64,000 nt of DNA from Macrostomum lignano (taxonomy: Eukaryota): NCBI GenBank assembly GCA_002269645.1, contig NIVC01000087.1, positions 1-64,000 of the forward strand, given 5' to 3'. The notes beneath the pieces are model-generated. The model ran no database searches. It had not been told where the DNA came from and was given only the letters and a program-made list of their open reading frames with translations. Position numbers and translations under genes: made by a program. The stretch's first letter is position 1, and every line of letters starts with the position of its first letter. This document shows positions 1-64,000 of this stretch, piece by piece.

Positions 1-3000
1 CCGAAGCGTCGCGTCCTGCACAAGGTCAGCCTGGTACAAGAGACACTACGGTCGCAAGTGGCGCTGGTACTACACCCGAGTGGTCTACCATCGACGCTAC
101 GGTCGCAAGTGGCGCGTGCACTTTAGGAAGTGGCTGAAGCGAGTGTGGAAGACCGTCACCGAAGCGTCGCGTCCCTGCACAAGGTCACCTGGTACAAGAG
201 ACACTACGGGTCGCAAGTGGCGCTGGTACTACACCCGAGTGGTCTACCGTCGACGCTACGGTCGCAAGTGCGCGTGCACTTTAGGAAGTGGCTGAAGCGA
301 GTGTGGAAGAAGCCGTCACCGAAGCGTCGCGTCCTGCACAAGGTCACCTGGTACAAGAAGACACTACGGTCGCAAGTGGCGCTGGTACTACACCCGAGTG
401 GTCTACCGTCGACGCTACGGTCGCAAGTGGCGCGTGCACTTTAGGAAGTGGCTGAAGCGAGTGTGGAAGAAGCCGTCACCGAAGCGTCGCGTCCTGCACA
501 AGGTCACTGGTACAAGAGACACTACGGTCGCAAGTGCGCTGGTACTACACCCGAGTGGTCTACCGTCGACGCTACGGTCGCAAGTGCGCGTGCACTTTAG
601 GAAGTGGCTGAAGCGAGTGTGGAAGAAGCCGTCACCGAAGCGTCGCGTCCTGCACAAGGTCACCTGGTACAAGAGACACTACGGTCGCAAGTGGCGCTGG
701 TACTACACCCGAGTGGTCTACCGTCGACGCTACGGTCGCAAGTGGCGCGTGCACTTTAGGAAGTGGCTGAAGAGAGTGTGGAAGAAGCCGTCACCGAAGC
801 GTCGCGTCCTGCACAAGGTCACCTGGTACAAGAGACACTACGGTCGCAAGTGGCGCTGGTACTACACCCGAGTGGTCTACCATCGACGCTACGGTCGCAA
901 GTGGCGCGTGCACTTTAGGAAGTGGCTGAAGCGAGTGTGGAAGAAAGCCGTCACCGAAGCGTCGCGTCCTGCACAAGGTCACCTGGTAGCAGAGAGACAC
1001 TACGGTCGCAAGTGGCGCTGGTACTACACCCGAGTGGTCTACCGTCGACGCTACGGTCGCAAGTGGCGCGTGCACTTTAGGAAGTGGCTGAAGCGAGTGT
1101 GGAAGAAGCCGTCACCGAAGCGTCGCGTCCTGCACAAGGTCACCTGGTACAAGAGACACTACGGTCGCAAGTGGCGCTGGTACTACACCCGAGTGGTCTA
1201 CCGTCGACGCTACGGTCGCAAGTGGCGCGTGCACTTTAGGAAGTGGCTGAAGCGAGTGTGGAAGAAGCCGTCACCGAAGCGTCGCGTCCTGCACAAGGTC
1301 ACCTGGTACAAGAGACACTACGGTCGCAAGTGGCGCTGGTACTACACCCGAGTGGTCTACCGTCGACGCTACGGTCGCAAGTGGCGCGTGCACTTTAGGA
1401 AGTGGCTGAAGCGAGTGTGGAAGAAGCCGTCACCGAAGCGTCGCGTCCTGCACAAGGTCACCTGGTACAAGAGACACTACGGTCGCAAGTGGCGCTGGTA
1501 CTACACCCGAGTGGTCTACCGTCGACGCTACGGTCGCAAGTGCGCGTGCACTTTAGGAAGTGGCTGAAGCGAGTGTGGAAGAAGCCGTCACCGAAGCGTC
1601 GCGTCCTGCACAAGGTCACCTGGTACAAGAGACACTAGGTCGCAAGTGGCGCTGGTACTACACCCGAGTGGTCTACCGTCGACGCTACGGTCGCAAGTGG
1701 CGCGTGCACTTTAGGAAGTGGCTGAAGAGAGTGTGGAAGAAGCCGTCACCGAAGCGTCGCGTCCTGCACAAGGTCACCTGGTACAAGAGACACTACGGTC
1801 GCAAGTGGCGCTGGTACTACACCCGAGTGGTCTACCGTCGACGCTACGGTCGCAAGTGGCGCGTGCACTTTAGGAAGTGGCTGAAGAGAGTGTGGAAGAA
1901 GCCGTCACCGAAGCGTCGCGTCCTGCACAAGGTCCCCTGGTACAAGAGACACTACGGTCGCAAGTGGCGCTGGTACTACACCCGAGTGGTCTACCGTCGA
2001 CGCTACGGTCGCAAGTGGCGCGTGCACTTTAGGAAGTGGCTGAAGCGAGTGTGGAAGAAGCCGTCACCGAAGCGTCGCGTCCTGCACAAGGTCACCTGGT
2101 ACAAGAGACACTACGGTCGCAAGTGGCGCTGGTACTACACCCGAGTGGTCTACCGTCGACGCTACGGTCGCAAGTGGCGCGTGCACTTTAGGAAGTGGCT
2201 GAAGAGAGTGTGGAAGAAGCCGTCACCGAAGCGTCGCGTCCTGCACAAGGTCACCTGGTACAAGAGACACTACGGTCGCAAGTGGCGCTGGTACTACACC
2301 CGAGTGGTCTACCGTCGACGCTACGGTCGCAAGTGGCGCGTGCACTTTAGGAAGTGGCTGAAGAGAGTGTGGAAGAAGCCGTCACCGAAGCGTCGCGTCC
2401 TGCACAAGGTCACCTGGTACAAGAGACACTACGGTCGCAAGTGGCGCTGGTACTACACCCGAGTGGTCTACCGTCGACGCTACGGTCGCAAGTGGCGCGT
2501 GCACTTTAGGAGTGGCTGAAGAGAGTGTGGAAGAAGCCGTCACCGAAGCGTCGCGTCCTGCACAAGGTCACCTGGTACAAGAGACACTACGGTCGCAAGT
2601 GGCGCTGGTACTACACCCGAGTGGTCTACCGTCGACGCTACGGTCGCAAGTGGCGCGTGCACTTTAGGAAGTGGCTGAAGAGAGTGTGGAAGAAGCCGTC
2701 ACCGAAGCGTCGCGTCCTGCACAAGGTCACCTGGTACAAGAGACACTACGGTCGCAAGTGGCGCTGGTACTACACCGAGTGGTCTACCGTCGACGCTACG
2801 GTCGCAAGTGGCGCGTGCACTTTAGGAAGTGGCTGAAGAGAGTGTGGAAGAAGCCGTCACCGAAGCGTCGCGTCCTGCACAAGGTCACCTGGTACAAGAG
2901 ACACTACGGTCGCAAGTGGCGCTGGTACTACACCCGAGTGTCTACCGTCGACGCTACGGTCGCAAGTGGCGCGTGCACTTTAGGAAGTGGCTGAAGCGAG

Positions 3001-6000
3001 TGTGGAAGAAGCCGTCACCGAAGCGTCGCGTCCTGCACAAGGTCACCTGGTACAAGAACACACTACGGTCGCAAGTGGCGCTGGTACTACACCCGAGTGG
3101 TCTACCGTCGACGCTACGGTCGCAAGTGGCGCGTGCACTTTAGGAAGTGGCTGAAGAGAGTGTGGAAGAAGCCGTCACCGAAGCGTCGCGTCCTGCACAA
3201 GGTCACCTGGTACAAGAGACACTACGGTCGCAAGTGGCGCTGGTATACACCCGAGTGGTCTACCGTCGACGCTACGGTCGCAAGTGGCGCGTGCACTTTA
3301 GGAAGTGGCTGAAGAGAGTGTGGAAGAAGCCGTCACCGAAGCGTCGCGTCCTGCACAAGGTCACCTGGTACAAGAGACACTACGGTCGCAAGTGGCGCTG
3401 GTACTACACCCGAGTGGTCTACCGTCGACGCTACGGTCGCAAGTGGCGCGTGCACTTTAGGAAGTGGCTGAAGAGAGTGTGGAAGAAGCCGTCACCGAAG
3501 CGTCGCGTCCTGCACAAGGTCACCTGGTACAAGAGACACTACGGTCGCAAGTGGCGCTGTACTACACCCGAGTGGTCTACCGTCGACGCTACGGTCGCAA
3601 GTGGCGCGTGCACTTTAGGAAGTGGCTGAAGCGAGTGTGGAAGAAGCCGTCACCGAAGCGTCGCGTCCTGCACAAGGTCACCTGGTACAAGAGACACTAC
3701 GGTCGCAAGTGGCGCTGGTACTACACCCGAGTGGTCTACCGTCGACGCTACGGTCGCAAGTGCGCGTGCACTTTAGGAAGTGGCTGAAGAGAGTGTGGAA
3801 GAAGCCGTCACGCGAAGCGTCGCGTCCTGCACAAGGTCACCTGGTACAAGAGACACTACGGTCGCAAGTGGCGCTGGTACTACACCCGAGTGGTCTAACC
3901 GTCGACGCTACGGTCGCAAGTGGCGCGTGCACTTTAGGAAGTGGCTGAAGCGAGTGTGGAAGAAGCCGTCACCGAAGCGTCGCGTCCTGCACAAGGTCAC
4001 CTGGTACAAGAGACACTACGGTCGCAAGTGGCGCTGGTACTACACCCGAGTGGTCTACCGTCGACGCTACGGTCGCAAGTGGCGCGTGCACTTTAGGAAG
4101 TGGCTGAAGAGAGTGTGGAAGAAGCCGTCACCGAAGCGTCGCGTCCTGCACAAGGTCACCTGGTACAAGAGACACTACGGTCGCAAGTGGCGCTGGTACT
4201 ACACCCGAGTGGTCTACCGTCGACGCTACGGTCGCAAGTGGCGCGTGCACTTTAGGAAGTGGCTGAAAGCGAGTGTGGAAGAAGCCGTCACCGAAGCGTC
4301 GCGTCCTGCACAAGGTCACCTGGTACAAGAGACACTACGGTCGCAAGTGGCGCTGGTACTACACCCGAGTGGTCTACCGTCGACGCTACGGTCGCAAGTG
4401 GCGCGTGCACTTTAGGAAGTGGCTGAAGAGAGTGTGGAAGAAGCCGTCACCGAAGCGTCGCGTCCTGCACAAGGTCACCTGGTACAAGAGACACTACGGT
4501 CGCAAGTGGCGCTGGTACTACACCCGAGTGGTCTACCGTCGACGCTACGGTCGCAAGTGGCGCGTGCACTTTAGGAAGTGGCTGAAGAGAGTGTGGAAGA
4601 AGCCGTCACCGAAGCGTCGCGTCCTGCACAAGGTCACCTGGTACAAGAGACACTACGGTCGCAAGTGGCGCTGGTACTACACCCGAGTGGTCTACCGTCG
4701 ACGCTACGGTCGCAAGTGGCGCGTGCACTTTAGGAAGTGGCTGAAGAGCGAGTGTGGAAGAAGCCGTCACCGAAGCGTCGCGTCCTGCACAAGGTCACCT
4801 GGTACAAGAGACACTACGGTCGCAAGTGGCGCTGGTACTACACCCGAGTGGTCTACCGTCGACGCTACGGTCGCAAGTGGCGCGTGCACTTTAGGAAGTG
4901 GCTGAAGAGAGTGTGGAAGAAGCCGTCACCGAAGCGTCGCGTCCTGCACAAGGTTGGTTGGTTCAAGCGACGTTATGGAACAACTGGCGTTGGTACTACA
5001 CTCGAGTTGTTTATCAGCATCGATTTGGTCGCAAGTGGAGGGTGCATTTAAAGCTATGGGAAAAGCAACACGTGGAAGCGTCCGGCTCCAAAACGTCCGC
5101 CGTTATAGTGCACACTTTGAGATGGTTTAAAAGCATATCCAAGAATTGGAGGTGGTACTTACACCGGTGGTTTATCATCGAAAGGAATTAAGGGATCACT
5201 TTAGAAGGTGGGTGAAAACGGTCTGGAAGAAGCCGTCGCCGAAGCGTCGCGTCCTGCACAAGGTCACCTGGTACAAGAGACACTACGGTCGCAAGTGGCG
5301 CTGGTACTACACCCGAGTGGTCTACCGTCGACGCTACGGTCGCAAGTGGCGCGTGCACTTTAGGAAGTGGCTGAAGCGAGTGTGGAAGAAGCCGTCACCG
5401 AAGCGTCGCGTCCTGCACAAGGTCACCTGGTACAGAGACACTACGGTCGCAAGTGGCGCTGGTACTACACCCGAGTGGTCTACCGTCGACGCTACGGTCG
5501 CAAGTGGCGCGTGCACTTTAGGAAGTGGCTGAAGCGAGTGTGGAAGAAGCCGTCACCGAAGCGTCGCGTCCTGCACAAGGTCACCTGGTACAAGAGACAC
5601 TACGGTCGCAAGTGGCGCTGGTACTACACCCGAGTGGTCTACCGTCGACGCTACGGTCGCAAGTGGCGCGTGCACTTTAGGAAGTGGCTGAAGCGAGTGT
5701 GGAAGAAGCCGTCACCGAAGCGTCGCGTCCTGCACAAGGTTGGTTGGTTCAAGCGACGTTATGGAACAAACTGGCGTTGGTACTACACTCGAGTTGTTTA
5801 TCAGCATCGATTTGGTCGGAAGTGGAGGGTGCATTTTAAACTATGGGAAAAGCACACGTGGAAGCGTCCGGCTCCAAAACGTCCGCACGTTATAGTGCAC
5901 ACTTTGAGATGGTTTAAAAAGCATTATCCTAAGAATTGGAGGTGGTATTACACTCGGCTTGTTTATCATCGAAAATTTGGAATTAAATGGAGATCTCACT

Positions 6001-6200
6001 TCCGAAGGTGGGTGAAAACGGTCTGGAAGAAGCCGTCGCCGAAGCGTCGCGTCCTGCACAAGGTCACCTGGTACAAGAGACACTACGGTCGCAAGTGGCG
6101 CTGGTACTACACCCGAGTGGTCTACCGTCGACGTACGGTCGCAAGTGGCGCGTGCACTTTAGGAAAGTGGCTGAAACGCGTTTGGAAGAAGCCGAGCCCA
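1..6200 (+). repeat. 159-bp coding tandem repeat, ~39 copies, with an internal duplicated motif CTACGGTCGCAAGTGGCGC (YGRKWR) twice per unit
   Basis: Period measured directly (gtactacacc at 1021 and 1180); near-identical copies. Confidence 0.97.
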
Positions 6201-6536
6201 AAGAATGTGCGCAAGGTCACGTGGTTCAATCGCCGATCTGGGCGGCAATGCTTGGCGTTTGCACGTAAAGCGCACGAAGCATCGTTTAAGGAAGTACAGC
6301 ATCGCATGGTTTAAGCACCGATACGGGTCCAACTGGAAGTGGTTCTACGTCAAGCGAAAATATCGTCGGCGCTATGGTTCTAGTTGCGCGTACACTTCAA
6401 GAAGTGGCGAAAGACCGTCTGGAAGAGGCCGGCGCCGAAGAGTGTGCGCAAGGTGACGTGGTTCAATCGCCGAGCTGGGCGGCATGCTTGGCGTTTGCGC
6501 GTAAAGCGCACCAAGCATCGTGTGAAGAAGCACTAA
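1..6536 (+). CDS. 5'-truncated giant repetitive cationic/aromatic protein (>2,100 aa): ~39 x 53-aa unit RVVYRRRYGRKWRVHFRKWLKRVWKKPSPKRRVLHKVTWYKRHYGRKWRWYYT, then a degenerate C-terminus ending ...KRTKHRVKKH-stop (TAA 6534-6536); interrupted by 1-2 nt indels
   Basis: Only this frame is stop-free across a whole unit (the other two + frames carry TAG/TGA in each unit). Diverged units (4951-5232, 5738-6025, 6200-6533) keep W/Y/R/K positions with third-position changes, e.g. tgg cgc tgg tac tac acc cga gtg gtc tac vs tgg cgt tgg tac tac act cga gtt gtt tat. AT-rich non-repetitive sequence follows the stop. The frameshifts may be sequencing errors. Confidence 0.7.
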
Positions 6537-7204
6537 TTAGATGCAGCCTGAAGGTGATTTTATTTCAGCTGGTTCGCTTGTGATTGCATATCTGACGACA
6601 GTGTGTTGAGTAACGTGCAACTTTATAAGTGTCACAGAATGATTTTCAACAATTCAACAGCTACGATTTCTTATCCTGCTGGGCCAAGGCTGGCTTCATT
6701 TTTTACATTTTACACAGGTTAGGTGTCTGTTACGAAGATGTTCCGATCTGAAAGTATTTTTATCTGGTTTAAGCGGCAGACTGAAATCTAGTAGCAGACA
6801 ACGTTTTCTAAAGCATAGCTTGTGATATTAACTACTTCTAATGATACTACACATCTGCGTGCCTGTTCTACTTACTATGTATGAACTTCAATTTGTTAAC
6901 ACTCATAAATATTTATTGAATTCTTCAGCTGCTAACAACGTAACAAATTTTATTGGACTGAAAATTTCTCGAACAAACACCATAACAGCTTTTTCTAAGA
7001 ATCTCTAAAATACATAGCGTAACACTTTAAACAGCATTCAATAGCTGCTTTATTTGATTAATTCAACATTTGGTAGCTTAGCAAAACTATTAATTTTCGA
7101 AATGTATCAGACTAAAATACTTCACTCAGGAAGACTACGTAAAAATGGACAATAAGAAGGAAAAGACAATAAGGCTTAAATGCATTAAGCCACGAGTGCT
7201 CTGA

Positions 7205-7460
7205 AAGACTAAGACACTCAGATACTAAAATATTAAGACACCCAAACATTAAGACACTGAGACACTCAGACACTAAAACAGACAACAAGACACTCAGACA
7301 CTAAGACACCAAGACACTCAGACACTCAAACATTAAGACACTCAGACACTCAAACATTAAGACACTGAGACACTGAGACACTTATAGACACCAAGACATT
7401 AAGACACACTAAGACACTCTGAGACTAAAACACTGACACTTAAGACATTGAGACACTCAG
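7205..7460. repeat. Degenerate AGACAC(T/C)-based short tandem repeat
   Basis: Repeated aagacact/cagacact/taagacac motifs. Confidence 0.7.
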
Positions 7461-8039
7461 ACGAATCGTGACACAAAGGCAGACAGACAAGGCAGAATGC
7501 AATGGGAGCCGTTCCCATTGGCCTACAGCTGAAGGCACGGGAGTCTGGGAAAGCCGAATCCAATGAGGCTGCTAGGAGCCAGATGTAGGGATGGGGCGCA
7601 GCTTCTGAGCAGGTCTGTGAGATGTTTGTGAAAAGCAGACGCCGCATTGCCGAGGACCCGATAGCTACAGGGAATCGCGAGCAGCCCCAGAGATTCGGCT
7701 AATAAAGTCAATTCGAGCGCAGACTTCTTACCTGAACAGCTGCCAGGATTCTGCACTGTAAGATCAGCTACTTATCTTGCCGCGTGAGCTATCAGTTTGC
7801 TCAATTTTCCTGTGTTTTGGCAATCGTTTTTGGGAACAGCTGGCAAAATTTCCCGCGTGGTTGAGTATTCAAAAATATGCCTTTCGTTCTGTACTATTGC
7901 TTTCGTAGGTATTTGATTGTTAGGGTGGCTGAGAATTGGCGAGTGAATAGATTGTGTGGTAGACAGTGAATAGACACAAACATCAGTGAGTAAACAGACT
8001 ATACTATACAGATATATAGTAAACAGATTATAGTGAATA

Positions 8040-9332
<1,293 letters not shown>

Positions 9333-9944
9333 TGGCAGAGTTTAAAAATATTTGAGATAGGAGTAGAATGACGCAAGTTCTGTCCAAGTGAGAAAATAAT
9401 GAATTACTGACACTGCAATGCGCTGCACTTACAGAGAACTCCGATAATAAAAACGCTTTTAAAATAGTAGATGTCGTCGAACCCAAGGAGCAATAAAACT
9501 GCATGCAGAATTAATTTGATTGTCTTCTGTTTGGGTGGCCAGAGTATGTTCTTCCCTATTCAAGCCGCAGTGCAGTCGACTGGGCCGCCTCTACTTCCCT
9601 AGGGCGGACAACTAAGCAGCCTCGCTGGTCCGCCATAAAAGAATCCCCAGATTAAAGAGTGATGAGGCTGCGGCCGGAGACTGAGAGAGGGCGATAAAAA
9701 TGGAAAAAAAAGTTCACGCGTTTGGCCCGTGCTCAGGGGCTGGGAATTCTGGTATGAGGAGCTCCTTTTTCGCCTTTTTTTGAATTAAATCTGGGATCAG
9801 ATCCAGAGGAGACAATGGAAAAATGTGGAAATCGTTATTAACCTTTGTTAAAGAGATCAGGAATTTCTATGGGAGCTTCACTCTCAATGCACAGTTTTAG
9901 TCGCTAGAGTATTCTATATACATTGAGTGCCCTCAATGCCACTA

Positions 9945-11945
9945 ACTGGCGCCCCACAGTGTCTTCAACTGGTGCCCCACAGTGTCTTCAGTTAGTGTCT
10001 CTCAGTGTCTTCAGTTAGTGTCTCTCAGTGTCTTCAGTTAGTGTCTCTCAGTGTCTTCAGTTAGTGTCTCTCAGTGTCTTCAGTTAGTGTCCCTCAGTGT
10101 CTTCAGTTAGTGTCTCTCAGTGTCTTCAGTTAGTGTCTCTCAGTGTCTTCAGTTAGTGTCTCTCAGTGTCTTCAGTTAGTGTCCCTCAGTGTCTTCAGTT
10201 AGTGTCCCTCAGTGTCTTCAGTTAGTGTCCCTCAGTGTCTTCAACTGGCGCCCCACAGTGTCTTCAGTTAGTGTCCCTCAGTGTCTTCAGTTAGTGTCCC
10301 TCAGTGTCTTCAGTTAGTGTCTCTCAGTGTCTTCAGTTAGTGTCTCTCAGTGTCTTCAGTTAGTGTCTCTCAGTGTCTTCAGTTAGTGTCTCTCAGTGTC
10401 TTCAGTTAGTGTCCCTCAGTGTCTTCAGTTAGTGTCTCTCAGTGTCTTCAGTTAGTGTCTCTCAGTGTCTTCAGTTAGTGTCTCTCAGTGTCTTCAGTTA
10501 GTGTCCCTCAGTGTCTTCAGTTAGTGTCCCTCAGTGTCTTCAGTTAGTGTCCCTCAGTGTCTTCAACTGGCGCCCCACAGTGTCTTCAGTTAGTGTCCCT
10601 CAGTGTCTTCAGTTAGTGTCCCTCAGTGTCGTCAGTTAGTGTCTCTCAGTGTCTTCAGTTAGTGTCTCTCAGTGTCTTCAGTTAGTGTCCCTCAGTGTCT
10701 TCAGTTAGTGTCCCTCAGTGTCTTCAGTTAGTGTCCCTCAGTGTCTTCAGTTAGTGTCCCTCAGTGTCTTCAGTTAGTGTCCCTCAGTGTCTTCAACTGG
10801 CGCCCCACAGTGTCTTCAGTTAGTGTCCCTCAGTGTCTTCAGTTAGTGTCCCTCAGTGTCTTCAGTTAGTGTCCCTCAGTGTCTTCAGTTAGTGTCCCTC
10901 AGTGTCTTCAGTTAGTGTCTCTCAGTGTCTTCAGTTAGTGTCTCTCAGTGTCTTCAGTTAGTGTCCCTCAGTGTCTTCAGTTAGTGTCCCTCAGTGTCTT
11001 CAGTTAGTGTCCCTCAGTGTCTTCAGTTAGTGTCCCTCAGTGTCTTCAGTTAGTGTCCCTCAGTGTCTTCAGTTAGTGTCTCTCAGTGTCTTCAGTTAGT
11101 GTCTCTCAGTGTCTTCAGTTAGTGTCCCTCAGTGTCTTCAGTTAGTGTCCCTCAGTGTCTTCAGTTAGTGTCCCTCAGTGTCTTCAGTTAGTGTCCCTCA
11201 GTGTCTTCAACTGGCGCCCCACAGTGTCTTCAGTTGGTGTCCTTCAGTGTCTTCAGTTAGTGTCCCTCAGTGTCTTCAGTTAGTGTCCCTCAGTGTCTTC
11301 AGTTAGTATCCCTCAGTGTCTTCAGTTAGTGTCCCTCAGTGTCTTCAGTTAGTGTCCCTCAGTGTTTTCAGTTAGTGTCTCTCAGTGTCTTCAACTGGTG
11401 CCCCACAGTGTCTTCAACTGGCGCCCCACAGTGTTTTCAGTTAGTGATCCCTCTGTGTCTTCAGTTAGTGTCCCTCATTGTCTTCAACTGGCGCCCCACA
11501 GTGTTTTCAGTTAGTGCCCCTCAGTGTCTCAGTTAGTGTCCCTCAGTGTCTTCAGTTAGTGTCCCTCAGTGTCTTCAGTTAGTGTCCCTCAGTGTCTTCA
11601 ACTGGCGCCCCACAGTGTCTTCAACTGGCGCCCCACAGTGTTTTCAGTTAGTGATCCCTCAGTGTCTTCAGTTAGTGTCCCTCATTGTCTTCAACTGGCG
11701 CCCCACAGTGTCTTCAGTTAGTGTCCCTCAGTGTCTTCAGTTAGTGTCCCTCAGTGTCTTCAACTGGCGCCCCACAGTGTCTTCAACTGGCGCCCCACAG
11801 TGTTTTCAGTTAGTGATCCCTCAGTGTCTTCAGTTAGTGTCCCTCATTGTCTTCAACTGGCGCCCCACAGTGTCTTCAGTTAGTGTCCTTCAGTGTCTTC
11901 AGTTAGTGTTCCTCAGTGTCTTCAACTGGAGCCCCACAGAGTCTC
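9945..11945. repeat. 23-bp minisatellite CAGTGTCTTCAGTTAGTGTC(C/T)CT with variant unit CAGTGTCTTCAACTGGCGCCCCA
   Basis: Period 23 (cagtg at 10026 and 10049). Confidence 0.97.
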
Positions 11946-12152
11946 CAACTAGTGCCCCACAGGCTCCCTAACTGGTGGCCCACAGGGGACCAGTGGAGGG
12001 GATAGAGGAGAGGGGATGTCTTCATCTGGTGCCCCAGAGGCCCTCTAACTGCTGATTCTTTACAACTCTCTCCTTCTTCATCCCCAGGAAGTCTGGTGAA
12101 CCATTCCGCTTCTGACATCCGGAATAGTTCGGCTGCGATATGTTTGCCAGCA

Positions 12153-12155
<3 letters not shown>

Positions 12156-12244
<89 letters not shown>
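12156..12244. repeat. (CT)n microsatellite
   Basis: Pure CT run. Confidence 0.98.
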
Positions 12245-12246
<2 letters not shown>

Positions 12247-12522
12247 TTATTCCTGTCAGACTCTCCGTCTTCCTCTTTGATCTACATAAATTAGGCTAGC
12301 ACTTGAAATAGCGAGTTCGACAGACTGAATCCTGTTAGCTCGTACGACATTTAATTCGGTGAAAATATTTCCGTTATTGTTTTCTCCGTTACACGGACAA
12401 AACAAGTTGCTTTGCTCGAGTCGGTGCAGTATTATTACTCGAAAAGGTCATTTGATCGCTTTCTTTGAAGTATTGCATTAATAAGAACAATTTTTTAATT
12501 TTGGAGACAACCGACACTAAAA

Positions 12523-13583
12523 GAGAGGGGATAGATCAGAGGGGAGAAGGGAAAATGGGATGGATCAGAGGGGAGAGGGGAGAGAGGGGATAGATTAGAG
12601 GGGAGAAGGGAAAAGGGGATGGATCAGAGGGGAGAGGGGAAAGGGGATAGATCAGAGGGGAGAGGGGAAAAGGGGATAGATCAGAGGGGAGAGGGGAAAA
12701 GGGGATAGATCAGAGGGGAGAGGGGAGAGACGGGATAGATCAGAGGGGAGAGGGGAAAAGGGGATAGATTAGAGGGGAGAGGGGAGAGAGGGGATAGATC
12801 AGAGGGGAGAGGGGAAAGGGGATAGATCAGAGGGGAGAGGGGAAAGGGGATAGATCAGAGGGGAGAGGGGAAAAGGGGATAGATCAGAGGGGAGAGGGGA
12901 GAGACGGGATAGATCAGAGGGGAGAGGGGAGAGACGGGATAGATCAGAGGGGAGAGGGAAAAAGGGGATAGATCAGAGGGGAGAGGGGAGAGACGGGATA
13001 GATCAGAGGGGAGAGGGGAGAGACGGGATAGATCAGAGGGGAGAGGGGAAAAGGGATAGATTAGAGGGGAGAGGAGAGAGAGAGGGGATAGATCAGAGAG
13101 GAGAGGTGAGAGAGGAGGATAGATCAGAGCGGAGAGGGGAGAGAGGGGATAGATCAGAGGAGAGAGGGGAGAGAGGGGATAGATCAGAGGAGAGAGGGGA
13201 GAGAGGGGATAGATCAGAGGGGAGAGGGGAGAGACGGGATAGATCAGAGGGGAGAGGGGAGAGACGGGATAGATCAGAGGGGAGAGGGGAGAGACGGGAT
13301 AGATCAGAGCGGAGAGGGGAGAGACGGGATAGATCAGAGGGGAGAGGGGAGAGACGGGATAGATCAGAGGGGAGAGGGGAGAGAGGGGATAGATCAGAGG
13401 GGAGAGGGGAGAGAGGAGATAGATCAGAGGGGAGAGGGGAGAGACGGGATAGATCAGAGGAGAGAGGGGAGAGAGGGGATAGATCAGAGGGGAGAGGGGA
13501 GAGAGGAGATAGATCAGAGGGGAGAGGGGAGAGACGGGATGGATCAGAGGAGAGAGGGGAGAGAGGGGATAGATCAGAGGAGA
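12523..13583. repeat. ~30-bp purine-rich minisatellite GGGATAGATCAGAGGGGAGAGGGGAGAGA
   Basis: Period 30 visible from 13141 onward. Confidence 0.95.
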
Positions 13584-14084
13584 GGAGGGCATAACTGATG
13601 GGACTAGATCACAGCCAGAGATGGACGCAGAGCAGTACTGGAAACCGGGAATAAAAGTATTCAAATTGGACCGACCGCGAATCTGAAAGTAGCTAAGAGT
13701 TCGAAGAAGCAAACACAACAAGCAAGCAATTTTTTAATTCATGGAGAGAGCGAAGAGATTAGGTCCCAGCAAACTTTGAGTTGGCGCTTCTCAGTTGCCT
13801 GGCGGAACCGCTGTGTAATTGGTTAGGGAGGGGGGGCCTACGCTAATGCTTTCTGGCTAACAAACAAAACTGCAAAAGCTAACCAGTTAGATGTAAAAGA
13901 GAAAAGTTACAGTCACCACTCGAACAGACGAGGGAAAAGAGAGACAGAATTAGTAGAGAGAGCAGTGAGTTGAGCAGCTGAACCACTGGGGACTTTATGC
14001 TCAAAATTTAACTGAAATATACAAAAGTACCTCCTACTAGTATTAGTACAAGGGAACATTTTGAATGACTTAAATAGTTCTCTA

Positions 14085-15135
14085 CAACCGATTCTCACAA
14101 CCGATTCTCACTACCGATTCTCATTACCGATTCTCACTACCGATTCTCACTACCGATTCTCACTACCGATTCTCACTACCGATTCTCACTACCGATTCTC
14201 ATTACCGATTCTCATTACCGATTCTCACTACCGATTCTCATTACCGATTCTCACTACCGATTCTCACTACCGATTCTCACTACCGATTCTCATTACCGAT
14301 TCTCATTACCGATTCTCACTACCGATTCTCACTACCGATTCTCATTACCGATTCTCACTACCAATTCTCACTACCGATTCTCATTACCGATTCTCACTAC
14401 CGATTCTCACTACCGATTCTCATTACCGATTCTCATTACCGATTCTCACTACCGATTCTCATTACCGATTCTCACTACCGATTCTCACTACCGATTCTCA
14501 CTACCGATTCTCATTACCGATTCTCATTACCGATTCTCACTACCGATTCTCATTACCGATTCTCATTACCGATTCTCACAACCGATTCTCATTACCGATT
14601 CTCACTACCGATTCTCACTACCGGTTCTCATTACCGATTCTCATTACCGATTCTCACTACCGATTCTCATTACCGATTCTCATTACCGATTCTCATTACC
14701 GATTCTCATTACCGATTCTCACTACCGATTCTCACTACCGATTCTCACTACTGATTCTCATTACCGATTCTCATTACCGATTCTCATTACGGATTTTAAT
14801 TACCGATTCTCATTACTGATTCTCATTACCGATTCTCATTACCGATTCTCACTACCGATTCTCATTACCGATTCTCATTACCGATTCTTATTACCGATTC
14901 TCATTACCGATTCTCATTACCGATTCTCATTACGGATTTTAATTACCGATTCTCATTACTGATTCTCATTACCGATTCTCATTACCGATTCTCACTACCA
15001 ATTCTCACTACTGATTCTCATTACCGATTCTCACAACCGATTCTCACTATCGATTCTCACTACCGATTCTCATTACCGATTCTCACTACCGATTCTCACT
15101 ACCAATTCTCATTACCGATTCTCACTACCGATTCC
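14085..15135. repeat. 13-bp minisatellite CCGATTCTCA(C/T)TA
   Basis: ccgatt at 14101 and 14114. Confidence 0.97.
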
Positions 15136-15478
15136 AACTATTGAGTATTCAGTACTGTGGGTTTTAGCAAAAGCCATCGAATTCTGCAATTCTGAAATCT
15201 GCACATTTAAACAGCGGGCGGAGCAGCATGCTTAAAAATGAAAAACGCGCTATGACAGAGCAGTGGTCAATTCACCGAATAGTTGCTGTGTTTACACTCG
15301 GCCGCCTGAGACTAGCTCTGGCTGGCACGGTTTCCCCGCCTGTCTCTGGGGAGTTGCGACAATGCAGTGTCCGAGTGGGGCTCCCGTCCAAACTAGATTA
15401 AATTGAGGCTGGCCTGGCTGACGCCAGCTGCGGCCTCTGCCGTGAGTGCTGCCAGAAATTGAAGTAGGAATTAGGGGA

Positions 15479-16176
<698 letters not shown>

Positions 16177-16184
16177 CCCGCAGG

Positions 16185-17615
16185 ATGTCTGACGCCAGAC
16201 GCAACAACTGCTCGGAGAGCTTAGTCGCTCAGGCCTTCAACCAGATCAGCCTGCCGCTAATCGCAGTCATATCCGTGACCTCAATCCTGCTGAATGTGTT
16301 GAACATACTCATCTTCAGCAAGAAGAAGATGATCTCGCCAACTAACAGCATACTGTTAGGCATCGCGGTGAGCGACCTAATCAAAGTGCTCATGTTCCTG
16401 GTCACCTCGGTAGTTCCCCTGGACCAGATGAGCCACAGCTACGACTACCAGGTGTTCTACCTGTTCTGCAACGTGGCCATGTACCTGATGCACGCTTTCG
16501 CCCTGTGGTGCGGCGTCCTGCTGGCTCTGTTCCGCTTTTTCTACCTGCGCTACTACGCCTCCAGCCGCACCAAGGTGTGGTTCAGCCTGGCCCGCGCCCG
16601 CCTGGCCGTCTGCCTGGCCTTCCTGGCCAACCTGGTGGCCGTGGTGCCCTATGCCAGCAGCCTGCAGATCCGCGGCTTTAACGACACGCACAATAACACC
16701 GGGCAGAGCGGCCACAGCCCGGTGATGTACAGTCCGAGTCTGGACGAGCGGCACGAATTCAAAATCCGATTGTTCAACGGCCTGGCCCAGAAGGTTTTGC
16801 CCTGCCTCATCATGACCTGCTTCTGCTTCTTCATCATCAAGAGTCTGCGCCAGACAGAGAAGCGTCGCGAGTCGCTGGTGAATCTGAACAGCCGTTCGAG
16901 GACTGGCGGGATGAACCGGAACAGCAGCAGCAGCAGCAGGCGCGGCTGCGAGAGCTTCGCCAACTCGGAGGTAGAGACTACGCGGCAGCCTTCGCCGTCG
17001 CCGCAGCACTCGCTGTCGCAGCTGTCGCCGACGCCGACCCAGGGGACACAGCGATCGTCGAGAGGCTCAGCGTCGAAAAATTCTCGACGACAGCGTCGAT
17101 CGAGGGATCACCGACGAACTACCAGCTTCCTGCTGGTCATCATTGTGCTGTACATCCTGTACGAAATCCCGATGAGCATGCTGAACATCCTGGAGGACCC
17201 GATGTTCAACCTGCCGGGGGTGCAGTGCTTCTTCTATTTGTTCATCCGCATGCTGAACACGCTGGGCCTGATCAACAACTCGGTGAACTTCGTGCTCTAT
17301 TGCTTCATGAGCAAGCAGTTCCGCCAGGTGTTTAAGCGCATGTTCGGTCTGCTCTGCTTCCGGCAGCCCAAGACTGGCAACGCTGGCTCGGCGCGCTCCA
17401 CCACCGGGGCCCCAACACAAGGAGGTTCCGCCGGCGGCGGCGGCGGCGTCGACAGGACGAGGCGAAAACGGCTCGGTACCGACAACAGCTGCGGCGGTCG
17501 CAGCGGCGGTGGCGGGGGCGGCTTGATTCACCTCTCGCTGAGGTCCACCGGCGACGACGAGCGGTCCCGGTTCAGCGTGTCCGAGGGACCCAGCAACGCA
17601 TTCTACGATCCCTGA
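16185..17615 (+). CDS. Class A (rhodopsin-like) 7TM peptide-type GPCR, 476 aa, myosuppressin/FMRFamide-receptor-like (DMSR/Srw-type); intronless CDS
   Basis: Seven hydrophobic segments; TM1-2 LLNVLNILIFSKKKMISPTNSILLGIAVSDL, TM3 end LLALFRF, TM5 PCLIM, TM6 LYEIP, TM7/helix 8 NNSVNFVLYCFMSKQFR; N-terminal NCS sequon; long Ser/Arg-rich ICL3. Confidence 0.93.
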   Translation: MSDARRNNCSESLVAQAFNQISLPLIAVISVTSILLNVLNILIFSKKKMISPTNSILLGIAVSDLIKVLMFLVTSVVPLDQMSHSYDYQVFYLFCNVAMYLMHAFALWCGVLLALFRFFYLRYYASSRTKVWFSLARARLAVCLAFLANLVAVVPYASSLQIRGFNDTHNNTGQSGHSPVMYSPSLDERHEFKIRLFNGLAQKVLPCLIMTCFCFFIIKSLRQTEKRRESLVNLNSRSRTGGMNRNSSSSSRRGCESFANSEVETTRQPSPSPQHSLSQLSPTPTQGTQRSSRGSASKNSRRQRRSRDHRRTTSFLLVIIVLYILYEIPMSMLNILEDPMFNLPGVQCFFYLFIRMLNTLGLINNSVNFVLYCFMSKQFRQVFKRMFGLLCFRQPKTGNAGSARSTTGAPTQGGSAGGGGGVDRTRRKRLGTDNSCGGRSGGGGGGLIHLSLRSTGDDERSRFSVSEGPSNAFYDP

Positions 17616-18294
17616 ACTGTTTGAGCAGGGATTTTGCTAAGCATCCGAGATTAACTTTGCAACAGGCACCATTGGATGAATTTATTTCTGTTAAATTAAA
17701 ACTTTAAATAACTCGACGGCTCAATCCTGAAAGGATCTGAGAAGAGCAGAGAAATTATTTATTAGCATTGCCAACCTTTTATTTACTATTACTATTTAAA
17801 AATAAGCTGGAAAGTTTTGAATCGAAAAATAAAAATTGTTAGCTCAATTTAGGGATAAGTATCCCTACTACTGTTCAAGTGCGCGGGAAAAATGAATACT
17901 AGGGACATTGCGAATGGCACAGGAGTTGCCGCCAGATCGCGTGTCTCTCAGATTTCCCTGCGATCAGCAGAGAGCTGTGGCGTGGCGTGACAGCGGGCGC
18001 GCCTGCTACTAGCGAAACAAGTGCAAGGGGAGCCCGGGGTGTCCGCTTGCGGAGGAGGGCTCTGCCAGCTTCTTTGCAGTGACGAACAAGGACAAGAAGT
18101 CTTGACGAGTGACCTGCTTGATTGCAATACTAGTGGCTACCGACTTGTGCCCATATTTTTACAAGAATATCGGCACTTGTAGTTTTTGAAAGATTGAACT
18201 TTCGAGTAAAGTTCTCAACGATCGCGCACTGGCGAACTCAGAATTTTAAGATAACAAGAATCAAGAGTCCGAAATAGTGTCAGAAGTTGCTGCT

Positions 18295-19150
18295 GCACCT
18301 CATCAAATCTTAGCTGTCTGTCTGAAGCTGCACCTCATCAAATCTTCTGTCTGTCTGAAGCTGCACCTCATCAAATCTTATGTCTGTCTGAAGCTGCACC
18401 TCATCAAATCTTATGTCTGTCTGAAGCTGCACCTCATCAAATCTTCTGTCTGTCTGAAGCTGCACCTCATCAAATCTTATGTCTGTCTGAAGCTGCACCT
18501 CATCAAATCTTAGCTGTCTCTCTGAAGCTGCACCTAATCAAATCTTAGCTGTCTCTCTGAAGCTGCACCTCATCAAATCTTCTGTCTCTCTGAAGCTGCA
18601 CCTCATCAAATCTTCTGTCTCTCTGAAGCTGCACCTCATCAAATCTTCTGTCTCTCTGAAGCTGCACCTCATCAAATCTTCTGTCTCTCTGAAGCTGCAC
18701 CTAATCAAATCTTAGCTGTCTGTCTGAAGCTGCACCTCATCAAATCTTCTGTCTGTCTGAAGCTGCACCTCATCAAATCTTAGCTGTCTCTCTGAAGCTG
18801 CACCTCATCAAATCTTAGCTGTCTCTCTGAAGCTGCACCTCATCAAATCTTCTGTCTCTCTGAAGCTGCACCTAATCAAATCTTAGCTGTCTCTCTGAAG
18901 CTGCACCTCATCAAATCTTCTGTCTGTCTGAAGCTGCACCTCATCAAATCTTAGCTGTCTCTCTGAAGCTGCACCTCATCAAATCTTCTGTCTGTCTGAA
19001 GCTGCACCTCATCAAATCTTAGCTGTCTCTCTGAAGCTGCACCTCATCAAATCTTATGTCTGTCTGAAGCTGCACCTCATCAAATCTTAGCTGTCTCTCT
19101 GAAGCTGCACCTCATCAAATCTTATGTCTGTCTGAAGCTGCACCTCATCG
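18295..19150. repeat. 33-34-bp minisatellite CTGAAGCTGCACCTCATCAAATCTT(AG/A/C)TGTCT(G/C)T
   Basis: Direct tandem copies. Confidence 0.95.
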
Positions 19151-19663
19151 AAGCTTTGTTCTTCGCAGCGAACCAGGTTAAAATACGAGAAAATTTTATC
19201 TTTAATGAAAGTCCATTGTTGAGTAATGCGGCTGGTCTTGAGACGGTATTTCAAATCGCATATTTTTGTATAAATTTCTTAAGCTATAAGGCTTGACTCG
19301 TCTTATTTCTGTAATACTTTAAAAACGAACCAACTACGATAACTTGAGATTGGCTAAATATAAAATCTAAAACTCGGTTCATTCGGTGCAACCAAGATTT
19401 TAATTAAAAAACTAAATGATATCACAAAAGTCTGTCTGAAGTTGCGCTGAAGTCACTAACGCCTAAGGAATGATTAATAGCACGTACCTTTCAGCAGAAA
19501 GATGTCCGAAAGTGGAAATTAGGTCAATAAGAAAGAAACTAATCATCAACTGATCTAATTCATTTTTCATAAAAGACGAAGCTTTGATACAGATTTCAGA
19601 AAACTGTCAGCCGGCAGACTGAGGCCGCGGTCTGTCAGTACAAATTCTTCACATAATTTAGCT

Positions 19664-20365
19664 GAGACACCAAAGTACGGACTGGGGATGGCACTAAAGT
19701 GAGACACCAAAGTACGGACTGGGGATGGCACTAAAGTGAGACACCAAAGTACGGACTGGGGATGGCACTAAAGTGAGACACCAAAGTACGGACTGGGGAT
19801 GGCACTAAAGTGAGACACAATACGGACTGGGGATGGCACTAAAGTGAGACACCAAAGTACGGACTGGGGATGGCACTAAAGTGAGACACCAAAGTACGGA
19901 CTGGGGATGGCACTAAAGTGAGACACCAAAGTACGGACTGGGGATGGCACTAAAGTGAGACACCAAAGTACGGACTGGGGATGGCACTAAAGTGAGACAC
20001 AATACGGACTGGGGATGGCACTAAAGTGAGACACCAAAGTACGGACTGGGGATGGCACTAAAGTGAGACACAATACGGACTGGGGATGGCACTAAAGTGA
20101 GACACCAAAGTACGGACTGGGGATGGCACTAAAGTGAGACACCAAAGTACGGACTGGGGATGGCACTAAAGTGAGACACCAAAGTACGGACTGGGGATGG
20201 CACTAAAGTGAGACACCAAAGTACGGACTGGGGATGGCACTAAAGTGAGACACCAAAGTACGGACTGGGGATGGCACTAAAGTGAGGCACAATACGGACT
20301 GGGGATGGCACTAAAGTGAGACACAGTACGGACTGGGGATGGCACTAAAGTGAGACACAATACGG
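19664..20365. repeat. 37-bp minisatellite GAGACACCAAAGTACGGACTGGGGATGGCACTAAAGT
   Basis: gagacacc at 19701 and 19738. Confidence 0.97.
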
Positions 20366-21194
20366 ACAGGGGACAGGGAATGACATTAAATTGAGCCAAA
20401 TTAATCAAGCAGCTTTCTTACATGTACATTCAAGCGCAGGCTCGCAGAGTAAAACAAGATATACGAGCGTAAGTACAAATTTTTCGCGGTTCCTGCACAA
20501 CAAACAAATTCATTATTCATCACACGCAAGCTTCTGCCTGCTATGCCCTTCATCATGCAGACAACAGCTGGTTTCGAGAGCTGCTGAAGACTAATGCTGG
20601 CCAATTAATGCAAACGCCCTGTTATGAGGTACCTGCTTTGCGGCTCAGACTCCTGCAGTTTATTCTTTCAATCAAGGAAAGCATCCAGACTGCAATATTC
20701 CATAGGTCTCAATAATAAAAACACTCTGTGCAGGTACGGGCAGGGAGGAAGGAGGGTAAATTCTAAATGCCAAATTCTGGCGATAATTTGCTGAGCACCT
20801 TGCTTATGATAGCTTTAATAACCGTAGGCATTAAAACAGATTGCCTGTCTGGTTAAACTGATGGATGCACTCATCCCGGGCCTGAGTGACTCGCATACAG
20901 GCAAAAAGTCACTAACAGAATTGGAACAATTTCCTTTCAGGCGTGTGGTGCGCTATTCGAGCGGCAGCCAGACATATTATCTTCTCCCGGTCTCTCCCGA
21001 GCTTTTAGGGCGGAAACTGGAATTTGGGTGTGGCTCCGGGGGAGAAGAGATGGGACTGAGGGAGGCAGAGTGAAGAGAAACTGGAGACAGGAGGCAGATG
21101 AGGCAGGGGAATTTTGCCAATTATTCAGTAAATGCGGGTAGCGAGCGTTTGGAGACCAAATGATGCGGGAGACAAGTGTATCTGCCTGGCAACT

Positions 21195-21830
21195 GTGCGA
21201 TGTTTACCTGTTCGACTATGATGCTGGTGCTACTTTACACAGCATGCTTACCTGCGCTGTTTACCTGTTCGACTATGATGCTGGTGCTACTTTACACAGC
21301 ATGCTTACCTGCGCTGTTTACCTGTTCGACTATGATGCTGGTGCTGCTTTAAACAGCATGCTTACCTGTACTGCTTATCAGTGCTACCTGTGCTGCTTAT
21401 CAGTGCTACCTGTGCTGCTTATCAGTGCTACCTGTACTGCTTATCAGTGCTACCTGTGCTGCTTATCAGTGCTACCTGTACTGCTTATCAGTGCTACCTG
21501 TGCTGCTTATCAGTGCTACCTGTACTGCTTATCAGTGCTACCTGTACTGCTTATCAGTGCTACCTGTACTGCTTATCAGTGCTACCTGTGCTGCTTATCA
21601 GTGCTACCTGTACTGCTTATCAGTGCTACCTGTACTGCTTATCAGTGCTACCTGTACTGCTTATCAGTGCTACCTGTGCTGCTGCTTATCAGTGCTACCT
21701 GTACTGCTTATCAGTGCTACCTGTACTGCTTATCAGTGCTACCTGTACTGCTTATCAGTGCTACCTGTGCTGCTTATCAGTGCTACCTGTACTGCTTATC
21801 AGTGCTACCTGTGCTGCTTACCTGTTCCTG
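21195..21830. repeat. Compound array: ~3 x ~60-bp unit followed by 22-bp minisatellite TGCTTATCAGTGCTACCTGT(A/G)C
   Basis: Direct tandem copies; the 22-mer resembles the end of the longer unit. Confidence 0.9.
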
Positions 21831-22258
21831 TCAATGCTACGAACTTTGGTTTGCAAGTTTCCAATACAGGCCAGAATCGCAATGCACTTATCGTAGCTCG
21901 TATATGCCGATAATCAGGTCCAGAAATACAATATTTATGTAAAATAAACGCATGGGCAGTAGGTGAGAGTGACTGAGCAACTTGGTAAATATCGTCACTT
22001 TTATTAGCTAAAAGCACTCAGTTTGCCTAATGCAGCCCATATACATGTACACATGTAGAAGCAACAGTTGCTATTTGTGCTATCATTAATTCAATAAGCC
22101 TGTTCTTTGGTGTGTCTTGACATTACTGGCGCACTGACCTAGTTAGCATATTTGAGCTGCTGCCTGAGCTGAATATTCATCTGCCGTAAAAAACACATTC
22201 CGAATTAGACCATTTGCGCGTTTGCGCGTGCCTACTAAAACATGTGTAGCTGCGAGCG

Positions 22259-22905
22259 TAGATTAGCAATCCAATGTCGCTAAATGATATAGATTAGCAA
22301 TCCTATGTCGCTAAATTATACAGATTAGCAATCTAATGTCACTAAATTATACAGATTAGCAATCTAATGTCACTAAATTATACAGATTAGCAATCCAATG
22401 TCACTAAATGATATAGATTAGCAATCCAATGTCACTTAATTATAGATTAGCAATCTAATGTCACTTAATTATACAGATTAGCAATCTAATGTCACTAAAT
22501 TATACAGATTAGCAATCTAATGTCACTAAATTATATAGATTAGCAATCCAATGTCGCTAAATTAAATAGATTAGCAATCATATGTCGCTAAATTATACAG
22601 ATTAGCAATCTAATGTCCCTGAATTATATAGATTAGCAATCCAATGTCACTTAATTATAGATTAGCAATCTAATGTCACTTAATTATATAGATTAGCAAT
22701 CTAATGTCACTTAATTATATAGATTAGCAATCCAATGTCACTAAATAATATAGATTAGCAATCCAATGTCACTAAATAATATAGATTAGCAATCCAATGT
22801 CACTAAATAATATAGATTAGCAATCCAATGTCCCTGAATTATATAGATTAGCAATCCAATGTCACTAAATTATATAGATTAGCAATCCTATGTCACTAAA
22901 TTAGA
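22259..22905 (+). repeat. ~31-bp minisatellite with core TAGATTAGCAATC(C/T)A
   Basis: Tandem copies of atagattagcaatccaatgtcactaaatt. Confidence 0.93.
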
Positions 22906-22914
22906 TGGCTATTT

Positions 22915-23750
22915 ATGCTAATCTAACCATGGACTGCTAATCTAGCCATGGATTGCTAATCTAGTCTGGATTGCTAATCTAGCCATGCTGTGACTATCAT
23001 AAATTGCTAATCTAGTCATCGATTGCTAATCTTGTCATGGATTGCTAATCTAGTCATGGATTGCTAATCTTGTCATGGATTGCTAATCTAGTCATGGATT
23101 CCTAATCTAGCCATGGATTGCTAATCTAGCCATGAATTCCTAATCTAGCCATGGATTGCTAATCTAGTCATGGATTCCTAATCTAGCCATGGATTGCTAA
23201 TGTAGCCATGGATTGCTAATCTAGCCATGGATTGCTAATCTAGCCATGGATTGCTAATCTAGTCATGGATTGCTAATCTAGCCATGGATTGCCAATCTAG
23301 CCCTGGATTGCTAATCTAGCCATGCTGTGACTATCATGGATTGCTAATCTAGCCATGCTGTGACTATCATGGATTGCTAATCTAGCCATGCTGTGACTAT
23401 CATGGATTGCTAATCTAGCCATGCTGTGACTATCATGGATTGCTAATGTAGCCATGGATTGCTAATCTAGCCATGGATTGCTAATCTAGCCATGGATTGC
23501 TAATCTAGTCATGGATTGCTAATCTAGCCATGGATTGCCAATCTAGCCCTGGATTGCTAATCTAGCCATGCTGTGACTATCATGGATTGCTAATCTAGCC
23601 ATGCTGTGACTATCATGGATTGCTAATCTAGCCATGGATTGCTAATCTAGTCATGGATTGCTAATCTAGCCGTGGATTGCTAATCTAGTCATGGATTGCT
23701 AATCTAGCCGTGGATTGCTAATCTAGTCATGGATTGCTAATCTAGCCATG
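22915..23750 (-). repeat. ~19-bp minisatellite ATGGATTGCTAATCTAGCC whose core is the reverse complement of the preceding array's core
   Basis: TGGATTGCTAATCTA is the reverse complement of TAGATTAGCAATCCA. Confidence 0.93.
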
Positions 23751-24341
23751 CTGCGGATTTTCTAAAAACCCGTGCAATAGAAAAAAGGCTGTCAGCCCTG
23801 AATATCAAACTAAACTGCTGGCTGGCAGAACAAAGCAGAAACATAGAAACGCGAACAGCAAGCTTTCAAACAGCTAATTAAAATGTATTAGAAACCCAGA
23901 CAGCACAGACAGAGTCAGATAGATATATTTAGATCGAAAAAACTGGTTTGAGGGTTTAAGAGGAAATTGCAGACAATATATGCCCAAAAATAGAGAAAGC
24001 GAGAGCTCAACTCTTTTTAAAAAACCCAATTCGCAGTGCTCGCTCCGCTTCTGTATTGCGGAAACAATAGATAGGGCGAAACTGAATAGCGCGCGGGCGC
24101 GGGGGTTTAGTTGAAATACAAGGAATAGAAAATTTAATATTATTCACTTGTACTATTGTACTATTAGTAGAAGTTCGAGCATTTTAATTGTCTGGTCTCC
24201 GGGACAGATGGAAAATTATTACTAGGATAATTGCACTAAGCAAGCGAGACGGGTCTTATTTAACTTCCGAATGTTACTACTGAATAATTAAACGTGAGTA
24301 GTTAGTCACGGGCTGCACTGGAACCTTTAGATCTTGTCAGT

Positions 24342-25028
24342 TCAACTCTCGTCCATTTTCTCCTCATCCTTGGCGTCAGGCTTGGCAGCGGAAGCGGCCA
24401 TTTCGACATCCTCGCTGCCTTCAGCAGCAGCGGCGGCGGCAGTCGGCTTCGGCTGCTGCAGGGCGCGCATAAACGCCTCGGCGTTGCCTTCGTTAGCCGC
24501 TTGAACGGCGGCCTCGCCGACGCCGAACTGGGCAACCAGCGGTCCCAGCTCGCCGGTGCGCAGAGCGGCCGCGAACGCCGACACGCACTGGCGAAATTGC
24601 GGCGATTGAACTGAACGACGCAATTCGTCGACGCTGCGCGGCAGATCCGGACTGTCGGGCAGGAAAGGCATCAGACGGGCCTGCAGCTGGGCGTCGGCTA
24701 GCAGGGGCAGCAGCGATTCGATTGGCAGGGCGTCGTTCAGGTCAAACTGGGCGCCAGCTGAGCCAGCCGAAGCCGGAGCGGCGCCTTCGGGAGCCTGGAT
24801 GGAGGTGAGGATTGTCTGCAGATCGCTAAGCTGAATTCGACCGCCGGCTGTGCGCTGCTGCTGCTGCAGTGGCGTCTGTTGAAGCTCGCGACCTCCGCCG
24901 CTGCCGGCGGCGACTCCACCGGCGGAGGCGGCCGCGGTGGCCGGGCGCTCCGGCATTGTCTGTCTGGCGCCCGAAGCCGCGGAATTGGCGCCGCTGCCGG
25001 CGGGGCGAACTCCAGGCGAGCTTTGCAC
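24342..25028 (-). CDS. ADRM1: ADRM1/Rpn13 proteasomal ubiquitin receptor, coding exon 3 (C-terminal DEUBAD/UCH37-binding domain)
   Basis: IQLSDLQTIL, LMPFLP...ELRRSVQSPQFRQCVSAFAAALRTGELGPLVAQFG...EAFMRAL, C-terminal DEEKMDES; acceptor CAG at 25029-25031, phase 0. Confidence 0.92.
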   Translation of the reverse strand: MQSSPGVRPAGSGANSAASGARQTMPERPATAAASAGGVAAGSGGGRELQQTPLQQQQRTAGGRIQLSDLQTILTSIQAPEGAAPASAGSAGAQFDLNDALPIESLLPLLADAQLQARLMPFLPDSPDLPRSVDELRRSVQSPQFRQCVSAFAAALRTGELGPLVAQFGVGEAAVQAANEGNAEAFMRALQQPKPTAAAAAAEGSEDVEMAASAAKPDAKDEEKMDES

Positions 25029-25067
25029 CTGGGCGCGGGATGGAATGAGTAGGCTTAACAATGGACA

Positions 25068-26393
25068 ATTCTCATAGATCTGGGGCGATTCTCATAGATC
25101 TGGGGCGATTCTCATAGATCTGGGGCGATTCTCATAGATCTGGGGCGATTCTCATAGATCTGGGGCGATTCTCATAGATCTGGGGCGATTCTCATAGATC
25201 TGAGGCGATTCTCATAGATCTGGGGCAACTCTCATAGATCTGGGGCGATTCTCATAGATCTGAGGCGATTCTCATAGATCTGGGGCGATTCTCATAGATC
25301 TGGGGCGATTCTCATAGATCTGGGGCGATTCTCATAGATCTGGGGCGATTGTCATAGATCTGGGACAACTCTCATAGATCTGGGGCGATTGTCATAGATC
25401 TGGGGCGATTCTCATAAATCTGGGGCAACTCTCATAGATCTGGGGCGATTCTCATAGATCTGGGGCGATTTTCATAGATCTGAGGCGATTCTCATAGATC
25501 TGGGGCGATTCTCATAGATCTGGGGCGATTCTCATAGATCTGGGGCAACTCTCATAGATCTGGGGCGATTGTCATAGATCTGGGACAACTCTCATAGATC
25601 TGGGGCGATTGTCATAGATCTGGGGCGATTCTCATAGATCTGGGGCGATTCTCATAGATCTGGGGCAACTCTCATAGATCTGGGGCGATTCTCATAGATC
25701 TGGGGCAACTCTCATAGATCTGGGGCAACTCTCATAGATCTGGGGCGATTCTCATAGATCTGGGGCGATTCTCATAGATCTGGGGCGATTCTCATAGATC
25801 TGGGGCAACTCTCATAGATCTGGGGCGATTCTCATAGATCTGAGGCGATTCTCATAGATCTGGGGCGATTCTCATAGATCTGAGGCGATTCTCATAGATC
25901 TGGGGCAACTCTCATAGATCTGGGGCGATTCTCATAGATCTGGGGCGATTCTCATAGATCTGGGGCGATTCTCATAGATCTGGGGCGATTCTCATAGATC
26001 TAGGGCTATTCCCAGAGATCTGTGGCGATTCTCATAGATCTGGGGCGATTCTCAGAGATCAGGGGCGATTCTCATAGATCTGGGGCGATTCTCATAGATC
26101 TGAGGCGATTCTCAGAGATCTGGGGCGATTCTCATAGATGTGGGCGATTCTCATAAATCTGAGGCAATTCTCATAGATCTGGGGCGATTCTCATAAATCT
26201 TAGGCGATTCTCATAGATCTGGGGCGATTCTCATAGATCTGAGGCGATTCTCATAGATCTGAGGCGATTCTCATAGATCTGAGGCGATTCTCATAGATCT
26301 GGGGCGATTCTCATAGATCTGAGGCGATTCTCATAGATCTGGGGCGATTCTCATAAATCTGAGGCAATTCTCATAGATCTGTGGCGATTCTCA
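25068..26393. repeat. 20-bp minisatellite GATTCTCATAGATCTGGGGC filling ADRM1 intron 2
   Basis: ~65 tandem copies. Confidence 0.97.
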
Positions 26394-26425
26394 CTGGCTT
26401 GACCTAAAAAGCTAAGCAAACCTAC

Positions 26426-26782
26426 CCGACTAGGCACTGAAGAGCCCGTAGGCGCCTCCGAGGCCCCATCAGAAGCAGTAGATCCCGCCCCAGTAGAGGC
26501 CGGTCGCATCATCCCGGACGGGCTAAGGCCCATCTGCATGCCCATCTGCAGCAGTTGCATCAGCTCGCTCTGGGAAATATTGCCAAACATACTACTGAGC
26601 TCCGACTCGCCTAAGCCGCTAAGTGCGGAGCTCAGGCTGCCCGAACCGCCGCCGGCTCCACCGATGCCGCCAGCCGAGGCCGCGCCGCCGCCGCCAGCCC
26701 GACCGGAGCCCGGCTGAGGCGGGTTGTTCAGCGAATCGTTCACCTTCTTGCACAGATCGGCGTCTTTGTCCTCTTTCGGCTC
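26426..26782 (-). CDS. ADRM1: ADRM1/Rpn13 coding exon 2 (EPKEDKDADLCKKVNDSLNNPP... Gly/Ser-rich linker)
   Basis: Continues the Pru domain in frame (WMQ|EPKEDKD); acceptor CAG 26783-26785, donor GTAGG at 26425; 357 bp, phase 0/0. Confidence 0.9.
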
Positions 26783-26844
26783 CTGACAGGGTTGTTAACA
26801 CATGATAGCAGTAGGATCTGACTGACCCGCCCTTCTATTTACTG

Positions 26845-27260
26845 AATCTGCCATCCTCATCTTCTGAATCTGCCCTTTTATTTACTAAATCTGCCATTCT
26901 CATCATCTGAATCTGCCCTCTTATTTACTAAATCTGCCATTCTCATCCTCTGAATCTGCCCTCTTATTTACTAAATCTGCCATTCTCATCCTCTGAATCT
27001 GCCCTCTTATTTACTAAATCTGCCATTCTCATCCTCTGAATCTGCCCTCTTATTTACTAAATCTGCCATTCTCATCCTCTGAATCTGCCCTCTTATTTAC
27101 TAAATCTGCCATTCTCATCCTCTGAATCTGCCCTCTTATTTACTAAATCTGCCATTCTCATCCTCTGAATCTGCCCTCTTATTTACTAAATCTGCCATTC
27201 TCATCCTCTGAATCTGCCCTCTTATTTACTAAATCTGCCATTCTCATCCTCTGAATCTGC
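26845..27260. repeat. 43-bp minisatellite in ADRM1 intron 1
   Basis: tctcatcc at 26941 and 26984. Confidence 0.92.
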
Positions 27261-27442
27261 CAACCTCATCTTCCGAATCTGTCCTCCTTATCTTCCGAAT
27301 CTGCCAACCAACCTCACCTTCCGAATCTGCCATCCTCATCTTCCGAATCTGCCCTCCTCATCTACTGAATTTACTATCCCAGTCTGAACTCTGATTAATC
27401 CAGGTTCCAATTCTCAGCATCTCAATAGCCCCAACCGCACAC

Positions 27443-27763
27443 CTGCATCCAGAAGAAGTACTTCTTGCTGCTAGATTTGAACTTGAGCAGATAAACCCGT
27501 CCAGTCGTGCACTGAGTCACCCGTTTAAATTCGCAATCATCAGGAAAGATGATCAAATCGTCTTCAACCAAGCCGCTGGTTCGATCTTTCCAACAAAAGT
27601 GCATCAGATTGTCGTCGCTCTGGTGCACGTAGACCATGCCCTTTTTATTGATAGGCCGGACCCAACCATCCTGCAGTGTCATCTTGCCAGCCTTGAATTC
27701 CACCAGATAGCGAGAGGCTGGAGCTACGGAACCGCCAGAGCCAGCGAATAAAGCGTGCGACAT
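27443..27763 (-). CDS. ADRM1: ADRM1/Rpn13 coding exon 1 (Pru domain); spliced product ~454 aa
   Basis: [10 protein letters not shown]...[67 protein letters not shown] is the conserved Rpn13 Pru signature; ATG 27763, donor GT at 27442. Confidence 0.96.
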
Positions 27764-27849
27764 TGTTGATTGGCGTGGGGGTTTCTGCAAAGATTTGACA
27801 GTCTATTAGTGACTTTGGCTAGATGCAGAGTTGATGATCTAGGTGATGA

Positions 27850-30800
27850 CGTACATTAAAGTTTTAATACTTGTTTCGCCTATAATTGCAAGTAAGCAAT
27901 ATAAGATCTCATGACTCAGGATTATAATATGATATATTTCAACTAGACATGATATATAATATTAAAATAGTAATAATAGCATGTGTATTTAATTAATAGA
28001 ATAGCTAAACAAAAATATATATTTATCTGGATATCCCAATATGAACATATAGGAAGGGTGCCCTAGACACTATTGCAAATAAATATTTGTGAACAAAAAC
28101 ATCTAAGAATATAGCACATGGCAGAATACATTATCAACTATAACTATATCATTGTCAGGTTATACTTATACATATATTGTCATTTATGTTGATACATATC
28201 AAAAGCTATATATCTAAAAAACTCATAATTAGGGCCTAGTTAAAAATAGATGAAAGCATGTTTTTAAAAATAAAAGTTCAAGATACAAAAGTAACTATAC
28301 GCTTGTATCTTTAAACTTAAAGAATCTTTATCTAAGCATGTAGGGTTGTTTAGGTTGTCTAATGTTTTTTTTATTAATGGCTTTTTATGTACTTTGAGTA
28401 TGTCACACAAATAATTTTATAACATGAAAATAGATGAACTTGCAATTGCAGATAAACAAAACTATATTAATCAACGATAGTTTCCCTATATATGATCCTT
28501 TGGCAATGCTTAATATAGATTGTCCATTTACACTTGCAGGTTTTTCCTCCAACTACTAGAACTAGTACAATGTAGCCTATTTGACCTCTATAGTTTGCAA
28601 AACTTAGAAAAGCTAGCCTGTCAGCCATTTGAATAGAAATCTAACATGCAAATTAAGTCTAGACTATAGAGACTCTGCCAAAGCAGAAAATGCAATAGCT
28701 ATATAGGAATACAGCTATAAATTGTCTATCTACCATAGCACCTTGTCCAAATGAATTGGAATAGGATTTAATAAAATCAACCTTAGCATTTGGCAGAGTT
28801 GTCTAGATATAGACTCATTTTAGATAGATGGTTGACATTGATATTCTTTGTTATCCTAGTTAAACTAGTTAGTTATATCTAGCAGCATTTCCTAATTCAA
28901 ACCTAGGACTACTTATTGAAGTCCTAAAATGGGGGCCAGTCATTATGTCTATAAATAATTTGTCTGCTGAGCAGACAAAAACTCTTTTTAAACTGTTCAT
29001 CTGCTAAGAAATAAGAATAGGAATGCAGATTGAGATTGGAGCTACCTAACAATCTCTGTTGATATTGGTTAAAGTGCTGCAGGAGTTGGTCTCTTCAAAT
29101 TTGACAATCTAAACTAGTTTATAGACAAGCCATTAGGGAAAAGGTTATTTTGGAAGGGCGAGACATAGTATTCAATAAACTCTAGATTTGAAACCAAGCA
29201 TGTCTTGTATCCAAGAATTGTTGAAAAAGAAAAATATTTATTGATATTTTTAATCTCTAGAAAACTTTCAAAAGTTTTAGTTCCATTGGTTTCTAATCAA
29301 GCTTATTATTCTTTCTATAGAAATTACTATAGAAAAGTAAAAATTCTATGCAGTAAGTAAAAAATTAAATGCATGTGCGTACAAAGTTTCATTACATTTT
29401 TTCTTAGGCTTTAAAGGAGCTTTAATAGGCTCTGAATTAATATTTGCATTGCTACATTTAAATTCAATAATATACAGAGTTTTCTGACAAAAAATCTATT
29501 ATTTTATACATCTTTTTTGAAATTTCGCTTTGCATGCTTGATATATAAAATAAACCTTAGATGAAATAGTTTGTTAAAATGACAATTTAACAATTTAATT
29601 TAACCCATAACAATTTAACAATATTAACAGACATGTTATTAAGTGGCTACTCACTGTATTCCTTTCCTCACCCCTATTTCCTAGCAAATGAACAATTTTA
29701 GAAGCAAAAGGTTTTTTGTCTACTTAGCAAACAAATGAATAAGAAACCTAAAACCTCTATTGGAATAAATTGACAAAAGGTGTCCAACCATCTGTTACAA
29801 TTTTATAATTTTCTAGTGTTACATTGTGGTTGAAATCAAGGTTTGGGAGATAATATTGAAATACAGTGCAATATAGTATAACTAAGATTTTTAAATGAAA
29901 TTTTAGATTTACCTAGCTATTTGGATTTGCCAGAGACCATAAGGACAGAGTGTAGACTGATGACTAGGCCCTATCATGCTGAAATGAAAGGAGGGTGGTC
30001 ATTCTAAGATTTTACAATTATTTTGCCTGGCTTAACAGCTTTGGCTTTAGAAGGTTCAATTAGGATTAGCACTGTCAGATTGCATTGGATTCTGTATAGT
30101 ATAAGATTAAATGTTGCCTTGCATTTTTGAGCCTTAATTTTAGACCCCATGTTGCATGTCTATAGGTTTTCTATTCTTATTCCAATAAGGCCTAAAACCA
30201 CCTAAAAATTATCTTAAAAGTTGGACAAATTGAGTTGTCTAGATAAAAATTTGGTCTAGAGAGATCTTCCTCAATTTCGACTATAGATTTTTCCCAATAG
30301 AAGCAAACAAAAGCATAGAACTTAGAACTAGATGTCTTGTCATGCATGATTCTTGGTTAATTCTAATTTTTGTTTATTGCATAAATAAGTTTTTGTCTTA
30401 AGTTATAACACCTAAAATATTTTTAATTTTATACTTTGCTATTTTAATATTTCAGATAGAGCCATCATGTCCATAGGCATAGCTAAATTATCATTTGGAA
30501 TAAGCCTGGCTAAGCTGTGTCATGTCAGTGAGACGTGTCAGGATTTTTCTCAAATAAATTTTTCGAAATCAATACGATTAAGTTGATGAGTAAAAAAGGT
30601 GGTTCTTCCTATTTTGGTGTAAAAATCAATTGAATTTCGAATTCACCAATTTCAGATTTACCAATTTTCATTTATCAACGGCGGACTCAGCACAGTCAGG
30701 CCAGTCAGCAGCTATATATACATGAATTAATGCGCTAGAGTAGCACAGCTAATTAAAATATGCTAAATAATTGAGCAGTTAATTTCTGAATCTTAGATAG

Positions 30801-31250
30801 AAGTGTAAACAATAAGATTAACCAAATTTTTGAAAATTAATTTTTCACTTTTTCGTCTATTTTTATTAGGGCTTAAAGCAACGAAAAGAGTGATTTTATT
30901 ATAACTCATAACTAAACACGGAAAATAAATGCGCTAACTTTTAGGACTTTCTCGATAAAAAATTTAGAATTCCGGCATCGTAGAACAGAACAAAAGCTGC
31001 AGGGGAGGTCATACAATTATTACTAGGAGTTATGTTTTCTTGAAAAATCTTGAATGTGGCGCTTAATGAACTATAAAATCTCAACGGTATTTTACACTTT
31101 GTTCCATATGATGAGGACGCACTTTTTTGCAAATTCCACGCTAGCAAATGGGCTCCAAACTTGCTAGCCTACTAACAGCAGGCTATGGGAATTTTTCTCC
31201 TTTTTATGTAATTTTCCTAAAATTCATACTAGTAGGACTTTTGTAGCTAT
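27850..31250. other. AT-rich, CpG-poor non-tandem island (possibly a decayed transposable element or a long intron/intergenic tract)
   Basis: Sharp compositional shift by eye; very few CG dinucleotides, many CTA/TAG; no long ORF. Confidence 0.45.
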
Positions 31251-31719
31251 ATAATTTTGCCATACAATTGTAGTTATAATAACATAGGCGCGGTTTTCGC
31301 TCCTTGGGGTTATAAATCATCGCTTTTGAACTGGTTTGACAGCCACCTGCGCCTCACTCAGTGTTGAGGCTGGCGCCAGATGGTCTGAGAGGATGCGGGC
31401 GGTAGCTTTTTACTCATCATTTTTTGACAGGCCATCAGATTTATGACGTCACGGCCTAAGTTCGTGTTCACTCAAACGTTTGACAGCTTTGACAGCTTAT
31501 GCGTTTTACCCCTAAAAGTACTTTGGGATTAGCGATTAGCGATTTCTCTTCATCATCTTCACTTTCTACTTAATAAGATCTTTCTAAAGTATATTTTTTC
31601 ATCAATTTTTGTCATTCCCATGCGAAAGGTCATAAATCATTATGTAGCGATTTTAAGTGATTTATGACCGCACCTGTCGTATTTTTATGGCCCCGAGGGA
31701 ACTGATAGGATCTTCTGGT

Positions 31720-31849
31720 CACGTGAGTTTGGGTGGCAACAAGCTCAGCCAATCAAAAAATTCGACGTCAGTTATAACAAATCGGCTCAGCCAATCAGCG
31801 TCGAGGTGTTTCATTATAACTAATTGCGGTCCAGTTGGCGGCTATAAAA
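31720..31849 (+). promoter_or_regulatory. Pol II promoter-like cluster: E-box CACGTG (31720), two CCAAT boxes (31749, 31791) in a ~42-bp duplication, TATAAAA (31843)
   Basis: Motifs read directly; spacing typical of CCAAT-TATA promoters; no downstream gene identified. Confidence 0.4.
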
Positions 31850-33510
31850 ACCTGCGTTTATGGCCTGCTCAGACTTCAACTTGGCCGGTCATCTGTCACC
31901 TGACACCCGGCTGCTACACGCGACCGTAGTCTCTTGATCCCCGGATCGCGACTCCCCCCGTCATCATCAAGGACGAATCCCCCCGGTCGTCAGCAGCGAA
32001 CATCAAGGTTAAAGATCATCACCTGCTAGCTATCTGCGAAGATTGTGACATCAGCATCATCCCGGGTCTACAGCTGCGAAGCACTAAGCCGATTCGGTCA
32101 CTGTGGATTACCTGGTCTCCGGCTGTTGAGTTTCTGATTGGTTGGGTCTTGGGTGAGAGGCTACCTAGACTTGCTTGATTGGGTGATCCCTTATCCGTCC
32201 CCCATTTCAGTAGCTGGATTTGGATTAGGCGCACAATTTTTCTCATTTCGTTCAACAGTGCTGTTATTGAGGCAGAAATCATTCAATAATACTGGTAGTT
32301 AGTCTGATACTCCAATTCAATCTGAATTGTGAAGTGATTAAGGAGAAGGTTAAATCTGACAGTTAGTTTTATCGGTTTTATTTCTTTGTTCGCGATGGCT
32401 CAGATGAGTAGCTAAGCTAGTAGGCGCCGGTCACAGTAGACCAATGGAAAGGCAGTTCTCAGGCGATCAATCTATCAAATCAGTGAGAAAAATTGCCAAT
32501 AGTGCAAAATCGGCGCTAGAGATATACTCTGTGCACTCTAGGTACGCCAAGCGGCTCGGGTAATAAATCATGCGGTCTCTGATGTTCGAGTTAGCCTATC
32601 ATCAGCGCTAGGAGAGGCTGGTTGGCGCATTGAAGGCCAAAGGTACAATTCCTCGTATTTAGCAATGTAATAGTACATGTAGCTACCCCATAGTCTCGCC
32701 ACTGCAAGAATCCCCTGCACAAGTCCCCTCTGTACCTGCATGGCCAATCCGATCAAGTCCCAGCAGTGTCCCTTACCATCGGCTATGACTTCGAGATTGA
32801 CAGCAAAAAGACACTAGTTGGCAGGTAAGTGCTAAGCCCCCTCTGGTCGGAAGCCCGATTTCAAAAATCCCGGTTTGATGAGCCAGAACGCACGGGCTGG
32901 TGGCAGCGGGTTAGTTAATCTGCGGATTAGCTTATCTCTACCTTCAAAATTCTCCCTGCTTGTCTCTCGCTGTCCCTCTCTTAGCTATAGGACCTAGACT
33001 GCTCGCCACAAGATCAAGCTACCATGGGGCTGACCATCTGACAGGAGTGGGGGGGGCAGGACACTACTTGATTTATTTCTGAGACATGAGGCCCGAAGGA
33101 TTCCCCTTTCGGGCCGAAAAGGCCGAAACCCATCACATAGGGCCAATGAATCCAAATAAAAAACCACGGCCTGTCTTTTGAATTGGTCTTTTGTTCTTTT
33201 ACTTATATACTGAGCACAGTATTTAGATTCTGTCGACCGTTATCTAGTTAATGCTCAAAGACTTCCCAAGGACTACTTAACACTTTACACTTTCAAAGTA
33301 CACTTTAGAAACGCATCTAGGAATCCCGTTATTTATGGTATTTCTTTCTGGCAAAAAGGGCACTAAAACATATAGACATACATTCAAAGCGGACTTTTAG
33401 AATTCTGCCAATATTTGCAAGTGTAACGTCCTGTGTTGTTAAGCAATCCTTGAGACTTCCACACCCAAAACCAAATTTTTCTATTTTCAGTAGTAAATGA
33501 CAAAATTGAC

Positions 33511-34160
33511 CAGGGGCGTCGCCATGGACTTTATGGTTGGGGCGGGACAAAGACAAGAATTCTACATTTTAGAATCCTACATCCTACTCATTTTAGCGCC
33601 GAAATCACTCATTTTAGCGCCGAAATCACTCATTTTAGCGCCGCGGGCACTCATTTTAGCGCCGCAGGCACTCATTCTAGCGCCGCAGGCACTCATTTTA
33701 GCGCTGCAGGCACTCATTTTAGCGCCGCAGGCACTCATTTTAGCGCCGTAGGCACTCATTTTAGCGCCGCAGGCACTCATTTTAGCGCCGTAGGCACTCA
33801 TTTTAGCGCCGCAGGCACTCATTTTAGCGCCGTAGGCACTCATTTTAGCGCCGCAGACACTCATTTTAGCGTCGTAGGCACTCATTTTAGCGCTGCAGGC
33901 ACTCATTTTAGCGCCGCAGGCACTCATTTTAGCGCTGCAGGCACTCATTTTAGCGCCGTAGGCACTCATTTTAGCACAGTAGGCACTCATTTTAGTGCAG
34001 TAGGCGCTATGTTTTGTCGCCATGCAGCAAAATTATTGATTTCCACAATGGGCTACAAGGTGGGGTGGGGGGGGGGGACAAAGCACTGGCATGTCCCCCC
34101 CAGATCTTTTACTGGGGGGGGACATATCCCCCTGTCCCCCCCCCGTTGGCGACGCGCCTG
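33511..34160. mobile_element. Non-autonomous hAT-type MITE (650 bp) containing a 21-bp internal minisatellite (33590-34010)
   Basis: 14-bp TIRs CAGGGGCGTCGCCA / TGGCGACGCGCCTG (1 mismatch); 8-bp flanks AAATTGAC / AAATGGAC (TSD with 1 mismatch); 8-bp TSDs are typical of hAT. Confidence 0.75.
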
Positions 34161-34721
34161 AAATGGACAACTAAAGCAGAAAATTAGCGCTGCGCTAGCG
34201 AATCGTTCAAATTTCGCCGGAGCTGCCGGTTTTCGGTGGACATGTACAAGTAATTAGTGAGTTTTCAGTACACTCACAAGTTTGTCGAGAAAGATTTCGA
34301 AAAAAAATATGATTAGAGTTATCGCAATTTTGGTCGCCTTGGGTTGGAGAACCTCGCGGGAACAGTCAAAATATACATTTAAAAGTGTATCATTTCTGCT
34401 GAGTTAAACGGATTTTGTAAAGATTTGCTTTTTTGGATATGGCGCTGATTGGATTTCGCGATAGACAAATTTGGTCAAGAAAAATCGACCGAGACCAAAC
34501 TCTACACTAAAGAGATATATAGATATAGGAGAGCTTAAATTTCGGCGGAACTTGTTGGCAATTTGATGAAAAATTAGCCTGATAAACTTTTTATTTCATT
34601 TTTTATTTTAGTTCAGAGCCACATGTAGTATGTACAGACACGCGCAGTGTATTCGTACGTGCATAACCGTACTTGCTGATCTATAATCGTATTTTTAGCC
34701 AATTCCCAAGAGTGGAAGGCC

Positions 34722-34913
34722 GGGGTCATCACAAACCCGAAAAATCACAACTCCGAAAACCAAAATAGTGTTGAAATTATTCGGAGTTATGATATTTCGG
34801 GATTCTGGTACGCTCGTATTTCGGGTTTATGATATTTCGGGTTATGATGTTTCAGGTTTATGATGGGAAGTGCATTCGGAGTTGTGATTTTTCGGGTTTA
34901 TGATGGCAACCCC
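34722..34913. mobile_element. Small MITE-like element with ~36-bp TIRs and subterminal TTCGGG/TTCGGA repeats
   Basis: GGGGTCATCACAAACCCGAAAAATCACAACTCCGAA at left vs TTCGGAGTTGTGATTTTTCGGGTTTATGATGGCAACCCC at right; no clear TSD. Confidence 0.6.
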
Positions 34914-35976
34914 CCAGGAGTAGCTATTTTCTAGCTATTTGTAATCGTCCGCAGTCCAACTTCAAAAGCCGGTATGATCAAGATAAAAGTCTCAATCGAT
35001 CGCAACTAACCGATAGTGTACGTAGATTTAGGTGTAATTTTGAACCAGAATTTAGCTCGTATGCGTATACACAAATTTCTGCTTGCACAGCTGCAGAGCA
35101 CACACAGTAAATTGTATGTACAATGTCAGCTTCCTGTTTATAGCCAATTCACCGCACCGGACAACATGTATAGCTTTTGTTAAGATTTTTGGCATTCAAA
35201 GAAATCCCTTTGTGCGTCAACATAGCTGTTCGGGTCGTATGTACACGTTTAGCATGCCCGCGGGATTTAGTAGGGTTAAACTAATTGGTTCGAGGGGACG
35301 TCGGAAGTTGTCATAGCAACCAAGGTTGGGGATGTCGCGCACTACGCGTATTTCGCACCCACCCCACAGGTTGGGCAATGGCCGGAACCTAATAGAGCTG
35401 AGGAAGGAAGCGAGGCCAGGGCAAACAATTCCGTCGGTGGCTGGCCAGGACCCCGGAGGGCCTCTCAAAGCTGTGGTTGTCAGGACCAACCCAAATATGC
35501 TCTGTAGCTGCAGTCGGCTTCCTGTAGGAGGTATGGGAGAGGATTTTCTAGGGAAGGACAGTGAGCATGCAGTGGACGGTTGCCTGTACTCAAAATGGGG
35601 TTGCAGTCAATGGCAGCTCTTTAACGACTCCCCCAAGCTGATTGCTGCGGACTGTAGGGCGAGGGAAAGAGTCCTTCACACACCAATGATCCCCTCGCGT
35701 GGCAACGCCAATTCTGAGCTGAACAGAAGTACATGCATGCACTCTCCTCTCTCTCTCTACCACCTATGCGACAGTTTCTCTCCCCCATTTTCCTCCCTCT
35801 CGCCCACCGTATCCAAGCCCTTTGCATCAGCCATTGCGCCAATCCTAGCTATAGTTCCACAATAAAGAGCCGCTTCTGAGAAGCGATTGAATGGACTGGC
35901 TGGTGCCGGAGTTAGAAACTAGATTTCTTCATTTTCGACTGCGATCGCCTAAACTGAGCCTTAACCTAAAAGCGAC

Positions 35977-36118
35977 ATGTCGGCCACTATTTCGACAATG
36001 CCGTCGCCAGCGACTAACACGACGGAACAGGACAAGTACAGCCGGCTGACTGTGCCCTCCTTCTCTATTCAGTGGGCCGTGGCGTTGTGTACATGCAACT
36101 TTATTGTGCCTGGCTTGG
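35977..36118 (+). CDS. Spec3/Stum-family small membrane protein, exon 1
   Basis: ...VPSFSIQWAVALCTCNFIVPGLG matches the family motif A..C..lNf..PGLGT; donor GTGAGT at 36119, phase 1. Confidence 0.85.
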
Positions 36119-36156
36119 GTGAGTCCATATATGAGTGTCTGAAGAAGCATGTAGTG

Positions 36157-36945
36157 CAGGGTCCTGACATAGCTGCACTGTGCAATGTGCTGTCATTGCT
36201 GCAAGGGTCCTGACAGAGCTGCACTGTGCAATGTGCTGTCATTGCTGCAGGGTCCTGACATAGCTGCGCTGTGCAATGTGCTGTCATTGCTGCAGGGTCC
36301 TGACATAGCTGCACTGTGCAATGTGCTGTCATTGCTGCAGGGTCCTGACATAGCTGCACTGTGCAATGTGCTGTCATTGCTGCAGGGTCCTGACATAGCT
36401 GCACTGTGCAATGTGCTGTCATTGCTGCAAGGTCCTGACATAGCTGCACTGTGCAATGTGCTGTCATTGCTGCAAGGGTCCTGACAGAGCTGCACTGTGC
36501 AATGTGCTGTCATTGCTGCAGGGTCCTGACATAGCTGCACTGTGCAATGTGCTGTCATTGCTGCAAGGGTCCTGACAGAGCTGCACTGTGCAATGTGCTG
36601 TCATTGCTGCAGGGTCCTGACATAGCTGCACTGTGCAATGTGCTGTCATTGCTGCAGGGTCCTGACAGAGCTGCACTGTGCAATGTGCTGTCATTGCTGC
36701 AGGGTCCTGACATAGCTGCACTGTGCAATGTGCTGTCATTGCTGCAGGGTCCTGACAGAGCTGCACTGTGCAATGTGCTGTCATTGCTGCAGGGTCCTGA
36801 CATAGCTGCACTGTGCAATGTGCTGTCATTGCTGCAGGGTCCTGACAGAGCTGCACTGTGCAATGTGCTGTCATTGCTGCAGGGTCCTGACATAGCTGCA
36901 CTGTGCAATGTGCTGTCATTGCTGCAGGGTCCTGACATAGCTTCT
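36157..36945. repeat. 45-bp minisatellite GGGTCCTGACA(T/G)AGCTGCACTGTGCAATGTGCTGTCATTGCTGCA in intron 1
   Basis: ~17 tandem copies. Confidence 0.97.
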
Positions 36946-37031
36946 CAACGCAGGATTCTTGGGAAAAATTATAGCATTTTTTATAGCTGAGCAACTGTTT
37001 AAAAGTGCAATCATGTTTATCCTTAATTTAG

Positions 37032-37220
37032 GCACTCTGATGGCCGGGCTCTCTCTGTGCTGCCCGTGCAGCAATAGGAAAGATTTCGACTGTCGGGACA
37101 CCTGCTGCTCCGCCTGCATCCAGCTGGGCATCGCCCTGATGCAGCTCCTGCTGACTCCCGTGTGCCTCGTTGGCTGGATTTGGAGCTGCGTTTGGGGCTT
37201 TGCTTTCATCGGACAGTCTG
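37032..37220 (+). CDS. Spec3/Stum-family protein, exon 2
   Basis: GTLMAGLSLCC...ACIQLGIALMQLLLTPVCLVGWIWSCVWGFAFIGQS contains the family hallmark QL...vGWIWS..WG; acceptor TTTAG at 37031, donor GTGAGT at 37221. Confidence 0.9.
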
Positions 37221-37367
37221 GTGAGTTTCAAGTGTCGCCTTGGTACACGCGAATCATTTTACAGCCTCATTTGACCCCAATAGGTTTGGGGCTCAGATTT
37301 CCACATGGCGTTGAACTCAGATACTAGCAAACGACATTGTGAGGTTGTTTGGTCCTATATAAAACCG

Positions 37368-38605
37368 GATGTCATTTGGTTAACTGAAGAACCCAGATGT
37401 CAATTGATTAGCTGAAGAACCCAGATGCCAATTGGTTAACTGAAGAACCCAGATGTCATTTGGTTAACTGGAGAACCCAGATGTCATTTGGTTAACTGGA
37501 GAACCCAGATGTCATTTGGTTAGCTGAAGAACCCAGATGTCAATTGGTTAACTGAAGAACCCAGATGTCAATTGGTTAGCTGAAGAACCCGGAGGTCATT
37601 TGGTTAGCTGAAGAACCCGGATGTCATTTGGTTAACTGAAGAACCCAGATGTTAATTGGTTAACTGAAGAACCCAGATGTCATTTGGTTAGCTGAAGAAC
37701 CCGGATGTGATTTGGTTAACTGAAGAAGCCAGATGTCAATTGGTTAGCTGAAGAACCCGGAGGTCATTTGGTTAGCTGAAGAACCCGGATGTCATTTGGT
37801 TAACTGAAGAACCCAGATGTTAATTGGTTAACTGAAGAACCCGGATGTCATTTGGTTAGCTGAAGAACCCGGATGTGATTTGGTTAGCTGAAGAACCTAG
37901 ATGTCAATTGGTTAACTGAAGAACCCAGATGTCATTTGGTTAGCTGAAGAACCCAGATGTCAATTGGTTAACTGAAGAACCCAGATGTCAATTGGTTAGC
38001 TGAAGAACCCGGAGGTCATTTGGTTAGTTGAAGAACCCGGATGTGATTTGGTTAGCTGAAGAACCTAGATGTCAATTGGTTAGTTGAGGAATACAGCATG
38101 CCATTTGGTTAACTGAAGAACCCGGATGTCATTTGGTTAGCTGAAGAACCCGGATGTGATTTGGTTAGCTGAAGAACCTAGATGTCAATTGGTTAACTGA
38201 AGAACCCAGATGTCATTTGGTTAGCTGAAGAACCCAGATGTCATTTGGTTAACTGAAGAACCCAGATGTCATTTTGTTAGCTGAAGAACCCAGATGTCAA
38301 TTGGTTAGTTGTAGAACTCAGATGTCAATTGGTTAAGTGAAGAACCCGGATGCCATTTGGTTAGCTGAAGAACCCGGATGTCATTTGGTTAACTGAAGAA
38401 CCCGGATGTCAATTGGTTAGTTGAAGAACCCGGATGTCATTTGGTTAACTGAAGAACCCGGATGTCAATTGGTTAAGTGAAGAACCCAGATGTCATTTGG
38501 TTAGCTGAAGAACCCGGATGTCATTTGGTTAGCTGAACAACCCGGATGTCATTTGGTTAGCTGAAGAACCCGAATGCCATTTGGTTAGCTTAAGAACCCG
38601 GGTGT
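37368..38605. repeat. 28-bp minisatellite GATGTCA(T/A)TTGGTTA(A/G)CTGAAGAACCC(A/G) in intron 2
   Basis: ~44 tandem copies. Confidence 0.96.
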
Positions 38606-39744
38606 CATTTAGTCAGTAGTTCTAGAGTAGTTCTAGTTCATGTAGTTCTAGAAGCAGGATATCGTTTGGCTATTTAGTTAAACCAAAGTGTTGATTTTCC
38701 AGTAGGATCAGGATACTAAAATTGTCATCGACGACAGTCCAGTGTCCCGACTAGCATTGTTACAATTTCAACTGGGTCGCCCTTTACTGAACCGACGCTC
38801 ATGCATGGTTATGAGTAACTATAATTATACGAGTAGTATGGGGCCTGCAATTAGCTATAAGTCCAGTAAGGCAGGGTTTGGCAGGGTGCTGATCAAATAT
38901 TTGCCCCACTTGCATGTATAAGTAGAGCGGATTTGCTCAAAGCTGACAGAACCGATCTCCTTTCTGCTTTGGTAGCTTGTTACTGTAGATCTATCGAATA
39001 ATGAATGTAAAGCAAATGTTACCAAATATGAAATTATGATTCTAATTATGATGATGTGAGGATGATTAAAAGCTTTTGGTATGCCCCTGCTGCGGTAACT
39101 TTTATTGATAACGGAGGACCAACGATTCCCTTGGTTAACATGCCAGTTCAAAGAGATCTGAGGGCGACCCGCGATGCACCGAACAACCAGCTGAGACTGA
39201 CGCGGGCCTCCGACATCAGACACCAGAGCTTGAATCGTTTAATTTTTACAGCCGATCAAAGTCCCGTGTTTCTCTTCTTAAGGCGATCTGCCGTTACGGC
39301 AAGCTGCCGTTATCATGATCAGGATATTATTTCCCGTATCTAAGGTAAACCCCAATCAGCGTAACCGGAAGCTCAGCAGGAGCGTTAGAGAGCATTGGCT
39401 AAAATAAAAATGCCCGTCATGGGCATCAAACTTTTGAAAAAGTTTTGTTGTCATAGGCAACATGCCCGTTTTTCAAACCTCCAGTCCTGAAGCAATCAAA
39501 AGCCAATTAAAGCATTCATAGAGAGCCATTCCGACGAGGGTAGCAAAATGACGGGCGTCTGAGTCTCGTATTGATTACATCAATATCATTTTAGTGCAGA
39601 AAAAAGCATCCTTGATAGTGCTCTATCCTAGGGTCAAAGTAAGTACTTTAGCAAGCTGTGTAGCCACAGCGAAGCATTCAGTGTAATTGAATTTTTATAA
39701 ACTATTAGAACACAGTTGAGTTTTAAAATGAAGCATCACACAAG

Positions 39745-39994
39745 GTGGTTGTAAGCCTAGTGGTTAGAGCGTCCGATTAACTACCGAATAGTCGGGGGTT
39801 CGATTCTCGACCCACTCGGAAAAATTTGTGTCCTTGAGCAAGACACTTAACTCTGCATTGCTTCAGTTCACCCAGCTGAAAATAGGTGCCTGCAATTTCT
39901 GGGGTATTTGAGGGTGGCGACTTCCCAGTCCTTGGACTGAACAGCCGTAGCTGTCGGTTGCACATCTGGCCATACAGGGCAGGTGTGATAAAAA
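39745..39994 (+). mobile_element. tRNA-derived SINE with a CORE-like central domain (~250 bp)
   Basis: Box A-like GCCTAGTGGTTAG, box B GGTTCGATTC; TGTGTCCTTGAGCAAGACACTTAAC...TTCAGTT...CTGAAAATAGG resembles the MIR/CORE domain; 10-bp TSD ATCACACAAG at 39735-39744 and 39995-40004. Confidence 0.75.
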
Positions 39995-40287
39995 ATCACA
40001 CAAGAAAATCGGTAGAGAATTGCCATAGATATCGAAGCCGTGAACTTGAACCCAACCTCGTTGGCCTGGGGTCTGCGATTCCCGCCTACATATATGGGGC
40101 TAACCTACTAGCCAGTGTTCCCGTGCATGTGACTATGAGAAAGCCAGGACCAAGCGCGCCTGCGTACATATAGGTAATCAGTGCGCTTGTGCGCGCTCCA
40201 CAGACTGCCGGCCTCCTCGCTGGCTGGGGTCGCCTAAAACCTTCCCGCAAACTGACTAGTGCCCTAACCCATCATGCTTCCATATAG

Positions 40288-40625
40288 GTCACGAGCGACG
40301 CCGGGTCAACGCGACTGGCCGCGTCGACGGTGCCAATTCGGGCGTTGTTGTCGTAGCAACCAGCCAGCCGCAGTCGGGCACGCAGGCGGTGGGCGGCAGC
40401 AGCGGCTATTTGAACTACGCATTCCACTTCAAGGCGCCGGTCACGGTGCACCCGTACGGGCCGCCGCCAGCTTACACCGCCGAGGCGCCGCCGCCGCCGT
40501 ACTGCGAGGCCGCCGCCGAACAGGCGTCGACTTCGGGAGTAGCGACGGCAACGGCGTCGGCGATGGTGCAGCAGCAGCAGCCACGGTCAGCAGCCGCCAT
40601 GGAGCCATCGGCGCCGGAAATTTGA
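40288..40625 (+). CDS. Spec3/Stum-family protein, probable exon 3 (cytoplasmic tail with PPAY and PPPY motifs); spliced product ~222 aa
   Basis: Acceptor TTCCATATAG at 40287; phase 1 joins in frame (QSG HERRRVNATG...) to the GC-rich ORF ending MEPSAPEI-stop. Confidence 0.7.
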
Positions 40626-40764
40626 GTTATTAGCGGAACAGCCAAATTATTAGCGACTGCGAATCTCTTGACTTGTAGCTGGCGATCCGTCATTGCTCAG
40701 ATTGAATGTACAGACGGTAGGGACTTTATATATATAGTTGCCAGACTTGTGCTTGTACAATCTA

Positions 40765-41300
40765 TCAGATATGGGTGTTCAAACAGGTAGACATGGGTGC
40801 TCAAACAGGTGGATATGGGTGTTCAAACAGGTGGATATGGGTGTTCAAACAGGTGGATATGGGTGTTCAAACAGGTGGATATGGGTGTTCAAACAGGTGG
40901 ATATGGGTGTTCAAACAGGTGGATATGGGTGTTCAAACAGTTAGATATGGGTGTTCAAACAGTTAGATATGGGTGTTCAAACAGGTGGATATGAGTGTTC
41001 AAACAGGTGGATATGGGTGTTCAAACAGGTGGATATGAGTGTTCAAACAGGTGGATATGGGTGTTCAAACAGGTGGATATGAGTGTTCAAACAGGTGGAT
41101 ATGAGTGTTCAAACAGGTGGATATGAGTGTTCAAACAGGTGGATATGGGTGTTCAAACAGGTAGATAATGGGTGTTCAAACAGTTAGATATGGGTGTTCA
41201 AACAGGTAGATAATGGGTGTTCAAACAGGTGGATATGGGTGTTCAAACAGGCAGATATGGGTGTCCAAACAGGCAGATATGGGTGTTCAAACAGGCAGAT
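40765..41300. repeat. 22-bp minisatellite GGATATGGGTGTTCAAACAGGT
   Basis: Direct tandem copies. Confidence 0.95.
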
Positions 41301-41827
41301 ATATGTACAAAATATTGCACTCCGTGTCTAACAGGTGAAAATTCATCAAGGTTTTACTAATAATCTACCAATCAGTTTTCACTTGCACTCTCAGACATGT
41401 ACTTTAACACTGCGGTCAATACTACATGTACTCCTAGCATGAGGCTCTCTTGCACTTTTAATTGATAACTAATTAATCGATTTTTGTCATGTATAGAACT
41501 CAGAGCGAAAGGTCACACACTGATTTGCGCTCGCGGCCTATCTATCAATAATTTAGACAGGTAGTTTATTTTCACAAAGCTAAATTAATAAACCTAATGA
41601 GCAAATCGTTTCGGGCTGTTATCTACCGAAAATTATTTCGACAGGAAACAGGATTGTTATTCTATGCACAAACTGACAGATAGTAAAGTAGCATTGTAGA
41701 CACGATTTAGTTTACAATCTAAATTTATAATAACTTTTTATTTTTTACAGAAAAGCGCAAAGCAAGCACTAGACAAAATATGTTCGATAACAACATGAGA
41801 TAATACATTAACAGCTTTGATTGAGGT

Positions 41828-42820
41828 TAGAGTGGAGGATCTGAGGATGAGGTGGAGTCAGAGTGGAGGATCTGAGGATGAGGTGGAGTCAGAGTGGAGG
41901 ATCTGAGGATGAGGTGGAGTCAGAGTGGAGGATCTGAGGATGAGGTGGAGTCAGAGTGGAGGATCTGAGGATGAGGTGGAGTCAGAGTGGAGGATCTGAG
42001 GATGAGGTGGAGTCAGAGTGGAGGATCTGAGGATGAGGTGGAGTCAGAGTGGAGGATCTGAGGATGAGGTGGAGTCAGAGTGGAGGATCTGAGGATGAGG
42101 TGGAGTCAGAGTGGAGGATCTGAGGATGAGGTGGAGTCAGAGTGGAGGATCTGAGGATGAGGTGGAGTCAGAGTGGAGGATCTGAGGATGAAGTGGAGTC
42201 AGAGTGGAGGATCTGAGGATGAGGTGGAGTCAGAGTGGAGGATCTGAGGATGAAGTGGAGTCAGAGTGGAGGATCTGAGGATGAGGTGGAGTCAGAGTGG
42301 AGGATCTGAGGCAGGATGGGGTGGTGTCAGGGTGGAGGATCTGAGGCAGGATGGGGTGGTATCAGGCTGGAGGATCTGAGGCAGGATGGGGTGGTGTCAG
42401 AGTGGAGGATCTGAGGCAGGATGGGGTGGTGTCAGAGTGGAGGATCTGAGGCAGGATGGGGTGGTGTCAGGGTGGAGGATCTGAGGCAGAATGGGGTGGT
42501 GTCAGGGTGGAGGATCTGAGGCAGGATAGGGTGTCAGAGTGGAGGATCTGAGGCAGGATGGGGTGGTGTCAGAGTGGAGGATCTGAGGCAGGATGGGGTG
42601 GTGTCAGGGTGGAGGATCTGAGGCAGAATGGGGTGGTGTCAGGGTGGAGGATCTGAGGCAGGATGGGGTGTCAGAGTGGAGGATCTGAGGCAGGATGGGG
42701 TGTCAGAGTGGAGGATCTGAGGCAGGATGGGGTGGTGTCAGGGTGGAGGATCTGAGGCAGGATGGGGTGGTGTCAGGGTGGAGGATCTGAGGCAGGATGG
42801 GGTGGTGTCAGGGTGGAGGA
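41828..42820. repeat. Compound G-rich minisatellite: 31-bp GAGTGGAGGATCTGAGGATGAGGTGGAGTCA switching at ~42310 to a ~35-bp GGGTGGAGGATCTGAGGCAGGATGGGGTGGTGTCA
   Basis: Direct tandem copies sharing GTGGAGGATCTGAGG. Confidence 0.95.
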
Positions 42821-43814
42821 AAAACTAACAACCGTGAACGGTGAATTAACTGCGACAAGGACACAGAAGCCTCCGCAAGTGCATTGGCAGGTATGCTCTG
42901 CTTTGACAACAATAATACAAAATTCGAAGGGCTCAATGCGATCAACCAGAATAACAAAAAATTCTGGCGTTGGAATGTGCGTAACTAGAAGGAATTTACT
43001 AATACTTAGCACTGAGTATTTAGCACTGAGGGCAAGACATGATTATAAAAGCAAAGGCCTTGTAGCAAACGAGAGCAAGGCATATTGATGTAGGAAAATT
43101 TGCAGCTAGCAACAGTGTCATGAATAAGACCATGTGTACCATGTTTAAATGTCCATATGTTTAAATTTCCATCTGTCTTGGTGTCCGTGTGTCTAAATGT
43201 CGGTGTGTCTAAATTTCCATGTGTCTTGGTGTCCGTGTGTCTAAATTTCCATGTGGGTTAGTGTCCATGAGTCTAAATTTCCAAGTGTCTAAATGTCCGT
43301 GTCTTTTGGTGTCAATCTACCTTAGCAGCTGATTTAATACTTAGTTCAGATTTTAGCCAGCCTGAATGTAAAGCAGAAAAGCGATAAACTTCAATATTAA
43401 TACACTCGCACGGTGGCTACTGTTAGTAGTAGTCTAATTGGACGCAGACAGTTGCGAGTGCAGATAAAAACGAGCATGACATGCATAATGCGATGGAATC
43501 TGGACTGTAATGAAACTGTAGCTACGCCATCAAGCAGTTCCCAGGGACAGAAGCTTACACATCATTAGCTTACAATAGAGATTCAATGTGCAAAAAAATA
43601 ACATGTGCAGACACTGACTGGATATTCTCTGACAACACTTGCCAGCGAAAAGTGTGCCACCTGTAAACTAACAGAGCGTCTTGATCGAAAGTTCTTTTTC
43701 GTAAATATTAATTCGATAATTTTTTTTAAAGAGACATACAAGAAGAAAAGATTAAAGACAAGAGAAGCAGGTAAATACAGGAGACAACATCAAAGACATG
43801 TACAGCAAAGAATA

Positions 43815-44155
43815 CCATAGTAACCTACGCAATCATAGTAGCCATAATAACCTACGCGTCTCTAGTAACCATAGTAACCTACGCGTCTATAGTTACCATA
43901 GTAACCTACGCGCTATAGTAACCTACGCGTCTATAGTTACCATAGTAACCTACGCGTCTATAGTAACCAACGCGTCTATAGTTACCATGGTAACCTACGC
44001 GTCTATAGTTACCATAGTAACCTACGCGTCTATAGTTACCATAGTAACCTACGCGTCTATAGTAACCTACGCGTCTATAGTTACCATAGTAACCTACGCG
44101 TCTATAGTAACCTACGCGTCTATAGTTACCATAGTAACCTACGCGTCCATAGTAA
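43815..44155. repeat. 18/27-bp minisatellite (TATAGTTACCA)TAGTAACCTACGCGTC overlapping the stop codon of nuclear receptor NR-1
   Basis: Tandem copies; the last codons VTMDA-stop of NR-1 are one repeat unit. Confidence 0.9.
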
Positions 44156-44840
44156 CCAAAGACGGCTCGCTGTTAACGGAAGATTGCAGCATCTCAGAGA
44201 AAAGCTGCGGCATTCTAATGGCCTGCCTATCAAAATAGGAGGACCAGAAGCCCAAACAGAATAATCGAATCGAGTTGATGCGGCCTGACAGAGCCATCAA
44301 TTTGCCGCGGCGGACAACATCCGGACAGATTCGGCGAAGCTCTCTAAGAAAAGTCGACTGCAACTTGTCGATTTCGTCCGGATTGTCGAAATGCTGGCCT
44401 GGCGGGCACTGCAACATAAAGATTGCTTTAAGCAGCAGGAATTCGATGCGACTGACGTTCCACTCGGTGAGCAGTCGAGCTGTCAATCGAATCTGCTGGC
44501 TGGCACGCATGGCCAGGCTGCTGTTGAACGCGCTCACCCGGCCTGGGGGCACGCAGACGTTTGCCGCGAAGTACAGCAGGCCGGTGAAGGGCACCGAGTT
44601 CATGGACAGCTCGAATGAGACCAGACCGGCCCAGTGGGCCTGCAACAGGCGGATGCGGTCGGGCATGGCGACCCGGCTAAAGCCCGGCAAGTCTTTGGCG
44701 AACTGTACCAGCCTGGCCGAGTGGGCATCCAGACAGGGCAGGACAATCACGGCCAGTTCGCGCGGCTCCACGGAGAGGAAATCTTCGCCCATTGTTGATG
44801 TTTCCATTGAGAACTGGGGCCTGTCCATGGAGCGGATGGT
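44139..44840 (-). CDS. ERR/NR3-like nuclear receptor NR-1, exon 3 (whole ligand-binding domain)
   Basis: LVQFAKDLPGFSRVAMPDRIRLLQAHW (LBD signature), SVPF, EFLLLKAI, RRGKLM, AF-2-like LFSEML; acceptor TTGCAG at 44841, phase 0. Confidence 0.88.
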   Translation of the reverse strand, partial: TIRSMDRPQFSMETSTMGEDFLSVEPRELAVIVLPCLDAHSARLVQFAKDLPGFSRVAMPDRIRLLQAHWAGLVSFELSMNSVPFTGLLYFAANVCVPPGRVSAFNSSLAMRASQQIRLTARLLTEWNVSRIEFLLLKAIFMLQCPPGQHFDNPDEIDKLQSTFLRELRRICPDVVRRGKLMALSGRINSIRLFCLGFWSSYFDRQAIRMPQLFSEMLQSSVNSEPSLVTMDA

Positions 44841-45224
44841 CTGCAACCGACGGTGAGGCGATGCAGATATTCAAGTTACTGAGAGGCATTCACAACGGTT
44901 GCTGAGCTTCTAGAGGTGTGGGGCGGCCGGGTGTTGGCAGAGCAGCGTCTGAATCTTGCGCCGCGAACCCTGGTTCGATTCCGTGCGTTACATCACAGCC
45001 ATGAGGGCCAACCCCTCAAAGACGATTAGAAAGTCAGGGGCCGATGTACACCTGTGTGAGCTGTGTATGAGTGCGTGACTGCGTACAGTATTGGTGCGCT
45101 TGTATGTTGCTCAGGAGTCTGCGGAACGGCCAGAATTTGCCTCAGCGCTGGTTGTAAAATATGAACTCAGGAACAGGTACAGAGGCTCAAGAGGGTGCGG
45201 GCAGACATACGCGGAGCTCCTTAC

Positions 45225-45548
45225 TTTACACAGTTCGCTTTCGACTTCTCCAGCAGACGGTGAGGCTGTGCGCGGCGTGTCAGCGCTGGAATTCGTTGAA
45301 GCTGCCGGACCAGAAGCTGCTTGATTCGCCGCGGCGGCGGCTCGAGCGGCGGCTCTGGCAGCGGCCCTGGCGGCTGAGGCCTCAGCCCGGTGCAGCCGGG
45401 GGTATCGCTCCGACTCGGTGCCAGGAGCTACCGTGCGCAGCATGCCCGGCTGCATCCCGGACATGAGGCAGCGGCGCCACCGGCAGGCGGGGCACTGCTT
45501 CCGGCTGGCGTTGTTCACCGGACACAGCGGCGACTGCTGTTTCGGGTC
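45225..45548 (-). CDS. Nuclear receptor NR-1, exon 2 (second half of zinc finger 2, hinge)
   Basis: [24 protein letters not shown]; acceptor after a pyrimidine tract (AATTCAG), donor GTAAGG at 45224; exact ends could shift to nearby alternative sites. Confidence 0.8.
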
Positions 45549-45592
45549 CTGAATTGGGGGACGGGCGGGGACTGTGCTGCGGCTGAGGCTGT

Positions 45593-45624
<32 letters not shown>

Positions 45625-45653
45625 CAGACACACAGACAGACAGACACAGACAC

Positions 45654-45694
<41 letters not shown>

Positions 45695-45709
45695 GACAGA
45701 CACACAGGC

Positions 45710-45750
<41 letters not shown>

Positions 45751-45975
45751 CACAGACACACAGACAGACAGACAGACACACAGACAGACACACACTCTGA
45801 CAGACAGACACACAGACAGACACACAGACACACAGACAGACACACAGACAGACAGACAGACACACAGACAGACACACAGACAGACACACAGACAGACAGA
45901 CAGACAGACAGACACACAGACAGACACACAGACAGACACACAGACAGACACACAGACAGACAGACAGACAGACAG
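45593..45975. repeat. (GACA/CACA)n microsatellite inside NR-1 intron 1, which splits the DNA-binding domain
   Basis: Direct reading. Confidence 0.97.
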
Positions 45976-46000
45976 ATGCATAGCAAGTCAATCCTCTCAC

Positions 46001-46201
46001 CTGCAGAAACGGCTGGTACTGACCGTCGGTACTGCTAGCGCACAGGTAAGTCAGGCAGGAGTGCACAGTCCGCTTAAAGAAAGCTTTACAAGCATTGCAC
46101 GTAGCGGCTCCGTAGTGCACGCCGGTGGCGGTCAGGCCACAGACGGCGCACAAACCGACGCCAGAAAATTGAGGGTTCAGTGGGTCGGAGTAGTCGGTCA
46201 T
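46001..46201 (-). CDS. Nuclear receptor NR-1, exon 1 (zinc finger 1, P-box CNACKA); spliced product ~408 aa from ATG 46201
   Basis: [29 protein letters not shown] = C4 zinc finger; donor GTGAGA at 46000; the true start may lie in an upstream exon. Confidence 0.85.
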
Positions 46202-46479
46202 GAGGAAGTGTTGGGACTCAGTCTGCGGCAACCTTTGCCTGTAGCTGCAAGATGGCTGTTACTGTCTGCGTCGACGTTGCTGGCTCTGAAGTCATAATTT
46301 GATTTCGAAGATTTAGCTAAATAAAAGTTTTCGTTTTTAGTATATCTGACTTAAGCTTTAAATTTTAGGCGCTTAGACCAAGGATTTACAAAAAAAACCT
46401 AACACACCACTTAGATACATCCCAATCTCAAACATCTTAACTCACCTTCCCCTCACCAATGTACACATAATCAAACCCT

Positions 46480-49400
46480 TCACTATATCCCAGTCAATTT
46501 ACACACGCTCAAACCCTTCCCCAACCCCACCAACGTACACACGCTCAAAACCTTCACAACACCAGCCAATGTACACCCGCTCAAGTCCTTCACTATCCCA
46601 GCCAATGTACACCCGCTCAAGTCCTTCACTATCCCAGCCAATGTACACCCGCTCAAACCATTCACTGCCGCAGCCAATGTACACCCGCTCAAACCATTCA
46701 CTGCCCCAGCCAATGTACACCCGCTCAAACCATTCACTGCCCCAGCCAATGTACACCCGCTCAAACCATTCACTGCCCCAGTCAATGTACACCCGCTCAT
46801 CAAACACTTCACTGCCCCAGCCAATGCACACCCGCTCATCAAACACTTCACTGCCCCAGCCAATGCACACCCGCTCATCAAACACTTCACTGCCCCAGCC
46901 AATGCACACCCGCTCATCAAACACTTCACTGCCCCAGCCAATGCACACCCGCTCATCAAACACTTCACTGCCCCAGCCAATGCACACCCGCTCATCAAAC
47001 ACTTCACTGCCCCAGCCAATGCACACCCGCTCATCAAACACTTCACTACCCCAGCCAATGCACACCCGCTCATCAAACACTTCACTGCCCCAGCCAATGC
47101 ACACCCGCTCATCAAACACTTCACTACCCCAGCCAATGCACACCCGCTCATCAAACACTTCACTACCCCAGCCAATGCACACCCGCTCATCAAACACTTC
47201 ACTGCCCCAGCCAATGCACACCCGCTCATCAAACACTTCACTGCCCCAGCCAATGCACACCCGCTCATCAAACACTTCACTGCCCCAGCCAATGCACACC
47301 CGCTCATCAAACACTTCACTACCCCAGCCAATGCACACCCGCTCATCAAACACTTCACTGCCCCAGCCAATGTACACCCGCTCATCAAACACTTCACTGC
47401 CCCAGCCAATGCACACCCGCTCATCAAACACTTCACTGCCCCAGCCAATGCACACCCGCTCATCAAACACTTCACTGCCCCAGCCAATGCACACCCGCTC
47501 ATCAAACACTTCACTGCCCCAGCCAATGCACACCCGCTCATCAAACACTTCACTGCCCCAGCCAATGCACACCCGCTCATCAAACACTTCACTGCCCCAG
47601 CCAATGCACACCCGCTCATCAAACACTTCACTGCCCCAGCCAATGCACACCCGCTCATCAAACACTTCACTGCCCCAGCCAATGCACACCCGCTCATCAA
47701 ACACTTCACTGCCCCAGCCAATGTACACCCGCTCATCAAACACTTCACTGCCCCAGCCAATGCACACCCGCTCATCAAACCATTCACTGCCCCAGCCAAT
47801 GTACACCCGCTCATCAAACACTTCACTGCCCCAGCCAATGCACACCCGCTCATCAAACACTTCACTGCCCCAGCCAATGCACACCCGCTCATCAAACACT
47901 TCACTGCCCCAGCCAATGCACACCCGCTCATCAAACACTTCACTGCCCCAGCCAATGCACACCCGCTCATCAAACACTTCACTGCCCCAGCCAATGCACA
48001 CCCGCTCATCAAACACTTCACTGCCCCAGCCAATGCACACCCGCTCATCAAACACTTCACTGCCCCAGCCAATGCACACCCGCTCATCAAACACTTCACT
48101 GCCCCAGCCAATGCACACCCGCTCATCAAACACTTCACTGCCCCAGCCAATGTACACCCGCTCATCAAACACTTCACTGCCCCAGCCAATGCACACCCGC
48201 TCATCAAACCATTCACTGCCCCAGCCAATGTACACCCGCTCATCAAACACTTCACTGCCCCAGCCAATGCACACCCGCTCATCAAACCATTCACTGCCCC
48301 AGCCAATGCACACCCGCTCATCAAACACTTCACTGCCCCAGCCAATGCACACCCGCTCATCAAACACTTCACTGCCCCAGCCAATGCACACCCGCTCATC
48401 AAACACTTCACTACCCCAGCCAATGCACACCCGCTCATCAAACACTTCACTGCCCCAGCCAATGCACACCCGCTCATCAAACACTTCACTGCCCCAGCCA
48501 ATGCACACCCGCTCATCAAACACTTCACTGCCCCAGCCAATGCACACCCGCTCATCAAACACTTCACTGCCCCAGCCAATGCACACCCGCTCATCAAACA
48601 CTTCACTGCCCCAGCCAATGCACACCCGCTCATCAAACACTTCACTACCCCAGCCAATGCACACCCGCTCATCAAACACTTCACTACCCCAGCCAATGCA
48701 CACCCGCTCATCAAACACTTCACTGCCCCAGCCAATGCACACCCGCTCATCAAACACTTCACTGCCCCAGCCAATGCACACCCGCTCATCAAACACTTCA
48801 CTGCCCCAGCCAATGTACACCCGCTCATCAAACACTTCACTGCCCCAGCCAATGCACACCCGCTCATCAAACACTTCACTGCCCCAGCCAATGTACACCC
48901 GCTCATCAAACACTTCACTGCCCCAGCCAATGCACACCCGCTCATCAAACACTTCACTGCCCCAGCCAATGCACACCCGCTCATCAAACACTTCACTGCC
49001 CCAGCCAATGCACACCCGCTCATCAAACACTTCACTGCCCCAGCCAATGCACACCCGCTCATCAAACACTTCACTGCCCCAGCCAATGCACACCCGCTCA
49101 TCAAACACTTCACTGCCCCAGCCAATGCACACCCGCTCATCAAACACTTCACTGCCCCAGCCAATGCACACCCGCTCATCAAACACTTCACTGCCCCAGC
49201 CAATGCACACCCGCTCATCAAACACTTCACTGCCCCAGCCAATGTACACCCGCTCATCAAACACTTCACTGCCCCAGCCAATGCACACCCGCTCATCAAA
49301 CCATTCACTGCCCCAGCCAATGTACACCCGCTCATCAAACACTTCACTGCCCCAGCCAATGCACACCCGCTCATCAAACCATTCACTGCCCCAGCCAATG

Positions 49401-49915
49401 CACACCCGCTCATCAAACACTTCACTGCCCCAGCCAATGCACACCCGCTCATCAAACACTTCACTGCCCCAGCCAATGCACACCCGCTCATCAAACACTT
49501 CACTGCCCCAGCCAATGCACACCCGCTCATCAAACACTTCACTGCCCCAGCCAATGCACACCCGCTCATCAAACACTTCACTGCCCCAGCCAATGCACAC
49601 CCGCTCATCAAACACTTCACTGCCCCAGCCAATGCACACCCGCTCATCAAACACTTCACTGCCCCAGCCAATGCACACCCGCTCATCAAACACTTCACTG
49701 CCCCAGCCAATGCACACCCGCTCATCAAACACTTCACTGCCCCAGCCAATGCACACCCGCTCATCAAACACTTCACTGCCCCAGCCAATGTACACCCGCT
49801 CATCAAACACTTCACTACCCCAGCCAATGCACACCCGCTCATCAAACACTTCACTGCCCCAGCCAATGCACACCCGCTCATCAAACACTTCACTGCCCCA
49901 GCCAATGTATACACG
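46480..49915. repeat. 39-bp minisatellite CCCAGCCAATG(C/T)ACACCCGCTCATCAAACACTTCACTGC (~85 copies; 36-bp variants at the left end)
   Basis: caaacac at 46801 and 46840. Confidence 0.98.
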
Positions 49916-50679
49916 CTTAAAACCCACTATTCAATGCTCCAGTTCTGAAAACTGTATTGCCTTAACGAATCTAATGAATCTACTTAAAGATCTCAGTACG
50001 ATAATACTGAGTGAGAACAACTTGGTAAACTTAATATTTCCAATACAGTTAAAAAATTTGGAAAAATAGAAAAAAGCATAAAAATTGAAACCTTTATTAT
50101 TATTAGTATGTACGAGTATTTTGGTACAAAGCGATAATGTGGGATTTTATTGGAATACATTACTTCCATCCAAATACAATTAAATACAGGTTCCTACTAA
50201 TCTAATTGGAATGATGTCTACTTTAAAAAGTAATTAATCAGGTCATTAACAAAAGCGTGGAAGGACATTGAAAGGCAGGGCGTAAAAATAAATAAATCAC
50301 AGCTTCTGACCCTTAAATATAATACTTATACATCGGTAAAATTGAAAAAATTTAGCAATCGGAATAACAATGATGGCTTTAAACGGTTTAACAAGTCCTG
50401 CTAGGAATCTAAGACGATTAAGGCAGTGAGTAAGACTAAAATAATCGAATTATAAGCATTTCAAAAAGGATTGTTGCATTTGATAAACTTGCTAAACGAT
50501 TTCGAAAGCATCAGGGAAAAGTCAATGTTACACGAATGAGTAGAGTAGTTGGTTAAAATGATAGAAATTCAAATACTGTATGCTGCTCAGAATCAAACTA
50601 ACAGAGTCAAATTGTGCGCGACTATGTACAAATAGCCGTAAAACTCGATTGATTATAAACGATTGCTAATAAGCCACAG

Positions 50680-51680
50680 TATACACGCTCAAGTCCTTCC
50701 CTACCCCAGCCAATGTACACACGCTCAAGTCCTTCCCTACCCCAGCCAATGTACACACGCTCAAGTCCTTCCCTACCCCAGCCAATGTACACACGCTCAA
50801 GTCCTTCCCTACCCCAGCCAATGTACACACGCTCAAGTCCTTCCCTACCCCAGCCAATGTACACACGCTCAAGTCCTTCCCTACCCCAGCCAATGTACAC
50901 ACGCTCAAGTCCTTCCCTACCCCAGCCAATGTACACACGCTCAAGTCCTTCCCTACCCCAGCCAATGTACACACGCTCAAGTCCTTCCCTACCCCAGCCA
51001 ATGTACACACGCTCAAGTCCTTCCCTACCCCAGCCAATGTACACACGCTCAAATCCTTCACTATCCCAGCTCAAGTCCTTCCCTACCCCAGCCAATGTAC
51101 ACACGCTCAAGTCCTTCCCTACCCCAGCCAATGTACACACGCTCAAGTCCTTCCCTACCCCAGCCAATGTACACACGCTCAAGTCCTTCCCTACCCCAGC
51201 CAATGTACACACGCTCAAGTCCTTCCCTACCCCAGCCAATGTACACACGCTCAAATCCTTCACTATCCCAGCTCAAGTCCTTCCCTACCCCAGCCAATGT
51301 ACACACGCTCAAGTCCTTCCCTACCCCAGCCAATGTACACACGCTCAAGTCCTTCCCTACCCCAGCCAATGTACACACGCTCAAATCCTTCACTATCCCA
51401 GCTAATGTGCACACGCTCAAATCCTTCACTATCCCAGCCAATGTACACACGCTCAAACCCTTCACTATCCCAGCCAATGTACACACGCCCAAACCCTTCC
51501 CCACCCCAGCTAATGTACACACGCCCAAAACCTTACCCACCCCAGCTAATGTACACACGCCCAAACCCTTCCCCACCCCAGCCAATGTACACACGCTCAA
51601 ATCCTTCACTACCCCAGCCAATGTATACACGCTCAATTCCTTCACTACCCCAGCCAATGTACACACGCCCAAACCCTTCC
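50680..51680. repeat. 36-bp minisatellite CCCAGCCAATGTACACACGCTCAAGTCCTTCCCTAC, same family as the 39-bp array
   Basis: Shared CCCAGCCAATGYACAC core. Confidence 0.96.
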
Positions 51681-51729
51681 CAGTCATCAAAGTGTGCCAA
51701 TAAGTTAATAAATCGACAAATTTGCTAGA

Positions 51730-52050
51730 TTAAATCCGCCTCGACGATACAGCGTGAGGAAATTCATTCAACGAAAACTCCAGCATCTCGGACACGAGCT
51801 GCGGCGGCAGGAAGGCGTTGCTACGTACAACAGTAGACCAGAAACCAACTGAAGCAATCTTCAACGCCATCAGGTTGTTCATAAGCAGCAGCAGACTGCT
51901 GCGGCGCAGGCTATCCGGGCAGAGCTGGCGCAACTCGCGCAGGTAGCTGGTCTGCACCAGCTCGATTTGGCCGGGATCTTGCCAGCCATGTCCGGCAGAA
52001 CCCTCAAATAAAAATATTGCTTTTAGAAGCAGAAATTCCGATCGGGTTAC
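51730..52050 (-). CDS. ERR/NR3-like nuclear receptor NR-2, exon 4 (C-terminal LBD)
   Basis: VTRSEFLLLKAIFLF...YLRELRQLCPD...LVSEMLEF; acceptor TTTTTTCAG at 52051; 321 bp. Confidence 0.85.
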   Translation of the reverse strand, partial: VTRSEFLLLKAIFLFEGSAGHGWQDPGQIELVQTSYLRELRQLCPDSLRRSSLLLLMNNLMALKIASVGFWSTVVRSNAFLPPQLVSEMLEFSLNEFPHAVSSRRI

Positions 52051-52149
52051 CTGAAAAAAGAGAAATTAAGAAAATTTGATTAAAAAAAGGCACGTAACAA
52101 AAGTGTGCCCAAATACTTTCCGAGAATGTACAGCCCCCTTTTCTAAACC

Positions 52150-52510
52150 CTCCCCTCAACACGCCTATTAATGTACACCTGCTCTCAACCCTCTCCTCAA
52201 CACGCCCCTCAACAGTACACCAGCTTTAAGCCCTCCCCTCAACACGCCTATTAATGTACACCCGCTCCTACCCTCAACACGCCTATTAATGTACACCCGC
52301 TCCTCCCCTCAACACGCCTATTAATGTACACCCGCTCCTCCCCTCAACACGTCTATTAATGTACACCCGCTCCTCCCCTCAACACGCCTATTAATGCACA
52401 CCCGCTCCTCCCCTCAACATGCCTATTAATGTACACTGGCTCTAACCCTCCCCTCAACACGCCTAATAATGTACACTGGCTCTAACCCTCCCCCCAACAC
52501 GCCCACGAAT
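52150..52510. repeat. ~35-bp minisatellite CCCCTCAACACGCCTATTAATGTACACCCGCTCCT in NR-2 intron 3
   Basis: Direct tandem copies; related to the ATGTACACCCGCTC family. Confidence 0.85.
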
Positions 52511-52629
52511 GCGCAACTTCAGTAACCCTTCCATTAAGAGCTCAACAGGCGCTTAACTTTCTAATTTGTAAAAAAAAATTACTCCTATAATTCAACACTC
52601 TTCTCTTGACAGAAATGAATTCCAGTCAC

Positions 52630-52827
52630 CTGCCACAGGGTAAGCCATCGAATCAAGCAGCGCAGGTGTTGACCAGTTTTCGGCGAGAAGAAGCCGCGAA
52701 ATTGAAGACCGTATGCTTCATTTATACTCAGGTCTGAGCAGAACACGATGTTGCCATTGTAGGGGACTGAGTTCATCGCTACCTCAAATGCGATTAATTC
52801 AAGGCAGTGAAGCTGCAACAACAGCAC
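52630..52827 (-). CDS. Nuclear receptor NR-2, exon 3 (mid-LBD)
   Basis: VLLLQLHCLELIAFEVAMNSVPYNGNIVFCSDL; acceptor TTTTGACAG at 52828, donor GTGACT at 52629; 198 bp, phase 0/0. Confidence 0.85.
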
Positions 52828-52974
52828 CTGTCAAAAGAGATGAATGACGCCTATCGTATTAGCTAAACCTCGGGATTCTAGAGTTTCTAAAAAAGGATAT
52901 TAGAATCCAAGAAAATTCGAGAACGAGACTTGCCGCAATTCAAGAATTGCTGTTCTCAGAAGCTCAGAAAGGGG

Positions 52975-53625
52975 TATCCGAATTCCAGAATGGGATATTC
53001 CAGAATTCCAGAATGGGATATTCCAGAATCCCAGAATGGGATATTCCAGAATTCCAAAATGGGATATTCCAGAATTCCAGAATGGGATATTCCTGAATTC
53101 CAGAATGGGGATCCCAGAATTCCAGAATGGGGATCCCAAAATTCCAGAATCCCAGAATGGGGATCCCAGAATTCCAGAATGGGGATCTCAGAATTCCAGA
53201 ATGGGGATCTCAGAATCCCAGAATCCCAGAATGGGGATCCCAGAATCCCAGAATGGGGATCCCAGAATTCCAGACTGGGGATCCTATCCAGAATGGGGAT
53301 CACAGAATCCCAGACTGGGGATCCCAGAATCCCAGAATGGGGATCACAGAATCCCAGACTGGGGATCCCAGAATCCCAGAATGGGGATCACAGAATCCCA
53401 GACTGGGGATCCCAGAATCCCAGAATGGGGATCTCAGAATCCCAGAATGGGGATCCCAGAATTCCAGAATGGGGGTCCCAGAATCTCAGAATGGGGATCC
53501 CAGAATCCCAGAATGGGGATCCCAGAATTCCAGAATGGGGATCTCAGAATCCCAGAATGGGGATCCCAGAATCCCAGAATGGGGATCCCAGAATCCCAGA
53601 ATGGGGATCCCAGAATTCCAGAATA
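52975..53625. repeat. ~22-bp minisatellite CAGAATGGGGATCCCAGAAT(C/T)C in NR-2 intron 2
   Basis: Direct tandem copies. Confidence 0.95.
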
Positions 53626-53683
53626 ATGCCAGATAATGCCAGATATGATGAGAATCACCTCCCACGCCACCCAATTAACTTGC

Positions 53684-54056
53684 CTTGTCCTGCATTGGCA
53701 GCGGGCCAAATCCGGGCACAGCTTTGGCAAACTTGACCAGGTCAGCAATCAGCCTGTCCGTGCACAGCGTCAGCGTGTAGGCCAGCCTGGCCGGGGTCTC
53801 GGCCACGCCGCTAGCAGACACGTCGCTAAGGCTAAACGTTGGAGAATCGATAGTGGCCAGCTGGCTCAGCAGAGTTAACGACTGCACTGCCGCAGGCGAA
53901 TGCGGGTGCGGGGGCGGGAGCGGAGACGGCGGAGGAGGCAGCGGAAGTGTAGCGGCGGAAGTAGCTGCGGCGGTAGAGGCAGAAGCGCCATTGGCAGAAG
54001 GGAAACTCGCCGTTGGCTGATTAGGAAAGTCGGAGATCGATGAAGGTGGCTGGGAG
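53684..54056 (-). CDS. Nuclear receptor NR-2, exon 2 (hinge and LBD helix 3)
   Basis: ...LIADLVKFAKAVPGFGPLPMQDK; GC-type donor AAG|GCAAGT; acceptor CATTACAG at 54057 gives phase 2, matching exon 1. Confidence 0.8.
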
Positions 54057-54228
54057 CTGTAATGGAGAGGTATTTCATGGAATAATATGGGATTACACTC
54101 CGGCTTTAAGGATCCCAAATATTTGACATCTGGGGGCATTAACAACCTCGAAATCAAAGGATCTGGGGAGCATTGTAACCTGGGAATTGTTGGGATCTGG
54201 AGGGGTGATTGGGATCTGGAGGGATTAA

Positions 54229-55621
54229 CAGTAGAACTACCAAGAGGGGGGATTTCCCCCCTCTGACAATTTTTTTGCTGCGCCGGAACGGAGCAACACA
54301 GGCACACGAAATTCAAGAACACGGGCTTTAACTAACTTTTTGTTGCGCACCTTCTCAAACAAGAATCAAGTCGCCAGCCCTCCAGATCGTCGAGATATTC
54401 GACGATTCTGCCAGAAGGTCGGATTCTTCCCATAAGTGCTAGTGTATTCAGTACACCCCTGTGCGCCAATCAGCACTGCGCCTCACTGCAGCCTTGCCAA
54501 GTCTCCAAATTTCATCAGCACGTCGAACACATGTGTCTGCATCAGTTCTGACTTCGTTGGTCACTAGCCTTCACCCAAGTGGAGCTTCTGGACCCTCAAC
54601 AGCTGTGGCACCAGGTGACTATGAACACCCTGATGCGGATTTCTCTAGTTTCGCTGATCAAGCCTTGACAGTGGGCAAGCCTCAACCGCCAGACATTCTC
54701 AGCTGGTCTCTCGAGCCTTGACGAAAGAGCATGATGAAAAATCACGCTCAGGTGTCCTTAATCACCCGGTGCCACTTGTTGAAGGTGCCGACGGCGTCGG
54801 GGTGATGACTGAAGGCTCGAGAGACTAGCTGAGGATGTCCGGCAGTTGAGGTTTGCCCATTATTGACGCTTGATAAGAAAAATCTGACATAGCTCCAACA
54901 GGCTCTTCATAGTCACCTGGTGCCACCTGTTGAAGGTGCCGACGGCGTCAGGGTGATGGCTGAATGCTTGACTGACGAGCTGAGGATGTCCAGCAGTTGA
55001 TTTTTGCCCACGGTCGAGGCTTGATCGGCGAAACTCGAGAAATTCGCATCAGGGTGTTCATAGTCGCCTGGTGTCATCTTTTGAAGGTGCCGACGGCGTC
55101 CGGGTGAAGACTAAATGCTCTAGAGACCAGCTGAGAATACCTAGCAGTTGAGGCTTGCCCACTGTCAAGGTTTGATCAGCGAAACTAGAGAAATTCGTAT
55201 CAGGGTGTTCATAGTCACCTGGTGCCACCTGTTGAGGGTCCAGAAGCTCCACTTGGGTGAAGGCTATTGACCAACGAAGTCAGAGCTGATGCAGACACAT
55301 GTGCTCGACGTGCTGATGGAATTTGGAGACTTGGCAAGGCTGCAGTGAGGCGCAGTGCTGATTGGCGCACAGGGGTGTACTGAATACACTAGCACTTATG
55401 GGAAGAATCCGACCTTCTGGCAGAATCGTCGAATATCTCGACGGTCCGAAGGGCTGGCGACTTGATTCTTGTTTGAGAAGGTGCGCAACAAAAAGTTAGC
55501 CCGTGTTCTTGAATTTCGTGTGCCTGTGTTGCTCCGTTCCGGCGCAGCAAAAATTTGTCAGAGGGGGATTCCCCCCTCTTGGTAGTTCGACGGGCGGAAA
55601 AATGGCTTGGTATTCCTACTG
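54229..55621. mobile_element. Foldback-like non-autonomous DNA element (1,393 bp): ~480-bp terminal inverted arms, internal ~150-bp subrepeats, flanked by TTAA
   Basis: Left arm (~54229-54715) is the reverse complement of the right arm (~55105-55621) apart from a ~27-bp indel; termini CAGTAG...CTACTG; TTAA at 54225-54228 and 55622-55625. Confidence 0.85.
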
Positions 55622-55639
55622 TTAATGGTTGGTAACTGG

Positions 55640-57150
55640 GGAGAATTAATGGGATCTGGGGGGTTAATGGGATCGGGGGGGGGTAATGGTATCGGGGGGA
55701 GGTTAATGGTATCTGGGGTGGGGTTAATGGTATCTGGGGTGGGGTTAATGGTATCTGGGGTGTGGGTTAATGGTATCTGGGGTGGGGGTTAATGGTATCT
55801 GGGGTGGGGGTTAATGGTATCTGGGGTGGGGGTTAATGGTATCTGGGGTGGGGGTTAATGGTATCTGGGGTGGGGGTTAATGGTATCTGGGGTGGGGGTT
55901 AATGGTATCTGGGGTGGGGGTTAATGGTATCTGGGTGGGGGTTAATGGTATCTGGGGTGTGGGTTAATGGTATGGGCGGGTTAATGGTATCTGGGGTGGG
56001 GGTTAATGGGATCTGGGAGGGTTAATGGTGTCTGGGGGTTAATGGGATGTGGGGTAGAGTTTGGATGGTATCTGGGGTGGGGTTAATGGTATCTGGGGTA
56101 GGGGTTAATGGTATCTGGGGTGGGGGTTAATGGTATCTGGGGTGGGGGTTAATGCTATCTGGGGTGGGGGTTAATGGTATCTGGGGTGGGGGTTAATGGT
56201 ATCTGGGTGGGGGTTAATGGTATCTGGGGTAGGGGTTAATGGTATCTGGGGTAGGGGTTAATGGTATCTGGGGTGGGGGTTAATGGTATGGGGGGGTTAA
56301 TGGTATCTGGGGTGGGGGTTAATGGTATCTAGGGTAGGGGTTAATGGTATCTGGGGTGGGGGTTAATGGTATCTGGGTGGGGGTTAATGGTATCTGGGGT
56401 AGGGGTTAATGGTATCTGGGGTAGGGGTTAATGATATCTGGGGTGTGGGTTAATGGTATGGGGGGGTTAATGGTATCTGGGGTGGGGGTTAATGGTATCT
56501 AGGGTAGGGGTTAATGGTATCTGGGGTGGGGGTTAATGGTATCTGGGGTGGGGGTTAATGGTATCTGGGGTGGGGGTTAATGGTATCTGGGGTGGGGGTT
56601 AATGGTATCTGGGTGGGGGTTAATGGTATCTGGGGTAGGGGTTAATGGTATCTGGGGTGGGGGTTAATGGTATCTGGGGTGTGGGTTAATGGTATGGGCG
56701 GGTTAATGGTATCTGGGGTGGGGGTTAATGGGATCTGGGAGGGTTAATGGTGTCTGGGGGTTAATGGGATGTGGGGTAGAGTTTGGATGGTATCTGGGGT
56801 GGGGGTTAATGGTATCTGGGTGGGGGTTAATGGTATCTGGGGTGGGGGTTAATGGTATCTGGGTGGGGTTAATGGTATCTGGGGTGGGGGTTAATGGTAT
56901 CTGGGGTGGGGGTTAATGCTATCTGGGGTGGGGGTTAATGGTATCTGGGGTGGGGGTTAATGGTATCTGGGGTGTGGGTTAATGGTATGGGCGGGTTAAT
57001 GGTATCTGGGGTGGGGTTAATGGATCTGGGAGGGTTAATGGTGTCTGGGGGTTAATGGGATGTGGGGTAGAGTTTGGATGGGATCTGGGGGGGGGGGTTA
57101 ATGGGATCTGAGGAGATTTAATGGGATCTGAGGAGATTTGATGGGATCTG
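55640..57150. repeat. 22-bp G-rich minisatellite TTAATGGTATCTGGGGTGGGGG in NR-2 intron 1
   Basis: ttaat at 55811 and 55833; a higher-order variant block recurs near 56008, 56728 and 57020. Confidence 0.96.
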
Positions 57151-57287
57151 AGTCTATATGTATGCAGCGCATCCTAGGAACCAGGACGTTAAGACTGCCG
57201 AACAGGAGTCCATTAAAATGGTTTAAGCTTCTTTGGTACATTCGCCAAATATGAGTCGATATTCAAGCTCATACTACAAGTGCCAAC

Positions 57288-57700
57288 CTAGCATTGCCTT
57301 CCTGCTGCTGCTGCTGCTGAGGACGCAGCCTTGGATACCGCTTGGTCTCTGTGCCGGCTTCAACGCTGCGCAGCAGACCCGGTCGCATGTTGGCGCGCAG
57401 ACAGCGGCGCCACCGGCAGGCGGGGCACTGCTTCCTATTGGGCTCGCGCACCGGGCACAGCTGATCATCGCTGGCGCCAGACAGGCGCCTGGCGCACTGG
57501 TAAGTCAGGCAGGAGTGCACGGTGCGTTTGAAAAACGTTTTACAAGCGTTGCACGTGGCCGCGCCGTAGTGAACGCCGGTTGCGCGCAGGTCGCACACGG
57601 AGCAGCCGCCCAGCAGGTCAACAATCGGCCACTGCTCAGCCGGGGCAGCGGCCGCTTCGTCGACATCAATGGCCGTGTCCTTCGTCTGGCCCGCCAGCAT
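57288..57700 (-). CDS. Nuclear receptor NR-2, exon 1 (complete DBD, P-box CNACKT); spliced product ~434 aa
   Basis: [37 protein letters not shown]...[19 protein letters not shown]; ATG 57700; donor AG|GTTGGC at 57287, phase 2. Confidence 0.88.
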
Positions 57701-59274
57701 GCAAAAAAATGATTTCTAAGAAAGTTACACTAGATTTTCAGGTATTTCTACGAAATCAAAGCCTACATGTAGTTAGCTCAAATTTTAAAGAAACATACTG
57801 GTCAGTTTTTGTTAATTTTTAAAGAAAAAATTAGGATTAATTTTAGCGCTTCTAAGAAATATAATAGGGTTTCTGTGAATTTTAACGATAGTTTCGGTCA
57901 GTTTCCTAGAAATAAAAGTTCGTCTACGTCACTTTCTAAGAAGCCAATTTTCTCAATTACTAAGAAATGTAAGGCTATTCATTACCAATTTGATTTCTAA
58001 GAATCAGAGTTGATTTTTAACTATTTAAAAAAAGTATGTCTATGTTTATAAGAAATACAGGGCTTCAATTTATGTCAGTTTCTAAGAAATGAATCGTTGG
58101 CTTTTTGATTTTCAAAGAAGTCTGTGGTTAGTTTTACAGATTTTTTAAAGATGCAGTTAAGTTTAAATAGGTTAGTCTTAAACTCTTTCTAAGAAATCTT
58201 GGGTACTCCTTAAAAGTTAAAGACCAGTTGTTGGCTTAGGGCTAATTTCTAATTTAAAAAGTAGGGTAGCTTCAGAAAATTTTTCTCGAATTCTATGCCC
58301 TATTTTAGACAGTAAAATAAAAAAAAACAGAAAAGTCACAGTGTTGCAATTGCAGCAGCAGTTAGAATTCGCTCTGCTAACTGAAAGCTTCTTTAATACA
58401 ACAAGCAACAAAAAGCAGCAATTCAGCAGCCAGATCTGACAGTAATGTATCCGGCCATCAGGAAATTTATTGCGCTTATTCTTTCATTGCTCCTCATTGC
58501 GCAAATTCCTATTTTCAGTTAAACCTCTCCTACTGTGAAAGTGATGCAATACAAATAAAAAAATTAAAACTGGGTGATTATTTTATGTTGAATAAATATA
58601 TTACACATATGCTTTTTGCTCTAACTGATTATAATTCGTAATAAATGCCACAACAACTTTCCGGATGGCCAGATATTAAATCAATACTAATAAGTACTCT
58701 CTGCACTTCCTCCGACAACAGACAAAAAACAATAGCAATAATGAAAAGCTTGCGAGAAAATAACATTTAGATTCATCTCAGCTATGACAGAACAAGATTC
58801 GCCAGCACAATGCCAGCTATACTACTCATAGCAAACACAAACGCATCGGGGTGTATTTTTCTAGACGATTTTATGAAAATTTATATGGCGCTTTTCATTT
58901 TTTACAATCCGGATTTGCGAATGCGAGGGTGAGGCAGTTAAACAAACACGCAAAGTGCACATTGTTCTATGCTATTACTATACTAATCAACATCTGCATA
59001 GCTAATTAGCTGATAAACTTAACGAAGTACAACGTATAGCACATTGATTAAAAATGAAAGCAATCTGTTGAAACTTTTAAAATTTAAACTGATGCCAAAA
59101 TGTACACACAGATAAAATAGACCGGCACAGGTAATGTTAATCTGACTAGAGATCAGTCCCGAGCTTGAACCCGCTTAGCAATGATTGAGGCTTGGAAGAT
59201 TTGTCTGAGGCAAAATTAGACAATCAGATACCAGATTGGTCTAATATAAGTATATAAGTATGGAAATTATAGAT

Positions 59275-59524
59275 AATAAACACTATCCCATTGTTTATCA
59301 ATGAGCAATAAACACTATCCCATTGTTTATCAGTGAGCAATAAACACTATCCCATTGTTTATCAGTGAGCAATAAACACTATCCCATTGTTTATCAGTGA
59401 GCAATAAACACTATCCCATTGTTCATCAGTGAGCAATAAACACTATCCCATTGTTTATCAGTGAGCAATAAACACTATCCCATTGTTTATCAGCGAGCAA
59501 TAAACACTATCCCATTGTTTATCA
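59275..59524. repeat. 32-bp minisatellite ATCAGTGAGCAATAAACACTATCCCATTGTTT starting at the NR-3 stop codon
   Basis: cactatccc at 59281 and 59313; the terminal unit overlaps TGA 59522-59524. Confidence 0.93.
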
Positions 59525-59983
59525 GTTTCCACCTCCTTTGAAACACTCGGAAGCGGCGGCTTTATCTGCGGCGCTCTGCATAGCGGCCAAATCCGAGGAT
59601 ATTCGGGGCACCTGGCCGAGGGAGAATTTCAGCATCTCGGACATCAGCGGCGGCGGCAGGAATGTGGTCCGCTGCATCACCCGGGACCAGTATCCGACTG
59701 AGAATACCTGTATAGCGGACAGCATGCCGCTCAGAGACAGCAGCTTGCCTCGGCGAGCATTGTCCGGACAGATGGTCCGCAGCTCCCGCAGGTAGGTGGC
59801 CTGGGCGGCCTGGATCTGCTCCGGCTGGCGCCATTCGTCCAGTGGGGGCGCGGCGTCGAATAGAAACACCAATTTGAGCAGGAGGAACTCCGCCCAGGTG
59901 ACGCCTGTGCTGGTCAGCAGGCGGGCCAGACACCGCATCTGGCTGCCGCAGCGAACCGGGATCAGGCCGGCCACGCTGGAGGC
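59522..59983 (-). CDS. ERR/NR3-like nuclear receptor NR-3, exon 2 (C-terminal LBD)
   Basis: EFLLLKLVFLF...YLRELRTICPDNARRGKLL...LMSEMLKF; acceptor GTCCCGCAG at 59984, phase 0. Confidence 0.88.
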   Translation of the reverse strand, partial: ASSVAGLIPVRCGSQMRCLARLLTSTGVTWAEFLLLKLVFLFDAAPPLDEWRQPEQIQAAQATYLRELRTICPDNARRGKLLSLSGMLSAIQVFSVGYWSRVMQRTTFLPPPLMSEMLKFSLGQVPRISSDLAAMQSAADKAAASECFKGGGN

Positions 59984-60117
59984 CTGCGGGACAGATGATG
60001 ACAAAATATATCAGCTTTTTATAAGCTTGTTTGCCATTGTTTCTACTGACAGTAGGCTGTTGCAGTACGGGCTTGAAGTTTCGGCATAGAGTGCCTGCGA
60101 AGCTACAGACCACGCCT

Positions 60118-60345
60118 GTGGATCTGGGAAGGTGGCAGTGGCCCAGAAACTGAGGATCTGGGAGGCTGGCCCAGCAACTGGGGATCTGGGAGGCTGGCCC
60201 AGCAACTGGGGATCTGGGAGGCTGGCTCAGCAACTGAGGATCTGGGAGGCTGGCCCAGCAACTGACACTCTGGGAGGCTGGCCCAGCAACTGCGGATCTG
60301 GGAGGCTGGTCCAGCAACTGAGGATCTGGGGATCTGGGAGGCTGG
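60118..60345. repeat. ~28-bp minisatellite GGATCTGGGAGGCTGGCCCAGCAACTG in the NR-3 intron
   Basis: Direct tandem copies. Confidence 0.88.
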
Positions 60346-60671
60346 CGCAGTGTTAGCGATGAGTTCTTTCAGTTTCATCTTTACATGACTACAAAGGAAA
60401 GGATAATTGGAGAAGCAGGAACTGACGACTCTTTGTCGTCAAAGGAAAACTTACGGAAGCCAAAGCGAAAACACTTTGCTAGGCTAAAAATGCTTTGCTG
60501 ACTTCTGAAAATACGAGTACTTCCCACGATTAAGCACCTGGGATCACAGGGCACCAGCTGCTGTGCGAAGCGATAACAAAAGCATATCCTGTCTTTTGCC
60601 CCCCCCCCTCCCGACCAGTTCTGGCAGTTGAAACGCTTCGGTTAAAAACATCGCTTTTTTGCTTGTCCATT

Positions 60672-60856
<185 letters not shown>

Positions 60857-61103
60857 AGCTCGATTGCAGGCGCGGCAAACGAGTTTTAACTACACTTCTC
60901 TAGAGTAGCGCCAGCTGAGTAGCAGCTGACTGGATTCGAATCCGAGCATGTGCCAGCAGCGTACGTATGATCCGTGCGCGTACTTAAGGGCCAGCGAAAT
61001 TCTAGCTGTTAGCTGTTGGTCAACTGTTGTTTTGGCACTCTTCAAATAAATATAAATCAATCAATCAATCAGTCAGCCTGACGATCAGTCAGCCAGTCCT
61101 CAC

Positions 61104-61955
61104 CTGATCCTCCCTCAGCGCATAGCTGGCCGAGAACTTCAGACTGCCATCGTAGGGCACAGAACTGTAGGCCACCTGCCACACAGTCAGGCTGAGCCAG
61201 TGCATCTGCAGCAATCGAACCCGGTCCTCCATAGGCAGCTGAGTGAATTCAGTCAGTCGTTTAGAAAAATCAATCAGATCAACGGCCAGTTTATTAGTGG
61301 CGGCACCCAGCTGAGCAGTGTGCTCATCCGACTGGCCTAGGGAGCCGGCGGGCGAGCTGACGGACGCGGCCGATAGCTGCTCAGCATCCGCCTGCTGATG
61401 AAGCTGATCATCTGGGGTGCACTCGTTGAGCAGCTCGGTCAGTCGGCATACCAGGGCGCTCCGGTTCGATGCCTGATGGTCGCCCTGGACGGGCCGCTGA
61501 GCCAGCAGCTGGCGCATGTAGACAGGCGGCTCGCGGCCCAACGGCAGGCTGGCGGCTGATGCTGCAGCTTCGGCTGTTTCAACGCTGTCAACCGCCGGCT
61601 GACTGCAGGAATCAGTCAGCAGAGTCGCCCCCGCTGATGCCTCAGCCGATGCAGGAGGAAGAAGAGCAGCTGTAGGCGATGAGCAGCGGACCAGAGCGGT
61701 CTGCATGCGGGCCTCCAGACAGCGGACCCACCGGCAGGCAGGGCAATGCCGCTTGCGACTGCTCTTGGGCACCGGGCAGCGGGAGCCGGAGCGCTGCACC
61801 GGGCAGAAGTAGGTCACGCAAGAGTGCACAGTGCGCTTGAAAAATGCTTTACAAGCCTCGCAGGTTACTGCGCCGTAATGATGACCAGTTGCTTTGCGGA
61901 AGCAGATACTGCAAGACTCGTCTTCTAGGAGCTGCTGCTGCTGCTGTTGGTACAT
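61104..61955 (-). CDS. Nuclear receptor NR-3, exon 1 (DBD with ERR-type P-box CEACKA, hinge, N-terminal LBD); spliced product ~437 aa
   Basis: [29 protein letters not shown]...CPACRWVRC; LIDFSKRLTEFTQLPMEDRVRLLQMHW...SVPYDGSLKFSASY; donor GTGAGG at 61103. Confidence 0.92.
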
Positions 61956-62494
61956 TGGTTGTTGCTTCTTTCGATATGAAATTAAAGTGTTGGATTCAAC
62001 AGGCGATAGGGTAAAGTCTCCGCATGCGCATACAAGCGTGTACTCAAAACCCGAAGCCAGTTCGTGCTAAATCTATTTTATTCTGGGGCCTAAAAGTATT
62101 TTTCGATCCTGTTCGGTTTGCGTCACACGGGAGTGGCGCTGATTGGCTGGGGGGGGGTGACAAGTGTCATGGAGAACTCTGAGGGTAGAGAGATACGCTA
62201 GCGAGGCCGTGAGCTCTAGAAAGGAAGACGAAATAAATATTGTACAAGGGAGGGGAAGAAGCGGTGGGTTTCAGGGGGAGCTTAGACGGGCTTCACTCCC
62301 GCCTTGAACCGAAGAAAGGGGAGAATAGTTGCAGGAAACTGCGACACGAGGATTAAGTAAACGACTCGCAAGAAAAAGGGTGGAAACAGGGAAAAGACAA
62401 ATAATAACATGCGTAATGGTCTCAGACTCTTTTTTATTTACGATAATTTGCTCATACAGGCCTTAACTACTGATGAACTTCTTATTTACTGCTG

Positions 62495-63420
62495 AAGCTA
62501 CAGACATACAGATTCAGCTACAGACATACAGATTCAGCTACAGACATACAGATTCAGCCACAGACATACAGATTCAGCTACAGACATACAGATTCAGCTA
62601 CAGACATACAGATTCAACTGTAGACATACAGATTCAACTACAGACATACAGATTCAGCTACAGACATACAGATTCAGCTACAGACATACAGATTCAGCTA
62701 CAGACATACAGATTCAACTGTAGACATACAGATTCAGCTACAGACATACAGATTCAGCTACAGACATACAGATTCAGCTACAGACATACAGATTCAGCTA
62801 CAGACATACAGATTCAGCTACAGACATACAGATTCAGCTACAGACATACAGATTCAACTGTAGACATACAGATTCAGCTACAGACATACAGATTCAGCTA
62901 CAGACATACAGATTCAGCTACAGACATACAGATTCAGCTACAGACATACAGATTCAGCTACAGACATACAGATTCAGCTACAGACATACAGATTCAGCTA
63001 CAGACATACAGATTCAGCCACAGACATACAGATTCAACTGTAGACATACAGATTCAGCTACAGACATACAGATTCAGCTACAGACATACAGATTCAGCTA
63101 CAGACATACAGATTCAGCTACAGACATACAGATTCAGCTACAGACATACAGATTCAGCTACAGACATACAGATTCAGCTACAGACATACAGATTCAGCTA
63201 CAGACATACAGATTCAGCCACAGACATACAGATTCAGCTACAGACATACAGATTCAGCTACAGACATACAGATTCAGCTACAGACATACAGATTCAGCCA
63301 CAGGCACACAGGTTCAGCCACAGACATACAGATTCAGCTACAGACATACAGATTCAGCCACAGACATACAGGTTCAGCTACAGACATACAGATTCAGCCA
63401 CAGACACATAGATTCAGCTC
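62495..63420. repeat. 20-bp minisatellite CAGACATACAGATTCAGCTA
   Basis: Period 20; ~46 copies. Confidence 0.97.
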
Positions 63421-64000
63421 ACCTACAGATTCGTATCGTATGAGTTATCTAGTCTAGTAAGTGTTGACTGAAATCAAGCCAGTTTCATAGCACATGTAAG
63501 AATAAAGCAAAAAGTGAGCTATATAGAAAAAGAGGTGGAGTCAGGACAAGCGAGAGCGCATCAAAAGTCCATCATATTAGCTTATCAATCTTGAGACACA
63601 TTTATTTAGGTCAGCAACAAGGAGATGGATTATATTATTGTCAATATAAACTCAACAAAAATAATCTGGGAAGAGCATTTTAGCAGTTTTCGAAAAAGTA
63701 CATATCTGTATTTTCTTCCCAGCAACAACAAGCGGTGCCTGGGAGTAGAAACTATTTAAAAGGTTACCTACTTCAGTTAATAAAGATTATACAGACAAAA
63801 AAATTCAATAAGCAATGTAATCCGATAGGGCCTGGCGGTACAAAAAAACAGATAAAAATACTTCTCTATTAGTAAAACAGCTTTAAAAACAATTGAGTAA
63901 TTCGATGTAAAGCCCAGCTATAGTAAATCTAACTCATATACTACTAAGAGTAGGGAACATTAAGGCACAAAAACGCCAATCGCATAGAGGAAAAATAGCA

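Follow-up and report, generated by a model that had tools for sequence, protein, structure and literature searches.

A candidate gene for a giant secreted protein with tryptophan-, tyrosine-, arginine- and lysine-rich repeats in the flatworm Macrostomum lignano

Animal glues, silks and mucus work through giant, repetitive proteins that are secreted, and very few such proteins are known from flatworms. A described example from Macrostomum lignano is Mlig-ap1, a giant secreted gland protein of 5,407 aa, with more than 3,600 residues of extremely cationic Lys/Arg-rich repeats and without homologues in other phyla (Wunderer et al. 2019, PMC6410801). According to that study, the repeats attach to negatively charged carbohydrates and are a source of cohesion (PMC6410801). 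They lie on either side of a Cys-rich core made up of C-type lectin, vWD/C8/TIL and 17 EGF modules, and they are poor in aromatic residues, as seen in the antigen peptide SRKPRRKNRKSRKP. A second protein, Mlig-ap2, combines vWD, TIL, LDL and TSP-1 domains with 255/221-aa repeats, and RNAi of either Mlig-ap1 or Mlig-ap2 alone abolishes adhesion to the substrate (PMC6410801). Among mussels, mfp-1 and Pvfp-1 of Perna viridis are secreted, basic proteins of tandem repeats with Pro-containing linkers, in which Lys is combined with aromatic residues, namely Tyr/DOPA in the decapeptide repeats of mfp-1 and Trp, as 7-hydroxy-Trp, in Pvfp-1, where Trp can replace DOPA (PMC4275877).

This study addresses a tandem array that opens positions 1 to 64,000 of M. 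lignano contig NIVC01000087.1 (assembly GCA_002269645.1, forward strand), a stretch of 64,000 nucleotides referred to here as the window. Tandem Repeats Finder reports a 159-bp period at positions 1-6194, with 39.0 copies and a score of 10461. Of the six frames of the clean unit at 1115-1273, one translates to PKRRVLHKVTWYKRHYGRKWRWYYTRVVYRRRYGRKWRVHFRKWLKRVWKKPS, and the remaining five each have at least one stop per unit. This canonical 53-residue unit, unit A, contains 13 R, 9 K, 3 H, 6 W, 6 Y, 1 F and 6 V, with no D, E, C or M and a net charge of +22, exactly the composition given in a preliminary description of the locus. Arg and Lys account for 42% of the unit, and its 13 aromatics (Trp/Tyr/Phe) for 25%. 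Internally, the unit consists of three copies of a ~17-residue motif, [FYW]-K-K-K-[YF]-G-x-K-W-x-x-H-[YF], and its codon use (GC3 0.81, Lys always AAG, Tyr always TAC) resembles that of other genes in the window. The absence of acidic residues, also claimed before, holds for unit A and the C-terminal tail; it does not extend to a diverged unit, B, which has one Glu, or to the first 700 residues of the protein, encoded outside the window, of which 8-16% are Asp/Glu. Taken by residue, unit A is ~11% Trp, 11% Tyr, 25% Arg, 17% Lys and 6% His, and such a chemistry, kept free of acid over thousands of residues in the array, is without counterpart in the described examples.

The likeness to Mlig-ap1 lies in the animal, the predicted secretion, the giant size and the extremely cationic repeats, whereas the protein presented here is 25% aromatic, has almost no Cys, contains none of the ap1 domains and is built from a different repeat. 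Pfam finds none of the domains of Mlig-ap1 or Mlig-ap2 in the N-terminal region (P0003), in P0002 or in the array, and identity with either protein was rejected. The mussel proteins differ in having units of 10 residues rather than 53, in being Pro-rich, far less charged, molluscan and unrelated in sequence, and in a function that hinges on hydroxylation, a modification that a DNA sequence does not reveal.

When the units are delimited by anchor-based segmentation, the array extends over window positions 1-6196 as 39 tandem 159-bp units, all on the forward strand, after which come a diverged tail and the TAA stop. The first base of the window is already inside a unit, placing the start of the gene upstream, in keeping with the earlier estimate of at least ~39 units and a start outside the window. 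Positions 1..4928 hold 31 canonical A units (159 bp and 53 aa each), recognized by Tandem Repeats Finder, by unit alignment and by comparison of each unit with clean units of L001, a syntenic contig of the Mlig_3_7 assembly. Their coding frame is broken by singleton indels of 1-2 bp, and the sole recurrent substitution among them is the synonymous CGA/AGA, both encoding Arg. Unit alignment then gives the diverged unit B, PKRRVLHKVGWFKRRYGTNWRWYYTRVVYQHRFGRKWRVHFKLWEKHTWKRPA, at 4929..5086, and a diverged unit C at 5087..5238, which is 55 aa long in clean copies and in the window is of low quality, with 11 indels over its 152 bp. Three more A units at 5239..5714, delimited by alignment and per-unit comparison, lead to a second copy of B at 5715..5872, through which an ORF at 5367-6314 reads, and a second copy of C at 5873..6038, PKRPHVIVHTLRWFKKHYPKNWRWYYTRLVYHRKFGIKWRSHFRRWVKTVWKKPS, supported by the ORF and by per-unit comparison. 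The final A unit, at 6039..6196, carries 3 indels and 3 substitutions in the per-unit comparison. The diverged C-terminal tail at 6197..6533, PKNVRKVTWFNRRSGRHAWRLHVKRTKHRLRKYSIAWFKHRYGSNWKWFYVKRKYRRRYGSSWRVHFKKWRKTVWKRPAPKSVRKVTWFNRRAGRHAWRLRVKRTKHRVKKH, was read by three-frame translation and, with ~2 frame corrections applied, is identical to the C-terminus of PAA91463.1; the TAA stop at 6534..6536 matches the L001 stop at 11678-11680. Beyond it lies a unique, AT-richer 3' flank at 6537..7200, presumably the 3' UTR, where GC falls from 0.59 to 0.45 and the sequence is collinear with the downstream part of L001, and an 8-bp minisatellite begins after this flank, at 7208.

An open frame in a tandem array is alone no proof of coding, since another array in the window, with a 39-bp period (46525-49907), also has ORFs of more than 1100 aa in three frames. 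More than 30 further tandem arrays are present in the window. A non-coding satellite with an accidental frame, or a dead gene copy in which the window array is a pseudogene, would sit easily among such arrays and would also account for the state of the window frame, where the longest stop-free run is 423 codons and ~43 small indel events are needed to restore reading, 11 of them in unit 33 (5087-5238) alone. We consider this explanation very improbable. The indels are all singletons, located nearly all in doubled bases (GG, CC, AA), and they outnumber the non-polymorphic substitutions, which is a signature of error rather than of decay. On L001, the length of each of the 71 units divides exactly by 3 (159, 159 and 165 bp), and apart from one 1-bp deletion the same frame can be read through 2889 + 1058 codons, intact over 11.7 kb. 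The frame breaks of the window therefore look like consensus errors of a long-read assembly, with no pseudogenisation, although a slight chance is left that this copy is a pseudogenised homeologue.

The pattern of change between diverged units also speaks against a satellite. Units A and B differ at 47 positions, distributed 9/13/25 over the three codon positions, with pN 0.195, pS 0.65 and an omega of 0.15, and the amino-acid identity is 38/53 in the coding frame vs 24/53 and 27/53 in the other two. For A and C, pN is 0.24 and pS 0.92; omega is 0.31 for A-D and 0.18 for C-D, and the range among units A, B, C and D is 0.15-0.31. The previous observation that diverged units keep the protein while changing third codon positions is borne out by the codon-position split, the low omega and the in-frame identity, and dN/dS between canonical and diverged units is not near 1. 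Tyr/Phe and Lys/Arg positions are kept between the diverged units. Together with the in-frame link to upstream exons and the transcript-based gene models described below, the dN/dS values uphold the view that the array is not just a satellite.

A search with the unit against 5.8 billion proteins returned a sole match, M. lignano PAA91463.1 ("hypothetical protein BOX15_Mlig025189g1, partial"), with no homologue outside this species and no characterised protein. PAA91463.1 lies on L001, a contig whose collinearity with the window takes in the minisatellites downstream. A cluster mate, the ML2-era 4094-aa model A0A1I8IPI2, joins an N-terminal region to the array and has no signal peptide and no C-terminal tail. 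The N-terminal query matches BOX15_Mlig034012g1, which starts with MRLGGIAPLYATAVLLLIVALAPTATA followed by KRE, and whose loci have introns with canonical GT-AG borders. Judged by eye, MRLGGIAPLYATAVLLLIVALAPTATA is a predicted signal peptide cleaved before the K: its n-region is basic, its hydrophobic core is 14 residues long, and A-x-A occupies -3/-1. It is encoded by the 5' exons of two contigs on which both the 5' end of this gene and the same 159-bp array are found, and on the contig L003 the last N-terminal exon continues in frame into the array for 1102 open codons. Both ends of the gene have RNA-seq-based models (each a partial "hypothetical protein"), and the Mlig_3_7 gene models rest on RNA-seq and a de novo transcriptome (PMC5730564). 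The upstream sequence recovered from contigs with the 5' end, with its predicted signal peptide and a weak VWA-like domain, agrees with the earlier suggestion of a secreted product.

On this evidence, a giant secreted repeat protein is very probably encoded by a real gene of M. lignano, and window positions 1-6536 would be the 3' end of one long exon in it. Read from its N-terminus, the protein would begin with a signal peptide and a short stretch that is acidic and rich in Ser/Thr, continue through a weak VWA-like domain and ~440 residues of degenerate repeats, and close with the array and a basic, diverged tail. The degenerate region consists of old copies of the ~17-residue motif in which Asp and Glu are still present, and the unit HMM matches these N-terminal repeats at 1e-9 and 2e-8. 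The array itself would be recently amplified, with ~48 to >91 nearly identical units in which blocks of A are punctuated by B-C pairs, and the whole protein would come to roughly 3,400 to >5,700 residues. This architecture was pieced together from the window and three Mlig_3_7 contigs, the 5' and 3' halves being on different contigs, and no single sequence, read or contig among those compared spans the gene; full continuity, unit number and total length are in this respect inferred from the assembled parts. For a downstream GPCR that could link the contig L002 to the window by collinearity, neither an exact gene record nor a protein match at E<=1e-50 was found, so the pairing of 5' and 3' contigs stays probable rather than observed.

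The N-terminus also bears on an intracellular role in condensing nucleic acids, as a protamine or chromatin type protein or an RNA-granule polycation, which had been offered as an alternative. The extreme positive charge and aromatics able to stack on bases would suit such a role, and A0A1I8IPI2 begins without a signal peptide. That model merely lacks the signal-peptide exons, however, whereas the transcript-based Mlig_3_7 model has a signal peptide with A-x-A on canonically spliced exons. Several thousand residues and a VWA-like domain are unlike the basic proteins of sperm, and the gene is absent from the searchable parts of the testis-region gene lists. With the predicted signal peptide disfavouring it, intracellular condensation is extremely improbable. 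A protamine-like role in particular was rejected, protamines being small, nuclear and without a signal peptide, against a predicted signal peptide and >3,400 residues here.

The VWA-like domain is a weak one. Pfam VWA (PF00092) scores 19.2 bits over residues 113-216, below the gathering threshold of 23.8 (E=0.0015), and nothing else was found by Pfam in the array, the 4094-aa ML2-era model or the N-terminus. By phmmer against 1.84 billion representatives, the N-terminus (P0003) matched its own copies and only two other proteins, both VWA proteins, with reciprocal matches at E=5e-5 and 4e-4; residues 108-213 are the part that phmmer connects with genuine VWA and collagen proteins. The D-x-S-x-S metal-site (MIDAS) motif is not evident, the sequence in the VWA-like region being LAIDKNAIS. 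AlphaFold2 run without an alignment gave low-confidence helices (pLDDT 53.5 for P0003 and 54.4 for P0001, which is PAA91463.1 and stands for the array), with low confidence in the VWA-like region too; Foldseek found no PDB match with E<0.5 for the P0003 model, and a PDB sequence search with P0001 found no match. VWA domains occur in extracellular matrix and mucus proteins such as matrilins, collagen VI and the byssal PTMP1. A material protein that is secreted and multimeric, with a VWA-like module at its N-terminus, would resemble these, whereas the sub-threshold score, the lack of an evident metal-site motif and the unrelated remainder set the M. lignano protein apart.

By analogy with the adhesive systems, the likeliest role, to which we give about an even chance, is that of a secreted, polycationic and aromatic material protein, serving as glue, cohesive matrix, mucus or rhabdite material. 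Giant, near-identical repeats of variable copy number appear, as we infer, typical of secreted material proteins. A gland cell would make the protein and pack it with a polyanionic counter-ion, and after release it would serve as an extracellular polycation. Its Lys and Arg would attach to glycans or surfaces of negative charge, its densely placed Trp/Tyr/Phe would supply cation-pi and pi-pi cohesion, and the N-terminal VWA-like domain would anchor or multimerise the chains, with glue, cohesive matrix or mucus/rhabdite-type material as the outcome. The repeat protein is not needed to explain tail adhesion, since loss of either Mlig-ap1 or Mlig-ap2 already abolishes it. More tentatively, and with some doubt, it may be the first member of a class of secreted material proteins specific to Macrostomum, in which cohesion is due to Trp, acting with Tyr, Arg and Lys by way of cation-pi and pi-pi contacts, and in which acidic residues, cysteines and recognised adhesive domains play no part. 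For instance, it could form the protein matrix, long unknown, of rhabdites or that of an undescribed gland secretion, and be kept in store as a complex coacervate with a polyanion.

The same Trp and Arg/Lys chemistry, together with amphipathic cationic segments, is shared with Trp/Arg-rich antimicrobial peptides. Indolicidin, tritrpticin and lactoferricin are mature peptides of 13-25 residues released from small precursors. A defence polycation of this type, acting in mucus or rhabdites against microbes or predators as the whole protein or as cut 53-residue peptides, would disrupt anionic membranes as those peptides do, with the Pro-flanked basic linker KKPSPKRR as the processing site of a multi-copy precursor. 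Its 42% K+R, 11% Trp and lack of acidic residues, a predicted signal peptide, the helical propensity in the AlphaFold2 models and a helical hydrophobic moment of 0.85 for the segment HFRKWLKRVWKK are in line with such an agent. Yet the protein has thousands of residues, with 48 to >91 copies and no acidic pro-spacers between them; ten dibasic positions are spread throughout each unit and leave no discrete cleavage site, the furin motif R-x-[KR]-R is absent from the unit, and the VWA-like domain and long degenerate repeat region suit a matrix protein better. We regard a defensive function as unlikely.

A cross-linked structural precursor, as for egg-shell, cement or a stylet-type sclerotin, would make a different use of the same residues, its Tyr (11%), Lys (17%) and His (6%) being tanned through quinones by a phenol-oxidase as in trematode vitelline proteins. 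The composition, the predicted secretion, the giant repetitive build and the conservation of Tyr/Phe and Lys/Arg positions among diverged units fit this reading. The egg-shell precursors of flatworms known so far are, however, small and Gly/Tyr-rich. The gene has no entry in the complete list of in situ patterns published for M. lignano, covering antrum, prostate, gonads, developing eggs and related tissues, and none in the searchable portions of the lists for the ovary, testis and tail regions, both of which count as weak evidence, and a tanned precursor is rather improbable. More broadly, Mlig034012 and Mlig025189 are absent from the searchable parts of the supplements to PMC10786194, PMC5730564, PMC5816591, PMC7336406 and PMC10092323, an absence that likewise weighs little.

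If the glue or matrix reading is true, wet adhesion or coacervation based on cation-pi contacts becomes available as a simple 53-residue module that is genetically encoded; if the protein is a defence polycation, it represents an unusual delivery route for Trp/Arg peptides. As M. lignano offers RNAi, in situ hybridisation and transgenesis, the role is directly testable.

The suggestion that the protein is undescribed agrees with the records, as GenBank and UniProt give only "hypothetical protein" fragments and no gene ID, accession or peptide string occurs in the literature searched. A UniProt label of "reverse transcriptase" is unsupported, Pfam matching only the sub-threshold VWA. Existing annotations split the gene into unnamed or misnamed pieces ("hypothetical", "reverse transcriptase domain-containing", "CARD domain-containing"), and it is split in both annotations because assemblies and short-read transcripts break inside the array.

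The 159-bp tandem array is already under way at the first position of the window and forms the 3' end of a gene for a giant repeat protein. Tandem Repeats Finder gives 39.0 copies at 1-6194 (92% matches, score 10461), in agreement with the at least about 39 units claimed in the preliminary description. A clean copy at 1115-1273 has a single open frame encoding PKRRVLHKVTWYKRHYGRKWRWYYTRVVYRRRYGRKWRVHFRKWLKRVWKKPS. The composition of this canonical 53-aa unit, A, is exactly as had been described, namely 13 R, 9 K, 3 H, 6 W, 6 Y, 1 F and 6 V, with no D, E, C or M and a net charge of +22. The strongest amphipathic segment is HFRKWLKRVWKK (helical hydrophobic moment 0.85). Through anchor-based segmentation and alignment, the unit order was read as 31 A units (1-4928), a first pair of diverged B and C units (4929-5238), three A units (5239-5714), a second B-C pair (5715-6038) and a single A unit (6039-6196). 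A diverged tail of 113 codons (6197-6533) leads to a TAA stop (6534-6536), downstream of which the sequence is unique, lower in GC and AT-richer.

An open frame within a tandem array is weak evidence of coding, as the window itself demonstrates through an internal control: the 39-bp minisatellite at 46525-49907 (87 copies), whose unit is divisible by 3, contains ORFs of 1143, 1142 and 1166 aa in three frames and on both strands. A 36/108-bp array at 50672-51681 is related to it. The coding case rests on three independent lines, which are purifying selection, exon continuity and transcription. Units A and B differ at 47 nucleotides, distributed 9/13/25 by codon position (pN 0.195, pS 0.65, omega 0.15), and their amino-acid identity is 38/53 in the proposed frame vs 24/53 and 27/53 in the other frames. 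Omega is 0.31 between A and D, 0.18 between C and D, and 0.29 between the two tail segments, none of them near 1. The replacements are conservative (Y/F, R/K, V/L), and the core motif retains every one of its Trp positions. These comparisons argue firmly for purifying selection on the peptide between diverged units, and they uphold the earlier claim that such units conserve the protein while changing third positions.

Codon usage in unit A is like that of other genes in the window, with a GC3 of 0.81, every Lys as AAG and every Tyr as TAC. Between A (1115-1273) and C (5873-6038; B at 5715-5872), with pN 0.24 and pS 0.92, synonymous divergence is above random expectation and the synonymous sites are almost wholly different (GC3 of 0.49 in C). 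Therefore, the rare B and C units use systematically different, AT-richer codons for nearly the same peptide, which could represent old units escaping homogenisation, or selection against recombination.

Exon continuity is seen on other contigs of the Mlig_3_7 assembly. A frame-corrected A-B-C-A-tail query against 5.8 billion proteins returned one cluster only, from M. lignano: PAA91463.1, "hypothetical protein BOX15_Mlig025189g1, partial", whose C-terminus is identical to the frame-corrected tail of the window. Its cluster mate A0A1I8IPI2 (UniProt, ML2-era, 4094 aa) fuses about 540 residues of non-array sequence to the array. The N-terminal part of A0A1I8IPI2, used as a query, identified BOX15_Mlig034012g1 (709 aa, partial) on two contigs, L002 and L003. 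Both loci have an ATG exon, canonical GT-AG introns and the 159-bp array within about 120 bp after the last exon; on L003, the frame of that exon enters the array directly, as ...QVECGRGKPHVKTATWYKRHYGHKWRWYY..., and runs for 1102 codons before the first indel. The gene models of Mlig_3_7 are not ab initio: they were built on RNA-seq data (StringTie/TACO) together with the mapping of a de novo transcriptome (PMC5730564). Such models cover both ends of the gene, the 3' model including A, B, C and tail units, and the array is probably translated. Together, the three lines bear out the earlier view that the array codes for protein and is not just a satellite.

The frame in the window is discontinuous, its longest stop-free stretch being 423 codons, with unit lengths ranging from 152 to 166 bp. 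Set against clean reference units, the window shows about 43 indel events, all singletons and nearly all within doubled bases (GG, CC, AA), with 11 in unit 33 (5087-5238) by itself. Indels outnumber non-polymorphic substitutions, and the sole recurrent substitution is the synonymous CGA/AGA, Arg either way. Because the indels are singletons, lie in doubled bases and exceed those substitutions, the breaks are best read as errors of an unpolished long-read consensus, not as gene decay; that the locus is a satellite or a pseudogene is highly improbable. PacBio assemblies of this genome have such consensus problems according to the genome papers, and the older ML2 assembly keeps fewer transcripts with an intact ORF than Mlig_3_7 (PMC5730564). 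The contig that carries PAA91463.1, NIVC01000086.1 (GCA_002269645.1; L001), is collinear with the window across the array and the downstream minisatellites. Each of its 71 visible units is exactly 159, 159 or 165 bp, and its frame stays open for 2889 codons to the same stop and for 1058 more upstream, with a single 1-bp deletion between.

Large duplications are present in M. lignano DV1 (PMC5730564), and several homeologous copies of the gene are therefore expected. The unit order is at least A31-BC-AAA-BC-A-tail in the window; A40-BC-AAA-B, then an assembly gap, in L002; A30-BCAABC-A9, then the contig end, in L003; and at least A10-BCAABC-A10-BCAABC-A20-BC-A10-BCAABC-A-tail in L001. The window pattern fits that of L002, and their pairing would give a version with about 48 units and roughly 3,400 residues. 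If L003 is paired with L001, the version would be longer, with at least 91 units, some 5,700 residues and a charge near +2000. Proof of collinearity between L002 and the window was sought through the downstream GPCR gene, and none was obtained. Across the four contigs the array shows a higher-order pattern, in which BC or BC-AA(A)-BC modules break up the A units into blocks of about 10, 20, 30 or 40. Since block sizes differ among contigs, crossing-over that was unequal by about 10 units at a time is suggested, with copy-number variation between homeologues or alleles.

The upstream sequence on L002 and L003 supplies the start of the protein. Residues 1-27 form a signal peptide, MRLGGIAPLYATAVLLLIVALAPTATA, judged by eye, with A-x-A preceding the cut, which supports the secreted product proposed earlier. 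Residues 28-95 are acidic and Ser/Thr-rich (net charge -5). Residues about 100-270 are VWA-like, below threshold (Pfam E=0.0015, 19.2 bits, under the 23.8-bit cutoff); phmmer against 1.84 billion representatives gave just two outside matches, both multi-VWA proteins and both at these residues. Residues 271-709 (24% aromatic, 25% K+R, still 8% D+E) are built from degenerate repeats of a motif of ~17 residues, [FYW]-K-K-K-[YF]-G-x-K-W-x-x-H-[YF]. An HMM from units A-D matches the N-terminal repeats (independent E-values 1e-9 and 2e-8), and each 53-residue unit comprises three motifs of this kind (17+17+19). The array has therefore arisen by recent amplification of a version of this older repeat that is free of acidic residues and enriched in Arg. 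Helices are predicted by AlphaFold2 run without an alignment, with moderate confidence in the degenerate N-terminal repeats (pLDDT 70-90 at residues 270-400) and low confidence in the array (mean 54). A PDB sequence search found no relative, and a fold search with the low-confidence model found no match.

The locus encodes a giant secreted repeat protein, extremely cationic and aromatic, on which purifying selection acts. A protein of such charge would be stored with a polyanion and, outside the cell, may bind anionic glycans, surfaces or membranes; dense Trp/Tyr/Phe beside Arg/Lys would favour cation-pi and pi-pi cohesion. We see an even chance that it is a material or adhesive protein, such as a glue, a cohesive matrix, a component of mucus or rhabdites, or a tanned structure, because the near-identical units are many, their number differs between gene copies and the N-terminal module is VWA-like. 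Mlig-ap1, from the same animal, offers a functional precedent, as its Lys/Arg repeats give cohesion through binding to negatively charged sugars (PMC6410801), and the mussel coating protein Pvfp-1 has modified Trp in place of DOPA (PMC4275877). An antimicrobial or defence polycation has the right chemistry, but is unlikely, as the protein lacks processing sites and acidic spacers and its copy number is far above the usual. Slightly less likely still is a quinone-tanned precursor of egg shell, cement or stylet. The signal peptide contradicts an intracellular nucleic-acid binder, the condensing protein that had been offered as an alternative, and leaves it the least probable reading.

As a kind, the protein has a known counterpart in Mlig-ap1, likewise a giant secreted flatworm gland protein with cationic repeats; what is new is the repeat, its acid-free and Trp-rich chemistry, and the architecture. 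Identity with Mlig-ap1 or Mlig-ap2 was rejected, as their domains are absent in Pfam scans and the repeats differ. The KR regions of Mlig-ap1 are aromatic-poor, e.g., SRKPRRKNRKSRKP, and flank lectin, vWD/C8/TIL and EGF modules, whereas the present protein is aromatic-rich and without these; Mlig-ap2 has 255- and 221-aa repeats and vWD, TIL, LDL and TSP-1 domains, also missing here (PMC6410801). The UniProt name of A0A1I8IPI2, "Reverse transcriptase domain-containing protein", has no Pfam support. A0A1I8FLB2 is auto-named "CARD domain-containing protein", and a Pfam scan of the near-identical BOX15_Mlig034012g1 N-terminal model shows no CARD domain. No homologue outside M. lignano was found at HMMER sensitivity in two protein libraries, apparently without other Macrostomum transcriptomes. 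Mlig034012, Mlig025189, the accessions and the peptide strings were not found in the literature searched or in the portions of M. lignano paper supplements covered. The fragments are public but unnamed or misnamed and split, and the whole protein is undescribed, as had been supposed.

The full table of published in situ patterns, mapped to Mlig_3_7 IDs (antrum, prostate, testes, ovaries, developing eggs, pharyngeal glands), does not list the gene, and neither do the parts covered of the gene lists for the testis, ovary and tail regions. Since those lists are partial and repeat genes map poorly, this speaks only weakly against a product restricted to the gonads or the tail.

Elsewhere, the window holds over 30 separate minisatellite arrays at 7208-63419, in introns and intergenic DNA, with periods of 2-215 bp and many of them 0.5-3 kb. 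This density is consistent with simple and tandem repeats making up 15% of the genome (PMC5730564). An intact single-exon ORF of 476 aa at 16185-17615 (+) encodes a rhodopsin-family GPCR (Pfam 7TM_GPCR_Srw 7.5e-32, 7tm_1 2.4e-15); with no identical product on record and no match at E<=1e-50 among 5.8 billion proteins, it seems unannotated in public M. lignano protein sets. At 24342-27790 (-) lie exons of a proteasome ubiquitin receptor, Rpn13/ADRM1, in which 27422-27790 encodes the Pru domain and 24342-25061 the UCH-binding domain, and the intervening introns carry 20-bp and 43-bp minisatellites (25068-26393, 26829-27370). Three tandem nuclear hormone receptor paralogues at 44139-46231, 53675-57700 and 59522-61955, all on the minus strand (Pfam zf-C4 9e-18, Hormone_recep 1e-12), look like a local gene cluster, each with a C4 zinc-finger exon and ligand-binding-domain exons.
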